A stretch of DNA of 63,794 bases, filler included, from Polymyxa betae A26-41 (Eukaryota; Protista; Endomyxa: Phytomyxea): assembly GCA_003693705.1 (NCBI GenBank). It is 5 parts of 5 records of this genome, joined end to end, with 100 filler letters (N's around TTAATTAATTAA, not from the genome) between each part and the next. Parts side by side here need not be neighbours in the genome. Positions count along the whole stretch, not along the records: positions 32,925 to 58,059 come from RBZT01000502.1; 4 more parts are not named here. One strand, 5' to 3'. Shown here in pieces: positions 1-63,794 of the stretch. How positions within the stretch are numbered: the first letter of the stretch is position 1; each line of letters starts with the position of its first letter. Both the position numbers and the translations under genes were made by a program. Under the pieces are notes generated by a model that ran no database searches, was not told where the DNA came from, and was given only the letters and a program-made list of their open reading frames with translations.

Positions 1-39
1 TTAAAATCGCCGCCCAAATATTTAGGTCCGAGCTGAAAA

Positions 40-185
40 TCGTATTTTGCAAAATTCAAGGGTATTTTGCAAAATCCCGATTTTGCAAAATGGGCTTCCA
101 AACACGTTCAACATCTTTTATTTTGCAAGATAGTCAATTTTGCGAAATATCCCCCGGAATTTTGCAAAATTGCGAGTATCCAAAC
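40..185. repeat. Array of TTTTGCAAAA-like palindromic motifs, possibly the subterminal region of a DNA transposon truncating the adjacent Gypsy pol
   Basis: About six copies of ttttgc(a/g)aaa(t) in 45-175; Gypsy pol similarity stops near 190. Confidence 0.35.
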
Positions 186-189
186 GAAC

Positions 190-1935
190 TCGAAATCATG
201 AAGAAATTCACTTTGCTCTTTTGTATATTTGCGAGCCTGACATTTGAAAGGTTTCCAATTCTCAATTAGCTCTGTCTTAAAAGGTTCAACAAATGCCGGT
301 GAATCCGGTCCTAGTTTGATTCGGAATACATCTCTATGAGATATTAGTAATTCCATTAATGTATTTTCATATTTAGTATCAAGACCATTGGATACGGCCT
401 CTTTCACTTTACTCTTGATCACAGATATGATATCCAAATCAATATCCTGTCCAATTTCAAGATTATCTGATACGATGTTATCAAGATTATTATCTTCATG
501 CTGAGAAATTAAAGTATGTAATGCATGTTTAGAGTCAATGCCAAGAGTTGTTAAAACATCATTTCCCAATAAAACATCACTGCTTAATTGATCCCATATA
601 ATACAACGCTGATCTGTTAGAATTAACTGTCCAGCATTAGTATCTAACTGCATGTCAATATCAACTGCCTGTTTGACCTTGGCAATTGTAACGTTATAGA
701 TGGTTCCAATGATTTAATCTGTAAATTATCATCAAGTGCTCTCAGTTTATATAGAACATTACTTGAAATGATAGTAGCTTCAGCTCCGCTGTCAAAAATT
801 GCGCTACAGACCAATTTACCGTGAGCCAGTACGACCTTAAGTGTACTATCATTTTCAGATAAATTACTGGCTACCTTCGCTATCAAAAAATAAGATTTCG
901 ACTATTAAATTGTTTTTAAGAAGTTTATACTGAGCGATTAGTTGTTTCTGCTCAGCAGCCGAAGGCTTTAAAGGACACGCCTTTATATGATGGCCCGTTT
1001 TCTGGCATTTTAAACATGTTATAGCAGCGCGGGCCTTCTTAGAAACATTAGGTTTAAATGATGATGATGATGATGATGAGGACGAAGGAGGAGCAGGCCG
1101 CTTTCCAAAACTCGGCCGAGAGTATTTAAAAACATTCTCATATGTCTCAACATTAATATATAATGCAGCAACAAAACCGAACCTATCATCTTCCAGCTCC
1201 GATTGTTGCCACTGGATAAGGTCTTTCATATGCCACTTCAATTCGATTGGTTGAATGACTTCACAAAGAAGTCGGACATAATTTTTCGGACCATTTTTTG
1301 AAGAAAATGCAGCCTGAAAATTGTTCGATTCGATGAGATCATCGAAATCGTGGACCAGGTGTGAAATCCGATCACGAGGAAGCAAATCCATCCTCATTTT
1401 CAGAGTGGAGACAACAGTCTCACGGATATGATGAGCATAAGAAGCGTCAGCTTGTAAATATTCATCAAACATATGCGCCAACATCTCGTCCGTGACATTG
1501 GTGCGATTGATCCCTTCAGGAAGCTCTCGGAAATGGTGATTTTCAAAAAAATTCATGAGGCTGGGATCAATCATATGCCTTATCGCCACTGGAAATGCAG
1601 ACGCACCAGCACCAAAGTCTCCGAGCATCTTCCAATATATCTCTATATCGACGCATTTGCTTCTTGAAGTCAATAATGGATTTGCGGTCCATTTTCAATA
1701 GAACAGGTGGATGTGAAGGTTGAAACATAACAGCGGTATTTATAGCAGGCCCCAAATCGACCCCATTGCGGTCAACCTGCATTGCAGCACCATCACGGGC
1801 GTCCCTAGTTTCCCGTGATCGCACTTTTTGAAACATAGATGCCAGAATGTTTTCCAGCACCCCTGCAGCAATTTGTGACATAAAATAATAGCCTTTTGAC
1901 TAAAGAAATTTCTTTGTCAGATAGTTACGTAACGA
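190..1935 (-). mobile_element. Degenerate Ty3/Gypsy LTR retrotransposon, 5' part (gag, protease, start of RT), frameshifted and truncated
   Basis: ORFs 1567-1881 and 864-1673 form gag with CCHC knuckle CLKCQKTGHHIKAC; 644-886 has protease motif IFDSGA; 108-653 has pre-RT segment VFRIKLGPDSPAFVEPF..KCQARKY, homologous to the 2013-4463 pol. Confidence 0.85.
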
Positions 1936-2012
1936 ATGTTGTAGGCAGATTAGTAGAATGAATGTATTCATCAGATAATAAATCACCAGGGCCCAATCTT
2001 TGGTCGGACCGA

Positions 2013-4943
2013 TCATCTCCGTTCCGATCGCCGATATCCGTGACCATAAACTTTAGCGTGGTCTGCTATCCAACACAACTGATAATCGTGAATCCCGTTT
2101 TTCTTCGTTGGCCATACATAAATCCAGTCCATATGGATCACTATATTGCATTTGGATGCGTGAATTTGTGTACCTAGCGGCCTAGGAATACGTATTCCCC
2201 CTCTTGTTGGTAGGCAATGTAAACACGAGTTACATAAAGTGCGCATGTCTTCTGCGCAGTTTTGCCAGTACAAATACTGCGGAAGTTTCTGCGTAGCAGC
2301 CTGATAGCCTAGGTGGCCGCTGTTCTCGCCTGAATGCGCAATTATACAAAGCCTAATCTTCAAATTTTCAGCTTCTTTAGGAATGATAATCTTCTGTTTA
2401 TCATGCGTAACTAATAACCCGTCTTCATTGTATTTAGGGTTTTTGACTTGTAAAAAGTCTTGTTGCGCCTTTTTGATTTCTTCTATCGATTGCCATACAA
2501 AATCAGGCCTCTGCATGGGTCGTACTCGCCCTTCGTCTGTGATCTTCAATACTTTCGCTCTTCTTATGAGGACAGGCCCATCTTCTTCTCCTGTCGTACT
2601 GGCCCCCCAGCGTGTCATGAGGTCAGCCCAATAATTTTCTTCGCCTTTGATATTCTCTATCTTGTAACGAAATCTCTGCATTTCTAGGGCCCATCTCTGC
2701 AATTCCTGCGCAGTAGGTTTCGAATCCTGATGCTGAGAAAAAATCTGTATCAAATTTTTATGATCGCAGAAAAGTTTAAATGGTTTCTTCAATTGCAATA
2801 GATAATCAAGCTTTTGCATTGTATCTTTTATGGCAAATCTATCTTTTTCGGCAACAGTCCAGTTTAGTTCCGACCCGTTAAACCGATGTCCCACGAACCC
2901 TAGCGGTTCATGTCTCTGTAGTCCAATTGGTTTTTCTGAATCTTCAATCGGAATTTGTGTAACCATTCCAGATGTATTATATTCATTCGCATCAGTGAAC
3001 ATACACTGAATCATATCATCTCTTGGGAATGAAAGCTTTGTACGATATGCGATCGCGGTCTTCAGCTTCTCGAAAGCCAGCTGCGGGCCCCAGCCATACT
3101 TCGATAAGCGAACTTGTCTCGCTACGCTTTTCGTTCGTGCGGGCTGGTTCTTCATTGATTCTTCAAATATATCTTGTAAGCATCTAACTGTCTTATTATA
3201 TTCTGGAATCGATCGGCTCATCCACTGAGTAACCATGAGAAATTGCTGCAGGTCTCGCGCAGTTTTGGGCTGCGGTATTGCTAGCAGGGTCTCAATCCTT
3301 TCCGGGTCGTGGGTTACGCCATCCGGAGAGAATATTCGTCCACAGAATTTGGCCGACCTAGTGTAGAGTTCACACTTCTTCACGTTAAATTTTATGTTAC
3401 TTTCTACGGCCAATTGTAATGTCATCTCAAGATACTGAAACCAGTCATCTAATGTCTTCGCATGTCCCAGCAGGTCATCAATACATATGATCAAGGCTAT
3501 ATTAAGGAGGCTTTTAAAGACTCCAGCCATTCTTGCCTGGAACTGGGTCGCTGAATTTAAAGCGCCCTGAATTGACCTTCTAGGCGTATACACGCCATTA
3601 TCTGTCATAAATGAGAACATTTCTTGACAATCTTCTGCTAGCGGCATCATCCAGAATCCTTTGAATGCATCCAGCTTGAACCAGTGCCTGGATCCCGCTA
3701 AATGGTTGACTATGGATTCTAAAAATGGCATAGGCCACGCTGTGCTCTCGCTGATCGCGTTGACTGCTCTTAGATCGACGCACATTCTTTTTCCACCGTC
3801 ACCTTTCTTCACTACAACTACAGGAGAGGCCCACTTTGAATTTTGATGTTCATAGACCAGTCCATATTTCATCAATTCTTCTACGAATTTCTGTTGGAAT
3901 TCGCTATCTTCTGGTTTGTATTTTCTTGCCGGGCATTTGTAAGGTTGTGAATTGGACTTCAGCTGAGTCACGAAAGGGGTGACCTTCGCTGGCGGTTCTG
4001 GCAATAACTTCACCTGCCATGCTTTTTCAAATTTGTATAATAAATTCTTCAGTTTATTTCGCCATTCTTTGGGGAGACCATTTTCTTCTGCTCTCTTCAG
4101 CATTGCTTCAATTTCGGACCGCACCTCCGTTTGGTTCACGGACCCAATTACTGCGCCCTCTTCCTGGTCACTCCCTTCTTCGATATCTCTGTTTGGCGAT
4201 TCTTCATCAGTTCTCTGGGTGCCATGAGCTTCGTTTCTGACATTCTTCCGCCAAATAAGTGCGTCGAGCGCAGTTTTTGGCTCTATTCCCAGTTCTTCAA
4301 GCAGGTCGCTCCCCAGTATGATTTCGTCACTGGGTACATCCCTAATCAGGCACTTCCGTCGGCGTGATACGACTTCACCCGCACATGTCCGTAGTCTAAT
4401 GTCTAGAGTTACGGCGTACGTGACGACTACCTCTGTAACATTATCGCCCCGACGTAACCGCACGGGCTCTGCGAGCTGTATCTTCTCAATGGTAGGGTCA
4501 ATTTCATAGCACGATCGGCTATTATTTTTGGTATTAGAGACACCGCCGTGGCGCCGCTATCTAGGATACCTGGTACGTATAAACCTTCACAGATCCTAAC
4601 ATCTATTTGTTTGTCATCTACCCTACTCCCAATTCGGCATACCAATGGATACTTTGAATGTTTCTTCTTGAATTTATTATCTTTCTCCATCAAAAGTGCG
4701 CGAATTTCCGCTTTAGTCAAGGGATGGGTTGGGCACAGAAAGGCCGGATGCCTAATTTTGTGACAGCTGAAACATTCCAGCGTACAGTTTTCATCGATTT
4801 CTCTACTCTTCGGTTTCTTCTCCTTCTGGGGTTTCTTCGGATTAACAGTTACCTGTTGTTCACGGGAGAGCTTCTTTCCCGTGGTCTTCCTTTCGCTAAC
4901 CGCCTTCAGCGCTGTTGCGGTCAATATTTCCAGAAAAAGACCC
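2013..4943 (-). mobile_element. Ty3/Gypsy gag 3' end + pol (protease, RT, RNase H, integrase N-terminal part), one frameshift, integrase truncated
   Basis: CFSCHKIRHPAFLC knuckle and ILDSGA in ORF 4427-4924; ORF 2013-4463 has WASPVVVVKK, RMCVDLR, KLDAFKGFW, CIDD (YxDD variant), RNase H FTDA..CDHKNL..WADLMTR, integrase H..H..CLHC and HMDW. Confidence 0.95.
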
Positions 4944-4958
4944 TTATTTTATTATATA

Positions 4959-5912
4959 TGTAAACGGCCCTATATTCAGGACGACTCCGCCACGGACTCA
5001 AATGGACTCGTGACGGAATAACCGGACTGGAAATGGGAGCTGGAATAGGGAATTCATTTTAGCCCCAAATCACGTAGACCTGAACCCGTAGATCTGCTAC
5101 AAAGACGTCTTATCTAGCAAAGATGACTGTGAGGATTACTGAAGAAGAATCTCAGAACCACGTGGACGACATGTCAGTCGAATACGAAGAAGATGATCAC
5201 CGCAGTGATGCGGTGAATGAAGAAGCCGAAGATGAATCTGCGACAGATGAAGCCGGTGACGACAATGATGAGTGCATTCTCCAATGCTGACATTGTTCGG
5301 CAGCAGAGCATTCACCGGGAAGATCCAGAAGAGGTAGCTGATCGTCGTGGTAACAACTATCGTGGGGATGAGCAGCGCAGCGCGGCCTCTGGCGGCCCCG
5401 CCGTACTGGAAACCAATCGGGCGCCGATCCTGAAGATCCCCGACCGGAACCGTATGTTGAAGTTTCGGAAAGAACGAGAGCGCTACCTACGCGTTTTTCG
5501 AGAGGCTGAGTTCCGGGAGTAACCCCACGCTCGTTGGTATCCTGCATTGAACAGTCGATGTTAAAGTTTATTTGAGAAAATAAGCTTGAAATATCAGTCG
5601 AAGATGTGACGGATCAGGATATCGAAGGTTGGATGGACGGTTTTTTGGCCTCCGACCTTTCCAACGATGCGCTCATGGACAAGAAGCTGAAGGCCGTTAA
5701 GATGGACCTCCGCATCACACCTCCCAGTGGTCGAGTAATGGATATGATGATCCGTTTCGATCAGATTGTTGAAGAAAACGGATGGGGTGACGTCTTCAAA
5801 GAAGAAGAAGGGAAGAAGCGGAAGGTAAAATATTTACTGAGCGCTGTTGAACCTGTAGGTCTCAAGAAGATTATGGAGACCGCGCTAAAAAGAGAGCCGA
5901 AGCTGTGGTCGC
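4959..5912 (+). mobile_element. Probable LTR + 5' part of Ty3/Gypsy gag (disrupted), inverted relative to the neighbouring pol
   Basis: ATG at 5123; ORFs 5217-5522 and 5606-6028 resemble the gag at 864-1881 (PILKIPDR..KFRKERERY vs PVLLKMDR..DFKKQMRRY; VKMDL..RV..FDQIVEENG..F..V.YL...VEP). Confidence 0.8.
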
Positions 5913-6719
5913 GGCCTCACACTGACCAAGTTCTCGAAAACCCAGTCACCGTCAGCCTGTTCGCAGCACGTGGCTATGGCTTCAGGATACTTTGCCTCGG
6001 GGTAGTTGTCCGCACGGAGGCTGCGTAAGAGCGCAGAGAGAAACTCGTCCGCGGAGTTGGGCTCAGATGCCGTTGGCCTCTTAAATCGTGGCAGATTCGA
6101 GGGCAGGCGCGCCGTGCTGTTGCTAGCGGCGGCGAAATGCTGGGCCATCGGGACCGGGGCGACAATTGCTGATCCGGACCCCGTGATGGGCTGTTGCGAA
6201 GCGATGTTGACTGGCATGACAGGCGCCAGAGCATCTTAAGCGCTGCGGGCGGTGGCGATACGTCCCGTCAGAGCCAGGACCTGATCCGTGATCTCTTGAA
6301 TGCGTGCATCGTGACTGTGCTGCTGAGTACGGGCGAAGTTCGTGGTGTCCATGTCGTAGAGAGATGCGAGCTCGTCGGAGAGCGACGCCAAGCGTTCTTG
6401 GTCGAGTAGGAGGCGTCTCTGAAGTGCGTCCCGAGCAGAATCGTGTCGGGGAGGCTGTGGCTGCGATTGAGTTCCAGCGGACTGGTCCTCTTGCTGTGGT
6501 CGGTTATCTTGTGCGGACATGATACTCGCTCAATAAAAGTGTCGAAGCACGGACTAGGAGACAGACAAAGCGAAAGGTGAGCGGATTCAAACGCACACTG
6601 TATTGCAACAACTATAATAATGATAAAAAATCAAATGAAAGGCAAGCGACGTCGCGTACGACGTGGAGCTAGGGTTTTAGGGTTTGTTGTGCTTGCCACG
6701 ACAATGTCCCGTCACGACA
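5913..6719 (-). mobile_element. 5' end of another LTR retrotransposon: 180-bp LTR plus gag-like N-terminus with an in-frame stop
   Basis: 6540-6719 has TGTCG...CGACA inverted termini; ATG at 6520 follows; ORFs 6236-6520 and 5885-6217 are in frame and carry gag-like LPRF..ADEFL..W. Confidence 0.65.
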
Positions 6720-8004
6720 TTGGTTCCATTTGAAGTGCAAGTTGTGCAAACTGGCAGCCCTCCTCTGACCTGATTATAGGATGTCTGGCTTTCAACTACT
6801 TGGATCTGCCTGCGCTCTTGGTCTCTGCAGCTATTTGTCCATGGAGCACGTATCTGCGCTTTGTAAGCAGCTCTCTGACAAAATAATTTTATATCCCTTC
6901 TCGTTAAATTCCGGTATTGACTGGATCGGATCAGACCGATTCAGTAGGGAGGTCAACATTAGCCGATCCTGCAGCGATATGTTTTCACACTCTTTGATAA
7001 CCTCTAATGTTCGCTCGTTATGCAATTCTGGTTGTCCATGGTTTCGTGCGCTAATGTCGTGTTCGCTGAAATATTTGCTAGAAAGCTCTTGGCGATCCTC
7101 TTAAATGGGACGATACCTGCGCGGCGTCGCTAAAGACTTTGAGTTACATTTTGAGAATTGCCGATCATCAAGTTGGAAATATTCTCTAGTCCGGAAACGT
7201 AAGCAACTATTATCTCGTCTTAGATTTGCTGAAAATCACTGTTTTGCTTTGCTTTACCTAAAAGAATGTGTTTACTATCGTGGCATTTTGCGTAATCCAC
7301 ACAATCGCAACTAAACGTGTGTTGCTAGGCTCCGAAAATGACATAAGATTTGCACATCACGGTGTATATATCATTATTGTCTTCCACCTCATGCAGCTCC
7401 AGGACATATGCCATCGATGATCACTACAGTTCGACTGACAAGGTACTTTTTTTCGGTTACGTCAACGTGATACGATTCGGTTTCAGACTCGAAAGGAACC
7501 TTGGTCAGTTGCTCGGGTTTCATAGAAAGCCCCTGTTTCAATTGTTTCTTTAAATCGGCGCTACATCCTGTTCAAAAGTCGTGTTGAGCTGAGTCCTGCA
7601 GCCATCGAAGTGAATTTTTTGCTTGGATTGATTGAATTTCCTTACCCTTTGTAATTGATGAAGTAATCTTCATTTTGCCGAAGTTTCTGAAGCAAATCTC
7701 GCATGTACCGATTTCGTTTACTTAAATATACTCTTTTTAGCAGATTTTGGAAAGCTTCAGCATGCGCGGTTGTGTCAGGAATCGACGAGATTCGGTAACA
7801 AACAGCCCATTGCTCCACAACCTAACGTATGATTTGCCTACTTTGCGGACCTCTCTATTGCAATTCGGATTTTGCAAGAGATTTCTCTGATCGAAGATCA
7901 TACTCAGGGGAGTAATTTCGTGCAACGGAGGACCTATTTTTCTATTCAGAACAACAAGGGTGTGTATCCCGGAGCAGAATATAGATCTTGATCTGACATA
8001 ATTG

Positions 8005-8290
8005 CGGAATTTTTGTGGTTTAGACACGTGTTCAGGAGATTACCAGTAAAGCAAGTACAGCATCCTATTAGAATTTTTAAAGATAACCAAGCTTGTATTT
8101 CTATCGTTGAACAAATGACCAGTGCGAAAGGTCGAAATATGTTCATGATAATTATCACTTTGTGCGCGAACCTTGTTAAGTCAAAGGATATTGAGCTACG
8201 TTACTGTTAAAGCCCTAATATGATTGCAGACATTTTCTCGAAGAACTTTATTGGAGGCCGATTTTTATTTTTGCGAAACAGACTTTAGGC
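8005..8290 (+). pseudogene. Ty1/Copia RNase H remnant
   Basis: PIRIFKDNQACI...IELRYC*SPNMIADIFSK..RF..LR, matching the intact Copia RNase H at 58852-60402. Confidence 0.75.
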
Positions 8291-8361
8291 AGGGTAGGTC
8301 AAATAAACTACGTACGCACGTTTTGACCCATGGTGTTTATTTATCTCAAGATCGATGTATT

Positions 8362-10140
8362 TTATTGACAATCTTTGAAACCGCATTCGTCTTCTTGTGG
8401 ATTCGCGCCGGGACATTTCCGCTTTTTCCAATCAGTATGAGAGAAGTTGTTGCTCCAGCAACGTATGAACTCGCCCTCGTCACTGTTACAGTGCTCCGAA
8501 AAACATTTCATAATTGGAGAAACCACGGAATAATGGAATAAACGAAATGAGCGTGAATACTCACAAACTCTACGTCCAACAGCAAGCTCAGATATCTGAC
8601 CTAACTTCGCCTGTTTTGATCGCGAATCTGTGAACTTACTCAAATCACGCTCTACATCGAAATCACCATCAACACGTCGTTTTTGGGGGTGGTTGGTGAT
8701 CATCTCGGTCAGCAGGAGATTCATCAAGGACCTGTTCATTGTTATGGAATCCACAGGACAGGTATCTTGGGAAATGTTTTCCGTCTGGGACGATATCTTC
8801 AGTGACACCAGGCGCAGAAGTTCATGTCCGGCATCACCCGTGCCAGCCTGCTGTAGTAGTAACAAAACAGCATCAATTATTTGATCAACGTCTTCTTCGT
8901 CTTCCAGGTTGAAAATTGCAGCTGAAATTTTGAGAATATTTCGAGAATTAGATGTCAGCAATCTGTTAGAAACCAAACGTAGAAATTCACCAGCATAAAA
9001 TGCGAGACTTGGACGATCGGGTTGATTCAAATTCAAGACAAGCATCACACCGGGATTTGAAACATGAATTGGTTTCCATTCAAAGGCATACTTTAGAGAA
9101 TATTCTCCCTTGGAAAGATTTAAATCTTGGTATATAGGGAATGATAAAGCAGTTACCGTTGTACTCTTGCCATTTGCAAAAGAGCCGCTGTGCAACGTCT
9201 TGATAAATATTTCTGAGCACTACAAACCGTAGAATGACTGGCAGATAACATGATATGTTCTACAGAGCCTCCACCCCAGAAGGCCATCAGATATCCGGTT
9301 TTTCGTAAAGAGTGCGTCCCAAAAACTCCATGACGTCCCAAGGCGCTCTCAAGCACTTTATGAAGCCTACATCCAGAGTCAATGCAATACAGAAACAAAA
9401 AGACATACTGGATATTGAATTTTTTAGGATCTATCCAGGAATCTCCGGAAGGGCCCAGAAAAAGATAACCAGAATCTTTTCCCAATTGATGAACCCATGC
9501 CAAAATGTGACGAACCAAGCACAATTCTGGAACTTTTCCGTTTTTCCAGATCATCATCAACTTCGAAGATTCATCACTTTTAGGTACCTCTAATTTTTAG
9601 CCTGATTGCAGCAACTTGTTTTGTGACCGAATCTACGGATGTCAATCCATAGACAAAATCTTCAAACATAAATGAACAACCCTCTGCAGAACGCAAAAAT
9701 AACTGTATGTGAAATAGAATCATTACCCAGATACGCATCCCAGCACGATCATTTCTGCTTAATAAAGAGTTTTTAACAGTGACCAGTTCATGAGGAAGAA
9801 GTGGGCTGTTACCTTGTGCAACATAATCCGGAATATCAGTTTCCGTTACCTTAGTATACCTATTCTTGACCTGTTCGAAGCTGCGAGGGCATCCAGTACG
9901 TCATAATCGGGCAAAGTCCGGATGAAATTTTCTGCCCGTCAATCACTGAGCGCACTGAACAATGCATTCTGCACAGGGCTCTTGGTGCTGTCCATTTGGC
10001 TTGCGGGCACTATGAAATGTAGAAATTGCTGAAAGAATCTAGTTGCATGAACCTGGAGATCCCCAGATTTTTTTTGCGGAGACTGAAAATGTCGATTACG
10101 GGACCAACTCGTCCTGGGTCTGAAGCAGTATCAGCCCTGA
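8362..10140 (-). mobile_element. Crypton-like tyrosine recombinase transposon (frameshifted) with a C-terminal Cys/His domain
   Basis: Catalytic signature in order: LFLRSAE (R, ~9690), GTHSLRKTG (HxxR, ~9305), SASH (H), QKY (Y, ~9208); also ELCLVRHILAW; no RT adjacent; ORF 8362-9195 continues downstream in another frame. Confidence 0.8.
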
Positions 10141-10289
10141 TCGTCACAAGAGTTCCTGCCTCGTTCTGTATTTAGTACTATTCGTGTTCAAGGCATAATG
10201 TGTCGATGATTTTGTTGTTTTTTGAAGGTTTTTCGAGCACGGATGGAGTTATTTACAACGACCGTCACTGCTGTCACACTGCTCAGCGT

Positions 10290-10560
10290 CAACGATCATC
10301 TCGTTGGTCTGAAGATGTTTATTGTTTGGTGAAAGATTTTGTAGAACGCAATCCTTGTTTTTATATTGAGAACCTGCAAGAACAACTCATGGAGATCTTG
10401 TCGTGCTTTACGTCATGATTTGAAACATTCTAGAAACGTCCTAAAGCGAGCCTGAGAAAGTGATCTCTTTCACTGGAAGGAATATTTTTACGAACTTTCT
10501 GCTCTATATCCCTTTCAAGAGCAATTGATTTTCATTGACGAATCGAGAAAAAGACGGCAG
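10290..10560 (+). pseudogene. Tc1/IS630-type transposase fragment
   Basis: NPCFYIENLQEQL HTH-like segment followed by EQLIFIDES (first catalytic Asp motif). Confidence 0.55.
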
Positions 10561-13234
10561 GGACGTTTAGATGTTGGAGTTTGGTCGGGTATGATTTGGC
10601 CGGTGCTTAAGTCGGTGGCGAGAGCAGAGACAGAATTCAAAGTTTGATGTGTATTAGCGAAAAGCGGTAATCGGAATGATTTAAATAGTTTCTAAGAACG
10701 CTCCAGAAATCATCCAAGGTGCTGGCCGTTGGAAATGGACTGGTGGAAGCTCGAGGGCTCTTCGGAATGTTCTATTCCACTATAGGCTTCGCCCTTCGTA
10801 GAATGGGTTGCGCCTGCTGTTACGTTAACTGGGACCCCTGGCAGGGACACAGGCGCTGACATTAAAGTGACACGGATGGTCGAGAATCATTACTTCGATC
10901 AGTGTGTAGAGCTCAGATCAAGAACACCGGTGTTTTCGGTAAATGCAATGAGGCCAGCCTCCATTAGTTCATTTTTGTAAACGAAAAACTCTAGGCACAG
11001 TTTTACGATATTGTAAAAGCGTTACTGAAGATTCGACCGCTCTCTCGAACAATATACCAGTTCCCCAGAATTGCGGTATTATCTATTATCTTCCAAGAAG
11101 AGTTCCGCGCTAATACCTCCAAGATTGGTTGAGGAGACAAGATCGAAGATTATACCAATATTAAGTTTGAAACTGGGCCATGCCTCTTTAGTTCACAATG
11201 AAATGTGTGAAGATGATACTGTTTTCATTTACAGAAGATTTCCAGGTAAATTTTTCAAGCCCTTCATGGCATAATTCTGTACAGATAATTTCTTTCAATT
11301 TAGGGAAGGGCCATTCTAGGAGAAGGGATTTAGACTGGTACTGTGAAGCCTTCTCTCAGCATAGAGGGAAGAGTTTCCGCCTATACCGGGTTTTTATCGT
11401 ATTGAAGAATACCGGCAGCAGGTGCTCCTGCACCTAATTTTCTGCCCAACGGTTGGTTGCTAAGTTGACTTATGTAATTCAGGCCCGTTTTTGAATTTAA
11501 AGACGGTTCGGGACAGTTACATGCTGCTTTGGCAGGTTCAGGAGAGGTAATCGTATGGAATAGCTCTATTGAATATGAGGTATAATGTTGATAAATGCGA
11601 GCTCTTCAGCAGCTATCGCGATATGTAATCACATTTAAATTAGGCCCCAGCCTGGCCCCAAGGGTCCTTTGTCTATGCTGTCATGTTCACTATCAAAGTA
11701 AAAGACCAAGCTTTTTGATACAACCGATGTGTAATCTTTCTTCCAAAAGCATTCCTAGTTTACATTTTTGTACATCTATATAAATATTGACATTTCCCGA
11801 TTGTTTCACAATCGCAGCAAATCAGGCCTCTCGGAGCCAGGCAAACTCTTTCTCTTGCGTTTATTTCAATGCTTTCGGAATGGTTATTACCATCATTCAT
11901 AGCTTCGCTAAACCCATCCACATCTGACAGTAGCATGCTTCAGGCTATTCGTCAAATGTTGGTCCTGCCCTTGCACTCGCAGGTGTCTGAGAGCTTACCC
12001 TAGTTTCTGATAGGCGTCGCTACTGCTGTATATTCCTTCTTCATAATGGCAGCTGATTTATTGTCGAAAACGCCTCGTTTGTAATTATTCACTAACCGAC
12101 TAACGCATATTTTTCCCTTATCTGGAGTGTCGTTTCACTTCCTCTCCATCTCGTCTCTATCCTGAAGTTACCAATTTCTGTCGCTCTCTCTCACACATCT
12201 TCTATTCTTTTGTCAGCTTATGCGTGATTTCAGATCGAGTGCCCCCGCCACATCGCTTGATATCGTGAAGATACCTGTCTCCAAGGCTCCTTCTCACTTG
12301 CTCTCGTCTCTCGCCCACTGCAAAGGCTTAATTTTTTAGCTCGGAATTGACTCGCAGTCAAAAAGCTGTTGCATCTGCTCCTCTTGCAACTTCCAAGCAT
12401 ACTGTATTTTCGGTTCTCCCAACCCAACTACTATATCGTATTCAAGGTATGTTCACATAGTTTCCTAAAATTTCTATCTTTATTTTCTAACTTGTTATTC
12501 CTTGAGCTTCATAGAATATTGTAATCGCAACCGCTCATAGCTAGCAGGTTTTTTATGTTTTATGAGGCGTTGACTTGCGGCATCATATTCGATTTCTGTG
12601 TTCGTTTTCTGTGTTAGAAGTTTTAATGCTCAAAGTTTGCTGACACTGTCCTCGATCTTCAGATGTGCTACTTAAAGCGATTGGTGATGATGCTGATCAT
12701 CAAGGAGTGTAATTATACTATTTTGTCTGATCTTTATCACTTTCGTGGGAGGCTCGGCCCGATTCTGGATTTTTTTTTCATTGCTTGTTATTGTTTGAGT
12801 TTTATAAGTTATTGTAGTCGCAATCGTTTATCGCTTAGCACTTTTTGTTGCTTTTTTCACGTTTTGGCTTGCGGTTATCCTATAAAGTGTTCGTCTCTAC
12901 TTCGAGTCGATTTCTTGTTAACACTATCCTTTTTTATTGTCAAAGTTTGCAAGCATTGTAATCGTTCTGCAAATATGCTGCTCCAGGCTGCTGGTGATGA
13001 TTCTGCTCAAGATGGTGTGTAATCTATCTTTACTGTCCAAATTCTCTTGCCCAGTTCTGCTAGGTTATCTCATTGCTTGTTGCGCTCTCTGAGATATCTA
13101 AGGCTTTGTATTTAATGACCATGACAGAAACATTGTCCCTTATTTTAAAACCTGTCCTGAATCTGCTCTTTTTTATTGTTATTTCTGTTGATTTTCACAT
13201 CTGGAAATATACTGTCGCTTGTGTTAATATAATA

Positions 13235-13868
13235 CGATGCCTACTCTGATATCCGATACTGCCTAGAATCACCTGTCGTATCGGATATCAGGATATATCG
13301 GATATCACCAATTTTTCTGCGTACGCCAAAAAATCTGCGTGACTGGCTCTCAGTCACGCAAATAATGTCGAAGCAATTTTGAATTACAGAAAATGTATTC
13401 CATTTTGGTACTTGAATTTTGCGGAGTGCGAAGTTGCCATCCAGAACCCATCAGTGAGGATAAGGACTTTTGTCTCCGGAACAACGAATTCAAGCTCTGA
13501 AAATTATGTCCGTAATCTGTAGGTGAAGACCCGGAAGATAACTTGCAATTTATCCGCAAAGTTCATCGAATGTTGGAAACTTTGAGAAATAGCGAGCGAC
13601 AGAAACGAAAATTTTCACTGCGACCGCCCACGATTCATAGTTTCATCAGCAAAATCGATTGAAGTGTCAAGACTAAGTAAAACGCTGCATTTCAGTGTTT
13701 TGTATTTTTTTCTGATGATTTTGGGCTTTTTTTGTATCGGATATTAGATAATCGAAAACTCCCTGTCGTATCGGATATCATCCATAGAACGGCACAAAAT
13801 TTCTGAAATTTTAATCGGTTATCAGAGGATATCTGATATCGGAGAATCGGTTATCAGGGTAGGCACGG
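13235..13868. mobile_element. Tc1/mariner-type MITE (634 bp) with TA target duplication
   Basis: TA|CGATGCCTACTCTGATATCCGAT ... ATCGGTTATCAGGGTAGGCACGG|TA imperfect TIRs; internal repeats of cctgtcgtatcggatatca. Confidence 0.75.
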
Positions 13869-15100
13869 TACTGCTTCTCTGTTGGTTCGCACGAATTTTT
13901 CATTTTTAGATTGGCGAAGTGAAGCTCTTAGACAACAGCCCAGTCAGAAGTATGAGGCCCGCAGTTGCCTCGCTAAACGCTTCATCGGACACCGTTAATG
14001 GTGGTAACTTTGTGTCTTAAACTCGTGGCCGTGATCATTCCAACTCTAATCATTTCGTGTTTGGCTCTGATGTCACCCAAGCCATCTTAAGCTTAGATCG
14101 ATTTTTCAGCATTTCTTTGGAGTTATCTTGACGCCTCCAGAGTCGGGACGAACTATTTGCTGTAAAACAGGTTCACAAAAAGGTACAGCGATGCTATCCA
14201 GAAGTGTGATCTCCCGCCGAAACCTTTGATGAAAAGCAGCTATATAATTTTGAATCTGCTCCGCAAACATACTCTTCCTAGCATCCTACCAATAGAGAAA
14301 TACGTCGCCGTGAAGGAAGACGAAATGTTTGACAGTTTCGTGTGATTTGTATCACGAGCTTGTCACACTGGTTATGAGAAGTAGATTATAATTGTATCTC
14401 CTGACAATCTTAATTGAAGTGGCTTGGCTTATCTTGATTCTGTCTGTTTCAACGAGTGCTGTCCAACTCATTCCTGTAACTTCATTGTTTAGCATATGAG
14501 GCTCGAGACAATATCAAAAGTCTACAGTGTCTGAATCTGACAGTCAGCCGATTGATGGTTTTGTATTATTTTCACATAGGCCATAGGGCAACGAAATCGT
14601 AGGAAAACATGCGTTATTAATAACATGCGTCAACATGAGCACACCCAACCCTAACCCTTGGTCAACATTTCAAAACATGCGTCAACATTTACCATTTGGC
14701 TTGAATTTCTTCATAAAGTAAAGAGTTTCGAATCGATTCGACTAGTGCCCTGATTTTGGGTCAACAGACGTGCGATTTCGGTAACACATGGCCGAGATTG
14801 TCATGCAGCATCACCCAAATAGTCCCATGAGTACATTTAGGATTTTTCGTTGATTTCAGTATTTAAACCATCAATAAAGAGATGTCACCAGTAAACATGA
14901 CTATCATCTGTATTATTTCATGCAAATTTTCCTCCTCACTTTTCCATCAATGACCTTCAGCTGGATGAATTTGAGGGTTTTGTGACTTGTTCGCATGTCA
15001 ATCCAAGGGTACCTGTCCGTTCGATCCTGAGTTGGCGCCCAGTTTAAACTGACTTTGCTTGCTATAGGTTTCTACCTGTCTCCGGATTTTGCTCATCATC

Positions 15101-17250
15101 ATGCAAGACGACCAAGCGTTTGATGCTCTAGCTATCATTGCCAACGACAGTGAAGGCAGCGAACATTCAGATGACAGAATGGTGGACCAACAAGAGGACA
15201 ATGCCGTCCAGGCAGGCGGATGGATTCAAGAATACGCTCGGCTTCGTCACGACTTCCAAAAAGCCAAAACCGGATTCGTGGAAAGCCCAATTTTTTTCAA
15301 GTTCCAACTTCAACCGCTCCCGGATGCCGCTGAGCTCAAGATTGACATCGACGGCTGGAAAATCAGCTTCTACCCCAAAGAAGGGCAGGGGCTCTTCGAT
15401 GTGGTAGACCTATCCCATGATAGTGACTTAAAAGTGCTTGTAGGGATCCCTTATCTTCATCGGGGAATGATATTGAGAGACTCTGCTGGATGCGAAGAAG
15501 GCGAAAGCGTTCGGCTGAGGGATTATGCGGGTCTCAAGATTGCCAAAATGGGCCGGTATGCTTTCGTCATGGCAATGTCGCGGTTTACAAATTCTAGGGG
15601 TTAGGCAACGTTGGCCATTATGTTCTTAGACTTGCGTCCTAATCAGCTCAATGAGCAGCGCATAGGTCTCGTCAAGAATGCCATCAGAGCGGCATTAGGT
15701 TCAATCGCGGAAGTGTCGAATGGTGCTGCTCCTGTTCCAATCAGAAACACCACAAAGCTGCGTACGTTCGGTTAGCGACTAATGCGACAACAGAGGGAGC
15801 TGGACGACCCCAAGCTGAGCCAGGTTTTCCTGGCCGTCTACACATTCGGAGGTAAGGTCGAAAATTTGTCTTACACTCGATTGGTACAGGGAAACTCCTT
15901 CAAAGACTTGCTCGAGCCTGGGTTCGCAACTTCGTTCATCCGTAATCAGCTTTCGATTTAGGCCGGTGCCTAGATTTCGAAATGGATTTAGGCCTGTGCC
16001 TAGATTTCGACTGCAGCATCACGACCACTGTTCGCCTGCCTGGAGTCGAGCACTTCGTGATGCCGGAATTCCTCAAATTGCTAGTCGGACAGCCGCTGGA
16101 TTCCAGCGATTCGGTGAAAAACCCTCAGCCAAATCAAGCCGTTATCTGATCATATTTTAAGGTTCATCCGAAAGCATTATGGAAGTTGAGGAATCAGATG
16201 CCGACCAACCTAATGCCGATCAAGATTCATACATGGTATCAATTCCACCTCATTTCTATTAGTGATAATAACAATGTACATTAGTCACCAAGTGACAGCT
16301 CGGATGGGGAATCTGGTCATTCTCAAGAGTTATCACAGAAGTCGATGAGGAAGAGCCAGATCAGTTGCCGCCTGTCGTTGATGCCGACGACCACGACGTT
16401 GGCCATTACGTCGGCGGAGCTGATCTTGCTCTGGATCAACAAATTTCGGACGCCAACGCTCAGTTTTTCGACAGGTATTTGAAGTGGGTATTATCCGACG
16501 ATTTACTGAGCGTTAACGGTTTCAGATTCGGTTATCACGAGCTGGGCAGCTGCATTGTTGATGGTCAATGCACTGCCTTCTCTAGGCTTTCGAAGCTGGA
16601 GTCCATCTACGGCGATATTATTGGAGATTATAGGTAATAACGTAGTCTGGGAAAGGCTTAGAAGGGTTTACTTTGACTGTTATAAAACTGTGGTCTCCAC
16701 GCCCAGCTACATATCGGCCCAGCAGCGAACAGCCCATGCCAGGCCGTCTATTGCAGGTGACATAACTGATTTCCCTGAAAAATAACGTTCTGGATTTCTT
16801 TTCAGGGATGCTGTTCAACTTGGTTGAGGAGGCGCTAACACCCAGGGATGCCCGGCCATTATCCGACTCCGAATGGCATCGGAAACTGGAAACCGTTGAA
16901 AAACGGTTACACATATGACAAGAATTGTCGAAAGGGGTCAATGAGGTAACGCAACACAGCTGTAATTTTCCCAGATTTTTACTGGTTTTCAGCTCCGGAT
17001 GGAAACTTCAATCCATATCTGTTTGCTTGCTGCAATGGAACATCCCGTTGCAGCCTGCTTCGTCTATGATGAAGGTGAAGACCCTGGTCTTCTCCATCCG
17101 GACCGCTCTGATTCGCAATCGGGAGGGATGGAATAAGAATCCTGTCCCCTCAATTCGCCAAAGATCTAGCTTCTGGACCTCCCTTTGATTCGCGAGTTTG
17201 GTATTTCGACTCCAAATCTCTTTCAATGTCTTGGCTTGGGTAGGCAACGG
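15101..17250 (+). pseudogene. Fragmented or spliced coding region of unknown function
   Basis: Successive + strand ORFs with protein-like composition (15089-15604, 16365-16637, 16555-16785); no recognisable motif. Confidence 0.3.
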
Positions 17251-18919
17251 GTGAATCGATGTTGAAGTTTTCGACTCGTTTGAAGAATGATTCAAGATAG
17301 AGGCGCCGAGGCCGGGTGATCACCCCAAGGCCCGAGGCTTGCGCCAACCTGCTGAGGTGTTAACACACTGGTGCTGTTAGAAGGGTACAGTGTCTCTAGT
17401 CCTTGAACCATTGGGATCCCAGTTGGCTCTTGGGCTCCACAACCGCCACGCGGCAGCCGCATTTCTCTTGACTGTACCATCAGCACAGCTCACGCAACGT
17501 GGCATTTGGTTGTGGCTTTAAAACAAAAATTAAACAACCTGTGTGAGACTCGAACCTAGAGCCTGACTGTAACATCCTCATGTTGAATTTCTTGGTCTAT
17601 GATGGAACCTTTGAATCTTCATCCTTTTACCCGTAATCTCGATACTTGCTGATTTCGTTCCTTCATTGCCAGATCCCAAAAAGAAATTTTTATTTGTAGA
17701 TTGGACGAGTATTCTCCATTTTGGCAAGGAAATATGAGCCAGGAACCAAAGGCTCGCCGAAACAATCTTGTCCCAGACTGTCACCGAGTTCAATCCGGTT
17801 GATAATTACTACTAATACTATACAGTCCTCCACAACCTTCACAAAATCGATTTAGTATTCATCAAAACTGTTAGAATTGTAAATTGAGCTTTCAAGTCGA
17901 TGGCCAGGGCAAGTTTACGCTATCGAGTATATTGAAGATAGGATTGTACAGGAATGTTCCTAATAAGACCCTGGGGAGCCGGATTTCCAGCGTCCAGGGT
18001 CTTAGGCATCCCAAACCAGGGTTCAGGGCTTTTATGGGAAAACCTCAATAGAAACATTTACTGTAGCCGACAACCGTCTTTGCACACGATTTAGATTCAC
18101 GATCTTCCTTGTTGAGTGGATTTTGCATTCGCTGAATCGCCAGAATGAATTACCTAAAGTAATTTTGTGCAGTTGCACCGGATATGAGAGGAACATAGAC
18201 TGGAAGTTAAATCATTTATTGAGCTCATCTCATTTTCATATCTATCTTCACATCAGCGTAAAAACTCTTTTTTAACCCCTTTGTACGTTTTCAACGTGCC
18301 AGAATTTCGCTCTACAACACATTCTTAATAGGTATGCCAGCTATATGGCACTGGCAGAGCTTACGAGAGGACAGACTCTCAACTATAGCCTGAATTTGTT
18401 CAGCTTCTTTCGCAGCCGAATTGATATTGTAGGCTCCATGACGACCACAAAGAGCGGCAACGAGAGTTATACTCATATAGAGAGGCCAATAGACGCATAA
18501 AGAACTCTCGCAATCGAGACCGAAGGCGTTTTATCTACGGATAAAATCGTGTTTATCTGCGGATAAAACACCGTGGGTCTTGAATCGGTCCGAAGACAGT
18601 CGGGAGTCGGGACCGAAGGTTTTTTTATTTTGGGCTCAGTCATATTGAGCAAACTTGTCGTTTATAAAAGTGATTATTAAACACGGTCGGCGGCTACCAA
18701 AGTAGGCGAAAACAGATAGTTTAGGGCTGGAAGCCACCTTAGGGTCGGCTACGTCTAAAAACACTATCTGTCGGTAGCTACCACCGTTGGCGAAAGAAGA
18801 TATTTATGGCTGAAAGCTACTTTAGTGTCGGTTACTTTAAAAAAGGAGTACTGCCCACGAACAAGTTGTGAAGTTGAAAGGCAGCGTTAGACATTCTTCC
18901 CTTTGAGGCCGGTACCGGT

Positions 18920-20150
18920 GATGATGTGGTGGCTAATCGTTCTGATGATGAACCGTCGCCGATACGACAACAGGAACGGCGTTGCTAAACACAGCAAAAT
19001 ACCGCGGGCGTCATTGCTATGGCCCAGTGATTCTCCATGGCGCATGCTGTGGGGAAGCGGTCACGATTCACCGTTGCTGGTGGCGACCGGATTTGACCAT
19101 ATAGCATTCCGCCAGCTGCTGGACAAATTCACACTGGATTACCTTCAAAACACTCCGCACACGGATGAAGCGATGATACGACCTAAAGGCAATAAACGCG
19201 GACGTCGACGCCTGACGCGGCCGGAAGATAACCTCTGGCTTGTCCTTTTGTGGTGCCGCACTAAGTATCAATGACGTTTCTTTTAAAGCCGTAAGTAATT
19301 ATATTGACATTAAATAGGTGCCCAATCTGGATATTGAAAATGATTTTTGGGGTCACATCGTCCGCTTGTGAAACCTGGTTGAAGTTCGGAATCCACATTC
19401 TCGACAGTGTCCTGGTTAATATGGTGCAGGCATGCATTTACCTTCCTGATGATGAAACGATGCCAGAATTCATCGCAGAAATTCGTCAACGGCATAATCT
19501 CCTTGATATTGTTTGGGCTGTCGTTGACGGTCTAAAACTGTATCTTTCCGAATGCGGTGACTGCTTGATACAAAATGCCTATTATTTCGGTTGGACAGCA
19601 GATTGTTATATTGGTAATCTATTTGTATTCAGCCCAGTGGCTGCATTGCTTTCCGGATACTTAATGCACCAGGTAGGTCATCATGGGGCTATACTTAAAA
19701 AACTGACTTTATTCGGCGATTTAGGGAGTTGGCATGATGCGGATATCGCAAAAGCAGGAGGGTTGTATGACATGTTCAACAACATGTTCGAGAAGTACGG
19801 CGCCAAAGTGGTCGCTGATTCAGCTTTTTTTTTAAGGTGATACGCCAGCATAGCGCGCGCATCAAAAGCGAGCGACGCTGGCACACAAAACCCTAAAGAA
19901 CTGGGGTTTGATCATCAGCTGACCAGCGCCCGTCAGCCAGCTGAATGGGGCGTGCGGGCCTTCCAAGGAGGGTTTTCGCGACTTAAGGCGCGATTCCCTT
20001 ACGAAGACCGCGGTCACTGTACGTGATGCGCATGATTTCCAGACTATACAACGCGCGCACACGCATGGTGTGCATCAATCAGATAGGCAGAATGTATATG
20101 CCCCACTTAGAGCGCGAGGCAGAAAGTTTTTTCAACCTCCCACAGTGTGA
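18920..20150 (+). mobile_element. PIF/Harbinger-like (DDE_Tnp_4/HARBI1-like) transposase pseudogene with short introns
   Basis: TGFD..F, VVDGLKL, QNAYY.GW, N.PG/SWHD, VVADSAF, SARQPAEWGVRAFQGGFSRLK, LYN.R motifs. Confidence 0.85.
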
Positions 20151-20684
20151 TTAAATAACAATAATAAAACAGAGCATTTTTATTTGCATGGACGGAAAAC
20201 AGGCAGCGACGCATTGATTTCAAACGTTTTGGAATATTTAGGAATCTGAATTTCCGGGACCCATATGAATTTTGAGCATCCTAAATCCATAATCTGCCCG
20301 TCATAGGATTGTTGAATCAACAGCTAATTGGTGTTGCCGGATAAGAGAATTCAGATTGATTATGAACGAAGTGTGGCTAAGGTACCAGAATCTCTCGTGC
20401 AATACACGGCCTTTTATTCAACTTCGATAAAAGTTTATTAATAATTGATTGGATATAAATAGCTGATGATAATGAAACTGACATTCTGGGACCTAACTCC
20501 GGCGCGCAGTTTTTGCTGCGCAGTTTTCTTGATATGCAGGAACATCATCTCGCGAGGACGGTAAGCCGATGAGAACTTCAACACGCCCCCTCGAATCGAC
20601 GTCTTCAACCTGCTCTCGCAATGACATTCCTGATCGACACCAAACGAATTTCGTGCAATTGATGGGTTTGGTTAATGAGTCTGC

Positions 20685-20784
20685 NNNNNNNNNNNNNNNN
20701 NNNNNNNNNNNNNNNNNNNNNNNNNNNNTTAATTAATTAANNNNNNNNNNNNNNNNNNNNNNNNNNNNNNNNNNNNNNNNNNNN
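20685..20784. other. Artificial contig spacer
   Basis: 44 N + TTAATTAATTAA (stops in six frames) + 44 N. Confidence 0.98.
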
Positions 20785-20925
20785 CGGAGTGGAGCGGTGA
20801 GGGGATCGTAGTGGAGCGTAGGAAGGACGTACGGAGCGGTGCCGGTGAGACGGAGGCGGAGCGGAGACGAAGGTCGGAGGGGAGTCGGAGGTGAGGCGAG
20901 GCGAGAGAACGAAGCAATAGAGAGT

Positions 20926-21014
20926 CGGAGACGAGATGAGAAACGTATGAATTTTGGAGTTGATCGGAATCGTTGCGTGGAGGCCGCTCCTCGCCATTCA
21001 TAATAGGGAGACGA
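20926..21014. repeat. Dispersed repeat, 87/89 identical to 61881-61969; both copies lie at or near contig starts
   Basis: cggagacgagatgagaaacgtatgaattttggagttgatcggaat...gggagacga in both places. Confidence 0.9.
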
Positions 21015-22559
21015 AAGCCGTCAGCTTTTATAGGAAAAATTCTTTTAACACGGATTTCCATTTGCTGTCATAGAACTTTTCACACCAAATAATCATCTTT
21101 TCATGTTGATACTTTAGTCTTGTTTCTACGTCGCTTCTGCCATGTCCCATTGCCCATCATGAGAAGTGAGAATGAGTTTTATTCATGATGGGGAAGCTGC
21201 TCATCCTTAGCGGTCTGGAGCAGCTGCTGGAAGCTTCCAGATGTTACTACTGGCACTGAAACCGAGAATGCATTGACACTCTGACGCCATTAACCAGGTA
21301 CGTGGCAAATTACTGCTTGAAACAGATATAACGACTTTAGAAAAGCCATACGTTAGATAGATCTCAGCAGTTTGTACGTGGAGAATCACAGAAATTGTAA
21401 AAGTTCAATCTTGATGAGTAGCTCGATGCCTTATGAGTCACGATGGATGGATTCTGATCGTGATCCGACAGGCGAACCCACCCAATCAGTAAATTTCACT
21501 TCATTAAACAGTCATTATCGTCGAAACCTGTTAGGAGTTTTTCTAACAATTCCCTGTCCTACTTTAAGAGAATTTTGCCATTCCCCGCAGAATGTCTATA
21601 CAAGTTTCTACAACAACTTGTGGGAAATCACGCAGCTATCTGTGAAGAAAGTAACACGCCTTTCAGCAGATAGATCCTCTGTTTTGTTACGATTTAGATA
21701 TCGGAATTACAGAGCCATAGAGGTTATTGGCAGTTTCCGAAATCAGCTTCAGAGCATGGGTCGCGTTAAAATATTTTTAGCACGAGGCCGTTACGAGCCC
21801 ATTTGCACATGAGCTCCTGATCCAAACGGAACTCGTCGTTATCAGGAGATTTGCAAGTTCGTTCGGAAGGTGAGTTGCAGATGTGACCAGATTTTGTCAG
21901 GTTTGGATCTAGTACAGTTACGTTAGGTCGAACGCAGCGAAAATTACAATTGGAAATAACTTTTCTCAATTGTTCAAGCGACAAGAATATAGGAAATCGA
22001 TTTTTTTCATCGCAGGCGAAACATCGCAGCTGAAAGGCTTCTCGCCTTCATGCAGGTCCCTCAAATGGCGATCGAGATTTTTTGATTAGCAAATCTCTTA
22101 TTGCATTTGGAGCAAGTGTAAACCCCGGTACGCATAGCTACGAGCTATTCATCTATTGTCATGGACGAGCCATTTAGACGCAAGACTTTCAGATAATGAA
22201 TATTTGCCTGTGCCGTCACCGATCGCCCATATCGAGACGGCGCGTTCAGCAATTCTCTTCTTGATTAGAACTCCTCTCAGGTGTCATATCAATGGTGGTG
22301 GAATAATGGCCATTTTTTCGACATCGTTTCCCGCGATCCCGCTCCTTTGACGGATCTTGAAACACGATCTTCGTCCTGAAGATGCCCAGGCTGAGTTAGG
22401 AGTAATTGATAGGGCCGCAGATATGAGCCGCGCGTATCACTCTCTTTGTATTCCCCATCGTTTTAGATTCTGTCACCGTGGAGGGGATTGTTGTGAACGG
22501 TATCCCAAACGACTGCACAATGATGACCGAATGCCGCAAAGTAGTTGAGCATGCCTTTC

Positions 22560-23650
22560 GACATTTCACAAGCGTAGGCTCTTTTCCAACAAACTCGCCA
22601 AACTTATTGTTTGTCTATGTATGATGATGGCAAAAAACTGTCTTGTCCAAGTACAACAGCATACTGAGAGGAATGTTCTTGAAATACTTGGAGATGACAA
22701 TTGGAGTTGCCAATTACCGTCAGATTGCTATGGCCTTCATGGTTCAGCATTTACAGAATCAAGGTACGGCAAGTTCATTTATTTGTAAATACATGTACAG
22801 TCCACCAAAAGCACTCTGAACTCCGTGAGGCGTTTTTATCCGATTACAGAATTTCTCTTCTATCCACCTCTCGTCGTCATCGACTGATTTGTACAGATTA
22901 AGAGTCCAATCCTCGCGATGAACAACGAGCGTGCCCGTCTTCACCTGGTTTAACTTCAGGACAGGGAGTTCCCGAATGATCAACATGCTGGTCGACAAAG
23001 ACCTATGATCTGGTCATCGGAATCGGCGCATGGAAGAGGAGTAGAGGACCCGTAATTTGACAAACAAAACTTTCCTGGACAACAGCCGGATAACGGTTGG
23101 CTGGAAAACGTTCAGAATTAGAACAGCGTAAAATGCTACAAGATGCATGGAGAGTCCTGATCGGGCGATGTTGATGCTATCATTATGTGACCTGTTGTTG
23201 GAAGTACGTACATTGAACTCAACTGGGACTGAATATATGATTGTATTATAGATGAAGTACTATGGAATCAGTGGATATCCGAAATCTTTGCTCACAGTAC
23301 GCATGAGACGTTTACAATATGGATGAAACTGGACTGTTTTCGGATCGAACAATTTGCTGCAGGTGCGTGGTTTGTTGCCACTCGAGCAATACTATGTAGC
23401 AGCAGTGTACGAATCGTTCAGTCAGACCAGGAGAATACGAGGCAATGCTGCTGCAGCAGGCAGAACATTGCTTGGAGTCGCCTTTACGTCGCTGGGTCAG
23501 TTTTGAGTTCAAAGTTACAAAGAGCAACCGTATTCAGGTCTCGGTGCTCCCACCAGCAGTCGTCTCATACTGATCAGGTCGGGCAACCGGTTCAGCACAT
23601 TATATGTCGACTGTTGGTTTAAAGTATCTACGTTATTGGGTCCAGCGTGT
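22560..23650 (+). pseudogene. Possible highly degenerate RecQ-like / telomere-linked-helicase-like remnant
   Basis: Short motifs only: IGVANYRQIAMAF, IIDEV, VATRAI, amid many stops. Confidence 0.25.
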
Positions 23651-23689
23651 TCCGCACATTGCTAGCCAAATCTTTCCAGGAGTTTGCGA

Positions 23690-24330
23690 CTCGGACTTGT
23701 GATTGGCCATTCCAAAAGGCATCAAAAATATCCAAAGTGTCCTTTCGTTCGTCAGATGGAAGGTCGAAAAAAGGATAAAACCAGGCTCACTGTGTCATTG
23801 ACTTTAACGTTAACGGTTCCGATTAACTTGAACCATTCATTATTGCACACGCGGAAAGGCCTAGGTGTTTCAAGAAAAATTCGGGGAAATATCTGGGCGT
23901 TTACTGCAGAAACAACGAAAAAGAGTGGATGACCGGAGCTCCTTTCCAAGAAAGGTTAAAAACGCTGTTCAAGAAGATGCCAGAATCAGATCGTAAGACC
24001 TTATTGCTTCTTGATAACACACCATCTCATGTCATTGCAAATCTGGAGTTAACATATATCACAGCTCATTTATTAGCGCCGAGTACCACAAGCAAACTTC
24101 AGCCGATGGTTGCCGGGATAATTGAAGTTGAAAGCGACGTTGTCGTCGCTTTCAACTTTTTAATGCGTTATCAAACGATGAAACTGGAGAACGAGACAAT
24201 TTATAATATAGACCAGCTTCAGGCTATGAGATGGGTCAAACTGGCTTGAAAATGATATCTCGTATATCTGAAAATATAGCTAACTGCTGGAGGCATTCCG
24301 GAATTGTCATAGGCGCACGTAAAAAAATGC
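23690..24330 (+). pseudogene. pogo/Tigger (DDE_1, CENP-B-like) transposase remnant
   Basis: KKDKTRLTV, LLLLDNTPSH, APSTTSKLQPM.AGII, IANCWRHSGI. Confidence 0.85.
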
Positions 24331-25289
24331 ACCCAGATTCCGAACAAGAGCGTGATGTTGAAGCGGAGTTGTGGGATGTGATGCCGATCTCTGGCCCCCT
24401 TGATCTTCCTAGTGTCCTGTCCCCTTCTGTCGAAACGGACATTCATGAGGAGCTCACTGAGCAAGACGTTTCGGAAGGGTCAGTGAAGATGAATAATTTG
24501 TCTGCGAAGTTGACAATGAGAAGCTCTTACATTGTTTTCCGACCGTAAATGCAAAACTAAAAGAAGACCCCATAGGAATCTCTGCGGCTCCCAAGTGTCT
24601 TCACTGTTTGCATTGAACTACACGTCGCGCAATCATCGAAAAGAAGCAATCCCATCTCGTTCAGGCCGATATTAGATCGTTTTTTCCAAAAGCCATTTTA
24701 TCGGAAACCTCCAATAACCTAATTTCTTCCCAAATGTATAAAATAACAAAATATGAGAGATGTAAGATATTCGTTATTGGAAAGGAGTTGGTTCCAACGA
24801 TATCAATGTACAGTATTAAATTGAGTCAGATTTAGTGGGAATCAAGTATTCGAGAGTCTACGGTAGATATAACGTATAGGACGGTTATATATCGCCCGAT
24901 TGCGTTGCTTCTCTTCTGAGTTCCTGAACCAGAATTTGCCCCAATGACATGACAGTCGTCGGATGCGCGGCCACCATTAAAACGCAGACCTGGAAGCAGC
25001 TCGGAATCTTCTGCACCTGAGGGATCGTCATTTCCAGCAGTCTCCCACCCGATCCCACCAGGTAACTTCGTCATAATGCACGCCGCCGGCTTCAACAGCA
25101 TACGGAAATGTATTTGGTAAAAAATTCGTCAGTTATGACCATGGACAAATTTGAAAAAATATCCAGATTTATAACTGCCATTAATCGTGCTGAGACAATG
25201 CTAATATAGCAGAATATGCAGTTATCCATTTCGCATGAACAACAGTTCATTTCGCGAACAATAATAATAAGTTTATACAGCGAGTAGCG

Positions 25290-27958
25290 TTATGCCGTCT
25301 CGCGGTCGCGGCGCTTGCTGGCGTGCCGTACCGGCCCAGCAGGAGCATACGGGTTCTCGGGGGCGCGACAAAGTACTCGCACTGGGACCCCATCAAGGTC
25401 GAATTCGCGACGCAAAGCGGCGCCCAGGTCGCGGACGAAGTTGTCGTGCTCGTCCAGGCCCCGGGACCCGAAGACGCAGAAGGTGGGCGGGCGCGCTTTC
25501 ACCTGCGTCATGTAGCGAGCTTTGAGGCGACGCCCGCCCTGTCCCAACGGCATCGTCGCCGTACGTAACCATTCAGCAAGCCATCTATAACATCAATTGT
25601 TGGGATTCAACCGCACCTTATTTCAGCAAAAGCAGAGAAAAAAGATGGCCAAAAGGCTGGATATTGAGAGAAAACGATGAGAAACCAAAAAATCTTCAAA
25701 TGCTTCGTTGAAACTGAGAAAAAAACAAGAGATTATGAGACCTGTTTAAAAGGCCGGTAGAAATGCGGCGGTTCCATCGGTCATGGACATCCAACGCGCT
25801 ACGTAGGACCGAGTCGATATTAGTCCCGTTCAGAGCCGAGACCGGTACGACGACGGCACCGGCCGCCTGTGGTACGGCATTCGCGACAGCGTCGTGCAAG
25901 CGACTCCGAAGACCCGATTGCATCTCTGGCGGCACCTAAATTTCCACAATCAAAGCTTGCTATCAGATACACCACAACAAACTTAAAACAAATTCCAAAA
26001 AAACTTCGTCAAACCAAATCTGAAAAACTTGAAAATATTTTCAAAAATTCGATGATTTCATCATTCGCGAACGAACCTGGTCCCATTTGTTGGCGATTAT
26101 AATCAGACAGCGGCCATTATCAATAACCTAAAGATGAGAGGTGAGCCGAGCCGAGCCGTATATCCAAGGGCGCCGGGGGCCAGTACGCACGTGCTTGGTG
26201 ATGGCCGTCTCGCGACGCGGCAGTTGCAGGGTCGGCGACGCGGACAACTGGGCGGCGTCCAGCACGAGCGCGACGACGTTGGCGAACCGCATCGAGCGCA
26301 CCGACTGATCCATGCCGAGGGCGTCCATCGGGTCGTGCTGGCCCCACGACATGGGCGTCGTGCCCGTGATCCCGGCCGTGTCGACCAGCTCGAAGACGTG
26401 CCCTAAAACGGGGACGGGGTCAGCATGTCAATCTTGCTGCTGAGAGGGAACGAACGACACCGACCGTCGTGCTGGAGCTCGGTGGCGATGGAGTCGCGGG
26501 TCAGGCCCGGTGTAGGTCCGGTTAGGCAGCGGTTCGGATCGCCGAGAAGCCCGTTGACCAGCGTCGACTTTCCGACATTCTGTCGGCCGACGATCTGCAA
26601 TGATTCGAATCAATGCTGGAGTTGGGAGGGAGTGTGATAGCAGCTTACGGCGAGACGAAGACGATCACCGGAAAACGCAGATTCGGCCTCCTCGACGGCA
26701 TCTGATGCTGAGAATGGAGGTTCAGCGCAAAAGGCAAAATTGAAGGTTCGTCAAAAGGAAACATTCCATGAGTATGACGATGTGTGAATTAACAATGAAA
26801 CTTGATAAACCAAAAAAAAGCTGGAAATGCTGATTCGAAATGAAAATCTGTAATGTGTAAAGATGATAATTACGTATTTGTTGCAATGCTCGATTCATTG
26901 CCTCGAACAAGCCCAGGCGCCCATCACCATGTGCAGCTGAGATCGGGATGGGACGTCCAAATCCGAGCCGTTCCGCCTCCATCAGAGTTGCCTCCGGTAC
27001 GTGACCTTCACATTTGTTCGCGACCAGTATCACCTAGGGTTAGGGTTTGACTATCAACGTCGTCGCAAAACGAGAAAGCACAGATGATCATCGCAAGTCA
27101 TTTGAATCCGAAAAAGCATTACAGGAGGAGAGGATCGCACCGCCTCGGACCGGACGTGCCGGCCCAGATGTTTTCGCAGCCAACGGGCGAAATATTCATC
27201 ATCCGGTGTGATACCTGTTCAGAGATTTCAGCCCGAAACGAATGGGGTAGCTGCGATGATTTTCAAAGACCTTGCCTGGCATCGAACAGGAACAGGACGA
27301 CATCGGCGTGTTCGACGGCCAGCTGTGCACCAGTATCAGCGGGTTCTTTTCCACCAAAAAATAAAAGGCAAGAAGAAACTTGAAGTTAAGAAAAAATCAA
27401 AGAAACAGAAAACCAAAGACGTGAAATTCTTGGAACTTAACAAACAGAATCTGTCAGTTTCAGAATTCGAAAATCCACAGTTTTCGAACGAGCCATTTCG
27501 GAAACAGAGAAGCAAAAAAAGCGGCGCCAAACAGGCCAGAAATTAAAGACGCAGAGATGCGACAGTATACCTGGCTCTGTACGAGCATATCGCGATCGAG
27601 ACGCGATGGGCCATCACAACCGCCATCATCGAGACCCGGCGTATCCACCAGACGAAATCGCAGATCGAACAACGAGGCCCGGGTCTCGATCCGATCGCGC
27701 GTCATTCCTGGACGTTCATGAACCAAAGCTGCAGCACTACGTTCGTATCAATGCGTCCGGGGATGGGGCCGGTACGACCCCCGCGGCGAAGTCATGCTGA
27801 CCGAGGCGTCTGCCCGCCAGACGATTGAACAGGGTGCTCTTGCCAGCATTGGGGCGGCCGACGACCGCCACCGACGGCATGGCCGAAAAGCGGCAGCACG
27901 AGGACGAGGCGATTCGCGTCCTCACCCGAATGAGCAGCGTCGTCGCCAGTGAAATCAT
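25290..27958 (-). CDS. engA: Spliced EngA/Der double GTPase (ribosome biogenesis), probably organelle-targeted
   Basis: GD1 [31 protein letters not shown]; GD2 [24 protein letters not shown]; KH-like tail [26 protein letters not shown]; GC-rich exons with GT-AG introns; Arg/Ser-rich N-terminal extension from ATG 27958. Confidence 0.93.
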
Positions 27959-28599
27959 GACGAAATGGGGGTTGACGGCATCCAATTGCACGCAGTCCGT
28001 TGAAACCCTAAAACCCTAGCCCTATGGAAACATAAAAGTAAAATTGAAAAATAGGGCTAGTTTTTTACATTGTGAAGTTGCTGAAATAAGATCAAACATA
28101 ACAACTAATTTGCGTTGCATTAAACACGGTTATTAGCACCAGCTGTGATAGCTTGCCTATAGCAGATTTATATAGAGGTCTTTCCTGCTTAAGTTTATCA
28201 CCGATAGATATGTATGAGCGATAACAAAATACGACATTTTCGGCTGTTAGCGCAGAATGATTTCAGGCCGCAGATCATTCCAAGACCATTCTGCTGACAG
28301 AGTTCCCGGATCTCTATCGACATTCGCGGATTGGATGCGAAGAACGGCGTCCTGTGATGGATGTTGGCTGGCAGCCTAATCACGCTTCGTCTTTCTATGG
28401 AAGCATCCCGAAAGAATTCGTACCGATTCAGAAATAAAATCTGACTTCCAGCAGATTATTTGTCGTACTAGATTTGAGCTCGTCTAGTTTTTGTATTGTT
28501 GAATCGTTATCTGGTTCTCTGTTTAGCTCATCTTATTGACTTTCCACTTTTTGTGTGAAAATTCTGGTAACGATATCATTTCATTTTCTCTCTTTCATA

Positions 28600-30130
28600 G
28601 ACACATCGTCGTGATGTGTCTCGCGCCTATGCTGATAGCTGACATTAGGCACCAGATCCTCAGCGTCCCAGGCGTTGTCTAAGGCATGTCTATCTTCAAG
28701 CCAGTTCGGTTCTTGGGCCTGGCATTGCAATTATCGCCGCTGCTGGGCGCATTGGCACCTTGTCGGTATGGTGGTTTAGCGATCAATCGGGAATCGCCTT
28801 CACCAAGCACCATGACGACAAGAATGCCTAGCCTTGCCCATAAATGTCAGATTACCTATCATATTGGAGAAGTAAACGTGCTCATCGTTAAGCTTTGCTT
28901 TTTATTGCGATCTTTTCCCAAATTCTCTCTAAATTTTATCTTCGCTCTGTCTAAATTTTGTCTTCGTTTGCTGATTATTTATATTTCTTCAATGCTATTC
29001 GTTTTCTCATAGAGAGTGCTGTTTGCGATTTTTGTTTTTTAAAATCTATTCTCTTTTCTGCATTTTGTATAAATTGATTTCGTACCTTGCTGATAGCTCG
29101 TGTTAGGCATCAGAATTTTGACTGTCCTCAGTCCGTTTATGCAGCTGCTGATCGCATTTCTGTTCCGAGCCAGAACCATATTCTTCAGATCTGGGTCTTG
29201 CTCTTCTGCTGGGCTAAATGGCAGGATGTCGTCATGGGGCTTTGGCGGCCCATCGAGAATCCTCGAGGTCGTCTCGGCCATGCAGCGTTGCACTGCATAT
29301 CCCATCACAGCAGTAAACTTCGCTGTAAGTAAGCTTCTGGTTTCGAGTTTGTATTTTCCCAATCGCTCTTTAAATTTTCTCTTCGTCTTGCTGATCGTTC
29401 GCATCTCTTCACTGCTATTACATCGTTCTCTTTTAGAATCTGCTGTCAGAGATATTCTTCATTATTCAGGGTCTGTTTCGTTTCTCATGCCTTTTGTTAA
29501 AACGTTTTTCAAGCCTATGCTGATGACAGCTTGACTTAGGGTCAGTCGTAGGCGTCCCGTTCTGCTCCTGATCACCCTCTACCTTCAAGCCAACACCGAC
29601 CCTTCACTATCTGAGCATGACAGCTCTTGCCTTTGCTGGGTTCTTTGGCACCTTGTGGTCGTGGTACCTTGTCTACCTACCGAGAATCACCAAGCGCCGT
29701 GACGACAAGATGTCGTCTAGCTCTTCAAGCATCCAATTGTATTCTACATCGACAGTATGCTTTGATGATCGGTAGGCTTTCGGTTTCATTATTTCACACT
29801 TTCCCAATCATATCGCTCTGTAAATATCACATTGTTTTACTGATCGTTGCTTGTTTATTTTGTGTTAATTCATTGTTTGCTCTACCAAATTGTTTTCCCT
29901 TGTACATATCGTGTCGAACCTATTCTGACAGCTTTCTTAAGCATCATCATGGCATTCCGCGTCCCGTTCTGCTGGTTTCTGCTTCCGAGTTCCCGCCTTC
30001 CGACTAGCTGGACGCACCGCTATCTCAAGCAAGCAATCCGGTCAGCCCGGCTCTCTGGCATGGTGCTGTCATAGTGCTTCGGCTACCAATCTGGGATCGC
30101 CAATCGCCATGATGGCAGAGGTTATCAGAC
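28600..30130. repeat. Degenerate repeat cluster (about 450-900 bp spacing, direct and inverted copies)
   Basis: cctatgctga(t/c)agc near 28625, 29090, 29515 and 29920; ttggcaccttgt...ccaagc(a/g)cc(a/g)tgacgacaaga at 28750-28825 and 29645-29710; inverted copy near 29220-29250. Confidence 0.5.
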
Positions 30131-31938
30131 CCACAAAATATTTGACGTCAAGCTACTAGTCCACATCTATTCGAAGCTTCTCTTTTCGGTATGCTGCATG
30201 CCTCCTTCTGTTTTAAGGTTTTCTCGGATCGTTCCTTTGTATCTGTTTGTTGCTTCTTTTCGCAGAATGCCATTTCATATTAAAAGTTATGATGTCTACC
30301 TTTTCTTATTAAAAGTTGTTTTCACTAGTCCTGTTTTTGTTTAAATGCATTTTCTGGTGTTTAGATTATTCTTTTTCACGATCTCTGAGTATTTTGGTTT
30401 TTCTTTGTCTGTAATTTAAGTTTACAATTTCTTGTAGTTTTCACTAATTTGTTGGTCCTCCTCTGGTCTGATTATTGCTTTGCACTGTATATTTCTCTTT
30501 GAGTGTAATGTTTTCGTTCCTTTTTCTCATAGTTTGATCTCTGGGCCACTTCCATACTGGAGATTGGCAATCCGGCATTTGCAGCTTCGACTGCTGCTAG
30601 ATGTGTCGCTGCTACTGTTATGAAGCCAGCTCTGGCGTTTGGCAATCTGGTTGGAGAACAGGCGTTTGCTGGTGTGATTATTCTCGCATATCCACACTGG
30701 TGTTTCGGCAGCAATACCTAGAATAGTCAGTAACCAATAACCATTAAAGCAAAGCACATTGATTCCAGGTGTTAAAAAGTCAGACTGTATGAAGGGATTC
30801 TGGGTTCTCATTGTTAATTTTTTGGAAGAGATTTTTGGGATCATACACCTTTATCATCCCTGTTTTCGTCTTCTCATTCTTTAACGCGAATGTTTAGAGT
30901 TTATTCCCTTCTCACTTTTCTGTGTAGCAGCTTTGCTTGCATCACAGTCTACAGTAGTGCAATATGTCTAACTTTTTTCGCGATATTTTGTTTCTGAGTC
31001 TCGAATGGGATCCATCTCAGTTGTCGACAAAATCACTTAGCATTTGTTTGTGCGAAGTTTGGATGTCGTTGTTACCATCTGTAATTGTATGAGAAACGAT
31101 ATTTCTTCCATGAGCCGCACCAGAAATTGCTCACACTGCCAACTTGAATGCTAAACTAAGGTTCACCAATTGGATTGATTCTCATCTAGATGTACCCAGC
31201 TTAAGGAAGAACCGAATGCAGTGTTCAAGTAAAAAACGGCTGCAAACTGGTTGACTTCGTGTCAAGGCTTGTGACTAAAAACTATTTCGTTGAGCTGATC
31301 CAAGCGAGAATACCTTCCCGGGCAACGCATCGGCAGTTACTTGGAATGAATCAGCAACTGAAGTATCATTCAGCTTGGGTTTAGGTAAACTTGGATATCC
31401 AATATCAGCTCTGCGGATGCCACATTAATTGAATAATCTGTTCTGTGATCACCTAAAACCCCAACAGTTATCCATCCCATCATCTGAACGAGACTATTGT
31501 CATTACAGAGCGGTGAAATCTTAGTTTCCAGCAACAACTTTACAAACCCTTGTCAAAAAGCAATGCGGCAATCAATTGCATTTCGAGGTTTTCAATTTGT
31601 GACGGTTATCGACAATATGAACGCAAACCGATTAACTACACAGCGCAATGTTGCTGCTAAGTACTGATGACCAAAAATAAAAACAAAAACATTTAATGAT
31701 GTCAAAACATCTTTGCTGTGAGACCCATAGGATTTTCAGTCTACATCGTGAGGCCCGCAGCGATCTTCTTATGCGCCAGCATGCCATGTTTTCCCTAGGA
31801 TTATATCAGGATACGAAGCACATTGCGAAGTTTAGAAAGACATTACCTTAACCTTTTTCACAAAAGCATGTTGTCCTAAAGCCTTATTGTGCTTGGCAAC
31901 TACAGCAATTGGAACCTAAGAAGACAATTCAGGAGGGA

Positions 31939-33077
31939 CTAGGTGATCGATGCTAAATGGTAATGAAGATTTGAAGTCAATAAACAGAAGAGTGAAGAAA
32001 CTACCTTCGGCGCATCACGAAGGCGGAACCTTTTTGCAAGACGTGGGAGGACACGATTACGGCGATGGAAGCGTGCACGGAAAACTTTGGGGTGGTGACG
32101 CCAGCCGTTCGCTGCAGGCCTGATAATGGGCTGAGGAGATTCGGTTTCAGGCATCGGAGTAATGGGTTGTTCGGTAGGCAGCTGAGTGGGAGGAGCTTGA
32201 GTGGGCACTTCCGTAGGCTCCTCGGTCGGCTCTTCAGTCGGCGCCTTGGTGGGCTCTTCAGTAGGTTCCTCGGTCGGTTCTTCCGTTGGCTCTTCAGTCG
32301 GCGCCTCGGTGGGCTCTTCAGTAGGCTCCTCAGTCGGGGCCTCGGTGGGCTCTTCCGTTGGCTCTTCAGTAGGTTCCTCGGTGGGCTCTTCCGTTGGCTC
32401 TTCAGTAGGTTCCTCGGTGGGCTCTTCCGTTGGCTCTTCAGTAGGTTCCTCGGTGGGCTCTTCCATTGGCTCTTCAGTAGGTTCCTCGATGGGCTCTTCC
32501 GTTGGCTCTTCAGTAGGCTCCTCGGTGGGCTCTTCCATTGGCTCTTCAGTAGGTTCCTCGATGGGCTCTTCTGTAGGCTCCTCCGTTGGCTCTTCTGTAG
32601 GCTCCTCCGTTGGCTCTTCTGTAGGCTCCTCGGTCGGTTCTTCCGATGGCTCTTCAGTAGGTTCCTCGGTGGGCTCTTCAGTAGGCTCCTCCGTTGGCTC
32701 TTCAGTCGGCGCCTCGGTTGGCTCTTCCGTAGGCTCCTCCGTTGGCTCTTCAGTCGGCGCCTCGGTTGGCTCTTCCGTAGGCTCCTCCGTTGGCTCTTCC
32801 GTAGGCCATTCAGTAGGCTCCTCANNNNNNNNNNNNNNNNNNNNNNNNNNNNNNNNNNNNNNNNNNNNTTAATTAATTAANNNNNNNNNNNNNNNNNNNN
32901 NNNNNNNNNNNNNNNNNNNNNNNNTGCTGCGTCGCCTGCAGCGCCGAGGCTGGAACCCGTCTCGATGTTGTCCTCGCTGGCAGGGATGCGACCATGGCTG
33001 GGTTCGGTGTCGTTCTGGGTGGCGGATGCCGTCACGGACAGGAACGCCGCGATCACGATCACGATATTCCTGATCAT
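31939..33077 (-). CDS. Secreted acidic PTEE-repeat (mucin-like) protein spanning an assembly spacer; 3' end probably spliced
   Basis: Signal peptide MIRNIVIVIAAFLSVTASA at 33077; long EEPT/EAPT tandem tract 32210-32824; Arg-rich segment after the repeat. Confidence 0.75.
32210..32824 (-). repeat. 12-bp coding tandem repeat (EEPT)n
   Basis: Units such as ggctcttcagta / ggttcctcggtg / ggctcttccgtt. Confidence 0.95.
32825..32924. other. Artificial contig spacer
   Basis: 44 N + TTAATTAATTAA + 44 N. Confidence 0.98.
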
Positions 33078-33968
33078 GGTGATGTAAATATGAGTGATCG
33101 GGACTATAAATAGATTTGCGTAGTTTGTGATGATTTGATTATCAGATTATGATCGATTCGTTGAATTCTCCCTTCAAGATCTCTTGCAGACAAGCTGAAT
33201 CATCTTCCGCCCTTTGGATCAATAATCACAGAATCAATTCATATATTCGAATATCCGTTTGTAGATCGATGGGCTACGTAGATAACACTCGGAATGTCGC
33301 TGCTGTCTAGACAATATACCGTTTATCTGATATCGAGAAAAAAATTCCGATTTTTGTCAATTGATTCGAACCGGAGCTTGGCTTGAGATGCATTAAGACC
33401 CTGATCTCAGACCATGCGAATACAGATCTGAGGCCTTTAATGTCTCCTGGAACAGATCGACTTTGTTCAGGATTAGAATAACTGGGCGATGGACGAAATA
33501 GGCTGCAACCAAAGGTCTTTGATGTTTCGAGCTGTTTGTAGGGTTTAGGATTGCTATGTGAAGCATTCGCTATGTCACTGAATAGGTTTAGCGATTCTAC
33601 AATTCGGTTCATTGTTATCTTTTTCATAAAGAAATTGATCATGGTCGCTGAGAGCGACGACAAAAATGACAGCCGTCACTGAGTCGAAAAATCCATCTGA
33701 ATATCAAATGAAATCGAACAAAGCCGAAAATCGCTGAGACCCGCTTCCTGCTCTTGTTCCATTATCCGCCCACAACAAGAATCCTACACACAACGCCGCC
33801 TGTATTTTGGAGCTCTCTTTCCGCGATAAGTCGAAGCAACTCGAACTTGAATGGCCATCAAAGCAGCAACTTAGGGTTTAGAGTTAGGGTTCTGCGCACA
33901 GATCTCTGCGCATGTAGAACCTTCAGAAGCAGGATGGCGCGACAACGTTGTATTCTCATCTTTCAACA

Positions 33969-34259
33969 ATGAAATCATCATCGAAGGCTATCTACGTGTC
34001 CCAGGGCTCTTCTAGCGCTGTCGTTTCTTGTTGTCTGGAGACGGACAAGCTGTTGCTGAAGCTTTTTACTGAAGCTGTACGAGACTGTAAGAAGTCAGAT
34101 AATGGATCCAAAAAGGAGTTGGGGGGCATCACTGCCACTTTCAACAAGATCGCCAACAAGAATTCAGCTCCATGGTCATTCACTTCCCTTCGTTCAAGAT
34201 CTAATGCGTTTAAGTCGATACTCGAAACGTGGCAAGAGCTGTCAAACTGTAGTGGATAA
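33969..34259 (+). pseudogene. Myb/SANT-like DNA-binding domain fragment (Harbinger accessory-protein type)
   Basis: DKLLLKLF...KKSDNGSKK....I...FN.......LRSRSNAFK......L.NCSG pattern. Confidence 0.55.
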
Positions 34260-34470
34260 TGCTGTAGGACGAGTTGTGCAGTGTGAACTATTATTACACA
34301 TCCTAGCTGTTGTGCATTCTGCGCAGAAATCTGCGAAAAATCATGCGGTCGGTAGGCTCCCCCAAACGTTCTGTGTGGACGTTTTTTACACTTCCTACAA
34401 TTACCAATCTGTGAGCCGCACCAACCTCATGGAAGGGCCAAATGGAAAAATTCCGATTTGGCAAAAATCA

Positions 34471-34542
34471 TTCCGATACGGGGACTCGAACCCCGGTCTC
34501 CAATGTGAAAGACTGGTATACTGACCCCTGTACTATATCGGA
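34471..34542 (-). tRNA. tRNA-Glu (TTC)
   Basis: TCCGATA acceptor stem pairs with TATCGGA; anticodon arm CCAGT-CTTTCAC-ATTGG; GTTCGAGT T-loop; oligo-T downstream. Confidence 0.95.
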
Positions 34543-34790
34543 CATTTTCATGACAGTGAATCGGGATGATGACTGATGGTAACGTTACCAATTGAGTGGA
34601 CAATGTCTGTGCTATTTGCAGAGATCGCTACTCTCTACAGCCGTCATTTAATCACTACATCAGCTTCAGAAGCTCGCCAAGAACTGAATCGAAAAACTGC
34701 CAAAATTCTATTGGTGAAAAAACGAGCTAATACAACCCTACATGTGTACTGTGTAGATTGAGATCGATAACATATAGAATGTATTGATGA

Positions 34791-35222
34791 TTAAGTAAAA
34801 AATTCAATACAACTGTCAGTAACAGCAAACGGAACATCTATTGGTATTAGATCAAGCCTGGGCAAGAGGTCGAGCAATTTTTGGCGAATTCCCGGAAAAA
34901 TTCGAATAGGACGTTTGCAATTACGATGGCGATTGTAGCTCTGGAACTGCTGCGTGATCGCGCCCAGAAACAGGCTCAGCTCCAGGTGTTGCTCGCGCCC
35001 GCAGATCGCCAAATGCCGCGGAATATCCCAGGACTTGGGCAGAATGCGGGCCAGCTCGACGCCGTCGCCATTCAGGATCTTGTTCGTGTTGACGTTGACC
35101 GCAAACCAGGTCCGTAGCGGAGGCCGCTCCGGACCCATCGGCAGTTTAAAATGCGCTGGGCGACGTTTTAGAAACTCCACCGTCCCGATCTCCCGGAATT
35201 TGGGGCCGTACTGGCCCGTCAC
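34791..35222 (-). CDS. Hypothetical protein between the two tRNAs (start and splicing unresolved)
   Basis: GC-rich open frame with host-exon-like composition; no known motif. Confidence 0.35.
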   Translation of the reverse strand: MTGQYGPKFREIGTVEFLKRRPAHFKLPMGPERPPLRTWFAVNVNTNKILNGDGVELARILPKSWDIPRHLAICGREQHLELSLFLGAITQQFQSYNRHRNCKRPIRIFPGIRQKLLDLLPRLDLIPIDVPFAVTDSCIEFFT

Positions 35223-35307
35223 CGACGTGTTCAGACCATCAAGGCTGACTAACCTAGCATTCGGAAAGGTTCCATACGGACACAGACACAGTAACGATAC
35301 ATCAGCC

Positions 35308-35394
35308 GCCCGCGTAGCTCAATCGGTAGAGCGTGGGACTCTTACGGACTAGGAGTCAATCCCAAGGCTGCGGGTTCGAGCCCCGCCGTGGGCT
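35308..35394 (+). tRNA. tRNA-Lys (CTT) with 14-nt intron at the canonical 37/38 position
   Basis: GCCCGCG/CGTGGGC acceptor stem; D arm GCTC-AATCGGTA-GAGC; TGGGA-CTCTTA[cggactaggagtca]A-TCCCA; GGTTCGAGC T arm; T-run terminator 35397-35405. Confidence 0.95.
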
Positions 35395-35906
35395 GATTTT
35401 TTTTTGTCCGTCCGTGATTCATCTAGCCCTTCTGCGATCAAAAGTAATTTTTTGCAGTTCGCTTTTATGAGTTCTTTGTCCTATTTTTGAAAGAATTCTG
35501 AGTTTTTCTAATTTAAAAAAATCGTCAAAGCTTTATGTGTGACCATTTCTTGTCAGATTGAGGTTAATAGCATCCTGATTTTCATCAGGTTCTGATAGCC
35601 TGCGGAAGCTCAATACAAAAATTTGAGTTTTCAAAAAGAAAGACTTTTATATAACAAGAATTGCCTGTAATTTTTGAAGACTAGCAGTTTGGCGGCCGGT
35701 CATTCGCTCAATCCTATCATGGGGAGCCACGGCCATGACACTTTTTCGTCAGTTGACCTCAGATTGTCCCGGTTACAGCTCCGCTATCAGATCAGGATCG
35801 CAGCCATCTCTGTGAATTGAAAAAAAAAACTGCGCGCGGAATTGTCTTTGGCCGTATCATCACCGAAGAGGCGAAGACCGACGATTAGACGTTCATTTGC
35901 CTGGAA

Positions 35907-37751
35907 ATGGTTGGCCCAGCGATTGTCTTCCTGATACTGAGATTATCTGTGTGCTTGGCCGTATGCAGCTCTGGGTCAAGTTATGTTACTGATGATCGGG
36001 AAGAGACTCCTGTTACAACTGTCTCTCCTGTCGGCCTCCACGTTACAGACACCAGTGTATGATTGCACTGAAAAGAAGCCACATCATTCTAACACGGAAA
36101 TAGGAACCTATCCTCTATCATCATTATCCAATCCAAAATTTCTCAGATCTTCCGTCTTTCAAAAACCTCTTAGATTCCTCATTTAATCTGGATGTAAGAT
36201 TTTATATACGAAATGACCATGATATTGATTTACTATTCAGATATTCACTGAGAATAAAGTTTATGCAATGTCGGACATCCCACCTGATGATGGAATGTTA
36301 TCAACATCTTTATTACATCATACAGATCATGTTCCGGTTTTACCTCCTATTCAGGAAACTATCAATGTATTGTTTTTCTCTCAAGTTTCGTGTTTTACAA
36401 ATTGCTGAGGTTTACATATCAGAATGATGAACGATTCGAAACTATCTCCCGGAAACGTCCTCGTATTGACGAGACATCATCTCCAACCGACCTTCGGTTT
36501 TCCTTCAATCTTGATGTGACTGATATCTATGATTATAACAGTCTCTGCAAGTTTCTGGTGAATTTTCATGAGGTTTTGTCCCTCTGTATATTGACTGTAG
36601 ATTAGATCAAACAGCCGAATTATGAAGAACTTCTTTCTCTGTCTTCAAAGTCCGATGGTGATGCCTCGGAGCTCAACTGCCAATTTGATATCAATGTGAA
36701 AGAACATGATCTGGATCTGAACGAAATCGAACGAGTTCGTTCTGCTCAGAGCACATTACAAGAGCTGATTCTGATTGCGAATCTTTATCGGAAATTGATC
36801 TGGGCCTCTCGGAAATATGAATGGATTTGGAAGATTTACGGAATTGGATGTATTATGTGTGCGGTCCTGTACTACGATGTGTTATGGAATGCTGTCAGAA
36901 AGATCTCCGCAGGTTTCAGACACTTTGGGGGAATCGCTTCAGTCATCGGAAAATCCATAAATAATGTGACGGAGATGAATGCCGATCGAAACTGGCAGCT
37001 GCCCATCAATCTCTGAATCAGATTCGAGATGGTTATTTTGACCATCCTGATATAGAAAGTGACGAAAATCCGTCTTCGAAACGGATGAAGTTTAGTTCAC
37101 CACCAAAAAAATTCGTTCTGCCACTGTTTACCGCTGTCCCTGAATTTCTGCAATTGTTTGATTTTAATGTCGAGAAGATCACGGACAGTAATACTCTGTG
37201 TGCGTTTCTGGTGAGATTTATTCATATTGAATGCGGAATCTCACACTGAATCTGTAATACAGAAAAAGCCGCCTGATGATGATGAGAACGCGTTTCTTTC
37301 TGATCCGAGCAAATTGATCAAACGAAAATGCAAAAAAACAAAAGTTGTAAAAGACCCGATTATTATCAATGTTCTCGATGATCAGATCATATTGACCGAA
37401 ACCTCGGAAATCTCAACTTCTCAGACCACGTTACAGAAGTTAATATTGGTGGCCAGTTTATGTCTAAAAGTAGTTCGCGCCAAGATTGCCGACCCGAAAT
37501 TGAACATGAAACGTGAAGGGCGTGACAACTGGCTACAGCTAACATGTTACCCAGTGCTTTCATCTGTCCGAATATGCTGTCAGAATGATCTTCGGACTTT
37601 TCGATCTCAATGGGGAAATCCGTTTGTGCATAGTCGATTTGAAGCGCTTTGTTCTAGTTACAAATGCAACAGAAATCAGTGCGGATTTGACACTTTCATT
37701 ATCAGTAACAATAAGAAATATTCCATCGAATCACAACTTAGTTCGTTATAG
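35907..37751 (+). pseudogene. Multi-exon secreted protein family, copy A (signal peptide, NLS-like motifs, two Cys/His domains); frameshifts present
   Basis: MVGPAIVFLILRLSVCLA then GT donor; SRKRPR; two homologous modules LQ(E/K)LIL..; high nucleotide similarity to 53955-56292. Confidence 0.7.
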
Positions 37752-37849
37752 AGAAAAACAGGATCATTGTCTATTGAGATATTCTATGAAAAGATTTACG
37801 ACTGTATTACTATGTTCAAGTTCATTTGTATTGCCTAAAGATTTTTTAT

Positions 37850-38100
37850 TTCAGGAGCTCATATTGGAGTGTCTTCAGCGAATGAATATCTTCCTAAAAA
37901 AGCGAAAATTGAATCCATCAGCTGATCTGAATGAATTTCTCGGGAGATTCTATTCATCCAATATTATACTGTCTTGAACATCATTGTAATAATGATGTCA
38001 ATTATTTCTCTCATATATTTGGACATTATATAGATCATTATCAATTCAAACAAAATCACTGTCCTGGACATACTGGACAATGTCCTGCTCTGAAAGCTGT
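37850..38100 (+). pseudogene. Further divergent copy of the Cys/His domain
   Basis: HPILYCLEHHCNNDVNYFSHIFGHYIDHYQFKQNHCPGHTGQC. Confidence 0.55.
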
Positions 38101-38114
38101 AACCCTAAAACCCT

Positions 38115-38933
38115 TAAATGCACCGGATTCGGTAGCGATTTCCGTTATTTCTGCTTCGTTGCAGGCGGGCCTTTGTGCCCATTCTATGACATAATTAGCG
38201 CCAAGTTTGAGTAGGTTAAAAATATCTTTGGGGATGTGGATTTTCCCAATGATATTGATGGGTGATGATACCTTTTTCTTGACAACGGTTTTTTTAGGCT
38301 TTTCCGTGGCCTTTCCTGTTTTAGCGCTGGTGTGCGCTTTCATCTGAGGTGGTGCTGTGGCTTTGGTTTTGGCTTTCGCCGCGACCTCAAGGACCACTTG
38401 AGCCTTACCGGCTTGAATGATCCATGCCACTACCGCATCTGATTTCAGTACTTTGGTACATATACCATTAGTGTCTGAATCGAAGCTTGCTAACAAACCA
38501 GACGACGCAATTTCCTGCTGTAGGAGTAAGCGTACGCCGTCTGGGTGGTATTTCTGATTGGCGTCTGATACTTGCTTCGCAATAGCATCTTTGACACCGC
38601 TCACTATCAACGGTTAGCAGCAGCGGTAATTTTTTCGGCTAAGTCCCTTCCGGCTAAGTCAAGTGACTTTTTAGGCATTGCCTGCCAGAGGTAGCCTTGG
38701 AGAAGGGGGTTTGGCACATTGGCCTCCTCAAGATCCTTCCCCAACGTACCATCATCCCCATCCACAGACATCGACATAGCGGTGCTGGCCATTATGGCCT
38801 CGTAGATTTTGGTCATATGGTGCGCAGCCTTGATGGCTTTGCTGACCAGGGGGATGATGGCGTTCACGATGAGCACCATAATATCCCGCATTGGCACCGG
38901 GGCGTCAGCAAGTACGCGGTCGGTCGCCTCCAT
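38115..38933 (-). CDS. N-terminal part of the Penelope-like ORF (frameshift at ~38608)
   Basis: ATG 38933 about 70 nt downstream of TATATAAG (39002-39009); Lys-rich tract then INIIGKIHIPKDIFNLLKLGANYV, resembling the PLE N-terminal N.S..L....LL.LG.NF motif. Confidence 0.6.
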
Positions 38934-39502
38934 TCTTGAAGTTTAGGTGTGATGTGAACACGATGACAACCAGAATGAGCAAGATCTATGGCGAAGTTGC
39001 CTTATATAGGTGCAAGCTATATTAGGGCTTTGCCATATAGTTCCTCTACCACTGGCGAGGTACCCTGGGCGTCACTGTGTCCCAGTGGAGCGTGTCAACC
39101 CTGGTGTTGCCAGGGCTGCGCTTTCCACAGTCATGCTTTACCATAGCCTTTTCCAGGGCTGCGCTGGAGGCGGAGCCTCTGCGCAGCCTTTGGTGGAGGC
39201 CGCGCCTCGTAGCAGCGGCCGACCTGACGGAGGTAACTGCATTCCCGGATTTTCCGGGTCTGATGTTGGTGAACCTTCATCCATGAGCATAGAATGTTCA
39301 TTACAGTGTTCAGTGACACTTCACGAATTTCGCTATGGATGTCGCGAAAGTTCGCGAATGTTCATTTAGCTATAAATAGCTTGTGACGTTTTGAAGTGGG
39401 TACTTCGTTTTCCTCAGTGAAATTTCCTTGAGCACGACGGTATCCGTATGCTAAGGAGTAGAGTAATCAAGACATAGTTGTTTCTAGTCCAGTCCTGTCA
39501 TT

Positions 39503-39545
39503 CCCGCGCGACCTGGTTTCGCCTTCGGCTCATCAGGCCACCGCA
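39503..39545 (-). ncRNA. Minimal type I hammerhead ribozyme motif
   Basis: Minus strand reads ggc-CTGATGA-gcc(gaa)ggc-GAAA-cc(a)gg-TC^gc; complete catalytic core, near-palindromic stem III, weak stem I; about 15 nt after the RT stop. Confidence 0.75.
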
Positions 39546-39559
39546 TTCGTTGCCGGTTA

Positions 39560-41479
39560 CTACTTTTTACGCTTGCGCGTAGGAAGTGTAACCGCCCCAT
39601 TTGGAAAGTATCTTTTTTTCCTCGTGGGTTTCATCCTACTGTCCGGTACCGCTATTTGCATTCCCGTGGGCAGGGTAACTGTAGGTTGTGACGCGTCAAG
39701 GAAAAGATTTTGCGCGGATTCTTTTTCCATGACGTTGAGTACTTGCGTGCGAAATTCCTTATCAAGGAAATTTTTCCTTTGTTTGTTTAGGCTTCGCACT
39801 TGTGACATTAGGCTCCGATTTCTTACTAATGCTGCCTTTTTGGCTTCGGCGCCCAATTTTTTCTCCGTGTCTCCTCTTAGGATGGAGTTATTGGTTTTGT
39901 TTAGGTAATCTAGCGTGGTTTTTCCTTTGCTAGCGGTGAGTTTGATATTGTGGAATTCCAGCAACGGCTTAAAGTTGTTTTGGATAAAATTCCATCTTTC
40001 ATGGGCGTGCCTTGAGTTGGCCATTGAATAATGGACGGCATCGTCCTTACGTGTTTTCTCTAACAGCCAATTTCTGTCAGAGAATTGGTACCGGAATTTA
40101 GCACGAATTATTTTATTGGGATACCCTGCTCGTCTGAGCTTGGATTTAAATTCGTGCAAATGTTTGAGATATTCGACCTTGTTCTGGCATGCTCGAAGAA
40201 TACGTACGCATTCTCCGGTGATCCAGCTGGTCTTTGTCACCTCAGGTTTGTATGTGGAAAAGTGGACAAAGTCCCTGTTGTTGGTAGGCTTGATGTAAAG
40301 ATTTAAATCAAGCTTCCCCGTAGACTCGTATTTCGAGCCTTTGGAAATTTCCAAGTCAAGAAAATGTATCTTCGTACCCGCCTGCTCTATGTTAAAAGAG
40401 AGCGTTGGGGCACTTGCATCTAGCAGTCTTGCTAGTTTGGGCAATGTTTTCCCTTTGCGTGTTATTATGAAGGTGTCATCCCTATATCTACGATATAGTA
40501 GGATTTGGTCATCGTATGGCCAGTTGTGCAGGTCTTTTTGAATTTTTAATTCAATGCCTATTATGACAAGATCTGCAAAGACTCCTGAAAAGTTGCCGCC
40601 CATCGCAGCTCCTTGTGTTTGTTGATACCATTCGTCTTTGTAGACGAAGTAGTTGTTAGTTAGTACCCATTTAGCTAAGTCTAAGAGGTATTCTAACTGT
40701 TCGTTATCACAATAGTTATTGTTTAGACATATTTTACGGATCATATCCAATCCTTGGTCTATTGGGATGTTGGTGTACATCGCGGTAATATCCATTGTGC
40801 CCAGGAATACTTTATCGGATTTGATAAGTTTGTTTTCTAATTCCTGGATAAGTTCCAGTCTATCTGTGACTACCCATTTGTATTGTTTTACAATGGGCCA
40901 GAATGTTTTATGCAGCATTTTTGCCGCTTTGGTCGTATACCAGCTATGACTGGGTATGATTGGTCTAAGACCGATTGGCGCTTTGTGAATTTTTGGCATA
41001 ATGTAGATTTTTGGGAACACAATTGGTTCATTGTGTTGGTCATATAGACTCAGTGGATCTAGATTATGTTTTTGGCAAAGGTCGTACATTTCTTGTAGTA
41101 CGCTCCATCTAGGATCTTCGTCCTTTTTCAACTTGCGGTATGGTCCCGATTTAAGATGCTCCTTCATCTTTTCGTTGTACCATGACTCGTGCATTAGCGT
41201 GAGTCCCGCATTTTTGTCTGCCATGCGCGCGATGATATGTCTAGATTTCATAAAATCTTCCAGTCGTTTCATCGCGTTGTTATTTTTGCATTGTTTAATA
41301 ATGTCAAAAATTGATTCATCAATCTCGCATTTTTGTATGTCTTGTTCTATGAACCTTAGCCAGAGTTCCTCAACCGGGGTTCTGTTATAAGTTGCTAAAA
41401 ATTCAAAGAATTTTTTGAGTTCTACATATGCCTCTAAGGTGAACTTCTGACTCGAATCCCCGCTATTGTAGCGTATCAA
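39560..41479 (-). CDS. Penelope-like reverse transcriptase (5'-truncated, uninterrupted 639-aa frame)
   Basis: ADKNAG, IYIMPKIHK...LRPII, DITAMYTNIP, QTQGAAMG, RYRDDTF, IHFLDL, YIKPT...HFST, GECVRILRAC, GYP; no GIY-YIG after the thumb. Confidence 0.93.
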   Translation of the reverse strand: MIRYNSGDSSQKFTLEAYVELKKFFEFLATYNRTPVEELWLRFIEQDIQKCEIDESIFDIIKQCKNNNAMKRLEDFMKSRHIIARMADKNAGLTLMHESWYNEKMKEHLKSGPYRKLKKDEDPRWSVLQEMYDLCQKHNLDPLSLYDQHNEPIVFPKIYIMPKIHKAPIGLRPIIPSHSWYTTKAAKMLHKTFWPIVKQYKWVVTDRLELIQELENKLIKSDKVFLGTMDITAMYTNIPIDQGLDMIRKICLNNNYCDNEQLEYLLDLAKWVLTNNYFVYKDEWYQQTQGAAMGGNFSGVFADLVIIGIELKIQKDLHNWPYDDQILLYRRYRDDTFIITRKGKTLPKLARLLDASAPTLSFNIEQAGTKIHFLDLEISKGSKYESTGKLDLNLYIKPTNNRDFVHFSTYKPEVTKTSWITGECVRILRACQNKVEYLKHLHEFKSKLRRAGYPNKIIRAKFRYQFSDRNWLLEKTRKDDAVHYSMANSRHAHERWNFIQNNFKPLLEFHNIKLTASKGKTTLDYLNKTNNSILRGDTEKKLGAEAKKAALVRNRSLMSQVRSLNKQRKNFLDKEFRTQVLNVMEKESAQNLFLDASQPTVTLPTGMQIAVPDSRMKPTRKKRYFPNGAVTLPTRKRKK

Positions 41480-41489
41480 TCATCTCCAT

Positions 41490-41833
41490 GGACTTTCCAG
41501 ATCCACAAAGTGACGAAAATCAGTCGTTCGTTCGAACCGATGAAATTTATTTCACCAACAAAGAAACTCGTTCTGCCTCTGTTTAGTGATTTTCCCGAAT
41601 TTCTCAAATTGTTTGATTTTGATGTTGAGAAGATCACCGACTACACTTCTCTGTGTGATTTTCTGGTGAGATTTATTCATTCGCAATTGGAAATCTCAAA
41701 CTGAATCTGTAATTCAGAAAAAGCAGCCTTCAAAGGGCTCGATGATCAGCTCATATTGACCGAAACCTCGCAAATCTCAACTTCGAAGGCCACAAAACAC
41801 CGTTTGAAAATGGTGGCCAGTTTATGTCTAAAA
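41490..41833 (+). pseudogene. Partial copy C of the secreted Cys-domain family, internally deleted
   Basis: Nucleotide match to 37045-37470 (aaagtgacgaaaatc..., gagaagatcac, atattgaccgaaacctcg, tggtggccagtttatgtctaaaa). Confidence 0.8.
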
Positions 41834-42051
41834 TAACAAACTGCTTAGGCTAAGTATTCAATGAAACAGTGTGTATTTATAGTTCGGAATCAGGACCATC
41901 TCGGACTGCTGGACCCGATTCGTTCGGGCCAGCGGCAGCATTTCGAGTACGGCGGCGACATTTCCTCACGCAACTAGGCAGACAGCAGCAGAACGACACG
42001 GCAGCAATGGTGCCGATTACGATACCGAGACCTTTCACAATCCCAACAATG

Positions 42052-45000
42052 TTATACGATTACGTTTCCGGTAACAAAAGGGCACCTACGGGGACTCCGG
42101 CGGCTACGATTCAATTTCCTTCCCGCCTTATCCAGCGCATACTGATAGATAAAATTGCCCATCTTGACCTGCATGCGGGCCAGTACGGCGTCGAACCAAG
42201 GCGTCAGGGCCGGGTCGGTGTTATCGACCGAGTATTGATAGAGGAGATCGAAGGCGGACGGGCCGTCACCAACCTGCCGATGGAGTTCGGAGGCCGGAGT
42301 CCGGTCCAGGACGACATCGACGAGGTCGCGATGGGCGGCGTCCGACAGGCGGAGGCCGCGCAGACGCAGGACCGCCACCAGCAAGATCGAGTCGTCGATG
42401 ATCGTCTTGAAACAATCGTCGGAGAGCGCTTTCATGCATTTCGCAAGCAGGTCGAAAACACCGCTCGAGGGCCAGTACGGCATGGGCGGCGCTGCCGCAT
42501 CGATTTTCTCATAGACGCGCATGGCGATTTTGATCACGGTCAAGGAGGGGATAACCTCATGATGTGAGGAGTTGAGCTTGGGCGGACTCGGGTCACTATG
42601 AGCACAGTTTAGAGGAGAGGAATGCGCCGGCGGACCAGTACGAACACGTGCAGGAGACGAGCGAGAATCTGCGTGGGATTCACTAAGGCAACGAGCGGAC
42701 GCGGGCGGCCGCCGATCGCCGTTAATAGTAACGCAGCGACCACGTTGCGTTCGGGATCGGGTAACGTTTCCAGGTGTTTGTCATTCCTGTAACGGAGATC
42801 AGAATGCGCAGCACAAACGCGAAAAAAACCCCTTAAACCCTAAAACCCTAAACCGATTCGAACACAGCGTACCAGGCCTTAACAATGGCATCCTCCAATG
42901 AGATCAATGTGGGCGCTTGTAACCCCTCACGGACCTGATTGAACATCGTCTCTGACATTACAGTAGTCCAGGACGTGATACTTTTCACGGCAAGGGCCAG
43001 TACGTCGTCCAGGAAGTTCATGTCGATGCTGAAGAAAAAACGTTTGAGCCATGAAACCCGATGGTTCTAAACAAGATACTTTTCGTTGAAAATGAGCAAC
43101 GTTTGGCACAGGAGAGATTTGGCGCGCGAGAGTCGGTTAAAGTCCGCAGCGGACACCGCAAGGAGCATATCAAAGACAGGGCCGGGATTGGCCAGTAACG
43201 TCTCCCGTGGCAGATCGCACATGACCACGAACGCCAGATCGCCGACGGTGACGGCGGAACCCAGTGGGTAACGTGACGCCACCACTGGTAACAACAACTG
43301 CAGCCAGTATTTGCGGCCTTTATGTTCGGCATAATTGCCATACGCATGGTACGCAGCCAGGGTTCTCGCACCCAGCTCCGGCGTATACGGCACCTTCGGA
43401 TTTACATCCGCGCACATCCTACCACACAATAAAACTCCGAACTTTGTCAACACTGAAATGTAACGTTACATCTCCAATAGGTGATCCAGGGCCGGCGAGA
43501 TTCCATCGACCTCGGCGGAGCCAACAGCGAACACATTTGCGGCACGGACCGGGTCGGCTCCGATCAGGGCCAGTACGAGACGGCTGCAGAACGCCTCACG
43601 TGCGTGCTGTTGCTCTTCGGAAGGGCGTTGGTTGGCGGTCGCATAGCTGCGGTGGGTCAGCAACGGGGAAACGTGGCAAACCAGTACGATGTCGTTACAT
43701 TTCGTTACAGAACTGCCTGAACAGCTGTGACGAGCCCTCCCTGACAATCCACTGCACCAGCGGCTTCTCGACCAAGTCCGATTCGGAATCGACTGAGCGG
43801 ATTAGAAGATTGAACAAGTGGCGCTCGGGCATCGGCCTGCGGAGTGTCAGTCAGCGGAAACGTCAAGAAACGTAAACGCAGCAAAGTCAAGCAAGGAAAA
43901 CGTGGCAGCGAAAAGCGTGAGAAATGTAGCGTAACGCAAAACGAGGCAGCAAAAAGCGTCAGAAAACTCGAGAATGTAGCGTAACGTAAAACGTACTCGT
44001 TGTCCGAGGGAACGTAAAAGAGCAGGTCGTGGAGATCCGTATCCGACAGCAAATGCGTCATGTCCGAGCACCAAAGCATCAAGCGGACATGACGCTGCCA
44101 GAGATCGCGGTTGGCGAAGTCGCCGGACGCAAAGAACCACTCGGTGAAGAAGGGGTCCATGCCATCGCGAGCGATGTCGGCGGCGATCTCGTCGCGGAAG
44201 AATCGGGCCCAACGATACGGGCCCAGGCCGGATTGCGCCGATCGGCGAATCGCCCGCATCGTCGCCTCGGATAAATTTCGACTTAGGCAGACGTGATGGT
44301 AAAAGTCCACGGACCCCGGGTTCGGATTCCTATCACACGACAATGAGTACAGAAGAAGATTACAAAAAAATACTAAAAGAAAAAAAAGAAAAAAAGAAAA
44401 AATCTGGATTGTATAAGGGAGCAAAACACAGAATTTGGAGAGGATTCAAAAAACGTCAGGCGTCGAAAATGAGCAGAAAAGGAGGTAGAAAACGAAAAAA
44501 AAAATTGAAGAGAAATACTTGATGAGGCCCGGAAGGACCGCAGGCAGGGATTCCTCCGGAAGTCGGTTCAGAAGGGCTATTGTAGGATTACGGAGATCGC
44601 CGCTTGCAACAGGGCCCAGTTCGAGCATTCTCGCGATTGCCGCTGTGTTCGTAGTTACAAACTGTCCGGAGCATTCGTCCAGCAGACGCAGAGCGAAATC
44701 CACGAAATTTGCGGAGCGATGATTCACCAATCTAAACAATTGTTAACCCCGAAATCCACTTGTAACAAAGAGCATACAGGTGAAGTGCTGTAACGAGATC
44801 AAGCAGTTTCAGAACAGCGCTTCCTGGACGTTGCAACATAAAATCTTTGATGGAAGTGATGAATACATTGTAGCAATCTTCCGAAGGATCGCTGTTCAAG
44901 CTGCAAAAAGTACGGTTAGATTATGGATTGTCAAGCAATAGGCAGCGTTACATTTGCTGAAGCAAATAGGTGGCAAAGTCCGGAAGCTCGTCATCTGATA

Positions 45001-47031
45001 GTCCGAGTAACAAAACATGGGGAGACTTGTAAGCAGACGAACGCCAAGAAAATTGAACGAGGAAAGTCCGCACAAAACGGCGGCGGTGATTTAGATCAGG
45101 ACACGCCGTCCCGACCACAGCTTCGGACAGATTTCGGAAGGCCGTATTATGTAAAACATCATCCGAGTTGGAGCAAATCAGCTCAAGAACTCCGCCATAA
45201 TAACTGATGGACCCCGATAGATTCACTGGGGTGATCAACAGATCAGGATCGGAGTTTTCGACCATCCGCATCAGATCCGGACAGACCAAGTCCAAAAACT
45301 CCGTGGTACGGATCGAGCCCGGCAACTTGATGAGGGCATCAAGCAGCCGAATCAGCGGAACCTCTTCCTCATTGTTCAGATACGACGTCGCAAGCGCACA
45401 AGTCCGCGCTGCCAACACCATCAAAGTCTGTAGCTCGTGCGGGACGGGTTGCGCCTAAAACCAATCAAAATTCGATACACAACAGACACCGAAATGTTAC
45501 AACCCAAATCGTGGACGCGTCCGACGCGCAATGCAGGACAGCCTGTACGACCGTATCGGGAAAACCGTCGGGAACTTGAGTAAGGTTAATTGTTACGTTA
45601 CTGAGAGCGCGACCCACTAACGACCAGCTGATGTAACGTTTACTGGCGGCCCTACAGGACAGTCAGAATCGGAGAGAGAAAGACGAATGATGTAACGAAC
45701 AGGCTGGAGACGAAGGAGAACACCAAGTGCGGACGAGAGTCCGCGGACGAGGCCATGATCAGGTTCTCGAGGATCCATTCGTCCGGTTCTTCGGCGAAGT
45801 CGAGCGCACAGAGCAGTAACGTGGTCTGGTGCGATGCGGAGTCCGGAAATGTATTGCGGAGATAATCGCGAACGGATTGCGAGGAGAGCGGAGCCAATCG
45901 GCGGAGATCATCACCGATGACGGCGGAGCATTTTGCAATAATTTCGGAGGTGATGTCTGCATGAAGTTCAAGAAAGGAAAGACCGTGAAGGACTCCGAGA
46001 CGGATTTCCGGACTCCATTCATTAATTTCCTCGTAGAGCTGATCGCATATTCGGAGTCCGTCCGAAGATTCTTCCGTGAATGTCAAAAGCATTTCTAGAT
46101 AATCATGGACGGCAATTTCCCCGGAGTCCGGAATCGGACCTTCCAGGCACCGACGTGCGTAGTCGCATAGAGGCTGCAGCGCACGGACATTATCCACGGA
46201 CATCCAGATTAAATCGTCATCGATCCGTTGGAGTTCAGGGTTCGCGGTGATACGGACTCGATCTGGGAACAACTCCGTCTCGGCCTCTGTGAAAGGGACA
46301 AGATTCAAGTCCGCCTCGGATTCGCACGACGCTAACAGTAAATCCTGATTCAGCTCGAGCACGGACTTATTCGAGTTGACGTGTACGACCTCGTCCATCT
46401 CTCCGGACGGAAACACGCCGACGTACAAGTCCGTCAGAGCGCGAACAATAGACTTTTTGACCTCGTCGGATTCGCCACCACGATGATTGACAACAAAGCG
46501 GACGCGAGACGCCGTGCGGACTCCGTACGTGGCTCGTAAGAACCGCAATCCGGCCGAAATCGAACGCCGCGCCGAAAAAATGGACCTCAGGTAAACACCG
46601 GTCCTCATAAACGCCAGTGAATCAGCAGGGACAACGTAATACAGGCGGCGGACTGGAGCCTGTAACGTTTCCAGTCGGCGGACTGCAGCCTGTAACGGAA
46701 CCCGTTGCAGATCGCCGAAACACGGCATATTGACGGTGTAGAGCGCGATCCCATTCGGATGCTGAAGGTTATTGTAGACCTTGGGTCCGTTAACGGACCT
46801 TGGGAGCATTTGATGGTCGGGTACGACCTTGGCGGCCTTCATGACCTCCGATTTGAAACTGTTGGATTCGCCGAAGAAGACGACCGCGAACGGCTCCGGT
46901 TGGGGGAAGGCGACGGGCATGTCATTGGGGTCTGGGGCCGTGGGGTGATGGGGTCGCCCCTGTCCGTGATCCTGGGCTGATATCACGACCGTTAGAGCGA
47001 GCAGCGTCAGGCCGGGCAGCGACCAGATCAT
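42052..47031 (-). CDS. Large multi-exon secreted protein: signal peptide + degenerate P-loop GTPase-like domain + Leu-rich helical region
   Basis: MIWSLPGLTLLALTVVISA; VVFFGESNSFKS (G1-like), VNMPCFGD (G3-like), FVVNH (G4-like); co-oriented GC-rich exon ORFs 44948-45424, 44446-44739, 43705-44424, 43466-43747, 43067-43453, 42052-42543 separated by GT-AG introns; exact exon ends unverified. Confidence 0.7.
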
Positions 47032-48189
47032 GGTGTCTGTTATAATACTATTCGGAATATCGGAGATTTCTAGACCCCGTGGCGCTGATTAATTCGCCAG
47101 TTTTTGTCGATTTTCAATGAAATTGATCTCAGCTCTGCCAGGGACTGTGTAATCATACCTATAAATAGCGCTCAAGTAGCCCGGATTTGTCCAAATGTCG
47201 CCTGTATGCGTGTGAATAGAAAGCCCCCCCCCCCCGACAGCAGGGCTGTTATGACAGCGTCAGGGTCAGGGCGGGTACGACCGTTGATTGGCAGTCGATC
47301 CAGAAGCCAATCAACATCGAATCAGCGGCTACAATCATCATTAGTTTATTGACGAATAATGCAGAAACTTCCACGGAGAACAGCTTCCGCAATTCAGTAA
47401 CATAAAGGCTTACGTTTCTTGGTCTGAGTTTTCAAACAATGCGATTCTTCTTGGGCATTAATTTGGGCCGGAACCAGAATGATGGTATTGTCTCTCTCGG
47501 TCGTACTGGCCAGTTTTGGGGTCGAAAGAGCCCATGGCCCCAGGAGTTTTGGTCTTTCCAGGAATAGCGTTTGACGATTTCAGATTGGATCAGTCTGATT
47601 TGTGGATAGTGTTTCGGAGCCTCATCGCCAGCTGAACGGTTTTGTAGCACTTTTCTCAACGGGACATTTCTGTATTTAAGCTGTATTATGTGATCATGAG
47701 GATTCAATCAATGGATTTGGACGATGGTTTGAATGGTGGGCTTTCTGCATTCAATTGGAATTCGATTTTCTGAGAAAATTTGAATTGTTCACGATTTGAT
47801 TGACTCGATATTGAGTTCATCTGGGTTTTACTTTTCGTTATAAAATCCGATGATGAAGTCGATGAGCCAGATGTCAAGCTATACATTACGGCTGATCCGG
47901 ACCTATCTCTAACTCCAACATGGTATCTAACAAACGATGAATCGTTCGGAGATATTCCCGATGTGGGTTTAATCACACGAGTCGTTTCAACTAACATGGA
48001 ACGATTTGCCTTTACAAAATGGTTTTGAAGCAAATCTGCCCGAAAGAGGAAAAAAATTTTTCATTGAGAACCAAGGAGATAGAGAGCTCTGTTTGAATTT
48101 CGGAGACAGATGGAAGCAACAACTCTCTATAACGGTCCTGGCGGATGGGGGCTTCGAACGGGTTTTGGACCATTTCTAATTTTCTATAT

Positions 48190-48272
48190 GTAACATTGAC
48201 GGGCTTATATGGAGCTGTCGTTATAGAGGAGACCTGTATGATGCTGTATCGCCTCATTTTGTATAAAACAGC
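48190..48272. repeat. Dispersed repeat (Tc1/pogo-like end plus flank) also at ~56923-57025
   Basis: tgtaacatt.ac.ggctt.tatggagc.gtcgttataga...ggagacctgtatg...ctgtatc...ttttgtataa in both places. Confidence 0.7.
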
Positions 48273-48337
48273 AAAAGGCATTGCACTAAACTCAATTGAA
48301 CTCACATTATGTGATACGACAAAGGAATTTGCCAATT

Positions 48338-49367
48338 CGCAGTCCACGCAAATGTGTAGGGGGACATTCGTTCCTCAGTCAGATATATTTGTCGACATTG
48401 TGGCATTCGTATGGCTTCTCTAAAGTTTATCTTTTTGAAGTTATTTTTTTGTCCCAGTACCTAGTTCCTTAATTACGAGGATGAAACTTTCAACTTAATC
48501 ATCAATTCGATATCAATGTGCTGTATCCTTCAGCAAAATATAAAAGCGCTTTTTAATGTTACCAGGTATGACCAGATCTTGACCATTTCTCCCTCGAGTC
48601 TGGAGGCCGCACAGTCTCGTCAAGCTAGTGCAATCGACGACTGGGCCGAACGTGCCGACATTCACCCAGTTGAATCTGTGAGGGCAGAAGCCAAGTCGTA
48701 GAGGGTTTTTTCCACTTTCCAGTGGAATTGATCAAAAAGCTTAATACCAAACGTCATAAAGTTGCTTCCAAGCGCCATCGCATTCTCTAATTCCTTGTTC
48801 GTTTTTAGCAGAACAATGGCTTCAAACATTGCTTTGACACTATTCTAATGAATGGTCCCCATATACCTATATATACTATATATATCTGGCAAAGTCGAGA
48901 GCTGTATCTGCCCATAACTGATGGTTCAATTAACTGCTTTCTGTAATGTGAATACCTTGTGATGCATATTTTGATAAAAGTAACGATGTAGCTACCCAAT
49001 CGGCCAGCAAACCACGCTAGACGTCAAATGACACTAACGACAATGCCAGCAACGACGATAATAGCGTCATCGACCTTAAAATATCCAACGACGACAGCGT
49101 CGGCAATCAGCCGCTCAACGAAGTTATCGCCTCCGTTAGAGCGCATCTGGATTTGGCGCTGATGCCCAGATTGGCGATAGCAGAATCTATGCACGGCACT
49201 AAACTAAAAATACTTTTGTAATTGTTGAATAAAGAAGCAGAGTCGAGGCCACCCCGACTTACCCGACCCAGAGAAAGGAGACGAGTCGGGAGGCCACGCA
49301 GTAGGCGTCATCGCTCGCTCAATTTAGACTCTGACGAGTGTTCCCCTACACATTTGCGTGGACAGCG
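48338..49367. mobile_element. Putative non-autonomous TIR element (~1 kb)
   Basis: About 33-bp imperfect inverted repeat cgcagtccacgcaaatgtgtagggga / tcccctacacatttgcgtggacagcg; no clear TSD. Confidence 0.5.
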
Positions 49368-49771
49368 CAGCCTTTTTCCACACTTGGGGAAAAGACACCA
49401 CCGCCCAGTACGCCTCTGCCAGCCCGCCACTGTAGCGCAGCCATCTCCAACATTCAAAACGGTCCTGTTTTAGACAAAAAAAGATAGAAAAAAACAAAGT
49501 AAAAAAGTAATAAAATATTATACAAATAACATTACACGAAAACATATATGAGTGCCAGGATAACACGCGTTTACTGTACAACATTCTCACCATGTTCTGA
49601 TTCGTTCGGTTTGCTCAGTCCATCAAACCCTAAAACCCTAAATTCACAACCACTTGTAAAAAAAAACCCGAATCATGGCCAAAGTCTCATCCACTGCTAC
49701 GTAATCACCGCAGATTGTGTGCCGCCACGGACTACGCCTGCTGCATGTTCTATTCTCTGTCTCTCGCAATC

Positions 49772-50302
49772 ATGTCGCTCTCTCTGTCCATTCTCCTCCT
49801 TCATATCACCGTCTGCTGGGCGGCCCAATCCATGCGGGATGACACCACGGACCTGCCCGTGGACGTACTGGCCCGCATCGTATACTGGACCGGGGACCGG
49901 GCGGCCATGGCCGACCTATGCCTTCACTCGCGCGGCCTCCAACCATGGTTTCTGGACCCGCTCTCGGCCCAGAAGGTCCTGTTTAATCCGCAGGCGGGCC
50001 CCGAGGACCTGTACGCCGTCCTGAAGCGGGCCGCGTCCCGTGCCGCTTTCAACCCGTTCATGCGGACCGAGCTGACCCGGATCGTGTACGACCATACGCG
50101 CGCTCGCCGTCTCATTGATGATGTTCTGCGCCTTGAAGATGATGATCAAGCCATAGAGGTGTTTGAAATTCTTATTAACGTGTTTGAGCTCGGAGTTGTG
50201 GCGGATTTAGCGTTCTCCGTGGCGGCATTCTGTGAAGACCGTGACGATCTCAAGTGGGACTTGTCGCTGATGGCTCCGCTCTTCGGTCTGACACGTCCAT
50301 GA
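49772..50302 (+). CDS. Secreted F-box-like protein 1
   Basis: Signal peptide MSLSLSILLLHITVCWA then DLPVDVLARIVYWTGDRAAMADLCLHSRGL (F-box-like LP..L..I.....L...SR). Confidence 0.65.
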   Translation: MSLSLSILLLHITVCWAAQSMRDDTTDLPVDVLARIVYWTGDRAAMADLCLHSRGLQPWFLDPLSAQKVLFNPQAGPEDLYAVLKRAASRAAFNPFMRTELTRIVYDHTRARRLIDDVLRLEDDDQAIEVFEILINVFELGVVADLAFSVAAFCEDRDDLKWDLSLMAPLFGLTRP

Positions 50303-52943
50303 AAGTCCAAGTCCTGATTTTGCTGGCGGCGACCGTACAGGTCCTGGGGGCGGCCTCCTCGAATGATCCGGGCTTTGAACCGGTCGTGGGGGCGGCCTCT
50401 TCGCATGATACGCCGTTCAATTTCGAAGACCTTCATCCTGATCTTCAGCTTAAGATCGTGAATCGAGTCCGATCCGCCACGGACTTGGGTCATCTCGTTC
50501 TTGTCTGCCGACGCTTCATGCGATCGGGCTGCGCGCGGGTCGTCCAGGCCCTGTTCGAATCGCCGACGACCCCGACCTCCCTGATCCCCAAACTGATCCG
50601 TATGCTGGTCGTACTGGCTCGGCACGACCCCGAATCCCGCGAGCTCGTCCATCGTGTTCGCCCGCAGCAGGTGATGGGCCTGTACCACCTGATCATTCTG
50701 AGTCGATTCCGCACGGAGACGAAATCCGATCTGTTACGGAGTTTAATCGACGGGCTGGGCCTCTCTATACTGAACAATGAGACATCGCTGTATAGTCGGT
50801 ACCGACCTCCAAGGGAGAAGTTCGCACTCTCAGACCTGATTACGTCTGTTCCGCGTCCGTCTCTTCCAAATAATATCATTGAGGCTTTGAATCGCTGGGT
50901 CGTTAATAATGCACTTTTCTGGGTCCGCAATGTTGATGAGGCTCGATCCTGGCGCATTCCATCCTGTATTGATCCATCCAGTCCTTATCCGATTCGTCTC
51001 GCTCGTGCTGCTCATAATGAGGAAACCCTAATCACACTCCGAAAAAGTTACCCACCAACGTTCTACTATCTACACGCGTTCATCGACCTTGCTATGAGCC
51101 ATCTTCTGCGCAGTTTCCCCAAACATTCACATCCGCTGGCCGATCCGCAGGTCCTACTGGCACTCCGCCAGTACGGCGTCGTCTTTCCATTGCCTGGTTT
51201 CTTCAAAGATGTTGAAGTCTCGCCCGAATCCATGGCGGATATCGTCCCTATGTTGGCGATCTCTTCACCAACTCAGGTCGTCTATACAGCCTGGGATCTA
51301 CTCAGCTCCGGAGATTCCGGAGAGCAGAAATCCCTGGCTCTGTTGCGGATTCCTTTCATCCAACGACTGATCCTTGGTTGCACTACCAGCACGAACGACC
51401 ACTTTCGCTACTTCTCGCTTCTGATGATGAATGCATCTAATGAGTTCTTGGACGACCTGATCGCTCTTCCGTTCATGCACTGAGTCGTCAATATAAAGTT
51501 GGAAGTCTCACTTCCAAATATTGGCCTCTGTTCTTGTACACTGTTGGATTGGGCCGTTGTTAACGATCATTTCGATATGACTCGGACTTTGATGCGAATT
51601 CCGACGATCTCTCATTTCGTGGACGCAAATTGGGGTTACGGCATCAAGCATGTTATTGAAGATCTTTTATGCTGCAGATCGGATGCGAATGTTCGCGAAT
51701 TTCTGGAAAGTCCAGAATTTGTTACTGTGATACTCCGGGACATTCCATCTCTTATAACAACTCTGACATTATTCATGAACAGGAAATATGTAAAGCAGTT
51801 CCGTGCTCTCATACAATATTCGTTCTATATCAATATCCCGCTGATACACAATGTCGTGCCCACGACATCGCTCCCTCTCAAATTGGGACGGGGGGGCGCG
51901 GATTGAAGGTCGCCTCCGCGCACTTAAGTACACCATTCTCCGTGATGTTTTGCCGATCTGCAAACCAGTTTGCGGACTTTTCCAACATCAACTCCGGGAC
52001 TCTTACATATGAATCCGTCCGTGAGCGACTACAGTGGGCACAGCAGGTCGTTTTTCCCGCAATCAAAGACCTACACTCCTCGCATGCAGCCGCAGCCATT
52101 TCCCAGTACGCACGTCGCCACCGTATTCTTCCCGACGACCCGTTCCCGATAAACTCCGCCGTCATGATGAAGGACCCTGTCCGCTCTTCTAAAACTGAAC
52201 CGTATTATTTAGGCCCGCTTAAAGTCGTCCGGCGAACGAAAGGCGGATCCTATATCCTTCTCGACACCGACGGGTCCATTTTGTCACGCGCAGCCGCACC
52301 CTCCCAACTGAAATTGATCAGCCTAAACCCTGCCCTCGATAGTGATGATCATGTCGTGGACAAAATCCTCAAGAAAAAAGGTCCGCCCGCCGACCGCCAA
52401 TATCTGGTCCGATGGTAGGGCTTTGGGCCCAACCATGATTCCTGGGAACCCCAGAAACACTTCATCGATACTCGCTGCATAAGTGACTATTGGAGATCCC
52501 GTCCAGTCCGCGCCCCCCGTCCCAATTTGAGAGGGAGCGATGTCGTGCCCACGACAATCTCGGAGCCGCAATCCAGAATCGCCGGGTCCCCACCGCCAAT
52601 GTCCGCGGAAAGGACGCGTGCCAGCAGGTCGCTGCGGCCCCGTCGTGCTGTCCAAGGCACGCGCCTTATGAATTTGTGAAGTTTTCCGCGACCCGCCAAA
52701 GCCACTCTTTTTCTTGCTCCCTACTCCAGACAACTTCTTTTCTACTTACCATCACCAATAAAGGATCGTGTGCCATCGATCTCGCGTCTCCATCTCCCGT
52801 TCACCACACACAAATTGGAGCTCATTAAAATCGCCCGTGATCATGATCACCATATTTATCAGATATTACAGACAACCACAACTGTTACATTGTCCAAAAA
52901 ATCATTGAAGCACAGACATTCAGTCATGGCTTTTTGTTTATAA
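50299..52943 (+). pseudogene. Secreted F-box-like protein 2 with ankyrin-like repeat; in-frame TGA at 51481-51483 and a retroelement insertion at 51852-52808
   Basis: MKVQVLILLAATVQVLG; FEDLHPDLQLKIVNRVRSATDLGHLVLVCRRF; frame continues after the TGA with TLLDWAVVNDHFDMTRTLM; removing the insertion restores IPLIH-KLELIKIARD...AFCL*. Confidence 0.7.
51852..52808 (+). mobile_element. Truncated chromovirus (Ty3/Gypsy) insertion with 5-bp TSD: integrase C-terminus, chromodomain, PPT, 268-bp 3' LTR
   Basis: CACAA at 51847-51851 and 52809-52813; KTEPYYLGPLKV (GPY/F-like); chromodomain VDKIL..KG....QYLVRW*GF...DSWEP; PPT gagagggagcga then LTR TG 52541 to CA 52808. Confidence 0.9.
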
Positions 52944-53954
52944 AAAAATTATACAGAGCTTTTTGCTTCATATTTCAATAATAGTTTACAGTAGGGTTAT
53001 AATCACTAATTCGGACTCTTGCAAGTGGTAATTTGCAGATTCAATACAAACTGGAGTCTTGATTATCAACTGACAGTCACGCACTATTGTCTTCTCAAGC
53101 TGTGGTTTCAGCAGTCCTGCACAGAAGAGGAGAACGGGATTCGGCACTCTTTAAGGCTGCGATGATCAAAATTCCATCCTCCACGGTGTGTCCCAATTCA
53201 CCAATTCTCTATCTTTCGGCGAAAGTGCGTGGCTGTTGTAGCAGGTCGTGTTCGAGGAGGGAGTCGTCGTCGGCGATAGTTCCAAGGTAGGCACAGACTC
53301 ATAGGCACTCCGGGAAGAGGAAGAACGGGATGAGATCTGGAAGCCAAACATAACAATACAGAGTTCTATAAGGCGTTCGCATCCAATGTGACATCGACAT
53401 ATCTCGTCGAATTTTGCAGAGATAAGTTAACAGGATAAAGTTGTCATCCAGAACCTCATAAAGTATAACATCCTCTGCCAGATATTGTTTATCATATGAA
53501 CCTCAATGAAGCCCGGCGAACTCATTCAGCCAGCCCACGATTTGGCTGTTGTTTTGCCCCCTAGCAAAAGCAGCAAAAAGCGTGGCAGACCACATTACAC
53601 AATAGATCGCGTCTCTCTGCCGTGGAAAGCGTGCGCTATTCCTGGGCCGCTGAGACAAAGATAAGCAGCACGGAAGTCACTGCTCGGTTAAGCTGTCCAT
53701 AACGATATGGAGGCCTCGCCGCTATTCTGTCGCAGCCCACCGTTAGCAATGTTGCTCGTGACAAAAGGCAACTTGACCATTTGTACGGATATCTCTATTT
53801 AAGCAATACATCAATCTGAGCAAATGCACCAGCAAGGATTCGATCCTTTTTAGACCCAAAGAATGATTTTAGACCAGTTTTAGACCAATATTATTGAAAA
53901 ACTGCGCCAAGGTGTTTTGACCATCGTTTGAGTAACAAATTACAGAGCTCCCAA

Positions 53955-56292
53955 ATGGTTGGCCCAGCGATTGTCTTCCTGATACTGAACCTATCTGAGG
54001 GCTTGGCTACATTCACTACTGACCCTTGTAATGTTCCAGACTATCTGGAAGTGTCGACTGATGGTGTCTCTCCTCTCGACCTCCACGTTACTGAACCCAC
54101 AGTATGATTGCTCTGAAACGAAGCTACATCGTTCTAACACGCTATATAGGAACCTATCTTCTATCATGACTATTCAATCCAAAATTTCTCAGATCTTCTC
54201 TATTCCGACAACCTCTTTGATTCCTCATTTAACCTGGATGAAAATTTTAATGTATGAAAATATAACTGTGATATTATGATATTGATTTATTATTCAGATA
54301 TTCACTGAGAATGAAATTTGCGAAATGTTGGATATCCCACCTGCTATTGAAATGTTATCAACATCAACATCTTTATTACACCATTCAGATAATATCCCAG
54401 TTTTACCTTCTATTCCGGAAACTATCAATGTAACGCTTCTGTATCCATGTCTCATGTCTTAGAAATCGCTGATATTCTCATAATCAGAAAGATGCGCATA
54501 GTAATGTTACAGACCAGCTAGAAGAGACTCATGTTACTGTCTCTCCTATCGACTTCCATGTTACAGACGGAGTATGATTTTCTGTGTCAGAAGGAAGTCC
54601 CATCTCTTTAACATTCATTATAGGAACCCATTCTCTATGATTCATATTCCATCCAAAACTTCTTTGATCTTCCCTATTCCAACAACCTTTTAGATTCCTC
54701 CTCTAATCTGGACGAAAATTTCAATGTATGAAATGATTATATAACTATGATACTATGAAAGTGATTTTTTATTCAGATATTCACTGAGAATGAAATTTGT
54801 GAAGCATTGGACATCCCACTTGATATTGGAATGTTATCAACATCAACATGTTCATTACATCATACAGATAATATCCCAGCTTTACCTCCTATACAGGCAA
54901 CTATCAATGTAATGTTTCTGTATAAAAGTTTGATGGCTTACAAATCTCTGAGATTTTCATAATTAGAATGATGAACCAGTTAAAACTACCTCCCGGAAAC
55001 GTCCTCGTATTGGCGCGACACCATTTCCAACCGACCTTTCATGTTCCTTCAATCATGACGTGACTGATATCAATGATTATAACAGTCTCTGCAAGTTTCT
55101 GGTATATATTTTATGAGCCTTTATCCTTCTGTATTTTGACTTTACATTAGATCAAAGAGCCCAATGATGAAGAACTTCGTTCTCTGTCTTTAAAGTCCGG
55201 TGCTGTTCAATCTTCAAAAATCAACTCTCAGTTTGTTATCAATGTGAAGGACATGATCTGGATGTGAGCGAAATCAAACGAATCCGTTCTGCTCCGAGCA
55301 CATTACAAAAGCTGATTCTGATTGCGAATCTGTATCGGAAATTGATCTGGGCCTCTCGGAAATATGAATGGATTTGGTGGAAGGTTGATGGAAAAATCAG
55401 GGATTGGATGTATGAGGTGTGTCGTCCTGTATTGAGATGTGTCATGGAATGCTGTCAGAAAGATCTCCGGAGGTTTCAGACACTCTGGGGAAATCGCTTC
55501 AATCATCGGATTGTTCTCCTTAAATGTTCTGGAGATGAATGCCGATCTAAACTTGCTGCCGATCAGCTGATGAATCTGTTCCGAGATAGTTCGGCCAACT
55601 CTATTGATCCTCCTGATCTACAGAGTCAAGACAGCCCGCCCTTGAAACGGTTGAATTCAGTTCATCACCAACCGATTTTGCTCTGCCAAAGTTGATCGTT
55701 ATGCCTGACTTTCTGAAAAAATTTGATTTTAATGTGGAGAGGATCACAGACTACAATACTCTGTGTGCTTCTCTGGTGAGATTTATTCATATTGTATGAG
55801 CAATCTCACACTGATTCTGTAATACATAGAAAGAAGCCTGATGATAACGAGTACGCTTTTCTTACTGTTACAAACATCATGTTCCAATCAGGTCGCAAAA
55901 AACGCGCTACAAAAGCCCCCCTTATTATCAATGTTCTCGATGATCAGCTCATATTGACCGAAACTTCGGAAATCTCAAATTCGAAGACCACGTTACAGAA
56001 GCTGATATTGGTGGCCAGTTTATGTCTAAAAATAGGTCGGGCAAAGATCACCGACCCGACATTGAACATGAAACGTGAAGGTTGTAACTGTTGGCTGCTT
56101 CGAACATATTACCCAGTCCGATCCTGCCTTTCAATTTGCTGTCACAATGATCTTCGAATGTTTCAATCTAATGGGGAAATCTGTTTCTGCATAGTCGTTT
56201 TGAAAGGTCTTTGTTCGAGGTACACTGGCAAGAGCACAGAGTGTGTCTATCAGACGATCACTGCCAAAGACCAAGCTCAATATTTCGTTTAA
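53955..56292 (+). pseudogene. Multi-exon secreted protein family, copy B, with internal ~480-bp tandem duplication
   Basis: Starts identically to copy A (atggttggcccagcgattgtcttcctgatactga); 54045-54490 duplicated at 54520-54965; ORFs 55264-55695 and 55792-56292 carry the two Cys domains. Confidence 0.7.
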
Positions 56293-57859
56293 ATACAGTA
56301 AACTCCAACAAGAGTTTTTTCAACTTGGCAAAAAAATTCCGATCTAACAGTGCCTAGACGCTTCATATTTTTCTATATTCAGGATTCATCATGCCTTCGG
56401 AACAGTACACAGCCTAGTTGCGCTCTCAGCGATCTGTTACGGCCAACTCTGCCATTATCGAATTAGTCAGAGATCGTAACATTACATCAATACGGCGAAA
56501 TTAAGGACAGATTGTGTTCTGTTTCTGGACTTCAACCGGACCTGGCAGCTCCAGAAGCGGTACGTCGTTAAGCTGATCCGGAACATGATCACAAATTTGG
56601 AAAAAACTCAACATCGAGTTTTAAAACGTATCTGACCTGCTCTTGACTGATTCCCGTTTCGAAGTTGATGGCGTCACATCTATCGAATTCGCCGCGCTCG
56701 ATCGGATCGGATGAAGGCTCTGGAACCATCTTGAAGAACGGCGTCGTCAGAAAGCACCCGATGCTGAACTGTTTTAAAGAGTGCGGTGGCGTTGCCCGAA
56801 ACGATGAGAGCAGCGCACCATATTCCGTCCTTCCACTATATAACGACCGCGGGGGATGTATCCTCTCTTGTCGTTAAATATCTAGATTATTAATGTAAAA
56901 GGGTAATCTGGATAATTTGTACATGTAACATTAACTGGCTTCTATGGAGCGGTCGTTATAGAAAGTATCGTTATAGAGACGGAGACCTGTATGGTTCTGT
57001 ATCAGCTCGTTTTGTATAACCCAGCTGCAGCTCAGCTAGTTTGACATATCGTTTAGATCCTGTTTTTGAGCCTGCCCTTTATTCGGACCTTCACAGGTTT
57101 TTGATGATGATCCGACATCGTCTGGTTGCTGTACTTCAGATGACTTGATAGCTGTTTGCAACATAGCGGTCCATGATTCGAAAATCGAGGTCTCCGAACA
57201 TGAGCGTATGATCAGGCCTTTACAAAGCGACATCAGTTCTGAAAACCTTTTCTCCTCAGTCGTTGTTTGTCTGCATTGCTCTGCCCTATCCCCATATAGA
57301 CAGCTATATCGTTTTCAGTCAGAATCTTAGAGGGAAAGTCTCTCATGGATTGGATTTGACTAGTTGGTTGATTTTCATCAAGTATCAACAGGCGGTGCTC
57401 TCTCCTAAGCACATGGCCTATAGTACACAAATGGTAACTATAGGAGCTCCTACTATCCATTTCGGAGCGGACATTATTTCACCCGTTTTGTATAAGATAG
57501 ATCAGAGTTCGGCCCTCTATGTTCGGACCTAAGAATGCCTCAGTGAAATATGATAGGCACCCGCCTAATCCAACAGGACTGTTATGTTAGTTTGTCGGGG
57601 GGATCCGTTGCCGGGTGGGGGTATTCTATAAATGCTGTCTCGAGCCTCCTCGACTCTAGGGTCATGCCATTGTTTTGGATGTTTTCTATCTGTTCGGGCT
57701 TTGTTGGGTGAGGTAATGGTTTCATTCTTTTTTATTTGTACTGTGAGTCTTATAATGATGAATGACTGTGTATTACATGTTTTTACGAGAAGGCTGGAGA
57801 GGGCATTGCTCCCAATTGTGTCCCTGATTGCTTCAGGTGACGCAATTATCGTATGTTTT

Positions 57860-58059
57860 GTTTTCGATTTTGCAGTCTTTAGTCTTGTGCGGTAAGCACA
57901 ATGCCCGCAGCACACAATTCTACATTGTGGATTATCACATCCGTCGAGCTTGCAGCTTCGACAGATGCTGATGTTAGATGTGGTTTTGGGTTCGGTTGCA
58001 GGGCATTTACAGCCCCAGATATAGACATAGCCTTGGTCCTGTTAGAACCTGTCAAACAG
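57860..58059 (-). pseudogene. Degenerate Copia integrase C-terminal (SH3-like) remnant
   Basis: YIWGCKC..RSCKLD..CRIVCCGH.AYR resembles FGC..RSKLD..C.F.GY..YR. Confidence 0.4.
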
Positions 58060-58159
58060 NNNNNNNNNNNNNNNNNNNNNNNNNNNNNNNNNNNNNNNNN
58101 NNNTTAATTAATTAANNNNNNNNNNNNNNNNNNNNNNNNNNNNNNNNNNNNNNNNNNNN
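58060..58159. other. Artificial contig spacer
   Basis: 44 N + TTAATTAATTAA + 44 N. Confidence 0.98.
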
Positions 58160-58572
58160 AATGGTGACACAGATTCCAATTGAAGACATAAACAAACCAG
58201 TATCGTTACAAAGGCATGAACCATTGGGATTCGTTGGCCACCGGTTCAATAGATGCGAAATGAACTGGAGTGTGGCTGAGAAAGAAGGGTTCGCTATCAA
58301 AGATACGATGCAAAAGCTGGACTATTTATTACAGATGAAACGACCATTCAAACTGTTTTGTGACCATAAAAATCTAATACAGATTTTTTCACCAACGAAT
58401 GTGTCAAAGCCAACGGCTCAGAAGCTACAAAGATGGGCCCTTTACATGCAGCGATTTCACTACCAAATCGAGCACATCAAAGGAGAAGAAAACATTTGGG
58501 CCGATCTGATGACAAGATGGGGAGCGAAACCAGTTGATGAAGAAAACTCTACGCATCGATTGGTCCGCAGAG
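58160..58572 (+). mobile_element. Ty3/Gypsy RNase H fragment, same family as 2013-4463
   Basis: MVTQIPIED..KP..LQRHEPLGFVGHRFN...FAIKDTMQKLDYLLQ..FKLFCDHKNLIQIFS nearly identical at protein level. Confidence 0.92.
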
Positions 58573-60473
58573 TACGCACAATAACTGTCAAAAAACTAAA
58601 ACATGGACACCGTCGCCGAAGACGATTCAACACATCAGGCAGAGGAAATTCATCCTTATTCAAATAGTAACCTAAAAACAAAGGTTCAGGAATCTGACAT
58701 GATTACAGCTGCAAATTGCACACACTTTGAACCGGTTTCTATGATCACAGCATTCCATTAAACGTATCCAGAAACTGCTGAAGACCCTGATACATCTAAA
58801 ACAGTTCGCCAGGCAATAAAAGGCCCCCACCGGCAAAACTGGATCGAAGCTATGCATGAAGAATACTGTCAACACCTACAGCATGGTACATTTCGAATTT
58901 GCGACAGACCTCGTTCTGGACGTATTCTGCCTACGAAATGGGTTTTCAGCATTAAACGCGACGAGGACAACAACATCGTCAGATTCAAAGCGAGATGGGT
59001 CGCGAAAGGATTCCTGCAGAAAGAAGGCATTGATTACGAAGAGACGTACGATGCGGTTATGAAGATCCAGACATCACGGGCAATAATCCCCTACGCCATG
59101 AAGCACGACCTGACCTTGTATCATGCCGATGTGACAACGGCCTTTCTGAACGGAGCAATCGATAAAGAGCTCTACGTGCAGCTGCCTGAAGGTTTCGGAA
59201 AAGGTTCAAAAGGAAAATGCGCGAAACTTCAAAAGGCGTTATACGGAACAAAACAAGCCGGGCGATTGTGGTGGGAAACCATTACCAATTACCTGCTTTC
59301 AGGAGGATTTCAACAAGCGAAGTCCGACCCTTGCTTATTCTACAAGATCGATCAGCATGGACATCCTGTTATTCTAGGAATATATGTCGATGATATTGAA
59401 ATCGCGGCAACACCAAGCTCTAAAGACAAGATCATCAAATTTCTCAGCAAAAAGGTTACCGTGAAAGACCTAGGTGAGATGCGCCATCTACTCGGAAATC
59501 AACAACGCAAACGCTGCATGATTCACATCTCACAGCCAGCGCTCATCACAAAACTGATAAAAATCACAGAGCTGACAAATGCACGAGCTAGACACCTACC
59601 AATGACGCCAGGATTGGAGTTGACGAAGACTATGGCACCATCGAGTCCTTCTGAAGCAGAGCAAATGTCTAAAGTACCATACCGAACAGCCATCGGAATC
59701 ATACGGTATATTGCTCTTGGATCACGACCTGATATCATGTTCGCAGTCACAAAACTGAGCCAATTCTGCAGTAACCCTGGCCCGAAGCATTGGGAAGCAA
59801 CAAAACACTTAATTCGTTACCTCATAAGCACAAAAGACTATGGGATCCTATTCCAGAAAACTCCCGAAGCGAAACTTCACGCTTACAGCGATTCAGATTA
59901 CGCAACCAGCTCCGACGACCGCATATCATTTTCTGGCACTGTAATCATGTACGGCAGCACGCCTATATCATGGAAAACTCAGAAGCAGAAATGTGTCGCA
60001 CTCTCAACCATGGAAGCGGAATTGGTGGCCTTATCTCTTACCATCACCGAGGTGATCTTCTGGAAGCACCTCCTAGACGAGCTCCCAAAGGATGACGGCC
60101 GCAGCCCAACCGTGTTCGGCGACAACCAAGCCAGTATGGCGTTCGCTAAGAACCAAGGATCGCTGGGCCGGGCAAAGCACATCCACTTGCGATACTGCTT
60201 CGTTAAGGACGAGGTCGCCAAGGGTACCATCAATCTGGAATACAAGGATACGCAAAATAATCTTGCGGACATTTTTACCAAGCAGCTTTCTGCAACAGCC
60301 TTCTTTAAACACAGGAAGGTCCTCTCAGTCGTTCCGATTCCCAATCCTAGCATTCAGGGAGTGTCGCATCTCAATCCTGAATCAAGAATGTTAAAGTCGT
60401 GACTCACACGCGACTTACTACAGATTGGAAATAAACCATTACTAACTTCCTTATTTCTCGTTTATTTACGACA
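58573..60473 (+). mobile_element. Ty1/Copia 3' half: uninterrupted RT-RNase H frame, PPT and 112-bp LTR
   Basis: KWVFSIK, FKARWVAKGF.Q..GIDYEETY, DVTTAFLNG, LYGTKQA, YVDD, RPDI, YSDSD, STMEAE, DNQA, KHI, ADIFTK; LTR 60362-60473 TGTCG...CGACA after agggag. Confidence 0.93.
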
Positions 60474-60899
60474 GCCCACTAGGCATAACATGCATGGTCT
60501 GATGTAAACTGACGGCTAAGATCCCATCCTGAACGTAATGTTTTTGTGAGCGAATCAATCCCGTAGAAACCAGATTTCTTATAAGGATGATTCTGGTCAT
60601 TATTCCTATCATAGAGCTTTAGAGCAGTTGACTATGCACTCTTACTGTTTTTCTTCATCTTCTGCGCTGACACGTTGCTTTCATACTCTTCGGAAAGTTG
60701 TCCTAAAATTAAATTCAAAAAGACACTTTGTGAAAAGAATGAGACGACCTGCAGCTACAATATGTTGTTTTGAGAGTAGTTTTGGGGTTGACAAAGACGA
60801 TACGCATGGTGAGGGAGAGAGCTTCTTTCGTAATGGATGTTTCATTGGAAGAAATTTGGATTATCCCAGCCGAGTGGTTCTTCCGAAGATTCTCACTCC

Positions 60900-61400
60900 T
60901 TGAAGAGAGCAAATACATGCTCCATTGATGCTGGACGATCCGGCTTTTTTCGAGAATTAACAAAAGCAGGAAGGTCAGCCATGCTGCTGATCAAAACTGT
61001 CTTCACCTGTGCATGAAAGTAAAGGCCAATTGCTCTAACGACAGATGAAAATATGTACGTACATATATCACTGAGTTTGAGGATGAATCGAATATATCCA
61101 GGCCGTGTTTGTTGAGCATATTGAGTTCATATGCAATTAACCCAAAAAAAGCCTGTGTCGAAAAGTATGACGATGAAGTCAACAGAATTGCAGGTTTGCA
61201 TCGAACATCAGCAGGCAATGTCAAATAAGAAAACATGTGCGGCCAAATCGAGATCAATGACGAATCATGAATATTGGCACCATCAAAACAATGCGACAAG
61301 GCGATAATCATTCTTCTTTTATCTGTGCTCAGGTGTTTGCTTCAGCCTTGAGTTCACAAAATAAGCAGCACTTTACCTGTAGCCTCGTTTCCGGTCTTGG
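60900..61400 (-). pseudogene. CACTA/En-Spm (Transposase_21-like) remnant
   Basis: FDGAN.....SIWP.....LTLPADVRCK...LL and ..ELNML...G motif order. Confidence 0.55.
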
Positions 61401-61780
61401 AAACCTCCCTGGTGTGAAAGGGGACATAGATATCATAGAAAAGGTCTCCATGAACCCAGTCTGTCATGAGCTCTTCTTTTTGATGGTGATCGCTGTATTA
61501 GTTTACAAGGTCCTGGATCTGTGCAAAGCTTTCCCAGAAAAGGGCTGCAAATAATGGAAATGAGAACCGCATCTAAGAAAATTTCCTTCTTCAAAACGTG
61601 GCATCATTACCGGTATCTTCATCAACGACATACCTGTAAATCAAAAGAATTGGCCAGTATAAAAACCGCTTGGATTCTGCTCAGGGTGCAGTACAAACAG
61701 GACATTGGCTGGCATTTGTCTGGCAACATCAATACGAATGACGTCGATTCTATCAACAAATCAATCAGGTTTGACAGGGC

Positions 61781-61880
61781 NNNNNNNNNNNNNNNNNNNN
61801 NNNNNNNNNNNNNNNNNNNNNNNNTTAATTAATTAANNNNNNNNNNNNNNNNNNNNNNNNNNNNNNNNNNNNNNNNNNNN
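61781..61880. other. Artificial contig spacer
   Basis: 44 N + TTAATTAATTAA + 44 N. Confidence 0.98.
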
Positions 61881-63589
61881 CGGAGACGAGATGAGAAACG
61901 TATGAATTTTGGAGTTGATCGGAATGGTTGCGTGGAGGCCGCTCCTCGCCATTCATAGTAGGGAGACGAGGGGACCCGCGCAGTCCGTGACAGTTAGGGC
62001 TCTTCCCCTATAGGAATCGTCAGCAGGGGCGCAGCCCTCTGCGCAGCCCCTCAGGAAGGGCCAGTACGACTGCCTGGTGGTCGGCTGGGCGGCTGCGAGT
62101 ACTGTCATGCTCAATGGGCATGACACCGCGCCCTAAAATTGCAGCTCCTGTTCTTTGTGCTTGCCGTTACAGCACAGTGGTGATTTTCCACGCTTTATTT
62201 CTCCTTTCATTCTATTTTCAATACTTCGGAAGGTTTATTCCGCTCAGACTTTCTGTGTGTTGAATCCAGGATCATCTCAATTGGCAGGTTAGATATTGGG
62301 AAATTTGAGAAGATTGCATCGGGTGTATTTCCCCAGAGAGAATTTGTTCGTATAAAATATGTCGTCCTCGTTAGTGGATATCCACATGCAACTAGAAGCC
62401 GATGCCAAGGCTGCGGCCGATGCTTATCTCAATGCCGCCCCCGATACTCCTAATCTCGGACGCCTGCGTGAAGTCCTCGACGTCGCCAACGCCGCCGCCG
62501 CCCGCGCCCTGGCCGCTCTACAGACCTGTCGCCCTCCTGCCCCTGCCCCATCTTGTACGTTTGCAGTATGTTTCACAAAAGTTTTACTGGTAAAGTTTCT
62601 GTTTATATATGTTATATTGATGATATCCACTTGAATTACTTGTGATTATCATTTGATACGAGTCATGTTAATAAAATCAATCTTGCTATTTTTCAAGTGT
62701 TTCATTATCATTTAATACAAATCGAGCTCAGTTGCCAAAACCCGGCAAATTTCATCCATTTTCTTTTCCGATCTTGTGTTTATTTTTATTAATACTGCTA
62801 CAGTTGAGGCGACCTTAAACCAACAGTTTTAATATAGGAAATCCCCTGGGTCTATTGGGGCCTCTGGAAAATCCTAACAGAAACTTTTGATAAACCAAAT
62901 CGATTGCATTTGACCTTCCCAACATATGTAGTTAAGAGGAAAAAAAATGTAAGTATTTGCGGAGGCTGTGATGGAGGCCGCGTTTGTATGGGCTTCTGAT
63001 AGAGTTTTCGAGTTGCGACTTGTATGGAGAAATCAATGATCTGTTCAGTGGCGGCAGCTTGTGAAGGGGCATCTTTCTAACTGGAGCGGCCTTCTCCAGG
63101 GACATCGGTGATGGGTCACGTAGCCGTCTCCGTGCATCGGCCCATGCAGCTAAACGAGAACCGCGATCTATTAGCAAAACAAGAAATTTTAAAGGAACAT
63201 AAGTCTCTTCTGAAGGCAACCTTCTATTTTCCTCGGGAACGTACAGTACCGTAGACTCTCTAATAGTTTATATCGCCCGTAGACGCAGTTTATACAGAAT
63301 ATCAGAGATTATTAGATAATAGAATGTTCTTGGAATGTCTAAAAATAGACGCTTCCAGTCGCGCGGTTTTCCTGGATATCTTGGTGCTCGAAATGGCCTC
63401 TGTTTCAACTCTGGCATTGTCTCTGCAGTCTCGATTCTATAACATGGAAGCTTCAGACGAATCATTCTCATCGTATAGCGACGATCTCTGGCTGTCTGAC
63501 TCCTCCGACAGTGATGACGTTCCGGATATACCTCAAAACTGTTCTGTACCACGAATGAGTGAAGAAATTGTTCCTGATCGTCGATTATC

Positions 63590-63770
63590 CAAAAAACTGA
63601 CGAATGATCAACGCAATCAAATTTCATCATATTTTCGCGACAGCCCTAAAATGAAGCAAGGCGAGCTCATTGCATGGACAAGAGTCCAATTCGGAGTTTC
63701 TGTCAGCCAAGGGACAATTTCCAAAATTTTAACGGCAAACCCGCAAAGAAAGCCCGGAATTCTGACCCAT
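63590..63770 (+). pseudogene. pogo/CENP-B N-terminal HTH fragment
   Basis: KKLTNDQRNQISSYFRDSPKMKQGELIAWTRVQFGVSVSQGTISKIL. Confidence 0.65.
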
Positions 63771-63794
63771 AGGTGTCATGAATCTGCGCTACTT

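Follow-up and report, generated by a model that had tools for sequence, protein, structure and literature searches.

The stretch of Polymyxa betae A26-41 DNA analyzed here (63,794 nt in full, referred to as the window) carries a slightly decayed single copy of an endonuclease (EN)-less, telomere-type Penelope-like element (PLE). Judged from its sequence, this copy comprises exactly one unit, circularly permuted at a single point of the linker between the N-terminal and reverse transcriptase (RT) parts of the encoded protein, and it probably arose from a template of circular topology that was joined at a nontelomeric break. EN-minus PLEs are already known, and what is unusual in the window is the copy; the kind of element is not new.

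Organization of the PLE copy

The copy lies on the minus strand at positions 41490 to 38092 (3399 nt). Read along that strand, the RT part is followed by a hammerhead ribozyme core overlapping the end of the open reading frame (ORF), a spacer of ∼575 nt, an ATG at 38933, and an N-terminal part carrying one frameshift. The RT piece (39563 to 41490, minus strand) encodes the C-terminal two-thirds of the PLE protein, corresponding to amino acids ∼311 to 946 of the relative P0001, and includes the motifs ADKNAG, MPKIHK, RPIIPSH, and YRRYRDD. The preliminary description had reported an uninterrupted 639-amino-acid RT frame beginning mid-protein, and this frame was confirmed at 39560 to 41479 (minus strand). 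Its mid-protein start also stands, but the piece itself begins at 41490, since homology to a repeat family termed R reaches 41491. An in-frame TGA is present at 41482 to 41480, just inside the break. At the other end, a TAG TAA double stop (39557 to 39562, minus strand), identified from the tblastn alignment and translation, closes the RT frame 8 codons short of the usual stop of the family, which is the TGA within CUGAUGA; the codons beyond the double stop still encode PATNAVA, followed by that TGA.

The N-terminal piece consists of two parts on the minus strand. Part 1 (38607 to 38933; equivalent to amino acids 1 to 126 of P0001) starts at ATG 38933 and ends at a 1-nt frameshift near 38607 to 38611, and part 2 (38092 to 38610; amino acids 128 to ∼310) contains a K-rich stretch and a INIIGKIHIPKDIFNLLKLGANY motif and reads ...GAFKGFRVTAF at the break. 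The single downstream ORF described earlier therefore keeps its start at ATG 38933, but it resolves into two ORFs (38607 to 38933 and 38056 to 38610) separated by the frameshift, and element sequence ends at 38092 rather than 38056, the last 12 codons of the second ORF being part of a high-copy repeat. Exact look-ups found no public gene calls matching the window ORFs. The long open frames suggest that the insertion may be young.

Relatives and class membership

Relatives of the window element match RVT_1 in Pfam. The motifs ADKNAG, MPKIHK, RPIIPSH, GAAMGG, and YRRYRDD are invariant across 10 of them, and an LG.NY motif was identified upstream of the RT motifs in the linker alignment, in keeping with an RT of the PLE/TERT-related clade and its conserved N-terminal motifs, among them the DKG type. 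The nearest named protein is from the bdelloid rotifer Rotaria (E value, 5e−38), with an identity of only 26%, and a profile search reached a Rotaria protein together with P0032, an RT protein bearing a GIY-YIG domain. Using Pfam, no GIY-YIG domain (PF01541) was identified in the three window ORFs, nor was one present in the precomputed domains of P0001 to P0028, and the full-length relatives leave no room for such a domain, in agreement with the initial assignment to endonuclease-less PLEs. PDB searches returned only weak matches to the RT palm. Pfam gave no match for seven neighboring ORFs, and an Atlas search with a 459-amino-acid neighboring ORF returned nothing informative.

In a quick tree that covered metagenome relatives, a Rotaria protein, and a GIY-YIG-bearing branch, the window sequence was placed within a 14-sequence clade (support, 100) beside a second clade plus the Rotaria protein. 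This clade was apart from the GIY-YIG-bearing branch, in a tree with long branches that was midpoint rooted only. The proposal of an undescribed EN-minus lineage is thus upheld only in part: the clade is made up of metagenome sequences and was compared with Athena and Coprina by description only, but both of these are well described (PMC8557442, PMC6431247), and the relative L006 has their telomere cap.

Hammerhead ribozyme

A CUGAUGA...GAAAC...GUC core was located at 39536 to 39510 (minus strand), composed of CUGAUGA (39536 to 39530), the helix II hairpin (39529 to 39521), and GAAAC (39520 to 39516), followed by CAGGUC. Together with compensatory changes in two of the three pairs of helix II, the conserved core defines a minimal type I hammerhead at 39500 to 39552 (minus strand), with cleavage predicted after C39510. 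Inspection by eye found no covariation support for helix I. No hammerhead was identified by Rfam at the gathering threshold, or at E ≤ 1 over the whole piece, and a small-window scan gave a Hammerhead_HH9 match of only 12.4 bits, below threshold. The core is invariant at the ORF stop in eight relatives sharing only 40 to 53% amino acid identity. With helix III too short for folding inside a single molecule, the motif would act as a dimer-type hammerhead, a type reported for PLEs. The hammerhead sequence overlaps both the final codons of the ORF and its usual stop, and this embedding accounts for the conserved ...ATNAVT C terminus.

Lying inside the copied unit, the hammerhead did not define either end of the window copy. 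The element had been described as permuted around the ribozyme, which does not hold in a causal sense, as the break is in the N/RT linker, ∼2 kb from the cleavage site. Likewise, the order of RT, hammerhead, spacer, and ATG, previously read as a sign of permutation, is that of an ordinary head-to-tail junction in L001, L002, L003, and L005.

Spacer, tandem units, and telomeric repeats

The spacer (38934 to 39509, minus strand) corresponds to the 3′ untranslated region (UTR) of an upstream unit and represents the normal unit-to-unit junction of the family. Its promoter-like elements are a TATA box and a start-site motif conserved in the family; TATATAAG is at 39008 to 39001, and the start-site-like TCATTCTGGTTGTC is at 38978 to 38965, with a putative start at TCATTC near 38978. 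A degenerate C-strand telomere-like unit directly precedes the ATG, and in L006 the point matching this position is joined to (CCCTAAA)n. The C-strand telomeric tract of L006 (positions 3836 to 3893; 7- to 8-nt units) has a complete unit on one side and a 5′-truncated relative on the other. Two units with 99.9% identity are arranged in tandem in L002, and in L001 a 5′-truncated unit leads into the beginning of a further one. The head-to-tail layout of a partial tandem (pseudo-LTR) is shared by L001, L002, L006, and the window copy, and ∼14 unit-length contigs have terminal overlaps of 60 to 127 nt. The family 3′ end lies 196 to 870 nt downstream of the hammerhead (window, L001, L002, L005, and L006).

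The telomere-like repeats in the window and relatives are of the form T2-4AGGG, and the bdelloid-type repeat (TGTGGG)n was not found; a bdelloid rotifer as host was rejected on these grounds. No telomeric repeats were present at either end of the window copy, which is nontelomeric and oriented opposite to a neighboring telomere-type chain. In the relatives, eroded older copies are capped by C-strand telomere repeats, to which the 3′ end of the element is joined. The 3′-UTR promoter would drive transcription of the next unit, so that the RNA would be terminally redundant.

Permutation of the unit

In tblastn alignments with P0001 (954 amino acids), residues 1 to 126 matched 38933 to 38610, residues 128 to 296 matched 38607 to 38140, and residues 299 to 954 matched 41545 to 39536. 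The outermost stretch of the RT match (41545 to 41491; ∼18 codons) was rejected as element sequence, being homologous to repeat R and within the R3 fragment described below. The full-length relatives (920 to 954 amino acids) carry the N terminus and RT within one ORF, as P0001 does, bearing out the earlier view that the downstream ORF is the N terminus missing from the RT frame. The two window pieces cover these proteins end to end, with neither gap nor duplication at the linker break in the protein alignment, and the linker, aligned with an X placed at the break, was colinear with seven canonical proteins. Apart from chance 7- to 8-mers, the two outer ends share no DNA. These alignments support the claim that the two pieces form one unit without duplication. 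The window linker is within 4 to 17 amino acids of the relatives in length and somewhat longer, so up to ∼30 nt of filler or duplication may exist at the break. The copy departs from the family pattern only in that its two outer ends coincide at one position of the unit, 2 kb away from the point of hammerhead cleavage, and are bordered by two broken repeats that are unrelated to each other.

No second clear permuted copy was found among the relatives. L008 reads from canonical positions 1173 to 3733 and then from 1 to 1156 before a GC-rich, ExoIII-like flank; its contig begins inside the element and may be chimeric, leaving it ambiguous as a second case.

Flanks and junctions

Upstream on the element's strand lies R3 (41491 to 41833, plus strand), a 5′-truncated fragment of repeat family R that is ∼81% identical to positions 37045 to 37469 in R1 (blastn and three-way alignment) and is present at ∼80 times the single-copy depth. 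Downstream is a repeat termed T (37894 to 38091; ∼350 times single-copy depth). Neither is part of the element. Other copies of T run past 38091 into a different common sequence, and the window T copy is therefore broken at the junction; loose ends were seen at 38090/38091, and the T continuation is absent from the window. Essentially no microhomology could be read at either junction. The locus as a whole is a repeat-rich patchwork.

Two studies of organism A yielded unitigs that cover 38065 to 39506 and 39542 to 41729, and the depth of the PLE unitigs (155 to 163, versus 193 in unique flank) is at the single-copy level. The RT-R3 junction is spanned by unitigs of two runs (records 7 and 15) and recurs without differences in X3 (record 23) and X7 (record 30). 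In both X1 and X2, Logan unitigs end between 39506 and 39542, where the hammerhead region reaches ∼30 times single-copy depth. As unitigs break in this 30- to 60-nt repeat, the link between RT and spacer rests on the assembly, the equal depth, and the single spacer copy. No close canonical parent (>85% identity) was found in the two organism A read sets; organism C has a canonical relative with an identity of ∼85%.

Other sources of the arrangement were considered and rejected. An intron between an N-terminal and an RT exon and a site-specific transposon inserted identically into two tandem units were both discounted, as no further PLE piece is present in 32925 to 58059 and R1 and R2 are uninterrupted across the R3 start point; the transposon reading also fails because T continues elsewhere into a different sequence, absent from the window. 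A shared breakpoint hot spot was likewise rejected. The 5′ truncation of L001 is 25 to 45 amino acids further upstream and its contig ends before the N piece does, while the second copy in L006 is cut elsewhere and telomere capped. The breaks in L001 and L006 are ordinary 5′ truncations.

Origin of the copy

The circular or multimeric template proposed initially remains the best explanation for exactly one unit without duplication. A template of circular topology would have been opened, or copied, exactly once around, and the product joined between the broken repeats T and R3 at a nontelomeric chromosome break. One plausible route, falling somewhat short of likely, is that a unit-length DNA circle, formed by recombination out of a head-to-tail array or by closure of a terminally redundant cDNA, was cut open at an arbitrary position and taken up through end joining. 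More tentatively, the element's RT could have been primed internally by the broken T end, with copying ending on reaching its own start; the template would then be a circular RNA, or else an RNA with terminal redundancy, strand transfer taking the copying from its 5′ end to its 3′ end. The first route is ranked above the second because of the near absence of microhomology.

A linear history is quite improbable. In that scenario an ordinary partial tandem (pseudo-LTR) was formed and its downstream copy was later cut at the same site when an unrelated deletion or insertion occurred. PLEs as a rule form partial tandems with 5′ truncation (PMC8557442), the truncations of L001 and L006 likewise lie in that N-terminal third of the ORF, and the patchwork locus would offer occasion for such an event. 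Yet in a unit of 3.4 kb, two independent truncations would coincide to within ∼30 nt only about once in 100 cases (∼1%), the protein alignment shows the pieces meeting with nothing lost and nothing overlapping, and the 25-kb piece holds no further PLE fragment. An assembly artifact is less probable still. The stops of the X1 and X2 unitigs in the high-depth hammerhead region would suit a misjoin of two contigs ending in that repeat, with RT and spacer/N sequences at different loci, as when a rearrangement splits one canonical copy at its linker, but the common core is only ∼30 to 60 nt, a length that ordinary reads bridge, the X2 unitigs overlap by 20 nt, and the single spacer copy is contiguous with the N piece at the depth of the RT piece. 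Moreover, the canonical N-to-RT joint is not seen in organism A, and the artifact would require >22 kb of tRNA genes and repeats within one element.

Passage through RNA only, with a hammerhead-released unit RNA ligated to a circle and copied once by the RT from a broken DNA end, is doubtful. The hammerhead is conserved in every unit, circular RNAs are documented for PLE-associated retrozymes (PMC7229834), and the RTs of EN-minus PLEs have been described to use free 3′ ends of DNA (PMC8557442), all of which would fit. The many unit-length contigs with overlapping ends also fit, but tandem DNA such as L002 explains them equally well. Against this route, the cleavage site is 2 kb from the break, priming microhomology is absent at the T junction, and no RNA runs containing the window sequence were found; the TATA box, the start-site motif, and the telomere-joined 3′ end of L006 favor a linear RNA with terminal redundancy as the usual template. 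Nor is hammerhead processing required, as had been supposed, since a DNA circle excised from a tandem array would account for the copy just as well. If the RNA route were true, the element would be an autonomous relative of retrozymes. A broader proposal, that a hammerhead-made unit-length circular RNA is a normal stage of the family, copied once from any free DNA 3′ end, appears improbable. Tandem transcripts would be self-cleaved by the hammerhead and then ligated, the window copy would be the genomic footprint of this process, and the stop-codon hammerhead could serve as a switch between messenger and template forms. Such a stage, if real, would for the first time indicate a retrozyme counterpart that is autonomous and codes for protein.

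Returning to the circular-topology template, a one-unit permuted copy is hard to obtain by simple target-primed copying of linear RNA, and a one-unit copy opened internally is to be expected from an intermediate that is circular or has terminal redundancy, which makes the copy a concrete and testable footprint. Being only one decayed copy, it does not by itself establish the mechanism. It bears on how PLEs build tandem and pseudo-LTR structures and on what their hammerheads do. Among the EN-minus PLEs, the family contributes three features: a hammerhead that lies within the final codons and stop of the ORF, a promoter-like region at the 3′ end of each unit, resembling that of HeT-A, and T2-4AGGG telomere caps in soil eukaryotes that are apparently not rotifers.

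Comparison with known systems

Athena and Coprina are EN-deficient, telomere-associated PLEs (Gladyshev and Arkhipova 2007, summarized in PMC8557442 and PMC6431247). The family described here resembles them in its PLE-type RT without GIY-YIG, its hammerhead in each unit, and its head-to-tail chains, and in L006, where the 3′ end of one relative lies on C-strand repeats and a 5′-truncated copy is capped by telomeric repeats. At the 3′ end of Athena and Coprina, the hammerhead directly borders reverse-complement telomeric repeats (PMC6431247), whereas here it is located at the ORF stop, 196 to 870 nt from the 3′ end, and not beside C-rich repeats. The family also differs in its telomere repeats, which are T2-4AGGG and not of the rotifer type, and in having one fused ORF of ∼940 amino acids where EN-minus PLEs are described with two; the window copy differs further in being nontelomeric and permuted.

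Unlike the EN-positive PLEs (Penelope/Poseidon, Neptune, Nematis, and Naiad/Chlamys), the family carries neither a C- nor an N-terminal GIY-YIG domain. As in the pseudo-LTRs of Penelope, Neptune, Naiad, and Chlamys, a truncated upstream copy runs through the hammerhead region into the next copy, and the promoter lies within the upstream partial copy. In canonical PLE insertions, however, a full-length downstream copy extends to the element's 3′ end, whereas that of the window stops where the upstream copy begins, and the window copy lacks both the endonuclease and the 30- to 40-bp "tail" of canonical PLEs.

Drosophila HeT-A is a telomeric non-LTR retrotransposon found in head-to-tail arrays, with a 3′-end promoter that apparently drives the next unit. 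A similar promoter placement is suggested here by the conserved TATA box and start-site motif near the ATG, although the RT clades are unrelated and HeT-A has no hammerhead. DIRS-like elements, retroelements that integrate from circles, have a tyrosine recombinase and split or inverted terminal repeats, whereas in the window element Pfam identified no recombinase domain and no terminal repeats were found.

Retrozymes are hammerhead-bearing, nonautonomous retroelements that form circular RNAs (PMC4918200, PMC7229834). In contrast to these small, noncoding elements bounded by hammerheads, the window element is autonomous and 3.4 kb long, it encodes a protein of ∼940 amino acids, and its permutation point is away from the ribozyme site. 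It resembles them in that every tandem unit bears a hammerhead, in its connection to PLE machinery, and in plausible circular unit-length forms.

Structure of the permuted element

The Penelope-like retroelement (PLE) copy occupies 41490-38092 on the minus strand, with its two coding pieces in swapped order. An open reverse transcriptase (RT) frame of 639 aa (41479-39560, minus strand) is followed by a hammerhead core read as CUGAUGA-hairpin-GAAAC-CAGGUC (39536-39510) and a spacer of about 575 nt (∼50% G+C), which carries TATATAAG (39008-39001) and extends to the ATG of the N part at 38933. From there, ORFs of 108 and 184 aa, separated by a 1-nt frameshift near 38607-38611, were identified on the same strand. 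In an alignment with nine relatives, the PLE-type motifs ADKNAG, MPKIHK, RPIIPSH, GAAMGG, and YRRYRDD of the RT frame were invariant. None of the three window ORFs had a GIY-YIG domain by Pfam.

Searching among 5.8 billion proteins revealed unnamed relatives of 920 to 954 aa (43 to 53% identity), in which a single ORF encodes an N-terminal domain beginning MEA.D..L..AP with the RT after it. Using tblastn, residues 1 to 126, 128 to 296, and 299 to 954 of P0001, the closest full-length relative protein (954 aa), were matched to 38933-38610, 38607-38140, and 41545-39536, respectively, all on the minus strand; 41545-41491 in the last match lies beyond the element start. For the linker, the window N tail and RT head were joined through an X marking the break and aligned with seven canonical proteins (N domain and RT in a single ORF). 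The window linker was colinear with all seven, with zero blocks absent or duplicated, and the two outer ends shared no DNA above chance 7- to 8-mers. Judged by sequence, the N and RT pieces are halves of one protein; the tblastn matches and linker alignment thus bear out the proposal in the preliminary description that the downstream ORF is the N terminus missing from the RT frame.

The ends of the element were defined by its flanking repeats. Other copies of repeat T (37894-38091; about 350 times single-copy depth) run beyond 38091 into a different sequence common to them, placing the element end at 38092 (...GAFKGFRVTAF) and the final 12 codons of the 184-aa ORF in repeat T, outside the element. 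Homology to repeat family R (R1, 35905-37662; R2, 53953-56224) extends to 41491, and the element start was therefore set at 41490, giving a unit length of 3,399 nt. Essentially no microhomology was found at the junctions, and neither end carries telomeric repeats. Repeat T is AT-rich and, close to the junction, contains the short palindrome GGACATTGTCC. R1 and R2 are about 78% identical and contain internal ∼650-nt subrepeats, while a third fragment, R3 (41491-41833), is 5′ truncated; family R is present at 25 to 80 times single-copy depth, and its small plus-strand ORFs had no Pfam match.

The surrounding piece also carries a tRNA-Glu(TTC) gene (34471-34542, minus strand) and a plus-strand tRNA gene whose anticodon loop is interrupted by a 16-nt intron (35308-35394; anticodon CTT by Rfam alignment), both of which mark it as eukaryotic nuclear DNA. 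Two inverted-repeat pairs, with 44-nt arms (51852-51895 and 52513-52556; 95% complementary, 617 nt apart) and 34-nt arms (48338-48371 and 49334-49367; 91% complementary, 962 nt apart), could represent small elements with terminal inverted repeats.

Support from sequencing reads

Logan unitigs from two independent source-organism studies cover 38065-39506 and 39542-41729 with 0 to 1 differences, at a depth of 155 to 163 over the element versus 193 in unique flank, and the R3 junction recurs with zero differences in runs under two other organism labels. The window copy is real and single. Because unitigs end within the hammerhead, a sequence common to about 30 related copies, the RT-to-spacer link depends on the original assembly; it is supported by the presence of the spacer in one copy only, by equal depth, and by a shared core of 30 to 60 nt.

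No canonical N-to-RT joint was found in source-organism reads. In X7, a run under another organism label, a 3,453-nt contig from a relative at about 85% identity carries this joint. Window-identical pieces, including the R3 junction, occur in X7 at a depth of 2 to 3, and the ∼85% canonical relative at ∼20; this run is therefore mixed, or it comes from a close relative keeping the canonical form.

Organization and relationships of the family

Each ATG in the family is preceded at about 45 nt by a conserved TCATTCTGGTYGTC, itself 25 to 30 nt downstream of a TATA-like box. In L006, a relative's locus, a complete unit ends 45 nt past TCATTCTGGTYGTC and is followed by short C-strand telomeric repeats (7- to 8-nt units) and then a 5′-truncated relative. 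Such telomere-repeat attachment is a described signature of endonuclease (EN)-minus PLEs (PMC8557442, PMC6431247). Taken together, the start-site region and the L006 attachment suggest that each unit carries at its 3′ end a promoter that drives the next unit, yielding terminally redundant RNA. Tandem forms were evident in L002 (two units, 99.9% identical), in L001 (a 5′-truncated unit, then the start of the next), and in about fourteen unit-length contigs with overlapping ends of 60 to 127 nt. The window order of RT, hammerhead, spacer, and ATG is thus that of an ordinary head-to-tail junction.

In a quick tree, the window sequence and P0001 were sisters within a clade of 14 sequences that is unnamed and well supported, apart from the GIY-YIG branch. 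A profile search matched a bdelloid Rotaria protein (E value, 5e−38) and, at greater distance, an RT protein bearing GIY-YIG (E value, 1e−14). The suggestion of an undescribed EN-minus lineage holds only in part: the clade is unnamed, but EN-minus PLEs with this telomere signature had already been described. More distant P0024-type relatives (L041, 4050-8507; L031 and L035) show 5′ parts paired head to head in inverted orientation, with arms 95% identical, and adjoin long arrays of ∼73-nt tandem repeats.

Origin of the permuted copy

The sole feature needing explanation is that both outer ends lie at one point between two broken, unrelated repeats. Two independent truncations falling within about 30 nt in a 3,399-nt unit would have a chance of roughly 1%. 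The window copy is probably the footprint of a circular-topology template used exactly once around, and the permuted topology in the preliminary description, from a circular or multimeric template, agrees with the colinear halves and the lack of duplicated DNA at the ends. A unit-length DNA circle, excised from a tandem array by recombination or formed by closure of a terminally redundant cDNA, could have opened at a random position and entered a break by end joining. Alternatively, a broken T end could have primed the element's RT internally on circular or terminally redundant RNA, with the RT transferring from the template's 5′ to its 3′ end before halting at its own start. The missing microhomology slightly favors the DNA circle. 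Neither route requires the hammerhead, which lies 2 kb from the break, and the role in permutation earlier ascribed to the ribozyme is not upheld.

The copy is oriented opposite to a putative neighboring telomere-type chain on the plus strand. About four C-strand telomere-like repeats (7- to 9-nt units) occur at 42820-42856, and a TCATTC motif about 50 nt upstream is similar to the start-site region of the PLE, an arrangement suggesting a head-to-tail chain of one element's 3′ end and then a 5′-truncated one.

The copy looks young, with 639 open codons in the RT piece and one frameshift in the N pieces; of its stops, the break-site TGA could be junction filler, and TAG TAA, upstream of the hammerhead, could be natural. 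Source reads contained no close parent, perhaps because telomeric parents were lost or because the unitigs lack them. No other copy was clearly permuted. L008 fits permutation in shape, but its sequence starts within the element and runs at the other end into an ExoIII-like flank that may be chimeric. At L008 3717-3923, a P0001-type element is cut off at canonical position 1156 and abuts a GC-rich sequence coding for the C terminus of an exonuclease III-like protein; either this gene was captured or transferred next to the element, or the metagenome contig is chimeric.

The hammerhead at the ORF end

All eight family members examined, from public assemblies, have the hammerhead at their ORF stop, with an invariant catalytic core despite 40 to 53% protein identity and with compensatory changes in helix II, although the window copy has an Rfam score of only 12.4 bits. 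Helix I and the CUGAUGA box (39510-39562, minus strand, in the window; also L001 to L009) encode the last ∼8 codons and the TGA stop, and this overlap explains why the C-terminal ...ATNAV(T/A) is conserved at 40 to 50% identity. We know of no PLE for which a ribozyme lying within the end of a coding sequence has been described. Helix III is too short to close within one molecule, a trait shared with hammerheads of the dimer type that have been reported for PLEs (PMC4209133).
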